Below the pieces are notes generated by a model. That model was not told the origin of the DNA, ran no database searches, and saw only the letters and a program-made list of their open reading frames with translations. Of a stretch of DNA of 64,000 nucleotides, positions 1-64,000 are shown one piece after another; the stretch's first letter is position 1, and each line of letters begins with the position of its first letter. Source of the DNA: Octopus sinensis (taxonomy: Eukaryota); NCBI RefSeq assembly GCF_006345805.1, contig NC_043022.1, forward strand, positions 310,001 through 374,000, written 5' to 3'. The translations under genes were made by a program, and so were the position numbers.

Positions 1-104
1 ATGATGGGTATACTGGGCTTCGTATATTTTACCCCAGTGTCACTTTGATGGCATGCTCTGCTCGCTCACTCAATAATAATAATATAATAATAATGATAAT
101 AATA

Positions 105-139
<35 letters not shown>

Positions 140-620
140 TCTTGGTATAAAAGATGGGCTACAGCAAAATTCTGCTCATACCACAAATTTGCTGTCAGTT
201 GTTTGACCTTAACAGTTGAGCATTGTCCCTTAGTGGCTGAAGATATGTGCATCTCTGATCACGAGCAGAAGTAGTGGGGGAGCATCATAGCCATGTGTTG
301 AGAGGGATTCTTTGGGGTTTGAATAGTTCACCTCTGGAACATGGGTGGTTCTTTCAACATCCTTAAACAACCCTTATTCAGGGACCGTTTGAGCGGGATG
401 GGCTACTCAACCTGAAGAAAATTCTAACTGGGCCCCACCTGCAAGGTCATGTGCTGTTTATCTTGATATGAGATCACCATGTCGCGCACATATGGTTGTG
501 ATGCATGTGCCTGCTGTACCTTTATCAGACGGGTAGTCATGATGGGTATATTGGGCTTCGTATATTTTACCCCAGTGTCACTTTGATGGCATGAACTGCT
601 CTCTCACTCAATAATAATAA
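1..620 (+). mobile_element. Interspersed repeat with (AAT)n tail, tandem copies (3' end of one copy at 1-70, copy at 139-620); further copy at ~13420-13860
   Basis: Same sequence ending ...ctctctcactc-AATAATAAT at 1-70, 480-620 and 13700-13830; flanked by (AAT)n. Confidence 0.7.
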
Positions 621-1134
621 TGTTAGGGAGTAAATCAAAACTTACAGGGAAAAATTAGATTTACGTAGAATTAAATCTAATTTTACAGTATAAATACATA
701 TATTAAATTAGAGATAAAACCACTATTAGGCAAATCAAACAGTGAAAAACATAAACCAAGACATAGAAATAAAATTAATTAATATAATATACAAAATATA
801 TAAAATATAAAATTCAAAATTTAAATTATTTAAATCTAAAGTTAAATATAAATATAAGTATAGATTACATCTTACAGCTGTAAACTTATGTTTATATTTA
901 CTTATATTTATATTCTCTTTTATATATATTCTACTTATTATACAACATTACTCTTTTATGTACACTTTTTTATGTACATTCCTTTATGTACACTGATTTG
1001 TTCTGCTTTTTTATGTTTAACCCTACAGTCTCTTATGTGGTGGTTTTAATAGTATGTGATTGAGTATTATCTGTAATTGATATTTGATTTAGATGTATTT
1101 CTCCACTTTCTTATGTTGTATATATATAATATAT

Positions 1135-1165
<31 letters not shown>

Positions 1166-1291
1166 TAATTAATTAATAAGGGTGAGAGAATTAGATCTAA
1201 TTAATAGTATATTTATTCCACACCAAGTGGCCTAGTGCTACGAGAAACCTGGATTATTATAATTTTATAACATATTATAATTTTTTCACAA

Positions 1292-1670
1292 AATAAATAT
1301 AAGAGAGTGGTCACTATATTGATCACTCTAGCACCAGTTAATCCAAAAGGTTTCAAACCACGAAAATACATGTTTCCCATGAAAGCCAGTACGACTGTTA
1401 GCTCACACGGACAGGGCAAATAAAAATAACAAAATACAGATTATTTTGGGACATTGTTTCGCTATTAATGAATTAAATGTAATATATTACATTTAATTCA
1501 TTAATAGCGAACAATTGTCCCAAATAATCTGTATTTTGTTATTTTTTTTGCCCTGTCCGTGTGAGCTAACAGTCGTACTTGGCTTTCATGGGAAACATGT
1601 ATTTTCGTGGTTGAACCTTTTGGATTAACTGGTGCTAGAGTGATCAATATAGTGACCACTCTCTTATATT

Positions 1671-1674
<4 letters not shown>
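1292..1674. repeat. ~190-bp-arm palindrome with no spacer
   Basis: Centre tgtaata|tattaca at 1484/1485; arms aataaatataagagagtggtc... and ...gaccactctcttatatttatt. Confidence 0.9.
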
Positions 1675-1708
<34 letters not shown>

Positions 1709-1987
1709 TATATATAATATACATATACATATATATGTACGTATATATATATATATATACGGACGCACATGCTCATAAAGTTGTGAGAATTCGTTCGAAA
1801 TTATAGTTTATAGTTCTTTTTCATATGAGATTTCCAGTTCTCACTTGCTTTCTTTTCGAGAATTAAGCAATGTGAAACAGAGTGAAGTGTGTAACTTTTT
1901 TAGCTTTTATTTTATTGTTCTGGGTTCGATGACTTTCGAACTTGTTTGTGGCCAATCAAATTTCAGAGGAGAATGCTGGCGATTTGT

Positions 1988-1993
1988 TATAAA
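1988..1993 (+). promoter_or_regulatory. Candidate TATA box of the EMI-EGF gene
   Basis: TATAAA ~200 bp upstream of ATG 2197; a ttacag acceptor-like site at ~2067 could instead imply an upstream UTR exon. Confidence 0.2.
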
Positions 1994-2196
1994 TGTGTGT
2001 GTTTAGTAGAGATGTGATAGAGCCAGGCCGAGTCTGCTGATGCTATCCCGCTACTGTTGTTACAGGAATCACCACAAGACAAGACAACTCCAACAAGAAG
2101 TTTGGGATATTTCTTTCGTGTTCTTTATTAACCAAATTTATTCTTTCCGCTATTATAAGTCATTCGTGTGTCAGTAAAGAAGCGGAGGACTGAGCC

Positions 2197-2459
2197 ATGA
2201 AGAAGCTTGTCTTTTTCTTACTTATTTTCGTTGTTGTTCTTTGGGAAACTGAAGGACAGTTGGTAACTGGGGGGAAGCCTTTGGTGTCGGGAGGACTGCC
2301 AGTGGGTAATGAAGAAGAGATTGTGACCGCAAAACCTTTAGAGGATGAAGAAGTTTCCGAGAGTGAAGATGTGTCAGTGACTGAAGCTCGACCGTCTCAT
2401 GATGCAGATGCAGGTAACTCAACATCGGAAGGGGAACGTCTTGCTGCGTCGCCAACTAA
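2197..2459 (+). CDS. EMI-EGF secreted protein exon 1: signal peptide (MKKLVFFLLIFVVVLWETEG) + acidic pro-region
   Basis: gccATG context; hydrophobic N-terminus; donor AA|GTGAGT at 2459/2460 (phase 2) fits phase-2 exon 5011. Confidence 0.75.
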
Positions 2460-3499
2460 GTGAGTCATTCTTTCATTCCACCCGATCTAACCTCGCAATC
2501 TACCCCGTGGGTACCTTTTGTACTGTCTGTTCTGTTATTCAAAATTTGCACTAAATATACGGTCTGGGGATTGTTAACGTTTTAGTCAAGATGGAGGACC
2601 TGAGCCGATAACACTTTACGGGACTTATAAGATTGATGGGAAGGAAGGACCCTAACCTTAAAGCTGGCAACAGAACATACTCAATGTACCTTAGTTACCC
2701 CAGTATTTATAATGCCATGATGAGGCACTTACAGAGACGGGAGAGAGAGACAGGCCATTGGACTCCTTATTTTTAGCCATTTATGAACACTGTCCTCATC
2801 AAATTCAGTTTGTATGTCCCACGAGGGTGTGACCAAATCTGTCTTTTGGTGTCATGAGTACAGCTTAAAATCCTTTTTCTTGAGTACGCACTCTTTGTGG
2901 TAAGGCAATTTGACGTCTATTTCTAGCGTATAAGAATCCACTTTAGTGGTCATTCACCTATTAATTGTAATACAATTTTTAAATCTTCAGATTTTTTTAA
3001 TATGATAGACCACTGGTTTAAATTGATGTTAATTGATTGATATCAAGTTCTACCCTCAGTATTTTAATTTAAAATAGCAATATTCTAAAACCAGTGAATT
3101 AACTGCGGAAATTTATTATCTGCTTGGGTTGTTTTCCGGCACTAGTGCGCCAAAATGAACACATTTGAAAAATACCACAAATATATTTTGTAGAACTGTG
3201 CAAGAGTTTTCTTTCGGGAAAACGTTTTTGTGTATAGTTCTGTATAATATGTTTTGAAATACGACAGACTACGCTGAGGATTTACAGATACTAGCATCTT
3301 GCATTTTGTAAGCATTAATAATGAAATCATGGTACAAAGGTAATCGTTTTATTTTGTCAATTTTCGTTTGCCTTTGGTTATTTTTTTACATTTTGACGTT
3401 TGCTGGTTTTTTTCTTGAGAACACACTCTTTGTGGTAAGGCGATTTGACGTCTATTTCTAGCGTATAGGAATCCACTTTAGTGGTCATTACTCTTATCA

Positions 3500-3690
3500 C
3501 TTATATATGATAGATCGGTAGCCACTACACACATTTTTTCTCTCCTTGTTTTTTTCTGTGTCCCTTTCTGTAGAAGAGCGTACGCTCGAAACATAAAAGA
3601 CTTTTTCAATTCCAGAGCGTAATACTAATACATCTGTTTGTTTTCTACACCACCTGTCTTCGTCTTTTATTGTTGTTTTTTTCGTGAACT
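3500..3690 (+). mobile_element. Penelope-like element terminal repeat fragment with hammerhead-like motif
   Basis: ctttCTGTAGAAgagc-gtac-gctcGAAACataaaag at 3564-3599, followed by (TA)n. Confidence 0.45.
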
Positions 3691-3705
3691 CTCGTTATAT
3701 ATATT

Positions 3706-3771
<66 letters not shown>

Positions 3772-4317
3772 CGTATCTATGTATGATGCCTATATATTTA
3801 TAAAGAGATTGCCTTTCATCCTTACAGGGTCGACAAATTAAGTACCAGTTACGCACTGGGGTCAATGTAATCGACTTAGTACCTTTGTCTGTCCTTGTGT
3901 GTCCCCTCTATGTTTAGCCCCTTGTGGGTAATAAAGAAATACATATATAAAGAGAGACAGAGACAGACAGACACACTGACTGATTGACAGACAGACAGAC
4001 AGACACACTGACTGATGCAGATATGGCTGTAGAATACAGATCTATGTGTCCGTCTCTCACTTGTATACGTGTGCTTCTCTCACTACCTCTACCTGTTTTT
4101 CTCTCTAGACACGAAAGCAAATGTGAGATTGAAGACGGGTGTTACATAAAAGAAACAAGAGACTCGCCGCACCCCTGCTTCCTCTCTGTCTGTGTCTCAC
4201 ACTCCATGTCTCTGTATCTCTCACTATAACCCCTCCTTCTCTCTCTTTCTCTAGTTGTATATGCGTGTCTCACTCACTACCTGAACCTCTTTTTCTCTCC
4301 TTCGAAAAAATTCATGA

Positions 4318-4635
4318 GGCGCAGGAGTGGCTGTGTGGCAAGTAGCTTGCTTATCAACCACATGGTTCCGGGTTCAGTCCCACTGCGTGGCATCTTGGGC
4401 AAGTGTCTTCTACTATAGCCTTGTGAGTGGATTTGGTAGACGGAAACTGAAAGAAGCCCGTCGTATATATGTATATATATATATATATGTGTTTGTGTGT
4501 GTGTTTGTGTGTCTGTGTTTGTGCTCCCTAGCATTGCTTGACAACCGATGCTGGTCTGTTTACGTCGCCGTCACTTAGCGGTTCGACAAAAGAGAACGAT
4601 AGAATAAGTACTGGGCTTACAAAGAATATGTTCTT
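4318..4635 (+). mobile_element. tRNA-head SINE family A (gcaggagtggctgtgtgg...gggttcagtccc); other copies 18566-18745(+), 23499-23915(+), 32658-32992(-), 48930-49160(-), 56040-56195(-)
   Basis: Multiple near-identical copies in the window; box A/B-like motifs; internal (TA)/(TG) tract. Confidence 0.8.
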
Positions 4636-4686
4636 TTCGTAACATATTTCTACTACATATATATATATATATATATAATACAATGT

Positions 4687-4985
4687 GAGGCGCAATGGGG
4701 CCCAGTGGTTCGGGCAGCGAACTCGCGGTCAGAGGATCGCGGTTGTTTCGATTCCCAGACCGGGCGTTGTTTGTGTGTTTATTGAGCGAAAACACCTAAA
4801 GCTCCACGAGGCTCCAGCTGGGGGTGGTGGTGACCCATGTTGTACTCTTTCGCCCCAACTTCCTGTTTTTTTTTTAGTAACGCTGCGTCCCATCCAGCTG
4901 GGGAACACATACGCCACAGAAACCGGGAAACCGGGCCCATGAGCCCTGCTAGGCTTGAAAATGGCGCATAAATAAATGTATGTAT
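4687..4985 (+). mobile_element. tRNA-head SINE family B (gaggcgcaatggcccagtggtt...ttcgattccc); copies 7735-8040(-), 19100-19395(-), 50035-50255(-), 53990-54195(-), 55714-55960(+), 56531-56810(+), 61555-61772(-)
   Basis: Recurrent sequence with tRNA-like box A/B. Confidence 0.78.
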
Positions 4986-5010
4986 AATTGCTATGTTGTT
5001 TGTTTTCCAG

Positions 5011-5100
5011 GAGAACGTGTAAAGTGAGTTGTGATAAAATTCTGGCGTACAAGAAACTACAAAGAGTAAAGTGCAAGTGGGGAACGTGTATAAGATACAG
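5011..5100 (+). CDS. EMI-EGF exon 2: (K)RTCKVSCDKILAYKKLQRVKCKWGTCIRY(S), N-half of EMI-like domain
   Basis: tttgttttccag| acceptor, |gtaaaa donor, 90 nt, phase 2-2, open Cys-rich frame. Confidence 0.75.
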
Positions 5101-5823
5101 GTAAAAACAAAACTACTCATTCCGGCCTTTATACATTTCCAAACAGAGTAAACATTCAGTACAATGGCATCCACAATAACATAATATCCTAAACTCGCAC
5201 CAATTATTCCCGCCTTTTCAGCTATTTTGGAACTTTTATATAAACATTCCTATTTATTTTATTTATTTCTTTATTTGCTCATATAAGGTCACAAATCAAA
5301 TTCAGAAGTTAATATTCTGGTTTTATTTTATATTTTAAATCTCTGTTTCTTATTTTCTGTACACAGAACATAATTTACATTATATATACGCTTAAAAGGT
5401 ATCTGATATTTGTGTGAGGGTATATATATGCATATATATATATATTGATAAAAACGGTAAAATAAAAGAAAGAAAGAGCCTCGATATTATGTAAATAGAG
5501 GGATTTATATATATATATATATATATATAATTCATCAAAAAGTGGCAGCATATTAAAATACATTTAAAGGTTTAAATGATAAACATCTTATAAACAAGAG
5601 CAAAAGAAAAATTATTTCCATGCCAATATTCTGATAACAGACTTTAAAATCGTCAGTTTCCATATATTATATACCACTACCAGCACGAAATCTCCGGACA
5701 ACCCAATATATATATATATATATATATAACAAATGGTTCATATTTGGTTGATTAAAAATCGGCACGAACTTTCGGGACAACCCAGTATATATATATAATA
5801 TATATATATAATATATTATATAT

Positions 5824-6150
5824 ATATTGGGTTGTCCCGAAAGTCGTGCCGATTTTATAATCACCAAATATGAACCATTTTGTTACAGAATGCGTCTCCA
5901 TCTCTCCTTTAACTTGAAAATACCCTCTTCCCAGAATTGGGGTGGTTTCATAGCAAAGAATTCATCAAGGTATCTTTTTACGTCATCCAAGGAATTGAAA
6001 TTTTTACCATTAAGACTATTCCGCAGAGACCTGAAGAAGTGAAAATCCGAAGGAGCAACATCTGGTGAATAGGGAGGGTGGGGTGACACATCCCAGCCGA
6101 GCTGCAGCAATTTTTGTCTGGTTCCTAAAGCATCATGTGCCGAAAATGAA
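5824..6150 (-). mobile_element. Mariner transposon relic: transposase C-terminus + one TIR
   Basis: ORF 5883-6110 has HPPYSPDVAPSDFHFFRSL (mariner YSPDLAPSD motif); TIR tattgggttgtcccgaaagtcgtgccgatttt next to (TA)n. Confidence 0.88.
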
Positions 6151-6540
6151 CCTTCTTATATTCCATTTTAAAGGGTTACAGAATTAACACAGGTTATAGG
6201 AACATAAACCTTCTTCCACGAAAAGATAGCTTAGACTGTGCTCTAAATGGAGGTGTAGTCAAATCCTATTTTATGGACTCAATCATTTTCTAAAATAAGT
6301 CGAAAGGTAAGCTGCTAGTAAATATATTTCGTTTTTGGATTTGGTTTGCAAGATTCTTTATGTGATTTCGTGTGTTGAAGCATGTTTTGTTGTGTCAAAA
6401 CTATTGAAAATGTTGCAAGATGCAACGTAAATTTTAGAAAATGAAGGAAGAAATGAGGGGAAATTTTACCGGTGAGTCTGTTAAATTATAAGGCACTAAA
6501 AGAGAATGACACTCCCCAGACACAATCGTGTATGTATGTA

Positions 6541-6621
<81 letters not shown>

Positions 6622-6675
6622 TAAACCATATATATATATATATATACATACACCACACACACACACACAACACAC

Positions 6676-6734
<59 letters not shown>

Positions 6735-6749
6735 AGAGAGAGAGAGAGA

Positions 6750-7065
6750 TGCGCCGAATTCCCACATCTTTCCATCATACCAATGCAAAGATTCAATCTC
6801 AGTACAAGAACGTCTAAACAAGGAAAACTTGTTCATACAGAAGTACAGACCACGCCTTAATATTCAAACGTGACCACTTCAAAACTTATTCTGAGGAGTT
6901 ATTTGTCCTCCTTGCCACCTGTTAACTCCCTCAGTTCACTCTCTAGACTCATTCTTATTTTTCAAGCATCCAAAATGGCGAGACCCCTTTGTCACAAGAA
7001 TTGATTACTTTACAATATCCCTTGAAATGTTAATTTAAATAGCGAAAACCGGTTGGATATCACTA
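6750..7065 (+). mobile_element. Penelope-like element 3' end: GIY-YIG C-terminus-like ...[21 protein letters not shown]-stop plus terminal repeat
   Basis: Peptide read at ~6805-6872 resembles the E-x-x-x-I-x-x-x-x-P-x-L-N end of GIY-YIG endonucleases; hammerhead-like fold at 7015-7060. Confidence 0.5.
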
Positions 7066-7172
7066 CATCTATAAAATATGTATATATTTTTTTTTAATTT
7101 CTTTATAAAAAGATAATGAACTATGTGAAACGAAGGCATTTCTCTTCCACTTTTTATGTTTTCCATCTATTT

Positions 7173-7233
<61 letters not shown>

Positions 7234-7239
<6 letters not shown>

Positions 7240-7670
7240 GAAGGTTTGAAAATGCAATTTTAAAAGATGTTTATTCACTTGACCGGTTTCACTCTTTTAG
7301 AAAAAGATTGTCAAAAGTAAAATGCAAAAGTTTTGTAAAAACTGTTGTGTTAAGTACTGGTTGTCACAAAATATTACAATACATATATACATTCTTTGAT
7401 AATAATAAGAAAATATCAAAGAATGTATATATTTTCAATGAACTTTTTAATATTTTCACAAGATTTTTCCTTGTAATCTGTTTTAACATTTTCTTATTAT
7501 TTTCAAAGAATGTATATATGTATTGTAATATTTTGAGACAACCAGTACCTAACACATCAAAGTTTTTACAAAACGTTTGCATTTTACTTTTGACGATCTT
7601 TTTCTAAAAAAGTGAAACCGGTCAAGTGAATAAACACCTTTTAAAATTGCATTTTCAAACCTTCTTTCAT
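7234..7670. mobile_element. MITE/foldback element with ~170-bp TIRs in (TA)n
   Basis: Left gaaagaaggtttgaaaatgcaattttaaaag... is the reverse complement of right ...cttttaaaattgcattttcaaaccttctttc; the same TIR recurs at 9040-9125. Confidence 0.8.
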
Positions 7671-8039
7671 ATATATATTTCCACTCGTGCAGTATATTAC
7701 AATTTCACTTTGTGATATATATATATATATATATATATCACATGACCAACCAGGCCATCAGATGTTGCTACACATCACTGGTCACAATGCGCTTCGCTTT
7801 GTTTTATCCTTCAAATGACGCCACCCCGCTGGCTAAGCGAGTAGGCTGACAGAAGAAAGAGTGAGAGAAAGTTGTGGCGAAAGAGTACAGCAGGGATCGC
7901 CACCATCCCCTGCCGGAGCCTCGTGGAGCTTTGGGTGTTTTCGCTCAATAAACACTCACAACACTCGGTCTGGGAATCGAAACTGCGATCCTACAACCGC
8001 GAGTCCGTTGCCCTAACCACTGGGCTATTGCGCCTCCAC

Positions 8040-8129
8040 ATATATATTATATATATATATATATATTATATATATATATATATATACATACATACATGAT
8101 ACATACATATATATACATATATATATATA

Positions 8130-8187
<58 letters not shown>

Positions 8188-8246
8188 TATATATATTTAT
8201 ATGTATATATATATATATAATATATATAAATATATATATATATAAA

Positions 8247-8277
<31 letters not shown>

Positions 8278-8337
8278 AATATATATATATATAAATTATA
8301 TATATATAAATATATATATATAAATATATATATATAA

Positions 8338-8400
<63 letters not shown>
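8040..8400. repeat. Long interrupted (TA)n microsatellite (similar tracts at 1125-1165, 1675-1760, 3695-3780, 6540-6735, 7175-7235, 43915-43970, 45565-45670)
   Basis: Direct inspection. Confidence 0.95.
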
Positions 8401-8401
<1 letters not shown>

Positions 8402-9377
8402 CAAAGTAGAGTTGTGGGGTCCCGCACGAGTGGAATTATATACGAATTATATACTGACCTGTCCGTTTTAGGAGGAGAAATCATTGATGCTTGAAGGAGA
8501 GACACAAAAAAAGAAAAAGGGTAAATTCTTTTCAGTTCCACATTTCTCCTCCTAAAACGGACAGGTCAGTTTTAGCTTCACCACTATTATAATGTAAATC
8601 TTTTTGAACTCATAATATTCTGTACGTGTATACTGAACTTTTTTAATAATTCCTTCTGGAAATTATCTTGAGATGTATAATGTATTTGTTGTAATCTTTT
8701 GTGCCCATTATTTCAATGAGCTTGTTAAACTTTTTTATATTCTCAACATGCTCTTGTCACCAAATAATGTATATTTATATGGATTGTAGTACTCTGTGTC
8801 AACCAATATTCTGTGCATGTTTGAATATACAGATACAATACCAGTATCAATTCCTTCTGGAAACTATCTTAAGCATGTCCTTGAGAACGATCATTTATGT
8901 AGTAATCTTTTGTGCCCAATATTTTAAGGAACTTGTTGAACTTTTTTATGTCCTTAACATGTCCCTGTTACCAAAGACTGTATATATGTAATGTAGCAAT
9001 TTGCAACAACCAATAATTAACGCAACCAAACTTCTACATGTTACTTTTGACAATCTTTTTCAAAGAGTGAAACCGGTAAAGTAAATAAATATCTTTTAAA
9101 TTGCATTTTCAAACCTTCTTTCGAATATATATATATATATATATATATTATATCTATATATATATATATATATAATATATATATACTAGCTATTCCACGT
9201 TTTCCAGTTGAATATTGCATCCATTACTATTGCACCAGCTAAGTGTGCCGCTAAGATGTGTGCGCATGCATGTTTGCTTCTGTGCTTGCGTGCTTGCGAG
9301 CGAGCATGTGTGTGTCTGAAACTGTTATCACTGTGTTCTGTTTATTCTGCTATTTTATTATTCTTTTTCTCTAACAG

Positions 9378-9454
9378 TACCAAATACAGGAGAATTCCTT
9401 CGATCTGTATCAGATGTTGTAAAGGATGGACTGGCGTGCCTGGAAGGTGCAGAG
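9378..9454 (+). CDS. EMI-EGF exon 3: TKYRRIPSICIRCCKGWTGVPGRCR, C-half of EMI-like domain
   Basis: ttctttttctctaacag| and |gtaagg; 77 nt, phase 2-1; CCxGW is the EMI C-terminal motif. Confidence 0.8.
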
Positions 9455-10571
9455 GTAAGGAATATAAGTTCAATACTGACCAGATGTTACGTTTTTATAT
9501 TTTATGCTCTAGCAAGTGAACAATAGCGTCGTTGTTTACTTACATTTTGATATTTACGTGCGTGAAGAGAAGCGTCGTTTTTGCCACTTTTGCTATTTTG
9601 ATGTTCTGTACAATGTACAATTACTTTCCCTGTTTTTGTTTAACTTGCTTGATAATTTCCAGCCTAATTTCCGATGAATTTTCCTTTCGGCCTGTCTTCA
9701 TTTCTAGAATTGAATTAGCTTCCACTTCAAGGAAACGTATCATATATCCTCAAAAATCCGAGTTAAGCATAATTCCCGAAATTTCAAAACCGATGTTTGT
9801 CGGAATGATGTTGAAATCCTTCCTACTGCAATTGACAATAGAATACCTCTATATGTGTTCTTCATAGAGGAATCTAACTTCGACAGAGCCATAGAATATG
9901 GCTCTGTCGAAGTTAGATTCGGATCTTTTCCTTTTGAAGGCCAGATTTCAACACAATTTCTAGTTAACTAAACACTTTAAAACTTCGTATATTGGTAGAA
10001 TATATCAAAAGGAAACATTATTTTCACTTGGCTTTCTTGATAATTTTGTAATTCGTTTGTTTAAAGTAGTTTAATTTTTCGAATTTTAACCAATCCTATG
10101 CTCTCTTTTGAGCTAAAATCATTTGCTGCGTCTAAAACTGAGACAACATCCTGTAACTAACCCTCACCCTCCCCCTAACCCTAACCCTAATTTTTTTTCT
10201 TAATGGTTAAATTAATTTAATTGTTACGCGTGTAAAAAAAAATAAAGCAATGGAAAATAATTTAAACAATTACCATACAAAATGATTCTATAATTTTTAT
10301 ACACACGCTTTCCGTATACGTATGGAAAGCGTGTGTATAAAAGTTTCCCTTGGATAACATCGGTGGCACGGAGAGGGGAGGCTGGTATGCATGGGTGACT
10401 GCTGGTCTTCCATAAACAACCTTTCCCCGGAATTGTGCCTGGGAGGGTAACTTTCTCGGTGCAATCCCATGGTCAGTGTCGTGACCGAAGGGGGTCCCGA
10501 CCGACCGGATTCCCTTTATAAGTGAACTTCTCAGAACAGAATAAAGGCATAAAATTGACAAGAACATAATC

Positions 10572-10780
10572 AGGCGGTGAGCTGGCAGAATCGTTAGCAC
10601 GCCGGATGAAATGCTTAGCAGTATTTCGTCTGCCGCTACGTTCTGAGTTCAAATTCCGCCGAGGTCGACTTTGCCTTTCATCCTTTCGGGGTCCATTTAC
10701 GCACTGGGGTCGATATAATCGACATAATCCGTTTGTCTGTCCCCTCTGTATATAGCCCCTTGTGGGCAGTAAAGAAATAA
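10572..10780 (+). mobile_element. tRNA-head SINE family C (ggcggtgagctggcagaatcgttagc...gagttcaaattcc); copies 3805-3940(+), 20735-21112(-, two), 29850-32070(-, ~9), 54490-54910(-, two), 56270-56440(+), 60205-60425(-)
   Basis: Recurrent sequence; box A TGGCAGAATCGTT and box B GTTCAAATTCC. Confidence 0.82.
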
Positions 10781-10782
10781 GA

Positions 10783-11385
10783 ACACAATCAGATGACTTA
10801 AAACCCTATGGTAAATACGATAATGTGCTTGAAGGGCTATTATGTACAGTGAAAGCATTCAGTGATGACATCGGGATGGAATTTGATTTTGATAAATGTG
10901 ACAAAGCCACTTTCCAAGAAAGGAATTCGAAGACCTCGCTTTGGTGTTAGATGCTGACACAAAAGACCTTGATCAGGAACAAACTTACAAATACTTTGGA
11001 ATAAATTAGGGCTCTGGTATACAGCATGCAAGCATGAAAGAAACGGAAAGACGAGAAAGTTTGAGCAGTTGTAATATCTGAATTAGTCGCCCGCAACAAG
11101 GTATTAACCATTATTTCCTTGGCAGTTCCAGTTGTTATTTATAGTTTGAATGTTTTGAACTGGAATATCAGCGAAATAAAGAAAATTGACAGCAAAATCA
11201 ATAAGATGCTGACTTGCAATAAGACACCCCCCCCCCAAAGGCAGACGCAGATCGTTTTTAACTTGTCAGAACTCTAGAAGGTCGTGGCTTGATCCAATTT
11301 GAAATCTCCTACAAAGTCATCACAATCGGATTGGCCAAATATCTTGAAAAATCTAACGAATTGATTTGCGTTGGACAAAACACAT
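10783..11385 (+). mobile_element. Degenerate R4/Dong-type LINE RT fragment
   Basis: DDLKPY..TVKAFSDDIGMEFDFDKC..QTYKYFG..LAVPVVIYS..GRGLIQ, collinear with the LINE at 14420-16970; many frameshifts. Confidence 0.75.
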
Positions 11386-11399
11386 CGCTAAAATCACTC

Positions 11400-12052
11400 A
11401 CCAAATCCTTTGTGAGCTGCTCTCCGGCTATCTATCTGCGGCTTTATATAGCTATGGTAAGACCTCACCTGGAATTTGCATCACCAATCTGGAACCCCAA
11501 TCTTGTCCAAGATATCAATCGTCTGGAAGCCGTTTAGTGACGTGCAACCAAAAGAATACCCTCCATCAGGCATTTGCCATATTCTGAACGCCTTACTTCC
11601 CTGGGCATGGATACACTGAAACTCCGACGTCTGGCAGCTGACTTGGCAGACACCCATAAAATTATTAACCATCTTACAAACAATAACTCTGAGCACCTTT
11701 TCAAACTCCACCCGTCTAACACCCGTGGACATATTTACAAAGTCAGAAAACAGCATAGCTCCCAAGACTTTCGGAAACATTTTTTCACGCTAAGAGTTGC
11801 TGAAGCATGGAACTGCCGGCATCAGTTGTTAGTTGTCGGAGCACTGCATCCTTCAAAACTTCCATGCTTCCTAAGATTCGCCAACACTACACCTGATTTT
11901 CTCCCCTCCATACACACACAAGCATCTATCTGACTCATACATTGTTCACTTCCCAGACATTTGTACATTACTGCATATTCTTTATACGCACTTTCTGACA
12001 AGTTGTGGTGCACCTGAGCACTGTATACAATAATTTCATTACTATTATTATT
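11400..12052 (+). mobile_element. CR1/L2-type LINE 3' end
   Basis: LYIAMVRPHLEFASPIWNP..LEAV..RATK..YSERL..LGMDTLKLRRL..TRGH..FFTLRV..WN motif series; ends in an (ATT)-like tail. Confidence 0.85.
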
Positions 12053-12811
12053 TTAAAATCCGGCAAACAATTTCTAGTGGGTTCAGGGTATGATGCCCAG
12101 GTTCATCAACATGATGGAAGTGCGGTAACTGTTGTTACAAAGAAGTTGAAATCTCTGCAAAAGAATTTGATAAGCTCAGAAAATATAAAGAATTCCGGAT
12201 CGAAATCGAAAAGAAGTGGCATCTCAAGACAGTTACATTACCTGTAATTGTAGGAGCAATTATTGTGTTTGCAACAGTGGATATACAATGGGACAACATG
12301 AATGTGTTGGTTTGTACAATACCAACGAATATATATATATATATATGTATGTTTTAATCAATATAGGGTAGCAAAAAATTCAATAGAAAAAATTTCTATT
12401 GAATATTTTGCTACCCTATATTGATTAATTAATGATTTTCTGACTAATTCTGAAATTAAATCAGCAGTTTATATTTGCTGCAGATAAGTTGGCGCGATTA
12501 CGGTGGTTTTGAAAATTTAGGGCAGATATTCTCTCGGCATAGACACTGCTGCCTCGTGTATATCTGCTCCTCCTGGCTTCTTTACCGATGAGACGAGCCA
12601 TTGGTAGATTGACTTGATTAAGTTTAATTTAATTTAATTAGGCTGGTTTGCCATTAAAAACGTCGAAACAATGCATTGTCTAAAAATGAAAGGGTAAATG
12701 TCTTTTAATTTTCCTTTGATTTCTGAATTACTACTACTTGGCGGTTTGTCTCCTGGCTGCTCTTTCTAGTGGTTCGAATGGCCTATTGAGGCCGTTCCTC
12801 AATGTTGTTGA

Positions 12812-12842
<31 letters not shown>

Positions 12843-13074
12843 TATGTATGTATTACATTGTCTGGGAGACTTTTCTTATAGTAGAGGAAATAGCTAAAAA
12901 TTTTTGGCTGCTATTTCTAAAAGTTCGGTGTGTGGTAAAGTAAATTTTTTTACTGAACCCTAATTATATAAAGTAATGTTTTAAATATACCGTAAATGGT
13001 CTTTTTACATACTGAACACTACTTGGTAAAATTGATAATTAATAATTAATTAATTTTACCCTTTTATCATTGAC

Positions 13075-13106
<32 letters not shown>

Positions 13107-13137
13107 GTGTGTGTGTGTGTGTATGTATGTATATATA

Positions 13138-13180
<43 letters not shown>

Positions 13181-13825
13181 TAAAATTAAATAAGGGTAGA
13201 AATTTATATTAATCAATTAAAACCAGCGGCCTAGCATATTTTAAAAACTCCGAAGATTAGAATTTTTTACATACAAAATTTAGAGGACTGACCACTAAAA
13301 TCGACACCCTGTATGCTAGATATAGACGTCAAATGGCGATTTTGACGTCTATATCTAGCATACAGGCTGTTCATTTTTAGTGGTCAGTCGTCTAAATTTT
13401 GTATATATATTTTTTTGACCTTAACCATTTGACCATGTCCCTTAGTGGCTGACGATATGTGCATCTCTGATCACGGGCAGAAGTAGTGGGGGAGCATCAT
13501 AGCCGTGTGCTGAGAAGGATTCTTTGGGGTTTGAATAATTCACCTCTGGAAATATGGGTGTTTCGTCAACATCTTTAAACAACCCTTTTTCAGGGACCTT
13601 TTGAGCGGAATGTGTTACTCGACCAGAAGAAAATTCTAACTGGGCCCCACAGCAAGGTCATGCGCTGTTTATCTTGATATTTGATTACCATGTCTTGCAC
13701 ACATGGTTGTGATGCATGTGCCTGGTGTACCCTTATCAGATAGGTAGTCTTGATGGATATACTGGGCTTCAATTATTTTTTCCAGTATCACTTTGATGGC
13801 ATGCACTGCTCTCTCACTCAATAAT

Positions 13826-13861
<36 letters not shown>

Positions 13862-14360
13862 ATTAATGATGAAAGACTTCAAACAAAGAACATGCCTCCT
13901 CATTGATATGACTGTCCCAATCGATATAAACGTATCTGTCAAGACCTACCAAAAACTGAGCAAATATAAAGATCTTGAAATAGAAATCAGCAAAATGTGG
14001 AACCTGAAGATTAAAACAATACCTCTTGTCATAGGTGCCCTGGGAATTATAGCAAAAGTGACTGATTGCTACCTAGCTCAGATAGCAGGAAACCCAAAAA
14101 TGGCAGAAATTCAAAAGATAGTGCTCATGGAAACTGCTCATATCCTATGCAAAATACTTTCTATATAACCTCAAGTTTTAAAACAAACAATTTTCTTATG
14201 GTTTCTTAAACATTCTCCAGAACAACACTATGTACAGAACCAAATATATGGCATCCTGGGCATAACACCAACATGAACTTCCAACTTGTTGTCTCTTGAG
14301 GTCTCTGGGTGAGACTTGAAGCTAACTTGTACAAATATAATGCAAAAGTCAAACATATAA

Positions 14361-14361
<1 letters not shown>
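13862..14361 (+). mobile_element. 3' fragment of a second R4/Dong-type LINE (restriction-like endonuclease end + 3'UTR)
   Basis: ORF 13866-14168 LIDMTVP..KLSKYKDLEIEISKMW..IPLVIGALG; followed by (AAT)n 14362-14420. Confidence 0.85.
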
Positions 14362-14418
<57 letters not shown>

Positions 14419-14419
14419 T

Positions 14420-17070
14420 AACGTCACAGAAAAATATTTACCTGAGATAAAAGAAAAGCTGAAGCAAGATATCCTTGCCAAAGCACAAAGGATCCGCCGG
14501 TACGAGAAACGCCAACGCTTCTTTGAACAAAAAAAGTTCAACTCGAACCCCAAAAAGTTTTACCAAGAACTTGGCAAAAATAAAAATCACTGCAGCACCA
14601 ATGGCAGAAGAAGTGGAAGAATTCTGGAGAGAAATATGGTCGGCAAACGAACAACCAAAAAAAAGGGGTATTAAAACAACGAACTCAGCATCTGAGCAAC
14701 TTTGGACCCCCATAACAACTGAAGAGGTCACCCAGGCACTGCAAAGACTAAGCAACTGGAAGGCAACTGGGCATGACAAGATCCCCAACTTGTGGCTCAA
14801 ATATGTAACAGGAATGCACAAAAAGCTGGCTGAAAATTTTAACAACATACTGGCAGAGCCAGAGACAATGCCTGAATGGCTCACGAAGATGAAAACCATC
14901 TTAATTCCCAAATCAAATGATACAGCAAAACCAGAAAACTACAGACCAATAACCTGTCTCCCTACAATGTACAAGGCATTTACTGCAGTGATATCGCAAA
15001 GGTTGAACAAGCACCTGGACGAAAACAACCTGTTTCCAGAAGAGCAGAAAGGATGCCGCAAAGGGCTCATATGGCTGTAAAGATCAACTAATGATTAATA
15101 AAGCCATAACTGAAGACAGCCACAGAAAGAAGAAAAGCCTCAGTATGGCCTGGATCGACTACAAAAAGGCGTTTGATAGCATCCCCTACACATGGATCCT
15201 CGAAACACTAGCCATTAACAAAGTAGCACCAACAATTATAAGATACATAGGGCACTCTATGAATAAATGGCAAACAGTGCTACAGCTCCAAATAAAAGAG
15301 GGACTCATGAAAACCAAAGCCATCCCCAATTAGAAGAGGAATATTCCAGGGAGATACGCTCTCTCCATTCCTTTTCTGATTGGCACTGTCACCTCTATCA
15401 GATATGCTAAATAGAACTGGATACGGATATAAATGTTACGGCAAAACCATCAGCCACCTTTTATATATGGATGACTTAAAACTATACGCTACAAATGACA
15501 AACAGCTGGAAACACTACTAAAGACAGTTCATGGATTTACCAAAGAAATAGATATGAAATTTGGATTAGAAAAATGCGCCAAAGTAGCCATGAAAAGAGG
15601 AAAACTAGTTAAGAGTAGCAACATCACACTAGATAAAACCAATGAAATAAAAGAATTAGACCAAAGCCAAACTTACAAATACTTAAGAATCCATGAACTA
15701 GATAAGACACAACACACACAAATGAAAGAGAAAATAAAAAAAGAATATTATAGACGAGTTACATCAACACTAAAAACAGAGCTCAATGCTAAAAACAAGA
15801 TAATAGGTATTAACACTTTGGCTGTCCCAGTTATAAGTTACAGCTACAATATCCTTAACTGGACACTAAATGAACTGACCAAAATAGATAGGAAAACAAG
15901 AAAAATAATGACAGGATCTAGGATGCATCACCCAAAATCTGACATAGAAAGACTATATATATACAACGTATAGAAGGTGGTAGAGGCCTTATACAGCTGG
16001 AAAACTACTATAAAATAACCACCATAGGACTACAAAAATATCCACTTCAGAAGGAAGGAAAACTGATACAAATAGCGGCAAAACACAAGCAAAACAAAAA
16101 ACTGTTCTCAGTATTTAAGGAAGCTGACAAATACAAACAAGAAATCATACCACCTAACAAATATGAAGACGAAGATGATGAAGAAACAACAAAAGCTATA
16201 AAACAAATGAAATCCAAACTAAAAATAGAACAGCAAAGAACCATGATAAAACGATGGCAAGAAAAGCCCCTTCATGGTAAATACTGGACTAAACTAAACG
16301 CAAAAGAAATAGACAAAGAAAAATCCCAGCAATGGTTGAGAAGCTCAGGACTCAAAGCAGAGACAGAGGGATTTTTAATTGCAGCACAAGACCAAAGCCT
16401 CCCCACCAGAAATTACCAAAAACATGTAATGAAAAAAATTATAAAAAGTAACTGCAGAATATGTGGAGATGGACAAGAAACAATAAATCATATTATCTCT
16501 GGCTGCCCAGTCCTGGCTAAGAAGGAATATATTCACAGACATGACAGAGTTGGAACCTACATACACTGGAAGCTATGCCAACATTATGGAATAACAACAG
16601 AAAAAATATGGTATAGGCACACACCAGAAAAGGTCACAGAAAACGAGAAAGCAACCATACTCTGGGATATGCCGATACCCACATATAGAGAAATTAAGGC
16701 TAACAGACCAGATATAGTTGTCAGAGATCGTGAAGAAAAAAATGCTTTCTAATTGATGTATCAATACCGACAGATGACAACGTGTCTCTAAAAGAAATGG
16801 AGAAACTTTCAAAATACAAAGACCTGGAAATAGAGGTAACCAGAATGTGGAATCCACAAACAGAAACAATCCCTATCATAGTAGGTGCATTAGGCATGAT
16901 AAAAAAAATATTCAGACAAATACATAACAAAACTGCACACATCCTACGCAGAACACTTTCCATACAATAACCAACAGAGCATCACAACACATCACAGCAC
17001 ATACCTAAGGCACACAGAGCTGCGCACGGTAGTGAAGTGAAAGCACGATATAAAAAATAAAACTACTGAA
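14420..17070 (+). mobile_element. 5'-truncated, frameshifted R4/Dong-clade non-LTR retrotransposon (RT + CCHC + REL endonuclease)
   Basis: YRPITCLPTMYK, EQKGCRKG, WIDYKKAFDSIP, HLLYMDDLKLY, FGLEKC, CRICG..ETINHIISGC, RHD, RPDIVV, KYKDL; flanked both sides by (AAT)n. Confidence 0.93.
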
Positions 17071-17092
17071 TAATAATAATAATAATAATAAT

Positions 17093-17123
<31 letters not shown>

Positions 17124-17231
17124 CACTTTCCATTATAAGGAGAAGGCCTGAAATTTGGGACGGGGTTAAATTCGATGACATCGCCACCAGTGTTTCATTA
17201 TAGATACTAAAAATTTCTATTTGCTTTTCAG

Positions 17232-17351
17232 ACATAAATGAATGTACATGGAGGGACCGATGCGGTACAAACGGTAGATGCAATAACACACTAGGATCTT
17301 ACAAATGTGTCTGTAACCGAGGATATCGTTGGGACGGAAGAACCTGTGTTG
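17232..17351 (+). CDS. cbEGF exon: DINECTWRDRCGTNGRCNNTLGSYKCVCNRGYRWDGRTCV
   Basis: ttttcag| and |gtaag, 120 nt, phase 1-1, DINEC..CxNxxGSY..CxC consensus. Confidence 0.92.
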
Positions 17352-17651
17352 GTAAGTAAAGGAAAACAAACAACAACACTATCAAAAACAACAATTAGCT
17401 TCTGGCTCTTATAATCCTTAGATTGTACGGCCCACATCCTTCGAAAAACACTATCACTTTAAATGTCTGAGATGTATTACCAGAAGGTATTTCGCTACTG
17501 GCCCTGCCCCTTCCTCTCCCGAAGTTTTCAGTCATACTCTAACTTCTCCCGCCCTAGGAGGCAGTAACAAACATGCAGATTAAATGTAAATAATAATAAA
17601 AATAATAACATCTTCCTGTCATATTGCAATACATATGTATTTCCTTTTCAG

Positions 17652-17768
17652 ACATCAACGAGTGTGCAATGATACGTTTAATGCATCATTACAAGTGTTA
17701 CAACACACCAGGTTCTTTTTATATTGACTGCATGGAAGGATTCCAAATGATCAAGGAAAAATGTATAG
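17652..17768 (+). CDS. 4-Cys EGF-like exon: DINECAMIRLMHHYKCYNTPGSFYIDCMEGFQMIKEKCI
   Basis: AG/GT sites, 117 nt, phase 1-1. Confidence 0.88.
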
Positions 17769-17968
17769 GTAAGTACTAAACAATAATAACAGCAACAACA
17801 ATAACAACACCAATTAGATTTCAGTCATACTCTAAGGTCTTATCCTGCACTCGCCCAGGGCGCTGGGTGTATCTCGATGAGTGATAGTAAGAATTATGCA
17901 GATTAAATGTAGACAATGATAATAATAATAGTAATAATAATAATAAAAATATAATAATGATAATAATA

Positions 17969-18019
<51 letters not shown>

Positions 18020-18026
<7 letters not shown>

Positions 18027-18135
18027 AATAACCATCAGAGCATCACAACAAATCACAGCACATACCCAAGGCACACAGAGCTGCGCTCGGTAGTGAAGTG
18101 AAAGCACGCTATAAAAATAAAACTACTGAATCATA
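18020..18135 (+). mobile_element. Very short 3'UTR-only copy of the same R4/Dong LINE
   Basis: Matches 16966-17070 (cagagcatcacaac...gtgaaagcacg.tataaaaataaaactactgaa); embedded in (AAT)n. Confidence 0.85.
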
Positions 18136-18200
18136 ATAATAATAATAATAATAATAATGTTTTTCTGTCATATTGTAATACATATGTATTTCCTTTTCAG

Positions 18201-18317
18201 ACATCAACGAGTGTGCAACGATACGTTTAATGCCTCATTACAAGTGTTACAACACACCAGGTTCTTTTTATATTGACTGCATGGAAGGATTCCAAAAGAT
18301 CAAGGAAAAGTGTATAG
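18201..18317 (+). CDS. 4-Cys EGF-like exon (duplicate): DINECATIRLMPHYKCYNTPGSFYIDCMEGFQKIKEKCI
   Basis: AG/GT sites, 117 nt, 4 nt differences from 17652-17768. Confidence 0.88.
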
Positions 18318-18849
18318 GTAAGTACTAAACAATAATAACGGTATTACAAGCATATAAGTCAGAGTGTGTGCACATACGTGTGTGTGTGTGTGCGCGGGTA
18401 CTTTTGTTACGTAGCTGATAAGTAAAAATAACAATTTAACATCCATGCTCGATGCTGGCATGTGTTGGACGGAAAGGTACGATCCGAAGGTGCTCAAGAT
18501 TGCTTTGCTTTTGTTTTTATGGGTTGATGCCGTTCCTAACAGGAACCATTTCACAGCATTTCACAGGCGCAGGAGTGACTGTGTGGTAGGTAGCCTGCTT
18601 ACTAACCACATGGCTCCGGCTTCAGTCCCACTGCGTGGCACCTTGACCAAGCGTCTTCTACTATAGCCTCGGGCCAACCAAGGCCTTGTGAGTGGATTTG
18701 GTAGACGGAAACTGAAAGAATCCCATCGTATATATGTATATATATATATATACATATATGTGTATGAAACAAATAAAAGAAAAAGAGAAGAAAAAAGAAT
18801 ATACTGTGTGTTTTTGGTAGCCTCGCTTGTGAGCTTGAAGCTAACTCTG

Positions 18850-19600
18850 GGGTCAGAGTAGAAAAGAAGTAAGAAGGAGGCAGCTCAGGGGTAAGAGATA
18901 GGGAGTTTAAGTATGTGAGAAGGGGACAGAGTTATGTAGTATCCTTAGAGAAGCAAAATCGCTACTCGTATTTTCGAAGGGATTGTGGGAATGATCGAAT
19001 GGGCCTTGAAAGTGAGATAATATACCGGTAACGAGATGTCCGTGTAGATTCACAAGGTACGAGATGGGACGAAGTGAATGTGGAGAGGAGAATTTTTTTT
19101 TGTTCCTTCTCGAGCCATGCCTGGCTTATAAGGGCCGGTTTCCTGGTTTCTTGGCGTATAGGTTCCCCACCTGGACGGGACGCCGGTCCGTCGCAGGTGA
19201 ACTGCAAGATGCAGGAAGAAAGAGTGAGAGAAAGTTGTGGTGAAAGAGTCAGCAGAAGTTTCGCCATTACCTTCTGCCGGAGCCGCGTGGAGCTTAGGTG
19301 TTTCGCTCATAAACACACACGTCGCCCGGTCTGAGATTCGAACCCGCGATCCCTCGACCGCGAGTCCGATGCTCTAACCACTAGGCCATGTGCCCCCACT
19401 GAAGAGGAGAATAGGATGAGTTGTGTTGGGGTTTGTAAGGGTCTGTATGAGGGAGCGGGATATAGGTAAGGATGGGGTGTAGGTGAACTGAAGAACATGA
19501 AAGAAGAGTTGGGGGTAATAAGGAAAATGGCAGGCAGATTCGGTGACAGCCGTAGGAATGGGGTAGGGATGAGGATATAGTGACACGTGTATAATAAGAA
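18850..19600 (-). mobile_element. Possible highly decayed Penelope-type RT fragment interrupted by a SINE-B copy
   Basis: Minus-strand peptides SPTPHPYLYP..PTQLILFSS and ..SKDTT.L..LL..PPSYFFFYSD weakly resemble PLE RT (TPxFYxLPKIHK..RPI, IKDT). Confidence 0.25.
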
Positions 19601-19666
19601 CAACAACTACAATAACAAACATAATATCAGTTCCATATTTACAATATTTCGTTTTCTAAAATTCAG

Positions 19667-19783
19667 ATATCAACGAGTGTTTAAGGAGACCGTGTCCTTC
19701 TCATGCCACATGTTACAACTACCCAGGTTCCTACATTTGTAAATGTGGACGAGGTTACCGATATAGGAATAACAAATGTCTTG
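19667..19783 (+). CDS. cbEGF exon: DINECLRRPCPSHATCYNYPGSYICKCGRGYRYRNNKCL
   Basis: attcag| and |gtaag, 117 nt, phase 1-1, six Cys. Confidence 0.92.
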
Positions 19784-19812
19784 GTAAGTAGAACTATAAA
19801 AAATCTAAACAT

Positions 19813-19976
19813 CATCATCATCATCATTTAGCGTCTACTTACCATGCTAGCATAGGTTGGACGGTTCAACTGGAGTCTGCACCAGGCCCAGTCTGATCTG
19901 GCAGTGTTTCTACGGCTGGATGCCCTTCCTAACTCCAACCACTCCGAGAGTGTAGTGGGTGCTACATATATATATA

Positions 19977-20028
<52 letters not shown>

Positions 20029-20365
20029 TTATATATATATATCATCATATCATCGTTTAGCATCCGCTTACCATGCTAGCATGGGTTGGACGGTTCAACT
20101 GGGGTCTGGGAAGACAGGAGGCTGCACCAGGCCCAGTCTGATCTGGCAGTGTTTCTACGGCTGGATGCCCTTCCAAACGCCAACCACTCCGTGGGTGTAG
20201 TGGGTATTTTTTACGTGCCACCGGCACAGGTACCAGACGAGGCTGGCAAACGGCCACAATCGGATGGTGCTTTTTACGTGCCACCGGCACGGGGGCCAGA
20301 CGAGGCTGGCAACGGCCACGAAGGGTTGGTGTTTTTACATGCCACCGGCACGGAGGCCAGTCGGC
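19813..20365 (+). mobile_element. Repeat family D ((CAT)n-tttagcgtc...catgctagcatgggttggacggttc...), two copies; others 21860-23466(-), 47160-47380(+), 51340-51735(-), 61140-61345(-)
   Basis: Recurrent sequence starting after (CAT)n. Confidence 0.75.
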
Positions 20366-21202
20366 TAAAAGTAAACATTTTAAAATCTCCTTGATTAATC
20401 AAATAGTTTGCCTTGGTTATTTAGCCCAAGGTCAGTAATGATCCAGTAGGTCTAAGGTATGTAGTTATTCAGCCGATCTAAGCAGAACGCCAGTTCTGTT
20501 ATTTCAAAGATACCACGAGTTTGATTAAACAAAGGGTCATACCGTACATCAAGGCATTGCCAGTTGCCTAGTGAGGTAATATGTACATGATATGCAGTGA
20601 CAGTAGTTAACTGATTTATAGCAGTCAATTGTATGCAGTAGAGTGCGGCATATAAAATAAACTTACAGTCGTTGATTGTATGTAGTTTAGTGTGACCGTG
20701 TTGACATGTTATACATCAAGACATATATATTTTTTTATTGCCCACAGGGGGGTAAACATAGAGAGAACAAACAAGGACAGACAAACGGATTAAGTCGATT
20801 AGATCGATCCCAGTGCATAACTGGTACTTATTTAATGGACCCCGAAAGGATGAAAAGCAAAGTCGACCTCGGCGGAATTTGAAGTCAGAACGTAATGGCA
20901 GACGAAATACCTATTTCAAGGGGCTAAACACAGAGGGGACAAACAAGGACAGACAAAGGGATTAAGTCGATTACATCGACCCCAGTGCGTAACTGGTACT
21001 TAATTTATCGACCCCGAAATGATGAAAGGCAAAGTCGACCTCGGCGGAATTCGAACTCAGAACGTAACGGCAGACGAAATACCACCAGGCAGTTCGCCCG
21101 GCGTGCTAACGATTCTATACATCAAGGCATATATTGGTTAATTGCTGCATTTGTATCTAAATAACAAACATTAATTAATGAAGTTTTAAAATTCTTCAAC
21201 AG

Positions 21203-21318
21203 ATATAAACGAGTGTAAATATAGAGGGCGCTTAACCATATATGTATCAATTCTCCCGGATCTTATGTTTGCCCTTGTCGAAAGGGCTTTGAATTATTTA
21301 ATAATCATTGTTGCGTTG
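21203..21318 (+). pseudogene. Disrupted cbEGF exon ([10 protein letters not shown][fs][28 protein letters not shown])
   Basis: 116 nt (sister exons 117); 1-nt frameshift near 21232; donor reads ATAAGT instead of GTAAGT. Confidence 0.8.
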
Positions 21319-21859
21319 ATAAGTTAATCCTTTCAATATATTTTAATACACACACACACACACACAACACACACACACAAGTACACAAATTCATCGTCTT
21401 CAATACCAACTTGAACAGCATCTCCTCCGTCCAGCAATCTATTATCAGAAAGCCCACTATCTCTTCCTTCTGATTTGTTTTTGCTATCTTTGATCCTAAA
21501 GGAGCCTTCTGTTTATACTCACAAATCTGTGCATTCTTCGCCCTATTCAGGCCATGCAAGGTTACTGTTTCTCCATTGTAATGTAACGTTACCATTACAT
21601 CAAAAGCCACCCACCTCCGTGCAGGCTTTGAACGTACTAAAATTTTCTTTAGTCCACATTTAATATATAGGAGGAAAAATACTCCACAGCTTTAGCAAGA
21701 TATGTCTGGATATTGAAAGAAACCACAACGCAACATAGCATCAAGTGGAGACTGCTAGAGAAGTGCAGACCTTCCAGTATATCAGTGGTAGGTGCAGTCT
21801 CTATATAACACATGAACGAAGTATATAGAATGAATCCGTTAGCCCAGGGACATACCATC

Positions 21860-21947
21860 AACGTAATTATAAAATCATCTGGTTGGCTAGGCATAGATAT
21901 ATGAATCGGTTCTGCCTATATTCACGTATATTTTTCCATATATATAA

Positions 21948-21997
<50 letters not shown>

Positions 21998-23466
21998 AAA
22001 AAAATAGATGAACATCAATGGAATTTGTATCTTTGTGGTACCAGTGCCGGTGGCACACAAGAGAAAACCATCCGAAAGTGGCCGTAGCCAGTACCGCATC
22101 GACTGGCCTCCGTGCTGTGGGCACATGACAAACACCATCCGATCGTGGCCGTTCGCCAGCCTCATCTAGCACCTGTGTCGGTGGCACATAAAAACACCAT
22201 CCGAAGACCCGGCAAGACTAGTCAGGCCATAACCCATGGCCCCTACCTGGGACGTAGTCAGTCCACCTGTGCATACCTTCCTTCTTGTGACACTTGTGAA
22301 GACCTGTTGAGGCAAGTGAAAATCAAAATCAAAATCAAAACAAATCAAAATAGATGAACATCAATGGAATCTGTATCTTTGTGGTACCAGTGCCGGTGGC
22401 ACACAAGAGAACCATCCGAACGTGTCCGTAGCCAGTTCCGCATTGACCGGCCTCCGTGCTGTGGGCACGTAACAAACACCATCCGATCATGGCCGTTCAC
22501 CAGCCTCATCTGGCACCTGTGTCGGTGGCACATAAAAACACCTTCCGAAGACCCGGCAAGACTAGTCAGTCCACCTGTGCATACCTTCCTCTTGTGACAC
22601 CTGTGAAGACCGGTTGAGGCAAGTGAAAATCAAATCAAATCAAATCAAATCAAAATAGACAAATAGATGAACATCAATGGAATTTGTATCTTGTGGTACC
22701 AGTGCCTGTGGCACACAAGAAATCCATCAGTGCTGTAGTCAGTGCGGTGGGCACATGACAAACCCCATCCAATCGTGGCCGTTCGCCAGCCTCGTCTAGC
22801 ACCTGTGTCGGTGGCACATAAAAACACCATCCGAAGACCCGGCAAGACTAGTCAGGCCATAACCCATGGCCCCTACCTGGGACGTAGTCAGTCCACCTGT
22901 GCATACCTTCCTTCTTGTGACACTTGTGAAGACCTGTTGAGGCAAGTGAAAATCAAATCAAAACAAATCAAAATAGATGAACATCAATGGAATTTGTATC
23001 CTTGTGGTACCAGTGCCGGTGGTACGTGGCACACAAGAAAACCATCCGAACGTGGCCGTAGCCAGTACCGCATCGACTGGCCTCTGTGCTGTGGGCACGT
23101 AACAAGCACCATCCGATCGTGGCCGTTTTGCCAGCCTCATCTGGCACCTGTGTCGGTGGCACATAAAAACACCATCCGAGCGTGGCCGTCTGCCAGCCTC
23201 GTCTGGCACCTGTGTCGGTGGCACATAAAAACACCATCCGAGCGTGGCCGTTTTGCCAGCCTCGTCTGGCACCTGTGTCGGTGGCACATAAAATCACCCA
23301 CTACACTCTCGGAGTGGTTGGCGTTAGGAAGGGCATCCAGCTGTAGAAACACTGCCAGATCTGACTGGACTGGTGCAGCTTTCGGGCTCCCCAGACCCCA
23401 GTTGAACCGTCCAACCCATGCTAGCATGGAAAGCGGACGTTAAATGATGATGATGATGATGATGAT
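21860..23466 (-). repeat. Family-D element expanded into a tandem array (~4 x 310-345-bp units plus 3 x ~64-bp subrepeats)
   Basis: aaatagatgaacatcaatggaat.tgtatc recurs at ~22003, 22348, 22661, 22971. Confidence 0.88.
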
Positions 23467-23960
23467 ATATATATATATGTAGGCGCGTATACATATATGC
23501 ACAGGAGTGGCTGTGTAGTAAGTAGCTTGCTTACCAACCACATGGTTCTGGGTTAAGTCCCACTGCGTGGCACCTTGGGCAAGTGTCTTCTACTATAGCC
23601 TCGGGCTAACCAAAGCCTTATGAGTGGATTTGGTAGACGGAAACTGAAAGAAGTCCGTCGTATATATGTATATATATATTTATGTTTGTGTGTGTATATG
23701 TTTGTGTGTCTGTGTTTGTCCCTCCAACATCGCTTGACAACCAATGCTGGTGTGTTTACGTCCCCGTAACTTAGCGGTACGGCAAGAGAGACCGATAGAA
23801 TAAGTACTAGGCTGACAAAGAATAAGTCCTAAGGTCAATTTGCTCGACTAAAGGCGGTGTTCCAGCATGGCCACAGTCAAATGACTGAAACAAGTAAAAG
23901 AGTAAAGAGTAAGAGATTATATATTTGCTTTATGTTTGTTTATTTTCTCCCTTTTTTCAG

Positions 23961-23977
23961 GCATTGGCACCATCTGA
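23961..23977 (+). CDS. Probable terminal coding exon of EMI-EGF gene: (G)IGTI-stop
   Basis: ttttctcccttttttcag| acceptor; phase-1 frame gives GC ATT GGC ACC ATC TGA; AATAAA at 24001-24010 and 24425-24430. Confidence 0.55.
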
Positions 23978-24489
23978 AAGCTAAACCATTAGCGAGTCAA
24001 AATAAATAAAATTCTCCTCAACCGCAGCCGTCATGGATTCTAAACAACAGCCATAACAACAAATCTATCGACTATTACGATCCATTATATAACGCATTAT
24101 ATAATGTCCTCCTAGATACACATAGTCAAAATCCTCACTACCTGGTAATAAAACAACAAATACCGACTCATACAGGACATTGGAAACTTAATCACCGGTC
24201 AATATTAAAACGATCACGATGGGTCATCAATGTAGAGTAATCTCATTGGGTGGTCTCCATAAGACTAAGTTCATCTCTGTATTGCGTGACCACCTCAACA
24301 GGTTATCATAACACAAGATCCCGTGATGACAATCCCATCAACACACTGTCACTTATACATTACACCTTGCTGCGTATATTTTAAGTGTTTATGAATTAGT
24401 TAGCTTTATTAAATTAGTTAAATGAATAAAAATGTATTAAAAGTTATTGTGTTGATCTGTGAATATTAATCCTTCCTTTATAGATACAT

Positions 24490-25450
24490 GCATGTCTGTA
24501 TATATATATATATATATATATGCATGTATATATATGTATGTATATATGTATATATATATATGTAGGTATATAGGTATGTATATATGTATGTCTGTGTGTA
24601 TGTATGCATGTATGTATAAATATATGCATGTATGCATGCATGTTTTATATATGTATGTATATATGTATGTGTGTGTATATATATGCATGTATGCATATAT
24701 ATGCATTATGTATATATATAAGTATATATGTATGTATGCATGTATGTATATATGTATGTATGCAGGTATGCATGCATGTATGTATATATGTATGCATGTA
24801 TGTAGATATGTATGTATGCATGCATGTTTGTATATATGTATGTCTGTGTGTATTTATGCATGTATGTATATATGTATGTATGCAGGTATGCATGCATGTA
24901 TATATGTATGTATGATTGTATGTATGTATGCATGCATGTATATATATGTATGTATGCATGTATGTATATATGTATGTATGCAGGTATGCATGCATGTATG
25001 TATATATGTATGCATGTATGTAGATATGTATGTATGCATGCATGTTTGTATATATGTATGTCTGTGTGTATTTATGCATGTATGTATATATATATGTATG
25101 TAGTTATGCATGGATGTATGTATGTATATTTGTATGTATGTATGCAAGCATGTATGTATATATGTATGTATGATTGTATGTATGTATGCATGTATATATG
25201 TATGTATGCAGGTATTGATGCATGTATGTATGTATATATGTATATATGCATGTATGTATTTATATATGCATGTATGTATATATGCAGGTATGCATGTATG
25301 TATCTATGCATACATGCATATGTATGCATGCATGTATATATATGTATGTATATATGTATGTATGTATATATGCATGTCAATGTGCATGTATGCATGCAGG
25401 TATGCATTCATGTTTGTATGTATGTATGCATGCATGCAGGTATGTGTACA
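24490..25450. repeat. Complex (TATG/CATG/TA)n microsatellite with higher-order duplication
   Basis: Tetranucleotide mosaic; block gtatgtctgtgtgtatttatgcatg repeated at ~24838 and ~25056. Confidence 0.9.
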
Positions 25451-26202
25451 TATAGACAAATGTGTGTGTGTAAGAAAGTATGTAATGAACTCTTCATTAA
25501 TGTACAGCTGTTTCTGCAGGCCAATATGCATTGGGTGCCGGTGCAAGCAGGGATGAGTCGAATTTAGGAGATGCCATTTCGTTTTTCTGTGTTCCGCTTG
25601 TCGGACAAGCCGGTTTGCGGTTAACGTTTGGAGGCCGTGTGGAGGATCGGGAATGCTGTTGTTTACGTTACCCTGAGGTTTCGACCTATCCAGCATTTCC
25701 TTGAGATGAGAAGGTGGTGGTGGTGGTGGTGGGGGTTGTTGCGGTGGTGGTGGTGATGGTAGTGGTGGTGGTGGTGGTTGTTGTTGTGGTAGTGGTGGTT
25801 GTTGTTGCAATGGTTTGTTGTGGTGGTGATGATGGTATCATCGTTTGTCAAACTCCTATTTTGCACAGGCTTGTCTCTCTCTCTCTTTCTCTCTCTCCCA
25901 GACTAAAATGTTTTCCCGGACCGATCTTAGACTGAGATATGACACGAATTACGTAAAACGCTTACAGCCTTCTGCTAGTCGAGCGATGCTGTCGCGAAAC
26001 GTTATAGCTCGGCGCTCCGTAAAGTTTTGATTAGCAGCAAGTGCAACAGCGTTCACGAAGTAAGTCTTGGCGGCGTCAGAATTCAACTAACTGTACAGAT
26101 CAGGAGGATTTTCGGTCGAGAGTCTATGTATCACTTCTTAAATATATAATCCGGCAGTGTTAACAGAGAGTATTTGCTGATTCTGATAAACGTTACAGGT
26201 AG

Positions 26203-26823
26203 AGAAGTGACCGAGCTTGCCCGAGAGGGACGAAGACCGGTGGAAGTGACCGAGCTTGCCCGAGAGGGACAAAGACAGGCAGAAGTGACCGAGCTTGCCC
26301 GAGAGAAAGGAAGACCGGCGGAAGTGACAGAGCTTGCCCGAGAGGGACGAAGACCGGCGGAAGTGACCGAGCTTGCCCGAGAGAGGAAGACCGGCGGAAG
26401 TGACCGAGCTTGCCCGAGAGAGAGGAAGACCGGCGGAAGTGACTGAGCTTGTCCAAGAGGGACGAAGACCGGCGGAAGTGACCGAGCTTGCCCGAGAGGA
26501 CAAAGACAGGCGGAAGTGACCGAGCTTGCCCGAGAGGGACGAAGACCGGCGGAAGTGAGCGAGCTTGCCCGAGAGAGAGGAAGACCGGCGGAAGTGACCG
26601 AGCTTGCCCGAGAGAGGAAGACCGGCGGAAGTGACCGAGCTTGCCCGAGAGAGAGGAAGACCGGCGGAAGTGACTGAGCTTGTCCAAGAGGGACGAAGAC
26701 CGGCGGAAGTGACCGAGCTTGCCCGACAGAGAGGAAGACCGGCGGAAGTGACCAAGCTGCCCGAGAGGGATGAAGACCAGGGGAAGTAACCGAGCTGCCC
26801 GAGAAGGATGAAGACCGGCGGAA
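26203..26823 (+). repeat. GC-rich ~39-bp (37-39) minisatellite, ~16 units
   Basis: Unit gaagtgaccgagcttgcccgagagggacgaagaccggcg. Confidence 0.92.
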
Positions 26824-26865
26824 TACATATCCGTAGATATTTTTTCATCATTGCATTGCCTTTAA

Positions 26866-27932
26866 CCCTTTCGTTACCAAACCGCCCGAAAAAAATTTTG
26901 GTTAATGTGACCAAGCCGCCCAAAACCGCCCGAATTTACCTATTCATATTTAAATGAGAATATCAGAGCAAATCTCTTTAGTACATTCGTGAAAACACGT
27001 ATTATACTTCGTAAAGAGTTCAACTACAGTTTTGTACAAAAATCGAAGTGTAATTTTAATTCCGTGAATTTTGGGAGATTTTTTTCCGAAATTTGTTCCT
27101 ATTGTGTTTTCAAAATTTGTAATTCTGACAAAAAATGGATACGAATTTCATTATATCAAGCAGCGAGTCAGAATTCGAAGGATTTTCTACTGAAGACCTT
27201 CATAAATCTAACTCTATGACTGAAAAAAAAAAGCATGTGGTATTTGATAATGAATCTGATGTTTCATTTTCCGAAAGTGAAAACAGTGAATCCGAGAGCT
27301 CCGACAGCGATAAAGAAAATGAATTGGCACCCGAATGGAGTGAAAATTTAGAAACTGTTTCTTTCAGTGATTTTTCTGAAGAAACTGGACCAAGCCACAG
27401 ACTTTCCCAGAAGAGTAAAGCCTTAGACTATTTCTTTTTACTTTTTCGAATGAGCCTATTTGAAATCATTACGGCGAAAACGAACCGTTACGCTAAATGT
27501 AAACAAAACAATAGTTAGTGGTTTCCCATAACCTTAAATGAAATTAAGACTATTTTGCCATAAATATTATTATGGGTATCAGAAAGTTACCCAGAATAAC
27601 AAATTCTATCGTAAAATGTTGTTGTATACCCAATTGAATATTAGCTAATAACCCATTTTCTATAGCGATGTTTGAACAAAATTTTAATAATTTTATATTT
27701 TGTTGAATTTACCTGTATCTACCGGCAATTAGAGTCACTTTGTGACAAAAATTATAGTATAGAATTGGTTGAGAACATTTCATTAAATTATCTTCCAAAA
27801 ATGAAATTAATATATTGATAAATAAAAAAGTTATAGTTGTTTAATGAAACCAGACTAAATTTATGATTACATTAGAAATTAATTGAAACACATAAGGGGT
27901 GTATTTTGGTCAGAAATATAGTAACGAAAGGG
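26866..27932 (+). mobile_element. Internally deleted piggyBac element
   Basis: TTAA at 26862-65 and 27933-36; 12-bp TIR CCCTTTCGTTAC/GTAACGAAAGGG; ORF 27135-27518 acidic N-terminus then GPS..ALDYFFLLF..TNRYA as in PGBD transposases. Confidence 0.92.
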
Positions 27933-29849
27933 TTAAATAAAATGTACTCATCCTGGCTAGTATTGATCCAAATAAATAACCAATGCTTACTTTCAATCTA
28001 AAAAACAAGAAAAATCAAACACAGAACAAAAAAATAAAGACTTCTTCCACACAAACAGAGAAAAAAGTGAAGTTAAAAATAGATTGGAATCCTTTCATTT
28101 TCTACATCTTCCTAACCGGTTTCACAACTTTGTGATAATCATAGATAAAAATAAAGTAAATGGTGTTAATAGTAAGATGAATAAGAGAGGGAAAATTTTT
28201 TTAAATATAGGTAGGTAACGTTTATATAGAAATAGTTTGATGCTTTTATATTATACTGTTCTAACAAGATAAGTTATTTGGATACATTTTGGATTTCTTA
28301 ATAACTATACTTGCTTTACTCATCCATATTTGATTGGTAGTATTCTCAACTCAATGGTTAAATGGGAAACCCTAGGCTTTTCAGAACTTATTTACTGCAC
28401 ATAAATTCAAATTTTCTCTAATGAGCTTTTGTACCCTTCTTTGTTGATGAAAATAAGTTTTCCTCCAGGTTAATCCTGCTTATGTAACCTTCATTACATT
28501 AAGTGAGATAAATTTTCTGTTGCACAAATTGTCCTGATTTAAATTCACGGACCTTCAATAAAGATAAAACAGGGTCTGCTGTTGAAGGGCATCTGCAAAC
28601 ATTCATATATACTCAGTGTTTTAAATTAAGTTCAGAGCATGGGTGTGTGTGTGTTTGCAAGCCTATAGTCTGAAGTCTCAAGTCAAAATGAGATCATACT
28701 GCTATATTTTCCAGCATGCAAGTTATTTTTACTACTACACCACATTTCAGACCTATGTATTTTTTTGTTCCAGTTTTATTTTTTTCAAATTTTTTTTTAT
28801 TATTATTATTATTTGGTATTTCAAGAAATGTGAACACATTCATCCATCCGTTTATCACGAAATACCAGCAATATAAACATACTGCCCCAATCAGTACGCC
28901 AGGCTATCTGATGAAAATGTGAATGTATTCAATTTGACATGAAAAATAATAGTTCATTTTGGAAAATGACTTGAGCATTTTTTTGTTTTTGTAAAAAGGT
29001 GCCAATTATATGAGCGGCAGAACCTTAGGATGAAGAAGGAATGGTGGAAGTAACAGGTTTTGTCATATCTGAAGATTTTTTTTTTTTGTTTTGTTTTGTT
29101 TCTTCTTTCCTTTTTTTTTCTTTACCTACCCCTACCCCCCCCCAAAAAAAAGGGGGGGTAGGGGTAGGTGGGAAGTAGGTCAATTTATACTCCAAGATGA
29201 CTTTGAAGGACCAACAATTTCATGTGAAATGCCACGTCTATATACTACATTGGCTTGTAAGCTGGAAAATATGGTGACCCATTTGTTACATTATTTGTAT
29301 TAAAGTATGCTACCTTTGTTTTAATTAATTCTGGAAATAATGAAGAATTTTTGAAGGTAAGTTTGTCGTTAATCTGGTGTTTGGAATATAAATTAGCAAG
29401 AAATTTTGATGGAAGGTTTTTTTTTAATAGAGAAGGTTTGATCATAGAACCAAAGCTAGACTCAGGCAGGTTCGTATCAAAAAAAGGTCAAAGCAATCAA
29501 CACAACACAATCAATAAATAATCTTTTAATTAATTATGAAACTGCTGGAGTTACAAGGATAAGTTGTTGGGTTTTAAAAAAAAAATGGGGACTGGGTAAA
29601 TAGTAGGAAAAGGGGGAAAATAACAGTAGACGAAAGAGTCTTTCATCAAGAGACTGAAACGAGGTCACGACTGAACGTCATTTGTCAAGGAAGTTTTCAT
29701 TGGCTCCAATATTCTCCAACCCAAAATAACATTGTCCAGTGAATGGTTTTGTTAACCTTCAACACTTTGGTACAACCTCTCCTTCATGGACCTACATTCT
29801 TGTTTTAAGAAACAAATCATTTCTGAAACCATGAATAATAAAAACTAAT

Positions 29850-32070
29850 AATAATAACAATAATTTCAAATTTTGGTACAAAGGCCACCTATTCAGGGGA
29901 GGTGGGGTAAGTTGATTACATCAACCCAGTATCCAACTGGTACTTATTTTATCCATCCCAAAAAGGATGAGAGGTAAAGTGAGCTTTGGCAGAATTTGAA
30001 CTCAGAACGTAAAAACTGAAATGCCGTTTATCATTTCGCCCAGCATGCTAAAGATTCTGTTAGCTCGCCATCCTAACAATAATAATAATAATCCTTTCTA
30101 CTATAGGCACAAGGCCTGGATTTTGTGAGGAGGGAGTACAGTCAATCACATCAACCCCAGTACTCAACAGGTACTTAATTTATCAACCCTGAAAAGATGA
30201 AAGACTAAGTCAACCTCGGTGGAATTTGAACTCAGAATGTAAAGACAGACAAACTGCTGTTAAGCATTTCGCCCAGCATGCTAATGATTCTGCCAGCACA
30301 CCACCTTAATAATGATAGTAATACTTCTAATTTTGGCACAAGGCCAACAATTTTGATGAGAGGGGGTAAGTAAATTACATCAACCCCCAGCACTCAACTG
30401 GTACTTGAGCCAGATGAAATGCCACCAAAGCATTGTTGTCCAGTGCCACAACAATTCTGCTTGCTCACTACCTTAATAATAATTATAATCCTTTCTATTA
30501 AAGGCACAAGGCCTGAAGTTTTGGGCGAGGGGTTAAGTTGATTACATTGACCCCAGTACTCCACTGGTACTTAATTTATCAACCTCAAAAGGATGAAAGG
30601 CAAATCTGACCTCGGTGGAATTTGAACTCAGAATGTAAAGACAAGCGAAATGCCACTACGCATTTTACCTGGCATGCTAACAATTTTGCCAGCTCACTGC
30701 ATTAATGATAATAATAGTAATGAGAGCACTAAGAGAGTGCAAACCTTTGCCAAGACAACACCAATGGTTTCACAATGATAAGCCAGAGATGATTTTTAAA
30801 ATGAGAATATCTGAAGTAAACTCAACTGCTCTCACAAACAAGAATACTAAAGATGAACCTGACTGCTCTTAAAAATTAAGTAAAAAATAAGCCAGAATCC
30901 TTGTCCAGTATTGGATTGATCCCAAAATTTAATCAGTTTGTGCCAGTCATGAAGCCAAACATCCTTGAAAGTTTCATCCAAATCCATCCAGTGGTTCTTG
31001 AAGTATCTTGTCCATGGACAAACAAATACGGCTGAAAACAATACCTCTGCCTTCACTAAGGCAGTGGTGGTAATAATAATAATCCTTTCTACTCTAGGCA
31101 CAAGGCTTGAAATTTTGGAGGAGGGGATAAGTCAATTTCACTGGTACTTATTTATTGACCCCAAAAGGATGAAAGGCAAAGCTGAACTTGGTAGAATTTG
31201 AAATCAGAATGTAGGGCAAAATACTGCTAAGCACATCACCCAGTGTGCTAATGATTCTGCCAGTTCGCCACCTTAGTAGTAGTAATAATAGCAACAACTT
31301 TTTCTACTTTGGGTCAAAAGCCTGAAATTTGGTGGGAAGAAGCTAGCTGACTACACCAACCCTAGTGCTTAACTGGTATTTTATTCTATTGAAACTGAAA
31401 GGAAGAAATCAAAATCAGTCTTGATGGGAACTGAACTCAGAACATGAAGAGCTGAAAGAAATCTCAATATTTTTTCCAATGTCTTCACCATTCTACTAAC
31501 TCACAGCCTTAATAATAATAATAAACCTTTCTACTACAGGCACAAGGCCTGAAATTTGGGGGGAAGGGTTTAGTCGATTATATTGAACCCAGTAGTCAAC
31601 TGGTACTTAATTTATTGACCCTGAAAAGATGAAAGGCAAAGTCAACTTAAGTGGAATTTGAACACAGAGACAAGCAAAATACTGCTAACAATTCTGCCAG
31701 CTCACCACCTTAAATAATAATAATAATAATAATCCTTTTTATTATCAAAACAAGGCCTGAGATTTTCGGGGAGGGAACGGGGTAAGTCAATTGCATTGAT
31801 CCCAGTACCTAACTGGTACTTATTTAATCAACCCCGAAAGGATGGAAGGCAAAGATAACCGGGGCAAAATTTGAACTCAAAACATAGCAGCAGACAAAAT
31901 ACAGCTAAGCATTTCGCCCAGCCTACAAACGATTCTGCCAGATTGACAATAATAATAATAATAATATTAATAATGGTTTCAAATTTGGGCACCAGGTCAG
32001 CCTGAAAGGATGTAAGGCAAAGTAAAGTTTGGTAGGATTTGAACTCAGAATGTAAAGAGCTGTAACTAAA
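29850..32070 (-). mobile_element. Head-to-tail stack of ~9 diverged SINE-C copies separated by (AAT)n
   Basis: Motifs aactggtactta..aaaggatgaaaggcaaag..gaatttgaactcagaa recur about every 200-230 bp, same orientation. Confidence 0.85.
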
Positions 32071-33239
32071 CATCAGAAGGCAACATGTACAATGCTTTAC
32101 TATTTCTGCCTGTCTGCATATTCCTGGGTCTTCTCAAGCAACTCATAGTGCAGTCTTCATCCCTGCGAGATACTTTCTCCTCTGCCATGACCATGTAGCA
32201 TATGGTTAACCAATATGAGTGATCAAACCCAGCCAGATCCTCATTTGTATATTCCCATGTCTTTCCAGGCAACTTATAACAGCAGTTGTCCCAATCAGTC
32301 TCCATTTCCACAAGATACCTCCTTGTCTGTCTTGACCATGTGGTATGTGGTCAACCAACATGAGCCGCCAACCCAGTCAGATCCTTTGCCAAGAGAACAC
32401 AGTAAGCAGGGTTTGTCTAACTCAGAAAATCAACAACATCGCCAAACAGTCTAAGCAGGCAGTCTGTCAACCCACAGCCCTTAACACCTTATTTTGTCAC
32501 AAGGCCATAAATTTATAGGATAGGGAAGAATGTAGATGATTGAGTCAACCCTGGTGAATAACTGGTATTGGTTAAAAAATGCAAAGTTATCTTCAGCAGC
32601 ATTTAAACTTTGAATGCAAAGGGTGGATGTACAAAAATACATTTCTCGTTTTATTATCTTTTACTTGTTTTAGTCATTAGACTGCGGCCATGCTGGGGCA
32701 CTGCCTTGTCAAACGAATCAACCCCAGTACTTTTGTTTTTAAAGCCTGGTACTTATTCTATAGGTTTCATTTGCCAAACTGCTAAGTTACCAGTACGTAA
32801 ACACACCAACAAGCTTGTCAAGTGGTGGAGGAGGACAAATACAAACACACACACACATGACAGGCTCTTTTCAGTTTCCAGCTACCAAATCCACCCACAG
32901 AAAACACTCACTGAAGGTACCACACAGTGGGACTGAACCCAGAACCATGTGGCTGGGAAGCAAGCTTCTTACCACACAGCCACCCCTGTGCCCATTTATT
33001 TATTATTTTCTTTTTCTTTTTCTTTTTTACTGGAAGAAGGAAGCAGTGCCCTTAACTTTTGCAGGTCCTCCAAGATGGCTGAGCTTCATCTTATTTATAT
33101 TCCATTCAAAATGCTGCAAATCAAATATTGCTGAGATTTACTTTGGGGTCCCATCGTTTTCAAAGTCAATAAAATAAGCACCAGTGGAGCACTAAGGGTC
33201 AATATAATTTCAGGCCTTATGCCCGTTGTAGCAGAAAGA

Positions 33240-33271
<32 letters not shown>

Positions 33272-36200
33272 CTCTTAGCCAGGAACCATGGAAAATAGAA
33301 GATGATGAGGATGCAATATTCATGCTTTTCCCTGTCAGGGAACGATACATGCAAAATAAATTTTTTAAAATTCCAGCTAAGAATCAAAGCAACCACATTG
33401 ATAGACATGGCCTCAGTTCTCTAAATTTAAATTAAATAAAATTAATAATAAGAATAACAATTTTTTATTTTTTTAAACCAAAAATATAATCTTTTCTTAA
33501 TGAATCATTTGAACCAAAGAAGGACAAAAAAAAAAGGAAAAAGAATACTGAGAACTGAAAAAATGCAGAGGGAAAGGGAGTTTGAAACCTCAGATGCATA
33601 AGAATAAATAAAAATATTAGCTTACTGAGCAATGAAACATTATTACAACCGTATGTGATGTCAAGACCGACAGCAGCCACTTTCATCTGCTAGAAATAGC
33701 AACCAAATTCCCTCAAGTTACATCCAACTATCTTAAAACAGAAAGAATGTGTTATATACAATGTAGTCCCTAAAATACCTTTTGTTATATCCCTGCCTAA
33801 TCAAAATCCAGGGACCCCCACTTCTTTTCTCTCTTTTTACATTTGTTGTTGCTGTTGGCTCTCCAAATTGGCCCCATTTTGAGAAGACTTATAATCAAAG
33901 GCATTCTAGCCATGACCATCCCATCTCATTCAGGAATATAACATTTCAAACTATGAACTGTCATTTTCTAAAAATGTAGGGTACATTTGAGGTAAATTTG
34001 ACTGCTATTTCTAGCAGATCTAGACATCATGTAGAAGCTCTTTCACTCGTTTCCTCTTCACTTCTGAGAAAGGATTGAGAAACCAAAAAAAAAAAAACAT
34101 TAAAAAAACCGACCAGTTTAGAGTGATTAGCCCAATTGTAGCAATTACTACCTGAACCCTTACTTCCCCCTCTGTGTCTAAGTGTAGGCCTCTTTTAGAG
34201 GGGTTAACACATTTCATGTAAAGGTTTTGCATAAACCTCCCTTCTAATTGCTCCCTTGAGTGTTATAAAGCTATACATAAGCATTGTGCATATTAAACGA
34301 GCTCGTTAACTTGCCCAAACCCCCTCCAAAACAAAAAGGGGTAACACAGTGACCTTCTCTCTTCCCAGCTTCCCTGAATTCAGGATGGCTACAGGGAGCT
34401 CACAATTAGAATTTAACAACATATATAATAAACAGTTGGATAATTTAAGTAGAAAAGCTGTAGTGGGTGGTGGCAGTGGTGGGATAACGCAATGGAGTGT
34501 GTTGAGTGTGATGTGATGCAATGGGAGCGTTATGCAACAGAGGTGTAGCGTAGTGTTGTGGCAGTGGTATGGTGTGGTGTGACGGTAGCTGTAGTGTAAT
34601 ATGACAGAAGCGTAATGTGATAGTAGTAGTAGTAGTAGTATAGGAGTATGTGCTGTAACAGAGCATTGTAGCATCCACCATTTGTTAGTGGTTCCCTATT
34701 CTTGGTAGATGACACCCTTGCACCACTCAGCTGACAACCCTCCAATGCATGGGTCTGTTTGAGTAGCCGTCGCTGGTGAGGGTCCAGTTGTAGGGTAACA
34801 TGATGCTGGCAGTTGCAGTGTAGTGTAGTGTGTGTTGTAAGTGTAGTAGTAGTGTCGTGAGATGCAGAAATAAACGTAATTTCCTCCTGCAAAAAATAAC
34901 CAGAAACCAAATAAACAGATTCGTACCCAAAAACACCCATGAAAAAAAAAAAGAAAAATACAGAAAAAGTGAGAGAATTCAATTAACACAGAAACTTTTT
35001 AAATGAATCTTAAATGTAAATAAATGATAAATCAAATTTAACCAGGTAATAAATAAATATCAAGAAGTAAAAAGAAAAAGCAAAATTATTGAAATTACCT
35101 CTCAAAAACAACAAAAAAAAATCAGAACAGGAAACAAATTTGTAAAAACAATGATGGGGAAAAAAGAAAAAATACAAAAAAAGAAAATAGACACAAATTG
35201 CATAAAGATAAGTAGAATATGTGTTATAGTCAGTGGTTGAGAGAGTATGACTCCTCTCACTTGCAACGTCTTCTTATCTCAGCATTTAGAAACAAACCAA
35301 AAAAGAAGAAAAAAAAAAAAGAACCCCTTTGTTTTTACCTCCCAATCACAGACTGAAGGGGTTTTAAAACACTTTAACTGCAAAATATAATTTCATATGT
35401 CTATTGTTTTGCAGGATTCTTGATGTAAAAATGTGTGGCAAAAGATGATCATCCGCAAATGTAACAAGAATTTCATGCTTTTTCCACAAATGATGTTAAA
35501 TAATACCCAAAAAATAGAATTGATATTTTCGGTTAAGTCCCATTGCTTTGATAAACTTGACATATCCCAACAGAAAATAGTTCCAACAGGTTGGAATATA
35601 CAATTCCTTTCCACAGTTAAGAGTTGTGAAATTTCCGCAGCAGCAAAAGAGTTTACAGTTGCTATTACCAGGATGTTTTTACAAATGAATTCAAAGACCA
35701 AGTATTCAGCGGTACAACAGTGCGAAGTTATAGTCATTGTGCTGATTGTTTTGTTTATTTGTTTGTCTAGTATCGTTTATAATTGTTTTTGTTGTTGCAT
35801 TTGTTACTTTCCTCCATGTTTTATGTATTTCGAGTCATGTTTGTAACTCTTTCCCTTAATTTTTTATTTTTTTATATTTTTAACCAAAGAAACCCCACAT
35901 TATCAACAATTTTGACAAAATTAATTAACATAGGTGCCACATGTTATTTACATGTGAACTAGTCCAAAATAATTATTGGCCACAATACATACTTTTTAGG
36001 GGGCCAAAGTGGTTGTCATCTTTCTTGCTTTCATTCAGAAACTAAACGAACACATTGCAAAAAGGGGACACTTCCAGTTGGTATGTGTGCACATTCATTC
36101 ATGCAAACACATGCATATATAAGGGGACAGGTATTCAAACATACATACACAAACATATAGCCACACATATACATGCATATGTACACAAGTATGCATCTAT

Positions 36201-36344
36201 ATGTGTATATCACTTCCTTATGTATATATATGTGTGTGTGTGTATAATCATTCACAAATATTCATTTTTCCACTCAAGGAAATGTTGGATTTTTCCTTCT
36301 GCAAATTGTCAAACATGAAAATCATACACACACACACACACACA

Positions 36345-36375
<31 letters not shown>

Positions 36376-36636
36376 AACGAGCAAACTTTGTTTTGGCAAC
36401 TTTCACTTTCTCTTTCTTTCTATGTTCAATTTAAAAAAAAAAATTCTTAAAAATTTCTTCACAAATCTTCTGTGAAGAATTCTGCCCAAGAATTTGACAG
36501 AATGTGTCTCAAAGACAACTTATTAATCGTTCCTCATTGATTAGTGTTCGTACACTCAAGAATGTCGGCTACCTTTGTTTAACAGACCTGATCTGGATAG
36601 GAAAGAATATTGTCCCAGGGAACTGAGTAACACTTT

Positions 36637-37260
36637 CTTTCTTAACAAACCAGGTCATTCATAATATATATATATATATATATATATACGCACACACATA
36701 TACATATACACACACAGATGTATAGACACATACATACATGCATACACATATAAGTAGATAAAGATGCAGGGTCTAACACTTTCTGTCTGAGCAAGCCAGA
36801 GCATTTAAAATATATATCATATATACATAAGCACACACACACTCACACATATATATACACTTACACATATATATAAGTAGATAGAGATGCAGGTATAACA
36901 CCACACACATACACACACATATATATAAGTAGATAGAGATGTAGAGTATAACACCTCCTTAACAAGCCAGACCATTTATAATATATATATACTATATACA
37001 CATACACACCCATACACACACACACGCATATAAGTAGATAGAGATGCAGGGGTATAACACTTTCTTTCTTAACAAGCCAGATCATTTATGATTATATATA
37101 TATATCTTATAAACATATGTAGACACACACACATATTCATATATATATATATACATATATACATAAGTAGAGATGCAGGGTGTAACACTTTCTTTCTTAA
37201 CAACTTACACCATTTATAATATATTATATGTACACACACACACACACATATATATCTGCG
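36637..37260. repeat. Degenerate tandem repeat (ataagtagatagagatgcagg..taacac..ttaacaagccaga) interleaved with CA/TA tracts
   Basis: Motif recurs ~5 times. Confidence 0.7.
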
Positions 37261-39111
37261 ATGGCTTTTGATAAGCAGTGCCAATTTTTACAATTCTGTA
37301 AATAATAATAATAATAATATTTTATAAGCTTAGAACTAAGAAATGACTAAAGAAAATAGTCTAATATTGAGGCAGATAAGCCCTTGATGGAAAAAAAGTA
37401 GGGTTTCCATATGCATGAGACTCAAACCCCCAGCTCTTTGTTTTCATGACAAGTGTGTTACCAAGTAGACAGAGACGGAGGGAGAACAGAGAACTTTCAT
37501 TTGGATGTGGCAGGGAGCCTTATTTTTGTAAAATACAGATTCCTTGACAACAACAACAAAAATGCTTTAGACAACCATCAGTCTTGGTACTTCTACTAGA
37601 GTCTTTACTAGACATAGCTATTTAGCAAAGATGGCACTTTACATCTGAATAAAGTTGTCTTAAAAAAAATAATGTCACACAAATCAGACTAATGGTATCC
37701 AGTCTGCTGTTTTTTATACAACAGTAATTTGAGAGAGATTTGGCTGATATTTCTAGCAGCTTCAGTGACCACATAAAGGTTGCTAGTAAGCTCAAGAGGC
37801 TTCTTCTAATTGTTGTTTAACCCAGGACAACACTGACTGAGCAGATGTATAATTAAAGACATGCTAATCATGACCACCATCACTTTCTCTGGTAGGGGGT
37901 GTTCAGATTTAAGACTACATTTTCCGATGTGTTTTTTCTTTATATGAAGTACATTTGGCTACTATTTCTAGCAATATCGAATGATCACATAGAAAGTTTC
38001 TCTGCTTGCAGACACCTCAGATTGATGAAGATAATATATGCCAGCCACTGCAAACTGGGTTTCACAAACAGGCCATAATCCAAATGAAAACCAAGGATTT
38101 AGTGGCAAGATGAACCAAATTAGGGGACACAGGTCTGATGTTGAGTACAGGATGGACTCCCTTATTCCCACTCAATCCCACATCACTCACCACCTCCAAG
38201 CTCTTCTCTTCCTGCACTCTGAAGACCTTACTTTACAGCTAAGTAGACTGGGCCAACCATTAAAGAGGGTTGGAAGGACATGAACTGTCGACCCCTTTAG
38301 TTACTTGGTATTGTACCAACTGAAACTCTACATACAACCTAGAATTTGATACGCACACTCACACATGCATGTATATGTGTGAGTGCGTATATGTATGTAT
38401 ACATACATATACATATTACATACATTATATACACAGTATATATTACATTTACATTATGTATTATATATTATACATATTAATATTAATGTATGTATATTTT
38501 GTGTATAATTATACATAAAGACATTTAAACATTAATTTAAAAAAAAAAGAACTCAATACATATACTCAGAGTATAAAGCTTATTCTTGGAAAGAAAAGGT
38601 CAACAATAACTTCAAAGTTTTACTCATGGTCTGGTTAGCTTAGTTAGTTTGTCTGTCAATGCCCACCACCAAGAAAACTTCAAAGTCATTGTCAACTTCC
38701 TTCCTTCTTTCTGTATTTTGTTTTGGCAAAAACGACAAATTATATATATATAACTTTGATAGGTTTTGGCCAGTAGAGGTCAAGGCCATGTCTAATTTAA
38801 TAGCACCACCTGGTATATATATATATAGTTTACTGTTCCTTGAAGGTAAGATCAACAAAGAAAGTACTCCATCCAGTGAAAGGTGTCATTTAATGTATAC
38901 ACAGTAAAGATAAAAGCTACCAATAGTTTCTTGCCATGACACGTGTCTTCACAGCAAGAAACTAATATTAACTCTTATCTTTATATTGTGCACATTAAAT
39001 GACATATATATTTCAAGTCACAATATATGGATTCAAGTAATCTGGTGCTACACATAAAAAAGCTCCTTAATGTATCATTGTACAAACCATATAAAATATA
39101 TAGTAATATAC

Positions 39112-42100
39112 ATGAGGAAAGAATGAGGAAAGAATAAGGAAGGAATAAGGAAGGAATAAGGAAGGAATAAGGAAAGAATAAGGAAAGAATAAGGAAGGAA
39201 TAAGGAAGGAATAAGGAAGGAATAAGGAAGGAATAAGGAAGGAATAAGGAAGGAATAAGGAAGGAATAAGGAAAGAATGAGGAAAGAATGAGGAAAGAAT
39301 GAGGAAAGAATAAGGAAGGAATAAGGAAGGAATAAGGAAAGAATAAGGAAAGAATAAGGAAAGAATAAGGAAGGAATAAGGAAGGAATAAGGAAGGAATA
39401 AGGAAGGAATGAGGAAAGAATGAGGAAAGAATAAGGAAGGAATAAGGAAAGAATAAGGAAAGAATGAGGAAAGATGAGGAAAGAATAAGGAAAGAATAAG
39501 GAAAGAATAAGGAAAGAATAAGGAAAGAATAAGGAAGGAATAAGAAAGAATAAGGAAAGAATGAGAAAGAATGAGGAAAGAATAAGGAAGGAATAAGGAA
39601 AGAATGAGGAAAGAAGAGGAAAGAATAAGGAAGGAATAAGGAAAGAATGAGGAAAGAATGAGGAAAGAATAAGAAAGAATAAGGAAGGAATAAGGAAGGA
39701 ATGAGGAAAGAATAAGGAAAGAATGAGGAAGAATGAGGAAAGAATAAGGAGGAATAAGGAAGGAATGAGGAAAGAATAAGGAAAGAATAAGGAAGGAATA
39801 AGGAAAGAATAAGGAAAGAATAAGGAAGGAATAAGGAAGGAATAAGGAAGGAATAAGGAAGGAATGAGGAAAGAATGAGGAAAGAATAAGGAAGGAATAA
39901 GGAAAGAATAAGGAAAGAATGAGGAAAGAATAAGGAAAGAATAAGGAAGGAATAAGGAAAGAATAAGGAAAGAATAAGGAAGGAATAAGGAAGGAATAAG
40001 GAAGGAATAAGGAAGGAATGAGGAAAGAATGAGGAAAGAATAAGGAAGGAATAAGGAAAGAATAAGGAAAGAATGAGGAAAGAATAAGGAAGGAATAAGG
40101 AAAGAATAAGGAAAGAATGAGGAAAGAATGAGGAAAGAATAAGGAAGGAATAAGGAAAGAATGAGGAAAGAATAAGGAAGGAATAAGGAAAGAATGAGGA
40201 AAGAATGAGGAAAGAATAAGGAAAGAATAAGGAAGGAATAAGGAAGGAATGAGGAAAGAATAAGGAAGGAATGAGGAAAGAATGAGAAAGAATGAGGAAA
40301 GAATAAGGAAGGAAAGAATAAGGAAGAATAAGAAGGAATAAGGAAAGAATAAGGAAAGAATAAGGAAAGAATAGGAAAGAATAAGGAAGAATAAGGAAGG
40401 AATAAGGAAGGAATAAGGAAGGAATAAGGAAAGAATAAGGAAAGAATAAGGAAGGAATAAGGAAAGAATAAGGAAAGAATAAGGAAAGAATAAGGAAAGA
40501 ATAGGAAGAATAAGGAAAGAATAAGGAAGGAATAAGGAAAGAATAAGGAAAGAATAAGGAAGGAATAAGGAAGAATAAGGAAGAATAAGGAAGGAATAAG
40601 GAAAGAATAAGGAAAGAATAAGGAAAGAATAAGGAAGGAATAAGGAAGGAATAAGGAAGGAATAAGGAAAGAATAAGGAAAGAATAAGGAAGGAATAAGG
40701 AAGGAATAAGGAAAGAATAAGGAAGGAATAAGGAAGGAATAAGGAAGGAATAAGGAAGGAATAAGGAAAGAATAAGGAAGGAATAAGGAAGGAATAAGGA
40801 AAGAATAAGGAAAGAATAAGGAAAGAATAAGGAAGGAATAAGGAAGGAATAAGGAAAGAATAAGGAAAGAATGAGGAAAGAATAAGGAAAGAATGAGGAA
40901 GGAATAAGGAAAGAATAAGGAAAGAATAAGGAAAGAATAAGGAAGGAATAAGGAAAGAATAAGGAAGGAATAAGGAAGGAATAAGGAAAGAATAAGGAAG
41001 GAATAAGGAAAGAATAGGAAGGAATAAGGAAGGAATAAGGAGGAATAAGGAAAGAATAAGGAAAGAATAAGGAAAGAATAAGGAAGGAATAAGGAAGGAA
41101 TAAGGAAGGAATAAGGAAAGAATAGGAAGGAATAAGGAAGAATAAGGAAGAATAAGGAAAGAATAAGGAAGGAATAAGAAGGAATAAGGAAAGAATAAGG
41201 AAGGAATAAGGAAAGAATAGGAAAGAATAAGGAAGGAATAAGGAAGGAATAAGGAAGGAATAAGGAAAGAATAAGGAAGGAATAAGGAAAGAATAAGGAA
41301 GAATAAGGAAGGAATAAGGAAGGAATAAGGAAAGAATAAGGAAGGAATAAGGAAAGAATAAGGAAAGAATAAGGAAGGAATAAGGAAGGAATAAGGAAAG
41401 AATAAGGAAGAATAAGGAAGGAAAGAATAAGAAGGAATAAGGAAGAATAAGGAAAGAATAAGGAAAGAATAAGGAAGGAATAAGGAAAGAATAAGGAAAG
41501 AATAAGGAAAGAATAGGAAAGAATAAGGAAAGAATAGGAAAGAATAAGGAAGGATAAGGAAGGAATAAGGAAGGAATAAGGAAAGAATAAGGAAGGAATA
41601 AGGAAGAATAAGGAAAGAATAAGGAAGGAATAAGGAAGGAATAAGGAAAGAATAAGGAAGGAATAAGGAAAGAATAAGGAAAGAATAAGGAAGGAATAAG
41701 GAAGGAATAAGGAAGGAATAAGGAAAGAATAAGGAAGGAATAAGGAAAGAATAAGGAAAGAATAAGGAAGGAATAAGGAAGGAATAAGGAAGGAATAAGG
41801 AAAGAATAAGGAAGGAATAAGGAAGGAATAAGGAAAGAATAAGGAAAGAATAAGGAAGGAATAAGGAAGGAATAAGGAAGGAATAAGGAAAGAATAAGGA
41901 AAGAATAAGGAAAGAATAAGGAAAGAATAAGGAAAGAATAAGGAAAGAATAAGGAAGGAATAAGGAAAGAAAGGAAAGAATAAGGAAGAATAAGGAAGGA
42001 ATAAGGAAGGAATAAGAAAGAATAAGGAAAGAATAAGGAAAGAATAAGGAAGGAATAAGGAAGGAATAAGGAAGGAATAAGGAAAGAATAAGGAAGGAAT

Positions 42101-43831
42101 AAGGAAAGAATAAGGAAAGAATAAGGAAGGAATAAGGAAGGAATAAGGAAGGAATAAGGAAGGAATAAGGAAAGAATAAGGAAGGAATAAGGAAAGAATA
42201 AGGAAAGAATAAGGAAGGAATAAGGAAGGAATAAGGAAGGAATAAGGAAAGAATAAGGAAGGAATAAGGAAAGAATAAGGAAAGAATAAGGAAGGAATAA
42301 GGAAGGAATAAGGAAAGAATAAGGAAGGAATAAGGAAAGAATAAGGAAAGAATAAGGAAGGAATAAGGAAGGAATAAGGAAAGAATAAGGAAAGAATAAG
42401 GAAAGAATAAGGAAGGAATAAGGAAGGATAAGGAAAGAATAAGGAAGAATAAGGAAAGAATAAGGAAAGAATAAGGAAAGAATAAGGAAAGAATAAGGAA
42501 GGAATAAGGAAGGAATAAGGAAAGAATAAGGAAGGAATAAGAAGGAATAAGGAAAGATAAGGAAAGAATAAGGAAGGAATAAGGAAAGAATAAGGAAAGA
42601 ATAAGGAAGGAATAAGGAAAGAATAAGGAAGGAATAAGGAAAGAATAAGGAAAGAATAAGGAAGGAATAAGGAAGGAATAAGGAAAGAATAAGGAAAGAA
42701 TAAGGAAAGAATAAGGAAGGAATAAGGAAGGAATAAGGAAAGAATAAGGAAAGAATAAGGAAAGAATAAGGAAAGAATAAGGAAAGAATAAGGAAGGAAT
42801 AAGGAAGGAATAAGGAAAGAATAAGGAAAGAATAAGGAAAGAATAAGGAAAGAATAAGGAAAGAATAAGGAAAGAATAAGGAAAGAATAAGGAAGGAATA
42901 AGGAAGGAATAAGGAAAGAATAAGGAAGGAATAAGGAAAGAATAAGGAAAGAATAAGGAAGGAATAAGGAAGGAATAAGGAAGGAATAAGGAAAGAATAA
43001 GGAAAGAATAAGGAAGGAATAAGGAAAGAATAAGGAAGGAAAGAATAAGGAAGGAATAAGGAAGGAATAAGGAAGGAATAAGGAAAGAAAGGAAAGAATA
43101 AGGAAAGAATAAGGAAAGAATAAGGAAAGAATAAGGAAAGAATAAGGAAAGAATAAGGAAGGAATAAGGAAGGAATAAGGAAAGAATAAGGAAGGAATAA
43201 GGAAAGATAAGGAAGGAATAGGAAGGAATAAGGAGGAATAAGGAAAGAATAAGGAAAGAATAAGGAAGGAATAAGGAAGGAATGAGGAAGGAATGAGGAA
43301 AGAATGAGGAAAGAATGAGGAAAGAATGAGGAAAGAATGAGGAAAGAATGAGGAAAGAATGAGGAAAGAATGAGGAAAGAATGAGGAAAGAATGAGGAAA
43401 GAATGAGGAAAGAATGAGGAAGAATGAGGAAGAATGAGGAAAGAATGAGGAAAGAATGAGGAAAGAATGAGGAAAGAATGAGGAAAGAATGAGGAAAGAA
43501 TGAGGAAAGAATGAGGAAAGAATGAGGAAAGAATGAGGAAAGAATGAGGAAAGAATGAGGAAAGAATGAGGAAAGAATGAGGAAAGAATGAGGAAAGAAT
43601 GAGGAAAGAATAAGGAGGAATAAGGAAAGAATGAGGAAAGAATGAGGAAAGAATGAGGAAAGAATGAGGAAAGAATGAGGAAGAATGAGGAAAGAAGAGG
43701 AAAGAATGAGGAAAGAATGAGGAAAGAATGAGGAAAGAATGAGGAAAGAATGAGGAAAGAATGAGAAAGAATAAGGAAAGAATAAGGAAAGAATAAGGAA
43801 AGAATAAGGAAAGAATAGGAAAGAATAAGGA
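39112..43831. repeat. 4.7-kb 11-bp satellite (GGAAAGAATAA / GGAAGGAATAA / GGAAAGAATGA), roughly 430 units
   Basis: Direct inspection; length/11. Confidence 0.98.
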
Positions 43832-43919
43832 GTGTATAAAGTTATCAAACAATTAGGCTTTTTCTTATTGTCAAATAAAAGTTCATCAAAATATTTCTGT
43901 CATTTATGACACATATATA

Positions 43920-43970
<51 letters not shown>

Positions 43971-44565
43971 CCAATTTGTAAAAGAATGTATAAGTTGGTA
44001 TTCAACAGATATATATACACAGACACACATATATACATAAATATATACATATATATTCAGATATGCACACACATATACATGTATTGGTTTACAAAGATAC
44101 ACACATATTTAATATATATATACACTTACATATATACACAAAATCATACACACGCAGCCAAGAAAGATTCTGTAAAGACATGCAGAATACTACAGGAGAT
44201 AGCAGAAGGAACTAATTAACCAAAACATAACGATAAAAAGTTTTAACGAAGACCAAACCCTACATCCCACTGGACACATCCAGAACAACAAAGCAATACA
44301 TACATATATATATATGTATATACACACATGTATGTATATTGTTAATAATAATAATACTTTTCTTTCCTTTGTTTTCCTCCAACTGTAATAAATGAAGGAT
44401 CTTGTGTTCTTGATTTCAGAATTGTTGCCAAAATAAAGCAATAATTGAAAGATAAGTAAACGAGGGTGCTACAGAGATCCAGTTAGACCCAGCAGGAACT
44501 GGTGCACCACATAATGCAATAATGACGATGATAGTAATAATAATAACTGGCTGCACGCTCTGCGT

Positions 44566-44680
44566 TCAATAGGTTGCTTCTGAAGTGTCTGCCACGGTAG
44601 TGGTTAGCGTCGGGCAGGACGTTGTGTTGGTTACGGTTTGCACCACTTGTTGGAGTTCAACAACTTGTGTTTCGACATCC
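44566..44680 (-). CDS. GOLGA3: Golgin-160 homologue terminal exon (R)DVETQVVELQQ...EATY-stop
   Basis: tccttttctcctatttacag| acceptor; phase 2; TGA at 44568-44566. Confidence 0.75.
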
Positions 44681-44823
44681 CTGTAAATAGGAGAAAAGGA
44701 AAAGAGATCTTGAAAAGAACCCTGTTACACAACACTGCAGAAAACAAATTTAATAAAGTCAGTACGAAAAATACGTAACATTTTTAGATATATATTATAT
44801 ATATATATAGATATATATATATA

Positions 44824-44883
44824 TATTTGCAAAGGGAGGCCATCCCTTCCTCGCGAGGAAGGGATGGCCTCCCTTTGCAAATA
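44824..44883. repeat. Perfect 60-bp palindrome
   Basis: tatttgcaaagggaggccatcccttcctcg|cgaggaagggatggcctccctttgcaaata. Confidence 0.95.
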
Positions 44884-45128
44884 CTTCAAGCGCACTGAAA
44901 TGGTGTCTAAAGCCAGCTAGAGACGACGATCTCCTGGGGCTATAAAGCTACAGTAACACCCCCTCCCCTATGTGGTTAGCCATGTTATGATGGCTTCTAT
45001 ACTTTACATTATCGAGCGATTACTGTTTCAATCTCATTCTGAGATTTAATAATGCCTATATATATATATATTACGGAGATGTACTCGCATAGCAAGTAAT
45101 TTGATCTGAGATCGTGTGCTGGAACGAA

Positions 45129-45563
45129 AACAATTGCAGTGTGGAAGGTGTTTATAAGCCATTTAAGAAATACACAAAAGCCGTTCGATTCACTTCAACA
45201 TTTAAGTTTAATTTGTCAAAATATTTTCGTCGCTAAAATCCGCGACCTGTTCACTGACAAAGTCCGTGCTGCATCTGAGAAAGTAACAGTTAGTTCGTCA
45301 TATATATGTACGTATGTATGTGTGTATGTAGGTATACATGTGTGTATGTATGTATGTACATACATACACACATACATACGTACATATATATAACGAACTA
45401 ACTGTTACTTTCTCAGATGCAGCACGGATTTTTGTCAGTGAACAGGTCGCAGATTTTAGCGACGAAAATATTTTGACAAATTAAACTTAAATGTTGAAGT
45501 GAATCGAACGGCTTTTGTGTGTTTCTTAAATGGCTTATAAACACCTTCCACGCTGCAATTGTT
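45129..45563. mobile_element. Inverted pair (~178-bp arms) of a Penelope-like terminal repeat around a TA/TG spacer
   Basis: Arms 45129-45306 and 45384-45563 are reverse complements; hammerhead-like fold in each. Confidence 0.65.
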
Positions 45564-45669
45564 ATATATATATATAATATATATATATATGTATATATAA
45601 ATATATGTATATAAAATATATGTATATATAAATATATGTATATATAAATATATGTATATATATATATAT

Positions 45670-46116
45670 ATATTGTTATATTTCGGAATGGTCATTTTGC
45701 CAGTTTAGCCAATAAAAACACACGCACTATATATTTGGTGTTATTTTGCTTCAGTGTTATTTATTTTTTACATTAATCTTAATCATATTTCGGCCAGAGT
45801 TCTTTCGTCACACTCCTGTGACCGCATCAGTGGTCCTTTGTTTTCTTCTCACTTACTTGTGTCTCTCCTTACTAACCGTCAGCCATTTTGTACTACAAAA
45901 TGGCTGACGGTTAGTAAGGAGAGACACAAATAAGAAAGAAGAAAACAAAGGACCACTGATGCGGTCACAGGAGTGTGACGAAAGAACTTTGGCCGAAATA
46001 AGATTAAGATTAATGTAAAAAATAAATATCACTGAAGCAAAATAACACCAAATATATAGTGCGTGTGTTTTTATTGGCTAAACTGGCAAAATGACCATTC
46101 CAAAATATAACAATAT
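45670..46116. mobile_element. ~223-bp-arm palindrome (1-nt centre at 45893) of a Penelope-like terminal repeat
   Basis: ttttgta-c-tacaaaa centre; arms differ by a few substitutions; hammerhead-like fold in each. Confidence 0.65.
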
Positions 46117-46192
46117 CTGTTTCAACACACGACTTCACATAAAAAATCTTGCACAACAAATATTTAAATGTATATATATAAATATATGTATA

Positions 46193-47101
46193 TAGAGGGT
46201 CATCCCATAAATAATGCGGTTTTTTCAATAGCTTGAACTAAAAGTCGGAGGGGGATGGGATAAACTACCTGCATCAACTTGCTATAAAAGCAGGTAGTAA
46301 TTTTACTTTGTCCTTATTCTTAGTGCAAATTTTGAAGAGTGCAGTTCAATTTTAACAGTTATATTTTTCAAAGCTATAATGGAAGTAACAAAGGAGCATA
46401 TTTGGCATATTTTGCTTTATGAGTTCAATAAAGGCAACAATGGAATGGAAAGTGAGAGGAATATCAATGCAGTATATGGGGATCGGACAATAAGCATAAG
46501 CCTGTATCAAGGGTGGTTCCAGAAATTCTGAGCCGGAAACTACAGCCTAGAGGATGAGTCTCATCTTGGAAGATCTGTAGAGCTCGACGAGGATGTCCTA
46601 CAAACCCTGGAGAAACAAAATCCCATCATGACTGTTAAGGAACTCGCAGAGAAGCTTAGATTTGGTCATTTACCATTCATGGCATCTGAAAACAACTATC
46701 TTTGGTTTCAAGACAAAAGGTTTTCCTTCCATCAAGATAATGCTTGGCTACATACAGTGAGGATGACATCCCAAAGGATGGAGCAGTTTGAATGGGAAAC
46801 AATGTCCCACCCACCATATTTGCCAGGAATTGCTCCATCAGTTATTCCGCAGTCTTCAAAATCATTTGGATGGAGAAAATATGAATTCTGCAGACAAGAT
46901 CAGAACAGTATGAGGAGTATTTTTCATGATGGACCAGTGAGTTTTGGAAGAGAAGCCTTGCAAGTCTACTAGATAGATGGAAGAGCATTGTGGAAAATGA
47001 AGGAGGGTATGTTTTAGATTAAAAAATAACTCTGTTTATCTTAATTTTGAAAAATAGAAAGAAGGATAGAAAAAGTGCATTATTTATGGGATGACCCAGT
47101 A
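46193..47101 (+). mobile_element. Decayed, internally deleted mariner with both TIRs
   Basis: TIRs gggtcatcccataaataatgc / gcattatttatgggatgaccc at TA; MEVTKEHIWHILLYEFNKG.. (HTH), FHQDNA..H, HPPYLPGIAPS. Confidence 0.88.
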
Positions 47102-47579
47102 TATACGTATATATGTTAGATGTTGACTCCTGGAAGAAAGAGTATAAGATACCAGAGTCATGATGATCCTCATTTAACATCCGTTTTCCATGTTGGCATG
47201 AGTTGAATTGTTGGAGAGACACTGGCAAGTGAGAGAGCTGCACCAGGCTGGAATTGTTTGTTGTGGCATGGTTTCTACGGCTGGACGCTCTTCCTGATAT
47301 CAACCGCTTTATAGAATGTACTGGATGCTCTTTACGTGGAACCAGCTCAGGTACTTTATATGTGGCACCAGCATGGGTGCTTTGTGGGTACACAGGGACT
47401 ACAGGCAAGTTAGGACTGAGAGAACATCAAAGAATATAGCTATAACTTACCTGAAGAACCTCTGCATCCAGATATGTAACTCAAAGAAGCAAAAGACTGA
47501 CTGGCCAAAAATATAAATATTATCAAACCTCTATTATGGTGTTGACTAATTTTTCTTCCAGCAGTCAATATTAAACATG

Positions 47580-47616
<37 letters not shown>

Positions 47617-48269
47617 GCACAAAATATGGGGGTTTTAGTTCACAGGTGATCTAAACGACTAGGTACACTAGGTAAGTGCTGTAACGGATTACTAGGGCTC
47701 CAAGGTTAATGCCGAGATGGTAGTTATGGAGCCAGTGCAGATTTCCGATATAGCAGATATATAATTGTTTAAGAGGACAACAAATGTTAAGACAGAGCAA
47801 ACATCTCAAGTCATATACAATATTATTATTATTGGAAAAAAAATTCAAAGTGTTAAAACTGTTTCTGGAATATCCCATACTCTAGGCTATCCCAGTAACA
47901 GCTCTAAGACTGAATTGCTCATCTGGGGGTGTAGATTTAGCAGTATGGGCAAACCAAAAAATTATTTATAATACACAATACAGCAAATGAATTTGTTGTG
48001 TTAGATAAGGCATATTTCAGTCTCAATGCACAAAACATATGTAAAACTATAAAATTCTCTCAACAGAACAAATGAACTTGACAATCAATACATCACTATT
48101 TCAATCTTGTTGGGCCTCATTAGCTTCCATGAAGCCAAGGTAATTCTTTCTCTTGCTGGCACCATACATAATATGTAGAAGTATCAGGTATTTATAATCT
48201 ACGTAATAACATTCTGCTTCCAAGTTCTATAAAAGCTGAGAAATATGACAGAACTACAAATAGACTGAC

Positions 48270-48383
48270 CTCCAGGTTTCACCAGAATTCTGAATAGCTG
48301 CTGAATGATCATCGATCTGCTTCTCTAGTCCGGAGATTTGAGCTCGAAGACTACTCAGGCAGGACTGCAAGTCATCCAATGGT
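48270..48383 (-). CDS. GOLGA3: Golgin-160 exon PLDDLQSCLSSLRAQISGLEKQIDDHS..W
   Basis: AG/GT, phase 2-2; resembles GOLGA3 C-terminal PLKNLNSCLQQLKQEMDSLQRQMEEH. Confidence 0.85.
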
Positions 48384-48555
48384 CTGTAAGAGATAACATA
48401 TTCATGGAGTAGTAATGGTAGACGTAGGTATTTTCAATTACAGTCTCTTTCACTTACATTACAACATGTAGCTTATACGCTATCACATGACTCAGTCACA
48501 CAGACAACACTAGTACAGTCACATCACATACACACTGTAACCATAAGTTACTTAC

Positions 48556-48824
48556 TTGCTTTCCAGAGCTTGGACTGTTGTGTCCTGCAATAGCTGTTCC
48601 AAGGCTTCGATGTCAAATGGTTCACCGACCGGCGCCAATAGGGTCTCCTTGCTATCTTCATCCATTTGTGTCCCGACGTCTCGACAGTTCGGAGAGCAAG
48701 CTCCTTCGGTTACAGGCTGCATTGATTCAGGTTCAATGCTGGCTTCTTCTGCCGTCAGGTTTTCACTGTTAACTAAGGTCCTCTTGGGGGAGCCTTTTAA
48801 TTTGGATGAAACCTTTTTGGAGAT
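48556..48824 (-). CDS. GOLGA3: Golgin-160 exon ISKKVSSKLK...EALEQLLQDTTVQALES
   Basis: ccag| and AA|gtaagt; 269 nt, phase 0-2. Confidence 0.75.
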
Positions 48825-50379
48825 CTGGTTGCAATCAGAGAAAAGAAGACAAAATATGAATTTAAAAGTAAAAAAACAGAAATAGATTCATCAATCTAAC
48901 AAAGTAATTATTTCTCCAAGATATTTATCCAGTCATTGGACTGTGGCCATGTTGGAGCATCTCTTTGAAAATTCTACTCAAACTGACACCAATACTTATT
49001 TGTCTTCAAATTCTAGTACTTATTCTATTGATGTCTTTTGGTTGAGCGATTAAGTTATGGGGACATAAACAAACCAACACCAGTTGTCAAGTGGTGGGGC
49101 CAAACACGTACACATATATGCACACATATAGTCAACAAGCTTCCATACAGTTTTGTGAGGCAAATTCAGTCACAAGATAGAAATCAAATCTTCAAATTAC
49201 ACTCTGTATGAAAATAAGGAAAGGACTCCTTGCCTAAAGTAGTCACAGACTTTGTCCTGGACAAGACCTTAAACCACATCCAGCAATGAGGCTCTAACCA
49301 AGGATTTCAGAATTTTAGGGAGCATAGAGATAACCCTTAATTACCACTATTCCCAGGTAGGCTCTGCTCGAGAGCAGTAGAACTTGTCAAAAGCCCCGGT
49401 AAAAAGCCAGTTTGCAGAAGATGGATTTTTGGCTAAGACATACACGAGTTGGCGGAGGACTAGCCTCTGTCATGTATCAGGCAGGTCTACCAGAGGGTGA
49501 AGATGCCCTGATGTCTAAGGAACTAGTAACCCTCATCTAAGGGTTAAATAAGGACCTGTGCTTCAAGAATAAACTTGAGAGAGCTGGAAACTAGCAGGTT
49601 AAATGAGGGAAAGCAATGAGAAACCACTGCTGTAGCTATCCCAAGAAAAATAATGAATCTTCAGACTTTGGTATGAAAGTCTTTGATTGGTGGCATCTGT
49701 AGGTTTGGCACATTATGAACTGAGTCCAAGATATTCCTGTGGAAAGATGGAGTGACCAGGGACTAAGCAACAAGCAGCACAACCACTGTACAGAACAGAC
49801 AGTAAAGGTGGAATGGGGGTGGGGTCAACATGGACATCAGACAACTAGCTGAAAAGGTATGTGGGGGGGAGGGGGCTCAGTGGTTTCCATGGATATGGCA
49901 GTTAACTCTCATACACAAAAACACAAAGATGCTGACACTTTCAAACAGATACACACACATGCAAGCAGATACATACACACATACACCTGCAGACAGACAC
50001 ACAGGTATACACACAGGTATGGTTAGTCCACATTACTCTGTAAGGAGTATAGGGCCGGTTTCCTGATTTCTCTGGTGCAGACATATATTCGTTCCTGGAC
50101 AGGATGACTGTCCATTGCAGGATTACTCTTTTTTAGCAGCTGAGTGGACTGGGGCAACATGAAATGAAGTGTTTTGCTCAAGAACACAAAGCATCGCCTG
50201 CTTCAGGAATTGAAATCACAACCTCATGACCACGAGCTGAACACCTTAACCACCAACACACACACACACACACACATATGACCAAAATTAAAATAAAAAG
50301 AAAAATAGCAACAAACAATAAAAATAAACATACAGAACAACAAAAATCAAAACAAACAGCAGAAAAAAAGTTTTCTGAC

Positions 50380-50505
50380 CTTATGTTGATGGATTGAGGT
50401 CTTAAGGGCACTCCTTAATTCAGCCACTTTGGCCTGTTGGTTCAACTTTTCTTGGCGTGAGGCTTTCAGTTCACCACGGAGGGCCTCCAGTTCTTGCTGG
50501 TTGTT
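50380..50505 (-). CDS. GOLGA3: Golgin-160 exon NNQQELEALRGELKASRQEKLNQQAKVAELRSALKTSIHQHK
   Basis: AG/GT, 126 nt, phase 0-0; resembles KFMLQAKVSELK. Confidence 0.85.
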
Positions 50506-51182
50506 CTAAGAATTACAAGAAAACAGATTTTTTTTGTTTTTATTTATTTTATAGTCTTACTCAGAGGAGCAACAACTGTGACCCTTTACAGAGTCATGGT
50601 TGCTGTTCTTCCTGATTTAGGGGCTTAGTGAGTGTAGGGATGAGGAAAAGTGCTTATGATCCTTTTCAGGGTCTCAGTGATGGAAGCAAAGAAGGGGAAC
50701 ACCAACACTCCTATTTAGGGCCTCAGTGACAGGAGAGAGGAAGGGCAGTGTTTGTGACCCTTTTTAGGGCCTCAGTGAATGAAGGGAGAAAAGATAATAT
50801 TAATGAGAGTTACTTCAAAGTTTCAGCCAGTTAAACCATTGCTGGGCTGGCTTAACTAGCTAAAACTTCAAAGTCACTGTCAACAATATTCTTGTTTAAG
50901 AAGAATAAATTTGTGCTCAACAAAAGTAAAGAGTAACACATCAGATCAAAGTAAAATTGTTTTTATAGTATCTGAAAATAAAAACAAATATATATATATA
51001 TATATATCTTTTATATTTGTCTGTCTTTATATATATATATAGGAAAAGAAAGAGAAAAAAGGGAGCAGGGGTTGGAAAACAAGTGGGAGAGAGAATGAGT
51101 GAAACAGGGATATAGTGATGCTAGGTATCATATCTATAGGTTATTTATCCAAACTAAACACAAGGACAGTTGGAGAGAATAC

Positions 51183-51299
51183 CTGTAGAGTCTTTTTCAG
51201 ATTCTCCTGTTCCAGGTCATGTCGTTCTTCAGACAGAGTCAATTGGTGACGAACAGACTCAATTTCAGAGTTCTTCTGTTGAAGCTTCCATTGTAAACT
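51183..51299 (-). CDS. GOLGA3: Golgin-160 exon SLQWKLQQKNSEIESVRHQLTLSEERHDLEQENLKKTLQ
   Basis: tttgcag| and |gtattc, 117 nt, phase 0-0; resembles LKWEVDQKEREIQSLKQQL. Confidence 0.85.
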
Positions 51300-51814
51300 C
51301 TGCAAATATAAAACAAATAAAACAAACTGAGGTCAGAGAAAAACAAGCATCATCATCATCATTGCAAAGAGCACCAGTGCCAGTACCACATGAAGAGCAT
51401 CCGTGCCAGTGCCACATGAAGAGCATCCGTGCCAGTACCACATGAAGAGCATCCGTGCCAGTACCACATGAAGAGCATCCGTGCCAGTACCACATGAAGA
51501 GCATCCGTGCCATGCCACATAATAGAGGAACTGTGCTAAAGCCATGTAAAAATGCATCCATGCCATGCCACAAAATAGAGGAACTGTGCCAAAGCCCAGT
51601 ACACTCTATAAAGAGGTTGGCTTTAGGAAGGGCATCATGCCAAAACAGATGACTGGGGCTTTGTGTAGCCCTCTGGTTTGCCAGCTCCTGTCAAACCATC
51701 CAACCCATGCCAGCATGGAAAACAGATGTTAAATAATGAGATGGTGACAAACAACAATTGTAAACCCATGTGGCTCTTTTCTCAGTCAACATGGCAGAAA
51801 GTTGGGCTGTTTAA

Positions 51815-52023
51815 CCCTTTAATGTTCTGATTATTCAATCAAACATAATGCTTATTGATCTGAATTGATCATGCATTATCCTATATCTTCAAGATCTTGA
51901 TGGTGTAATTACTTAATGTAGAATAACATTGTAGGGTAGGTGTGAGAGCCTGGATCTGGTCAGTTTGAACATAAAACAGATTAAATATTTTGGCCGGATA
52001 TGGCCGGTTTAAATACTAAAGGG
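51815..52023. mobile_element. piggyBac-type MITE (209 bp)
   Basis: TTAA|CCCTTTA ... TAAAGGG|TTAA. Confidence 0.75.
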
Positions 52024-53249
52024 TTAAGCAATACAGCATCCAAATTTTGCAAGACCAATATTTTTTAGAAAAGATGTCCTGATCACCATCAGCCACCCTG
52101 GTTTGTCGTATTGATTGCAGTTTGGAAGAGAACCTAATAAATGAAAGCAAAACATCGTCTACACCAGCCAGAACAACTCCAAAGTCAAGGCAACGAGGGA
52201 GGCTCAACGAGAGTCATTGGTGAACTGCAGCTCACAGGACTTTCTGAATGACATGCCTAAGGAAAAATTACTCACTGACAGGAGGGAAGGACAACACCTA
52301 CTCTCCTATTTAGGGCCTCAGTGACAGGAGAGAGGAAGGGCAGTGTCTGTGACCCATCTTAGGGCCGCTCAGTGAGTGAAGGGAAGAAGGGTGATGCCAG
52401 TTAACAATTTTAGTGCTCCCATGACTGGAGGGAGGGACTGCCTTTGTGATCCTTTTCAGGGCTTCTGTGAATGGTAGAAGCAAGGGAATATTTTGTTTAG
52501 TTGTGTGGCCTGCTTGAAAAGCCATGTCCCATGCAGCCAGCTTCTTGAAAAAAGGCTGTTTGTAACTGCTTTACTTGGTCACTAAACCTGCTAGAAATAG
52601 AAGCCAAAGCCAAATCATATCCCTGCATCAAAACAGGATACATAGGAATCTGTATTAGTTCTTGGTATAAAAACAAATTGGAATGGTCACAACTGGAAAT
52701 ACTTTTGATCATATGTCTACAGGACCAGTGTTGACAAACCTTGAAATAACAACTGTTTGAAATATACTACGTTGCCACTGCCACCACCACTACAACCCAA
52801 ACCACTCCCGACGCCACCACCACCACCATTTCCTCCTCCAATTCTAACACCGGGTTTGCTGGTTTTCCAATGCAGTAACCTTCTAAATGACTCAACTGCT
52901 TCAAATACCTTGCAATACTACAGCAGCGGAACATTCTGCTGGTGCTCGGATATCTAACATGATAAATTTTTTAAAAATATGCGTCAACAAGGGAACTACT
53001 TATATATGATCAACTTCCTCCCCTAGTGTCTTGGAAATGGAGGATCACATTGAACAATGTGATCCTAGCCATTCCATATTCAAAAGAAGGACATGATGGT
53101 CATGTTTAGAATACCTTTGATCATACATGTGGCTTGTCTAGGACTGACCTGGGGCTAAACAACAACATAAGAAATATAAGTAAATAAATGACATCTCACA
53201 CCTCCTGGGTAAAAACAGAAAAAAACAAGCAAACAAGAGAAGCCCTTAC

Positions 53250-53528
53250 CTCTAGTTGCTCCAGTATGACTGGATTGCGGTCCTGATTGTCGGAGAGGTT
53301 CCGTTGCAAGCGCTCAATTTGAGCATTCAGTGTTTGGTTAACATGCTGCACATTCTGAAGACTAGACTGCACCTGAGACAGCTCTTCCTTCTTTCGCTGC
53401 AGTTCATCTGCAGTTGCATCACATTGCGATGCTTTCTGCTCAAGGCTCCCCTGTAATTGCTCCTGTTCAGTTGCCAGAGCTTTCTGTTGCCGCTTCAAGT
53501 TTTTGTTTTCTTTAATCTTCACACCAAT
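53250..53528 (-). CDS. GOLGA3: Golgin-160 coiled-coil exon
   Basis: ttgcag| and GAG|gtaagg; 279 nt, phase 0-0. Confidence 0.85.
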
Positions 53529-54219
53529 CTGCAATGAAGAAACAGATATATTTCAATAGCTACATCCATATATAGATATATAAATGAAGAAGAAGAAAAT
53601 GGAGATTTTGAAGTTAATAAGAGTTTATTATCAGCAACAAATCGATCATTATACCTTACAGCTGTTTCAGTTATAGACAGTGAAGTTAGTTAAATATTAA
53701 ATTCATATTTCTGAGCATAATCTCTTCAGAAGGGAAAAAATTTATCCTTAGATGTTTTGTGTATTTGTTTGAAGATTCATCACAGCAGACTGAGTGATAC
53801 TGTTTATGATTTATATTAATGTGTTTGGGCTGGGGGTTTGCAAGTTGGTTGGAGGTAAGATAAAGCAGGTAAATCGAATTGGTATTAAAAAGGGATAAGA
53901 ATCAGGGAAGCTATAAGAAAAATTGAATTCTATAGCAGCTTTTTGATTCCAAGAAAGACAATTCTAGCTAAACCTGCACAAATGATTTGTATCTAGTGAT
54001 CACTCCCTCCATCAAATCAACATGGTCTATACAGGTGTGCAAGGTGTGCCACACTTCAGGTGTCAAAGTGATCGTAGAGCATCATCATCATCATCAATGA
54101 AACTGAATGTTTTGCTCAAGTACACACTGAACCACTCAGTCCAGCATTAGAGCCCACAAACTCATGTAACACCCTAACCACAAGGCCATGTGCCCTCATA
54201 ATAAAAACAAAAGACTGAC

Positions 54220-54434
54220 CTGTTTCCTGAGCTCCCTCTGGTTACCCTTTTCATGAGCCAACATCTGTTCGAGTTCCTGTAACCTGTTGCTGAAATCAGA
54301 ATCATTACAATCTTGGTTCTTCAGGGTTTCACTGAACTGGGTCTGCAGTTCGACCAGTGACGACTCACGGCGAGCCAGAGCTTCTTCTAACTCAGCAACA
54401 TGGTTCTTCAGAGTTGTATTGCTTTGTTGTAAGC
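54220..54434 (-). CDS. GOLGA3: Golgin-160 coiled-coil exon
   Basis: ctgaag| and CAG|gtcagt; 215 nt, phase 1-0. Confidence 0.85.
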
Positions 54435-56874
54435 CTTCAGAGGTAAAAAGAAAAAAATATATGATAAAGAAAAGTAAAAACAAAAACAATATAAGTTTCA
54501 AATTTTGGCACAAGGCCAGCAATTTCGGGGAGGAGGGGTCAAGTCAATTACATTGACCCCAGTGCACAGCTGGTACTCCTAAGATCAACCCTGAAAGGAT
54601 GAAAAGTAAAATATTTTGAACTCAGAACAAAGATGGATGAAATGCCACAAAGCATTTTGACTGGAGGGCCTACGATTCTGCCAGTTTGCTGCCTTAGTAA
54701 TAAAAATAATAAAAATAATCCTTTCTAATATAGAAACAAGGCCTAAGATTCTTTTGAAGGGTACTAATCAATTACACAGGCCTTAATTGGTACTTGTCTT
54801 ATCAACCTCAAAAAGATGAAAGAAAAAGTTGACCTCGGTGGAATTTGAACTCAGAATGTAAAGATGGGTGATATGACACCAAGCATTTTACGAAGCACAC
54901 TCTCTGCCTTAAAAATAAGGAGAAAAAAAATAATATTATCACGATAATTAGTCTTCATCTTCAAAAGTTAGAAAAACTTTGGATCCCTACACCAGCCCAA
55001 CATCTACTAACCCCTTACAAAGCTGAGGTGACACCCTCATTGGAACGTTGCTCCCACATTTGAGATTGGGCTACTATTGTCTCTGATTGCGATGAAGTCA
55101 CTCACCAACACACTCCATGCTCTAATACAGGCACGAACAGCCTTTTATGAAAAGTGGGTCACATGAGACATTGCCCATTCTCAAGTGGGCCACACTACTA
55201 AAGGAGTTTGAGCTAATTTTTTGTTAGGGATGCTTTTCAGAAAGTCCCATGGACCTCAGTTTGCCCATGACTAACCTAATACATAGATGTGCCATCTGCT
55301 CTCTTTCACCTCTATCACAATGGTCCCTGCTTCTCTGAGTTGGTTAGTTGGTCTTGTCTCGTGTCACCCAGATTCATTTGTCATTCATTTGTCACTCACC
55401 CCCACATAGCCAAAATCTTTAGTCTTTCATATTATTGTAGAAATATAGCGAAAATCTTATATGGATCCCACCAGTTGAGAACCACTGCTTCAAAGGCTTC
55501 ACAACTATAATAATCCCCAAACCTAGAAGACTGGTGCTTGGTGCCTCCTCTCATCAATTCCTTTATACCGAGCAGCTACATTATGTCCCTTTGTACAGTT
55601 ATTTCCCTTGTAGACACATCCCCACACCTACAATATGAGCTACTGGGACACATTTACACTGATACATACAAACACACATCCACATTACATCTACTCTTCT
55701 GTATTAACATGACTTAATGGTTAGGGAATTTGACTCATGAGCATAAGATTGTGGTTTCAATTCCTGGACCAAGCAACACATTCTGTTCTTGAGTAAAAAC
55801 GCAGCATTTCACATTGCTCCAGTCCACTCAGCTGGTAAAAATGAGTAATCCTGTGACAGATTGGTGTCCTATCAGATGCGGGGGGGGGGGATTATATACG
55901 CCGCAGAAACCAGGAAACTAACCCCATGAGTTCATAAGGCTTGACAGGGATCTTTATCCTATCTTTTATCTTTTGGCAAGTATCATACAGCATTAAACGA
56001 GAGACAAACACACAAACACACACACAAATGTGAAAATAATAGGCTTCTTTCAGTTTCCGTCTATCAAATCCACTGACAAGGCTTTGACCAGTCTAGGGAT
56101 ATAGGAGACACTTGCCAAAGGTGTTACGCAGTGAGGTTGAACCTGGAACTATGTAGTTGGGAAGATTCCTTCTTAACCGCACAGCCACACCTGCATCTAA
56201 TGTTCATCCCAAAGACACTAGTAAGAAACACAATGATGTTCCTCATGATGATGATGATGATGATGAGAGTTGTGAGGCAAAACAGTGAAATAGTAGTGTG
56301 ACAAATCATTAGAGCACTGAACAAAATGCCTTGTTGTACTGAGTTAACAGCACTACGTTCTGGGTTCAAATCTTACCAATATCCAACTTTGCTTTTCATC
56401 TTCCTGGGGTTGATAAAAATAAAGTACCAATAATGTACTGAAGCCAGTTTAAATGCTACTCTTATAAAGCATCATAGACGTGAAAGAAATCCTAACAGAA
56501 GTGAAAAGAATTATTATAGAAGGTTATGACTAAAGCGGTGAAGGCACATGGCCTGGTGGTTAGGGTGTTGCACTCACAATCACTTGATCATGGGTTCAAT
56601 TTCCGGAACAAAAGGTACATTTTGTTTTTGAGCAAAACACAATTCCGCTGTAATTGGGTCATACTGTGAGGGAATAGTCTTCCAATCAGGGCAAATATTG
56701 GCTTGCTCACTAGACAAATAGGGTGGCATCATTCAAATTCTAAAAATGATGCAAAGCACATTGTGACCAGCGATGTATAACAACATCTGACAGTCTGGTT
56801 GATCATGGGATGACTAAAACTAGTTATAAAAGTACAGAAATTTTAGGGATAAATTGTACCCCAGGGCTCCTGAC

Positions 56875-57109
56875 CTGTAAGGCGACCTCGTTCTTTTTCA
56901 AGTTCCAGCTGGAATTGATAATCTTTGGAACTGGCTTCCCGCTCCACTTCTTCTTTCTCATTGACCAACTGCTGTAGTTGCTCCCCCATGGCCACAACCT
57001 GTGCTACATATTGGTCAATCTGTTGTTTGGTTGCTATTTCCAGTTCTGTTAATTGACTTTCAGCTTGGTGTTTCTGGTTGGTTACCAATTCTAATTCTCC
57101 AGCAAGAGT
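56875..57109 (-). CDS. GOLGA3: Golgin-160 coiled-coil exon (..FQLELEKERGRLT)
   Basis: tttcag| and G|gtcagg; 235 nt, phase 0-1. Confidence 0.85.
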
Positions 57110-57565
57110 CTGAAATTGAGAAGTCTTATGTTAGAAATTCATTCATATACATACATATATACACATATACATATATATATATAACATAAATAATATATAT
57201 ATATATATAACATAAATAATATATAAACATATGCATATATACATACATATATATACATACCTACATCTATATGTATATATACATGCATATATGGGTACAG
57301 GACACCAAAAAAACGTTGAACACAATGAGAAACGAAAACATAAAAGCAAAAACATGGAAACAAACTTTTTTTCAAACAACAGAAAAACAGAGAAACAAGA
57401 CATACAACACAAGGAATATTCCCCTTCTTCAGTTGTCCCTGTTTCGTCTACTCCACATTTCGAAGGTAAACTAACTCTATATGATCATGGAGGAAAGATT
57501 AAAAAGACAGACAGAATAGATCTTTTTTAAATCACAGAAGAAGTATGAAATAGTCGTTATCTTAC

Positions 57566-58480
57566 CTGTAATTCTACCTTCATGTGATCTTGTTGCTCCA
57601 ACATACCAAATTCAAACTTCCGTTTAAGCATATCGTGTTCGTTCTGAAGTGCTTCTTTGCTGGAAACCATCTCACGGAGTTTACTGCTGAGGAGTTCAGT
57701 GTTGCTGTCATAAGCCTTTTGTCTTTGCATCAATTCATTCTGCACAGCATTTAAATCGGTGCCAAGTCTTGCTGACCGAGCCTTCTCTTTGGTCAAGGTG
57801 TTTTGCCGTTTCTTTTCAACGGATTTCATCTCTGCTTTCAGGTTTTTATTTTCAGTTTCAAGCTGCAGAAGTTTCTCGGAATTTTCTAGACTTTGCTCTT
57901 CACTTGATGGTCTCTCTTTCTCCTTTTCTAATTCTACATTTACAAGATCAAGATTCTTCTGGACATTTTCTAGAAGGTTCTGTACAGCTTCCTTTTCGTG
58001 AACTTCATGTAAATACCGGTCATTCAATTCCGTAAACTGCACTCGAAGATCGTTTAAGTCCTTGGCAAGGGCCTCGTTCTTCTTCTCAATCTTCTGAGAA
58101 TGTTCAGCCAGATTCTCTTTGTCTTCCTGAAGTTCTTTCTCAGGCAAATTAGAGAGTGTTTTCTGAGATTCTTCCAATTCCAACTTGACCCTATCTCTGT
58201 CCTCCTTCACTTGTTCAAGTTCGGCAACACGATTATTCAGCTCCTGCTTCATCTGCCAAAAGCTTTTCTCTACTTTACTCAAGTCACCACGAAGTGTTTC
58301 CAAGGAAGAATCAAAAATTTTCTTTTCTTCAGAAGCTGCTACCAAAGATATTTCCACCGCAGCCTTCTCTTCTTTCAACTTCAACACTTCCTGGTTCTTC
58401 CGACTGGCTTCGGTTTGGAAAGCATTCAAAGAAGATTCAACATCAATGAGTTTCTGCTGTAATTCCTCAGTGATTTTATC
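57566..58480 (-). CDS. GOLGA3: Golgin-160 coiled-coil exon
   Basis: 915 nt, phase 0-0; RLGTDLNAVQNELMQRQKAYDSNTELLSSKL resembles human RLGSDLTSAQKEMKTKHKAYENAVGILSRRL. Confidence 0.9.
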
Positions 58481-58635
58481 CTGGCGAAACGAAAAAGAGA
58501 TAAAAATAATAATAATAATAAACTGGTAATTATAATGATTACTGTCAAAGAAAATTATGCTTGAAAATGTATAATGTGTCATTTTATATATGTATGTGTG
58601 TTACTCTGTGTGTTTGAGTATGGGAGTATGATTCA

Positions 58636-58666
<31 letters not shown>

Positions 58667-58967
58667 TATGTGCACTCATTTCTGTTTCTATGTATGTCCA
58701 GATGTGCATTCGTGGGTATATGTAAATTAAGTAGTCAGGTATCCTACTTCTGGATAAATACCTCATGACTTACTGGATCCAAATTAGGAATCGTTACTGC
58801 TAGACTACAATTTTACTACAGCACAAATACGCTCCCAGATTAGACAACAAATTTATGTGAATTTGTAAAACTTTCCAACCCATATGGCTAGGAGATAATG
58901 AAATTTTAAAAAAGTAATAATAATTAAAAGAAAAAGAAGCAAATTAAAAAAAATCTAAGTATCCTAC

Positions 58968-60002
58968 CTTTTCAGTAAGTTTTCCTTCAGTAACCATCAG
59001 ATTTTTCATCAGACTTGCCTGCTCAGTTTCTAAAGAAAATATTTGAATCTGCTTTTTCTTCACGTTGTTTTGTGATTTCTCAAGCTGAGCCTCAAGGTCA
59101 ACTGTGGTCTGCAACAGGGTGGCTATCTTTGACTTCTCTTCCTCGACACTCAAAATTTTCGAATCAAATGTCTCTTCAATGAGATGCCGCTCCCTCTGGA
59201 TCTCCTGGAAAGCTGTTTCTCTCTCCAGCATGTCTGCCTGGATGTTCTCCAATTGTCGAGCGAGTGTCTCTTTTTCTAACACTGCCTTCTGCCGCGTCTC
59301 AGACAACAACTGGTGCAGGCGTGCAGTATCTGCTTTCAAGCGTTCGCTGATTATTCCCTGAGATGAGACTCGTGCATGCAGTGCCGTTAACTCCTTTTGC
59401 AGTTCTGAACGAACCTTGTTGGCCATCTGGAGTTGTTCATGGTACCACTGCTTTGTGCTGGTAATGGCTGAAAGGTCACTTTTTGCATTCCGTGCATCAG
59501 TGTCGGACAGCATTTTTTTCTGAAGTGCAGTCTGCACCTCAACATAAAGTTCTGCAACTTTATTTTTTAATGCTTGAATGGTCACGTCACGGGCATTAAG
59601 ACCGTCTGACAATTCTCGTACATGGATGTTTTGCTTGTCCTGAAGTTCTTGGGTCAGCTTCAATTCCTCTTCATGATGTTTAGCAGCATCAATCTTTTCT
59701 TCCAGCAGTTTCTGAGTGTCTTCTAAACATTGTTCCAAGTAGACACGGTTCTCTTTCAAGCTCCTGATGTCAGCTTTCAGTGCATTCTGCTTCACGTCAG
59801 ACTCTGAGTTATTCAACAATTGCAGTTTCTGGTCCAGAGAGGCAACTTGAGCCTGCAACTCCGCACGTTCTTGTAATGCAATTTCTGCCTCTGCACTCAA
59901 CACTTCCAACTGACCCTCCAGCTTTGCCTTCTCCTTCAGAACAGTATTTAGGTTCATTTCTTCCAGTTTCCCTGTTGCTGGAGAAGATACCTCGACATAG
60001 GC
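58968..60002 (-). CDS. GOLGA3: Golgin-160 exon, start of coiled coil
   Basis: 1035 nt, phase 0-0; VLKEKAKLEGQLEVLS..ERAELQAQ and QWYHEQL..QLENIQADML match remembered GOLGA3 motifs. Confidence 0.92.
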
Positions 60003-60910
60003 CTGAAGAGAGAGAGAGAAAAGGATGGAGAAAGATAAAACACTGAGGGTCATAGTGAACCTCTTCAACATCATTCAACAGATAACAACAAAAATGAGAT
60101 GAAATATGTTTATATATAATAAATCTTAGGTGACGTATTTGGTCAACACAAAGCTACACTGATACAGAGAAAAGGGACGTCAAATCTGTCTAAAATAATT
60201 CTTCCTAATAAAAGGAGAAGGTCTGAAATTTTGGGGAGGGGGGTCAGTCAATTACACTGACTACAGTGTTCAACTGCTGCTTATTTTATTGACCTCAACA
60301 AGATCAAAATATGAAAAGCAAAGTCAACTGTAGCAGAATTTAAACTATGGACATTAAAGGGGTGGAAATAGTACTTGTAAGCATTTTGTCAGGCAAGCTA
60401 ATGACTCTGCCAGCTTACCACCCTAAATCTGCTCAAAATAATACCAGGTCTTTCAGTTAATGAGTAATACTTGGTCTGATAGAAATGGCAGCAACCAAAT
60501 CTTCCTTCAAATCACACTTTATGTACAGCCTTACAAAAAGACATTAAATAAAACTAATCAACTAGAATTATTAATTAATAATTTGCAGATGCAAATTAGT
60601 TATTGTTAATTTGCAAGTTAAAGTATACATCTAATGGTGGTAAGCATGGGTGTCGTATATTTGGCCATGTAGTAGCTACTGATGCCACATGAAGGATCAT
60701 AACAGAGAACAGTAAGGTCAAACGTCAAACCTGAGAATACAGGGCCCTGGAGACATGATGGCACACTATATATATATATATATACATTTTTTACATTTTG
60801 GCATTTTGCTGAGATTTTTTTCTTCAGAACACATTCTTCATGGTAATGGCAATTTGACATCTATGTTTAGCATATAGGGTGTCCACTTGAGAGGTCATTC
60901 CTCTAAATTT

Positions 60911-60952
<42 letters not shown>

Positions 60953-62022
60953 AACATACACACATGTTGACACATAATATGTTGACACTGGATTTGTGTC
61001 AACATAATGTAATAGAGTGTTCCCCCTGAAGAATTGTAGTGGATCTGCATCCAATCGCACTATGAACACCTGAACAGCCAATGCAGAGGATGCAAAAAGC
61101 CATAATGTGAAACATGCATAGGGAACAAATGGTGTAAATTGCATCTCAAATTTATCATACTTTGCATGGCACCATGTAAAAAGCACCCAGTCCACCTTGT
61201 AAAAGGGTTGGCATTAGGAAGGGCATAAAGCTGTAAAAACTATGCCAAAACAGACGACTGGAGTCTGGTGCAGCCTCCAGCTTGCCAGCTCTTGTCAAAC
61301 CATTCAGCTGGTACCGGTATGGAAAACGGATGTTAAATTATGATAATGAGAAAGAGAAGGAGAGCTTGGCTGCTTATTTCTCTGGAATTGGCCAAAATAA
61401 TGCAGACACCTCTGATGAGAGTCCAATAAGGCTCAAATTGATTAAAGTTGTTCATCTTTCAATCAACAAAGGAATGGTTAAATTTACCCTCCTGTTTATA
61501 TATCTACTACATAAGAAGAAAAAAGGTTACCTTTTTGAGTCCTACTCATTCACAAGGGCCAGTTTCTCGGTTGCCATGTTATATAAAATTCCCCACCTGG
61601 ACAGGACGGTGATCCATCACAGGGTTACTCATTTTTGCCAGCTGAGTGGAGTGGAGCAACATGAAATGAAGTGTTTTGCTCAAGAACACAATGTGTCGCC
61701 TGGTCCAGGAATCGAAACCACAATCTTATGATCACGAGTCCCACACCCTAACCACTAAGCCATGCACCTCCACTATCTACTACATATGTTACATAATATA
61801 TGTGCATGTGTGTGTGTATGTGTGTTCATTGGTTAGATGCAGAGGAGAGAGAATAAGCTACATCACGAGGCTGTTCAACCAATGTCAACATGGAAAAGCA
61901 AATGTTAAGACAACGATGATGATGATGATGATGATGATGAGCATCATCATCATTATCATCAATCAACCAATTACTATGTATGGAAGAATGGATAAAAAAA
62001 AAAACAGAAAAAGTGATTCTAC

Positions 62023-62967
62023 CTTGGATTTTCTCTCTGTAAATGGTTTCATTGCATTCTTGAAAAGAGGTCCAGGGTCAGGAAGAACGATTTTAGGTTT
62101 TGTGGGTAATTTAGATGGTAAAGGACTGACATCTTTCTCAGGTAACTCCACACTGCCAGGGACGGAACCAAGGCGATCAGAAATGTCAGTGTTTTGGAAA
62201 GAATACTTTTGGTCATGGCTAGCACCGGTCACCGAATCCAGCAGAGGAGAAAACCTTGCAGTGTCTCTGCCAGAGTCGCTTGGTGTGAAAGAACGTTCTC
62301 TCACTGGTGGAGAGTGCCGTCCATTATGGAATCTTTTCAGGAAACTTTCCAGCTCAATGGCTTTGACAGGCGGCAGTGACTTGAGAAAAGCTTCAGCTGT
62401 GCTGTCGTCTTCATAATTGTAATCCTCATCACAATCAGAGAACTGAACTGAGGAACTTTTTACAGAAGCAACTTCATCAGTTTTGTCTCCTTCGCTTAGA
62501 CCATTCTCTTGACTGAGTTCTCTGGAGATTTGTTCCATGGACGATGAGACAACTGAAGATGTTGTTGATGCGGAGGGAGACAAACCATCGTTTTCTTCTG
62601 TAAAATCTTTGGAAGCAGATTTGTTCTTAGGTTTTCCCTTTTTCTTGGATTTTGGTTTTACCTGTTCCCTGTCCCTGGGGGATGTTTCGGTGTCAGATAC
62701 GAGTTTTGGTCCTGAATTGAACCAAGAGGTTTTCTCTGTTGTTAAAGTGATATTTGTTGCAGGAATTATAATTTTGCCTTCGGTTGATGGAATAACTCTG
62801 GCCAAATCTTTGTTAGTCTTTGAAACGTCTGTTGGCAATATTTCAGTGCTTTCTCCTGAAGACATCAACGAATGAGAATCATTAGAGTATAAAGAATCCA
62901 AACGTGGCGTTCTCTCAAAAGACATTTTCAGACTTTGGCTATCACTGTTGAGACCAGGAATAAGATT
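62023..62967 (-). CDS. GOLGA3: Golgin-160 Ser-rich N-terminal head exon (upstream exon(s) beyond window)
   Basis: tttcag| and AAG|gtagaa; 945 nt open, phase 0-0, in phase with 60002; no start seen. Confidence 0.8.
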
Positions 62968-64000
62968 CTGAAATTAAAGAATTTAAAAATTAACAACTTG
63001 GAATTCCTCACACAAATGAATTTAGTTTAAATATTTGTGTCTTAATTGCTTCCAACAGTTTCTACTGCCAAATGATTTTAGTAATGGTTCTTTTAGTGGC
63101 CACCACATTGAACTAGTTTACTGCATACACCACACTCCCACCATCAACACCATAGACACACACTATCTCTCTCTCTCACCTACACACACACACTCCTCAC
63201 TCTCCCCTCCTTCCTTCATTTTCATTGCGTCTCATCTCCAAGACTCCAGACTGAAGAATTTTTTCCAGTCCTCCTGCCCTCTGCAGAACTCCAACCATCT
63301 GGAATTACATCTGATCTAATGAAGAAGTCTCTATATCACTGGTTCTCAACCCTTTTACTATCCAAACCAGATCCAAAATTTGGATCCTTTCTAGGGGCCA
63401 CACCAAAAAATGTAGAACACAAGCCAAATAAAGAAAAATTTATTATATCTATAGAAGGAAGACTTCCAAAGGCCACTGAAAATAGGCTTGAGGGCCACAT
63501 GTGGCCCTGAGAGCTGCAGTTGAGAACTGCTGCTCTATATAGTTGCCTGAGTGTTTAGAAATAGCAGCTAAATTACATTGATTCACACTTAAATGTCTTA
63601 AAAACAATAACTGGCCAAAAGTAAATCCAAGAGACACAAAATAAAAGGGTTGGTTAAGGTTGGAGCACTTTTGGTCATAGTTTTGTTCAATGAAGGCTGG
63701 CCTGGGGCTAAACCCTAACAACAATGCCCTCACCTACACATAGTGCAGTGTAGTTGTTTAACACCAGGTCATTTCAGACTGAGCCAGCCAAAGATCAGAG
63801 ATGTTCCAACCAATAAGCATTGCATCGTTTATTCAGACATAAGCATTTCTAAGAATACATTATCCTTGTTTTCTTTGTAGAGGGCCGACAGACATTGAAG
63901 CTGGACATTAACCACAAAATATACAAAATTTGGGACAGGATTTTACAGCTGGGTGCGATTCCCGTCACCCTCATCTATTTTTCAAATATCTTTTATCTTT

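Follow-up and report, generated by a model that had tools for sequence, protein, structure and literature searches.

Small secreted proteins of a predicted Octopus-only family, with acidic extension, basic EMI-like domain and cbEGF modules

The Octopus sinensis gene named 'LTBP2-like' in RefSeq ('fibulin-1-like' and 'ADGRE2' are other automatic names) belongs to an undescribed protein family, seen in Octopus alone, whose members are small and secreted and in which an acidic extension precedes a strongly basic EMI-like domain and a row of cbEGF modules. The acidic-then-basic charge pattern is real and conserved within the family, and there is in our judgement an even chance that the product is a lineage-specific extracellular binding protein of EGFL7 type, shielded in cis by its acidic part. 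The gene lies on the + strand at 2197-23977 of the window, i.e., of the whole 64,000-nucleotide stretch of DNA that was analysed, and exons 1-3 form its 5' portion.

When the exons of the model are joined, their translation matches exactly both RefSeq isoforms, XP_036369591.1 and XP_029651374.2. There are seven coding exons, the secreted product has 227 or 266 residues, and the borders of exons 1, 2 and 3 are canonical (AG/GT). The order of the domains is signal peptide, acidic 67-residue extension, hyper-basic 8-Cys domain and two or three cbEGF modules (Table 1). Intron 1 (2460-5010, phase-2) has the same position in the paralogue loci L002 and L003, which have the exon layout in common as well. 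Two EGF exons are found as remnants, one near 12250-12310, where the C-terminal half alone is left, and one at 21202-21320, which is frameshifted and has an AT donor.

Table 1. Positions in the window of the features of the octopus gene
Feature	Position	Strand	Description
Signal peptide	2197..2256	+	Residues 1-20 (MKKLVFFLLIFVVVLWETEG); predicted cut after Gly20, giving an N-terminal Gln
Acidic extension	2257..2457	+	Residues 21-87
Lys88-Arg89	2458..5014	+	AA 2458-2459 + G 5011 (across intron 1); AGA 5012-5014
Exon 1	2197-2459	+	Signal peptide, acidic extension and AA of the Lys88 codon
Exon 2	5011..5100	+	EMI-like basic 8-Cys domain, first half (RTCKVSCDKILAYKKLQRVKCKWGTCIRY)
Exon 3	9378..9454	+	EMI-like domain, second half (STKYRRIPSICIRCCKGWTGVPGRCR); Y-R-rich stretch and CCxGW motif
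Exon 4	17232..17351	+	cbEGF module 1; six Cys, DINEC motif, CxNxxGSYxC motif
Exon 5a	17652..17768	+	Isoform X1 only; cbEGF-derived module without Cys2 and Cys4
Exon 5b	18201..18317	+	Recent copy of exon 5a; nucleotide differences 4/117
Unused cbEGF exon	19667..19783	+	Intact, in-phase, AG/GT borders; in neither RefSeq isoform
Last coding exon	23961..23977	+	(G)IGTI and stop codon

The signal peptide, already proposed in the original prediction, was called from the n/h/c-region layout and the (–3,–1) rule, read off the sequence; it is of the classic type, residues 2-19 form a helix in the AF2 prediction, and it is kept across the paralogues, with 13-15 of 21 residues identical and TEGQ invariant. 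The same prediction had counted an acidic propiece of about 67 residues with some 15 D/E and 4 K/R, and a cationic block with some 15 K/R, 1 D and 8 Cys. Both counts turned out to be exact to the residue: there are 15 D/E and 4 K/R in residues 21-87 (67 aa; net –11, pI 4.1) and 15 K/R, 1 D and 8 Cys in residues 90-143 (54 aa; net +14, pI 10.0). Acidic and basic residues are sorted into the two blocks in a clearly non-random way (Fisher p = 6.7e-6). The asymmetry, whose presence in relatives had been put forward as a check, is kept in all five Octopus paralogues with a complete N-terminus, the propiece having a net charge of –5 to –82 and the domain of +11 to +18; the length of the acidic extension ranges among paralogues from 39 to 240 residues. 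With pLDDT < 50 over residues 19-94 (AF2), the acidic part is predicted to be disordered, and at residues 71-82 it carries a sequon motif, D-x-G-N-[SL]-T-x-(E)-G-E-x-L, whose NxT (N-glycosylation) motif is kept in 5/5 paralogues.

The basic domain resembles an EMI domain and seems nearest to the C-terminal half of that of EGFL7. It has about 53-54 residues in the window protein (52-54 across the family) with 8 Cys, and is predicted as a long beta-hairpin. Pfam EMI (PF07546; gathering cut-off 25 bits) gives no match to the window domain even at E <= 10, and none of five family members passes, the single match having E = 1.3. The domain was also compared with EMI exemplars (EGFL7 and EMILIN1), whose sequences are not database copies but are recognised by Pfam at about E 1e-18. 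Against these, hhalign gives a probability of 66-74% with a score of 27-28, which 0/200 shuffles reach (mean 10, maximum 20), and Smith-Waterman alignment with fixed Cys positions gives z = 5-7 in most pairs, as against z <= 3 for EGF controls. The top pairwise likeness is to the EGFL7 EMI domain (z up to 7.4; YRRxP...CCxGW...G[VL]PGxC), and the alignment to EMI is limited to the C-terminal half of the octopus domain, i.e., the exon 3 part. EMI domains are taken to have 6-7 Cys in a length of about 70-75 residues, the Cys order closing with CC-x-G-[WY]-x(n)-C; the Cys order and a CCKGW motif are present here, yet the loops are shortened and 8 Cys are packed into 53 residues. According to a review (PMC11990869), a protein with an EMI domain has a single one, placed at the N-terminus, and the EMI-like domain is likewise a single copy ahead of the cbEGFs, although preceded, unlike the known cases, by the 67-residue acidic extension. 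Of the EMI-EGF scaffold originally proposed, the cbEGF part is above the Pfam cut-off, whereas the EMI part is below the Pfam threshold and is recognised only in the comparison with exemplars.

In the cbEGF part, residues 144-182 match Pfam EGF_CA (PF07645) at 50.9 bits against a 27-bit cut-off, and cEGF and EGF_3 match too. Modules 5a and 5b still begin with DINEC but have 4 Cys only; since the two missing cysteines are precisely the partners of one disulfide, and the duplication of the module came after their loss, this looks like remodelling rather than decay. Among paralogues the net charge of the cbEGF part goes from +17 to –19. The full structure model matches EGF arrays only in the PDB, and the Pfam scan of the protein returns EGF-type families alone, with no TB (8-Cys) domain, fibulin-type C-terminal module or ZP. 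Tandem cbEGFs with D-x-N-E-C and Asn-hydroxylation-type motifs are common to fibulin, LTBP, fibrillin and ADGRE, but the octopus protein differs from fibulin, LTBP and ADGRE in having, by Pfam, no TB/8-Cys, fibulin-type C-terminal module, GAIN or 7TM. An LTBP or fibulin identity, as in the RefSeq names, was rejected on the absence of the first two, and the automatic names appear to reflect cbEGF similarity only.

Among known proteins, EGFL7 and EGFL8 are likewise small and secreted, with a signal peptide, one basic, Y-R-rich N-terminal EMI-type module and then EGF/cbEGF modules. In EGFL7, however, no acidic extension precedes the EMI domain (net +10), and compared with the latter the octopus domain is shorter by about 20 residues, has an extra Cys (8 Cys), fails Pfam EMI and is denser in charge (+0.27 vs +0.13 per residue); the octopus protein is also without a C-terminal coiled-coil region. 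With the EMI domains of EMILIN/multimerin (PF07546) the octopus domain shares the Cys order, a CCxG[WY] motif towards the end, basic residues directly ahead of Cys1 and a position before other modules, but it is below the Pfam threshold, its N-terminal half is unaligned, and neither gC1q nor coiled coil follows downstream. Molluscan EGFL/EGFZP proteins (Gigasin-2, LUSP-17) are small, secreted, tandem EGF-like proteins in lineage-specific families (PMC9290575). These shell-matrix proteins are defined by two EGF-like domains followed by ZP or a ZP-like domain (PMC9290575) and carry no EMI-like module, whereas the octopus protein is without ZP.

The exhaustive HMMER search of 1.84 billion representatives gave as its only matches the Octopus proteins P0003-P0006, with E from 2.6e-18 to 8.8e-13. 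With residues 1-143 as query, exhaustive phmmer returned Octopus paralogues and two spurious repeat proteins, and nothing else; profile searches added no relatives beyond that set and, as regards orthology to EGFL7/EGFL8, no EGFL7-like protein was found in either. The family comprises at least six paralogues, in Octopus species only, with a common layout of conserved signal peptide, acidic extension, N-glycosylation motif, basic 8-Cys domain and 2-5 or more cbEGF. Identity among paralogues is 62-71% in the signal peptide and 34-55% in the mature parts, and the first three exons of the window gene retain every family-invariant residue. Transcript and proteome records for the family were looked up, and genome contigs only were returned; the literature search found no paper citing the family accessions.

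As an EGFL7-type protein with an acidic shield, the product would be an extracellular, matricellular-type binding protein of the EGFL7/fibulin kind. Its basic EMI-like module may bind polyanions, e.g., acidic proteins or sulfated glycans, and the cbEGF modules may work as a calcium-stiffened spacer or interaction rod. The acidic extension would, in cis, shield the basic module electrostatically and keep it soluble along the secretory pathway. The Lys88-Arg89 pair before Cys1 would most simply be the usual basic N-terminal edge of EMI domains; alternatively, it could be a PC1/2-type convertase site in a regulated-secretion cell, where its cleavage, which is possible, would unmask the basic module. 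Counter to the matricellular reading, the signal peptide is highly conserved while the mature parts diverge fast, exons have been gained and have decayed, and the family is confined to one genus; this is the style of effector families (venom, immune, reproductive) and not that of core matrix proteins.

The protein might instead be a true pro-protein, from which a convertase cut after Lys88-Arg89 sheds a neutralising propiece and leaves a basic EMI-like/cbEGF effector (antimicrobial, venom, mucus, egg-protective). The Lys-Arg pair exists as predicted, being created by the splice junction AA/G AGA, and it should be accessible, because it lies in a predicted disordered stretch beside a folded domain. 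A basic cluster is found at this boundary in four of the five paralogues (KR, KR, RHRK and, in P0003, the furin-type RRSR), and in 4/5 the charges of propiece and domain roughly balance (–9/+14, –9/+16, –8/+16 and –5/+11). A signal peptide conserved above the mature parts and a one-genus restriction are both typical of effector families, and the predicted long cationic beta-hairpin fits membrane-active peptides. We nevertheless consider this unlikely. The dibasic site, whose conservation was another of the proposed checks, does not appear to be conserved: the boundary in P0006 reads RPPIV-C, and in P0009 the last residues of exon 1 are PP, with Pro at the Lys position. The furin consensus calls for Arg at P4, and the site of the window protein, SPTKR/T, is not furin-type by established convertase rules because Arg is missing from both P4 and P6. 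K/R make up 30% of the basic domain, therefore about five adjacent basic pairs are expected in it (three are seen), and the probability of >=2 basic residues among the five before Cys1 is ~0.47 at domain composition, so that the occurrence of KR is no more than chance at that composition. The EMI exemplars are likewise basic before Cys1 (RRVC in EGFL7, RHRNWC in EMILIN1), which is where the Pfam EMI match begins, and further dibasic pairs (KK102, RR122) fall within the 'mature' part. The basic motif ahead of Cys1 thus does not appear to stand as a cleavage site. Moreover, the part downstream of KR would be no small peptide but a multidomain product of 138-177 residues running into 2-3 cbEGFs, the P0003 propiece (–82) goes far beyond neutralisation, and the swing in cbEGF charge between paralogues also argues against a pro-protein. 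Searches of Pfam, PDB sequences and Foldseek gave no match to a defensin, knottin or toxin fold. Anionic-propiece precursors (alpha-defensin, cnidarian toxin) have the same order of signal peptide, acidic part, basic residues and cationic Cys-rich part, with charges roughly balanced, but the likeness of the octopus protein to them is at the level of composition only, its cleavage motif being apparently unconserved and its 'mature' part large, multidomain and without fold or sequence relation. Of the toxin/antimicrobial precursor likeness in the original prediction, the charge order holds and is kept in the family, whereas no link in fold or sequence was found and the mature part would not be a small peptide.

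Distinctly improbable is a bolder version, in which the EMI module would have been miniaturised, within this fast-evolving family, to a hyper-cationic beta-hairpin warhead, kept inert by the anionic propiece of variable length, released by a convertase at the exon-1/exon-2 boundary and tethered to cbEGFs as an effector (antimicrobial, venom or egg-protective). It seems very improbable, too, that the protein is a block polyampholyte material, with opposite blocks of neighbouring molecules and cbEGF calcium driving self-assembly or coacervation. The opposite charge blocks are kept in every paralogue, the acidic block is length-variable and repeat-expanded (240 residues in P0003, with 88 D/E and rich in S-x-D/E), and tandem EGF-like small secreted proteins are known in the shell matrix of other molluscs (PMC9290575); however, those molluscan EGFL/EGFZP proteins have the ZP or ZP-like domain missing here, Octopus has no mineralised shell, and in the window protein the acidic block has a mere 67 residues and no repeats. 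Candidate structures for such a material are an adhesive, egg-stalk cement and a statolith or stylet matrix, and the acidic block is possibly phosphorylated. Finally, we give very little credence to a decaying duplicate, whose charge pattern would be inherited baggage without present function: although two of five ancestral EGF exons are degraded, one intact exon is skipped and two modules are without Cys2 and Cys4, the reading frame is open, all used splice sites are canonical, RefSeq models two isoforms, the Cys loss followed by duplication is more like remodelling, and no family-invariant residue is lost from the first three exons.

No long-standing question is changed by this result, which corrects misleading automatic names and defines a new Octopus-only family with an unusual conserved layout, in which an acidic tail is followed by an EMI-like module, compact and hyper-basic, and by cbEGFs. 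If the protein were an effector, it would be a new scaffold among cephalopod secreted effectors, and if the warhead version were true, the first EMI domain recruited as a cationic effector. If, instead, the acidic tail serves as a mask, whether removable or acting in cis, the family would offer a tractable case of natural electrostatic autoinhibition of an extracellular binding module, and also an example of a matrix domain remodelled within a lineage-specific family.

The window gene lies on the Octopus sinensis chromosome CM016884.1. Its seven exons, joined, give exactly RefSeq XP_036369591.1 (isoform X1, 266 aa), and omission of the X1-only exon gives exactly XP_029651374.2 (isoform X2, 227 aa); both are labelled 'latent-transforming growth factor beta-binding protein 2-like'.

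Exons of the window gene, EGF exons outside both RefSeq isoforms, and other features of the window
Feature	Position	Strand	Remarks
Exon 1	2197-2459	+	canonical AG/GT borders
Exon 2	5011-5100	+	canonical AG/GT borders
Exon 3	9378-9454	+	canonical AG/GT borders
Coding exon (cbEGF)	17232-17351	+	canonical AG/GT borders
Coding exon (EGF-type module, X1 only)	17652-17768	+	canonical AG/GT borders
Coding exon (EGF-type module)	18201-18317	+	canonical AG/GT borders
Last coding exon	23961-23977	+	canonical AG/GT borders
EGF1 remnant	about 12250-12310		in intron of window gene; C-terminal half, matching P0004 EGF1
Intact six-Cys cbEGF exon (EGF4)	19667-19783		AG/GT borders, right phase; 67% identity to P0004 EGF4
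Decayed EGF5 exon	21202-21320		in intron; copy of P0004 EGF5; frameshifted, donor AT instead of GT
Interspersed repeats	4317-4634, 7852-8040, 18565-18755, 23467-23924		80-93% identity to copies in L002
Tandem repeats just 3' of the gene	24488-25445, 26204-26823		~1 kb ATGT-type microsatellite; 39-bp tandem repeat x16 (231-bp higher-order unit)
Satellite, 4.7 kb	39115-43831	+	purine-only; ~432 copies of an 11-bp unit
Long ORFs within 53196-62925	57557-58582, 58944-60074, 61963-62925	-	heptad-rich, coiled-coil-like

The window protein is a secreted protein built from modules: a disordered acidic block precedes an EMI-like basic block and calcium-binding EGF (cbEGF) modules, a layout kept in a genus-restricted family. 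A signal peptide of the classic type occupies residues 1-20 (MKK, a 13-residue hydrophobic core and ETEG), with an AF2 helix at residues 2-19. It is followed by an acidic extension (residues 21-87, including the stretch PLVSGGLPVGNEEEIVTAK) with 15 D/E and 4 K/R, a net charge of -11 and a pI of 4.1, and AF2, run with a shallow family alignment, predicts residues 19-94 to be disordered. The basic domain (residues 90-143) holds 15 K/R, a single Asp and eight Cys (net +14, pI 10.0), and the segregation of acidic and basic residues between the two blocks is highly non-random (Fisher p = 6.7e-6). The residue counts of the original prediction were thus all reproduced, and the Lys-Arg pair between the blocks does arise across the exon 1/2 junction, as it had proposed: a phase-2 intron (AA|G) interrupts the Lys88 codon, and the codon for Arg89 is the earliest to lie wholly in exon 2.

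When residues 1-143 were compared exhaustively, by HMMER, with 1.84 billion representative proteins, four real relatives emerged and no others, all of them from Octopus (E 2.6e-18 to 8.8e-13). The members are P0004 ('fibulin-1-like') and P0005 ('wall 2-like') from O. vulgaris, and P0006 ('ADGRE2'), P0003 (a partial model) and a sixth member, P0009 (an exon-1-only model), from O. bimaculoides. The relatives share 43-55% identity with the window protein and, O. vulgaris and O. sinensis being sibling species, are therefore paralogues; the true orthologues are either hidden within a 50% cluster or without annotation. P0006 is likewise treated as a paralogue, since the window and its O. bimaculoides locus (L002) have only interspersed repeats in common, several copies of which sit in introns of the window gene. 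The rest of the window yielded no further family genes, nor did the sequence flanking L002 and the P0005 locus (L003). Word-index protein searches returned only P0001, P0006 and P0009, and with the domain profile alone they gave no matches and missed the known paralogues too, so that they say little about absence. The encoding records found for P0002, P0005 and P0006 were all genomic contigs, none a transcript assembly; for P0001, P0004 and P0009 there was no entry.

The members follow one exon plan: signal peptide plus acidic part on exon 1, basic domain split between exons 2 and 3, and every EGF on a separate exon; the position of intron 1 is identical at L002 and L003. The signal peptide is near-identical across members (MKNLVLFLFVFVVGLWVTEGQ), with 13-15 of 21 residues the same as in the window protein. 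The acidic extension differs widely between members, both in length (39-240 residues) and in net charge (-5 to -82). Five of five members carry the motif D-x-G-N-[SL]-T-x-(E)-G-E-x-L, which includes an N-glycosylation sequon; the basic domain is a common block of 52-54 residues with eight Cys (net +11 to +18), and the number of cbEGF modules per member runs from two to five or more. The charge asymmetry, which the original prediction expected to see conserved, is kept across the paralogues and is therefore a family trait. In P0003, D/E/S-rich repeats (ESVDE-type units, residues about 60-290) lengthen the extension to ~240 residues (net -82); past exon 3 this model runs into intron sequence.

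As regards the identity of the basic domain, Pfam EMI gave no match for the window domain and no usable one for the five paralogue domains, of which a single one scored at all (E = 1.3), and the PDB returned EGF proteins only in a single-sequence search and no matches with the family profile. An EMI chain was sought in the PDB and none was found; no EMI structure has been solved (PMC11990869), so that EMI membership is beyond the reach of fold comparison. In the AF2 model, from the shallow family alignment, two strands pair into a long beta-hairpin (core pLDDT 81-86), and a small EGF-like turn comes after it. Foldseek gave no match below E = 1 for the domain-only model (pLDDT 68.5), and only EGF arrays of the PDB (uromodulin, NELL, Notch, CD97) for the full model (pLDDT 54).

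Sequences standing for the human EGFL7 and EMILIN1 EMI domains, which were not database copies, were used as exemplars, and Pfam recognises both as EMI (E = 2e-18 and 2e-19, respectively). Against these exemplars, hhalign with the five-member family alignment gave probabilities of 66-74% and scores of 27-28, which none of 200 shuffles per target attained (mean 10, maximum 20), and Smith-Waterman scores lay 5-7 SD above a null with fixed Cys positions (EGF-module controls, z <= 3). It is the C-terminal half that aligns (C-x-Y...Y-R-R-x-P...CC-x-G-W...G-[VL]-P-G-x-C); over the whole domain the Cys order is as in EMI, but with shorter loops and one extra Cys. These alignments show a likeness to EMI, and the domain is therefore classed as EMI-like, a compact and hyper-basic variant rather than an established member. 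The EMI-EGF scaffold originally proposed thus stands for its cbEGF part, residues 144-183 forming a complete cbEGF that Pfam EGF_CA scores at 50.9 bits (cut-off, 27 bits), and for its EMI part as a likeness.

The closest known proteins are EGFL7 and EGFL8, with which the order of signal peptide, EMI and EGF/cbEGF is shared. Unlike these, the octopus protein carries the acidic extension and a shortened, 8-Cys hyper-basic EMI-like module, and has no C-terminal coiled-coil region; there is no demonstrable orthology. The EGFL7 EMI is also basic (+10 in 75 residues), at half the charge density of the octopus domain. Judged by Pfam, membership of the LTBPs (no TB domain), the fibulins (no fibulin-C domain) and the ADGREs (no GAIN/7TM) was rejected, and because these domains are absent the annotated names mirror cbEGF similarity only. 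Shell-matrix EGFL membership was rejected as well: the molluscan EGFL/EGFZP proteins carry a ZP domain (PMC9290575), their defining feature, which is absent here and sets the octopus protein apart.

The two EGF-type exons arose by a recent duplication: they differ at 4 of 117 nt, and their splice-site flanks are near-identical over about 40 nt on the upstream side and about 25 nt on the downstream side. Both copies are present in X1, the second alone in X2. Both modules lack EGF Cys2 and Cys4, which form exactly one disulfide pair, so that the joint loss of these two Cys preceded the duplication. With the five cbEGFs of P0004 as reference, remnants of EGF1 and EGF5 were recognised in introns, together with an intact EGF4 exon that is absent from both RefSeq isoforms and may belong to an unannotated one. 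The family evolves quickly, via exon gain, loss and decay.

Elsewhere in the window, the satellite (unit AGGAAAGAATA, 92% match, GC skew 1.0) yields spurious ORFs of 1,600 codons on its minus strand. The long minus-strand ORFs further downstream, without a Pfam match, probably belong to an adjacent gene as its exons. An ARAGORN scan of the repeats in window 1-24000 found no tRNA-like gene.

The original prediction read this architecture as the precursor of a toxin or antimicrobial effector, released at the Lys-Arg pair from a neutralising propiece. The architecture stands, and several features fit such a reading: in four of five paralogues the extension roughly offsets the charge of the domain, the KR site should be accessible within the predicted disordered stretch, and evolution is effector-like, in that the signal peptide is conserved while the mature parts diverge and the family is restricted to one lineage. 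A boundary basic cluster is present in four of five paralogues, including a furin-type RRSR, but the motif is not conserved in form. The residues ahead of Cys1, the first Cys of the basic domain, are TKR-T-C in the window protein and P0004, RRSRG-L-C in P0003, RHRK-C in P0005 and RPPIV-C, with no basic pair, in P0006, and P0009 has PP at the end of its exon 1, at the position of the window's TK; a basic motif is thus common, but neither universal nor constant in form.

Convertases of the furin type recognise R-X-[K/R]-R, minimally R-X-X-R. Arg is missing from both P4 and P6 of the window site, SPTKR|T, which is hence not furin-type; the one remaining option is a simple dibasic site of the type used by PC1/PC2 in regulated secretion. 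The dipeptide by itself is unremarkable given the composition: at 30% K/R about 5 adjacent basic pairs are expected in the basic block and 3 are seen (KR88, KK102, RR122), and the probability of at least two basic residues among the five preceding Cys1 is ~0.47. The motif is alternatively explained by this composition and by the basic edge of EMI itself, since the exemplars are also basic right before Cys1 (RRVC in EGFL7, RHRNWC in EMILIN1), where the Pfam match starts. Moreover, the 'mature' product would be large and multidomain, the P0003 propiece has a net charge of -82, the cbEGF part ranges from +17 to -19 among paralogues, and no link to a defensin or toxin fold was found by Pfam, PDB sequence search or Foldseek. 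The precursor interpretation is thus supported in part, for its architecture but not for processing or effector function, and a toxin or antimicrobial product is improbable.

The reading preferred here is a protein that binds its partners outside the cell, much as EGFL7 and the fibulins do. These partners would be polyanionic and would attach to the basic EMI-like module, the cbEGFs would serve as a calcium-stiffened spacer, and the acidic extension would, in cis, shield electrostatically and keep in solution a module whose charge is +14 to +18; that the extension varies so much in length fits a bulk-charge role and not a precise fold. Later removal of this shield at KR in the window protein is possible, though less likely than not. 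The family was not found in the literature searched by accession, by annotated names, for octopus venom, mucus and antimicrobial peptides, and for cephalopods with EMI. A secreted EMI-like/cbEGF protein with an acidic N-terminal block, confined to an Octopus-only family, is a new form among the known EMI/cbEGF type.
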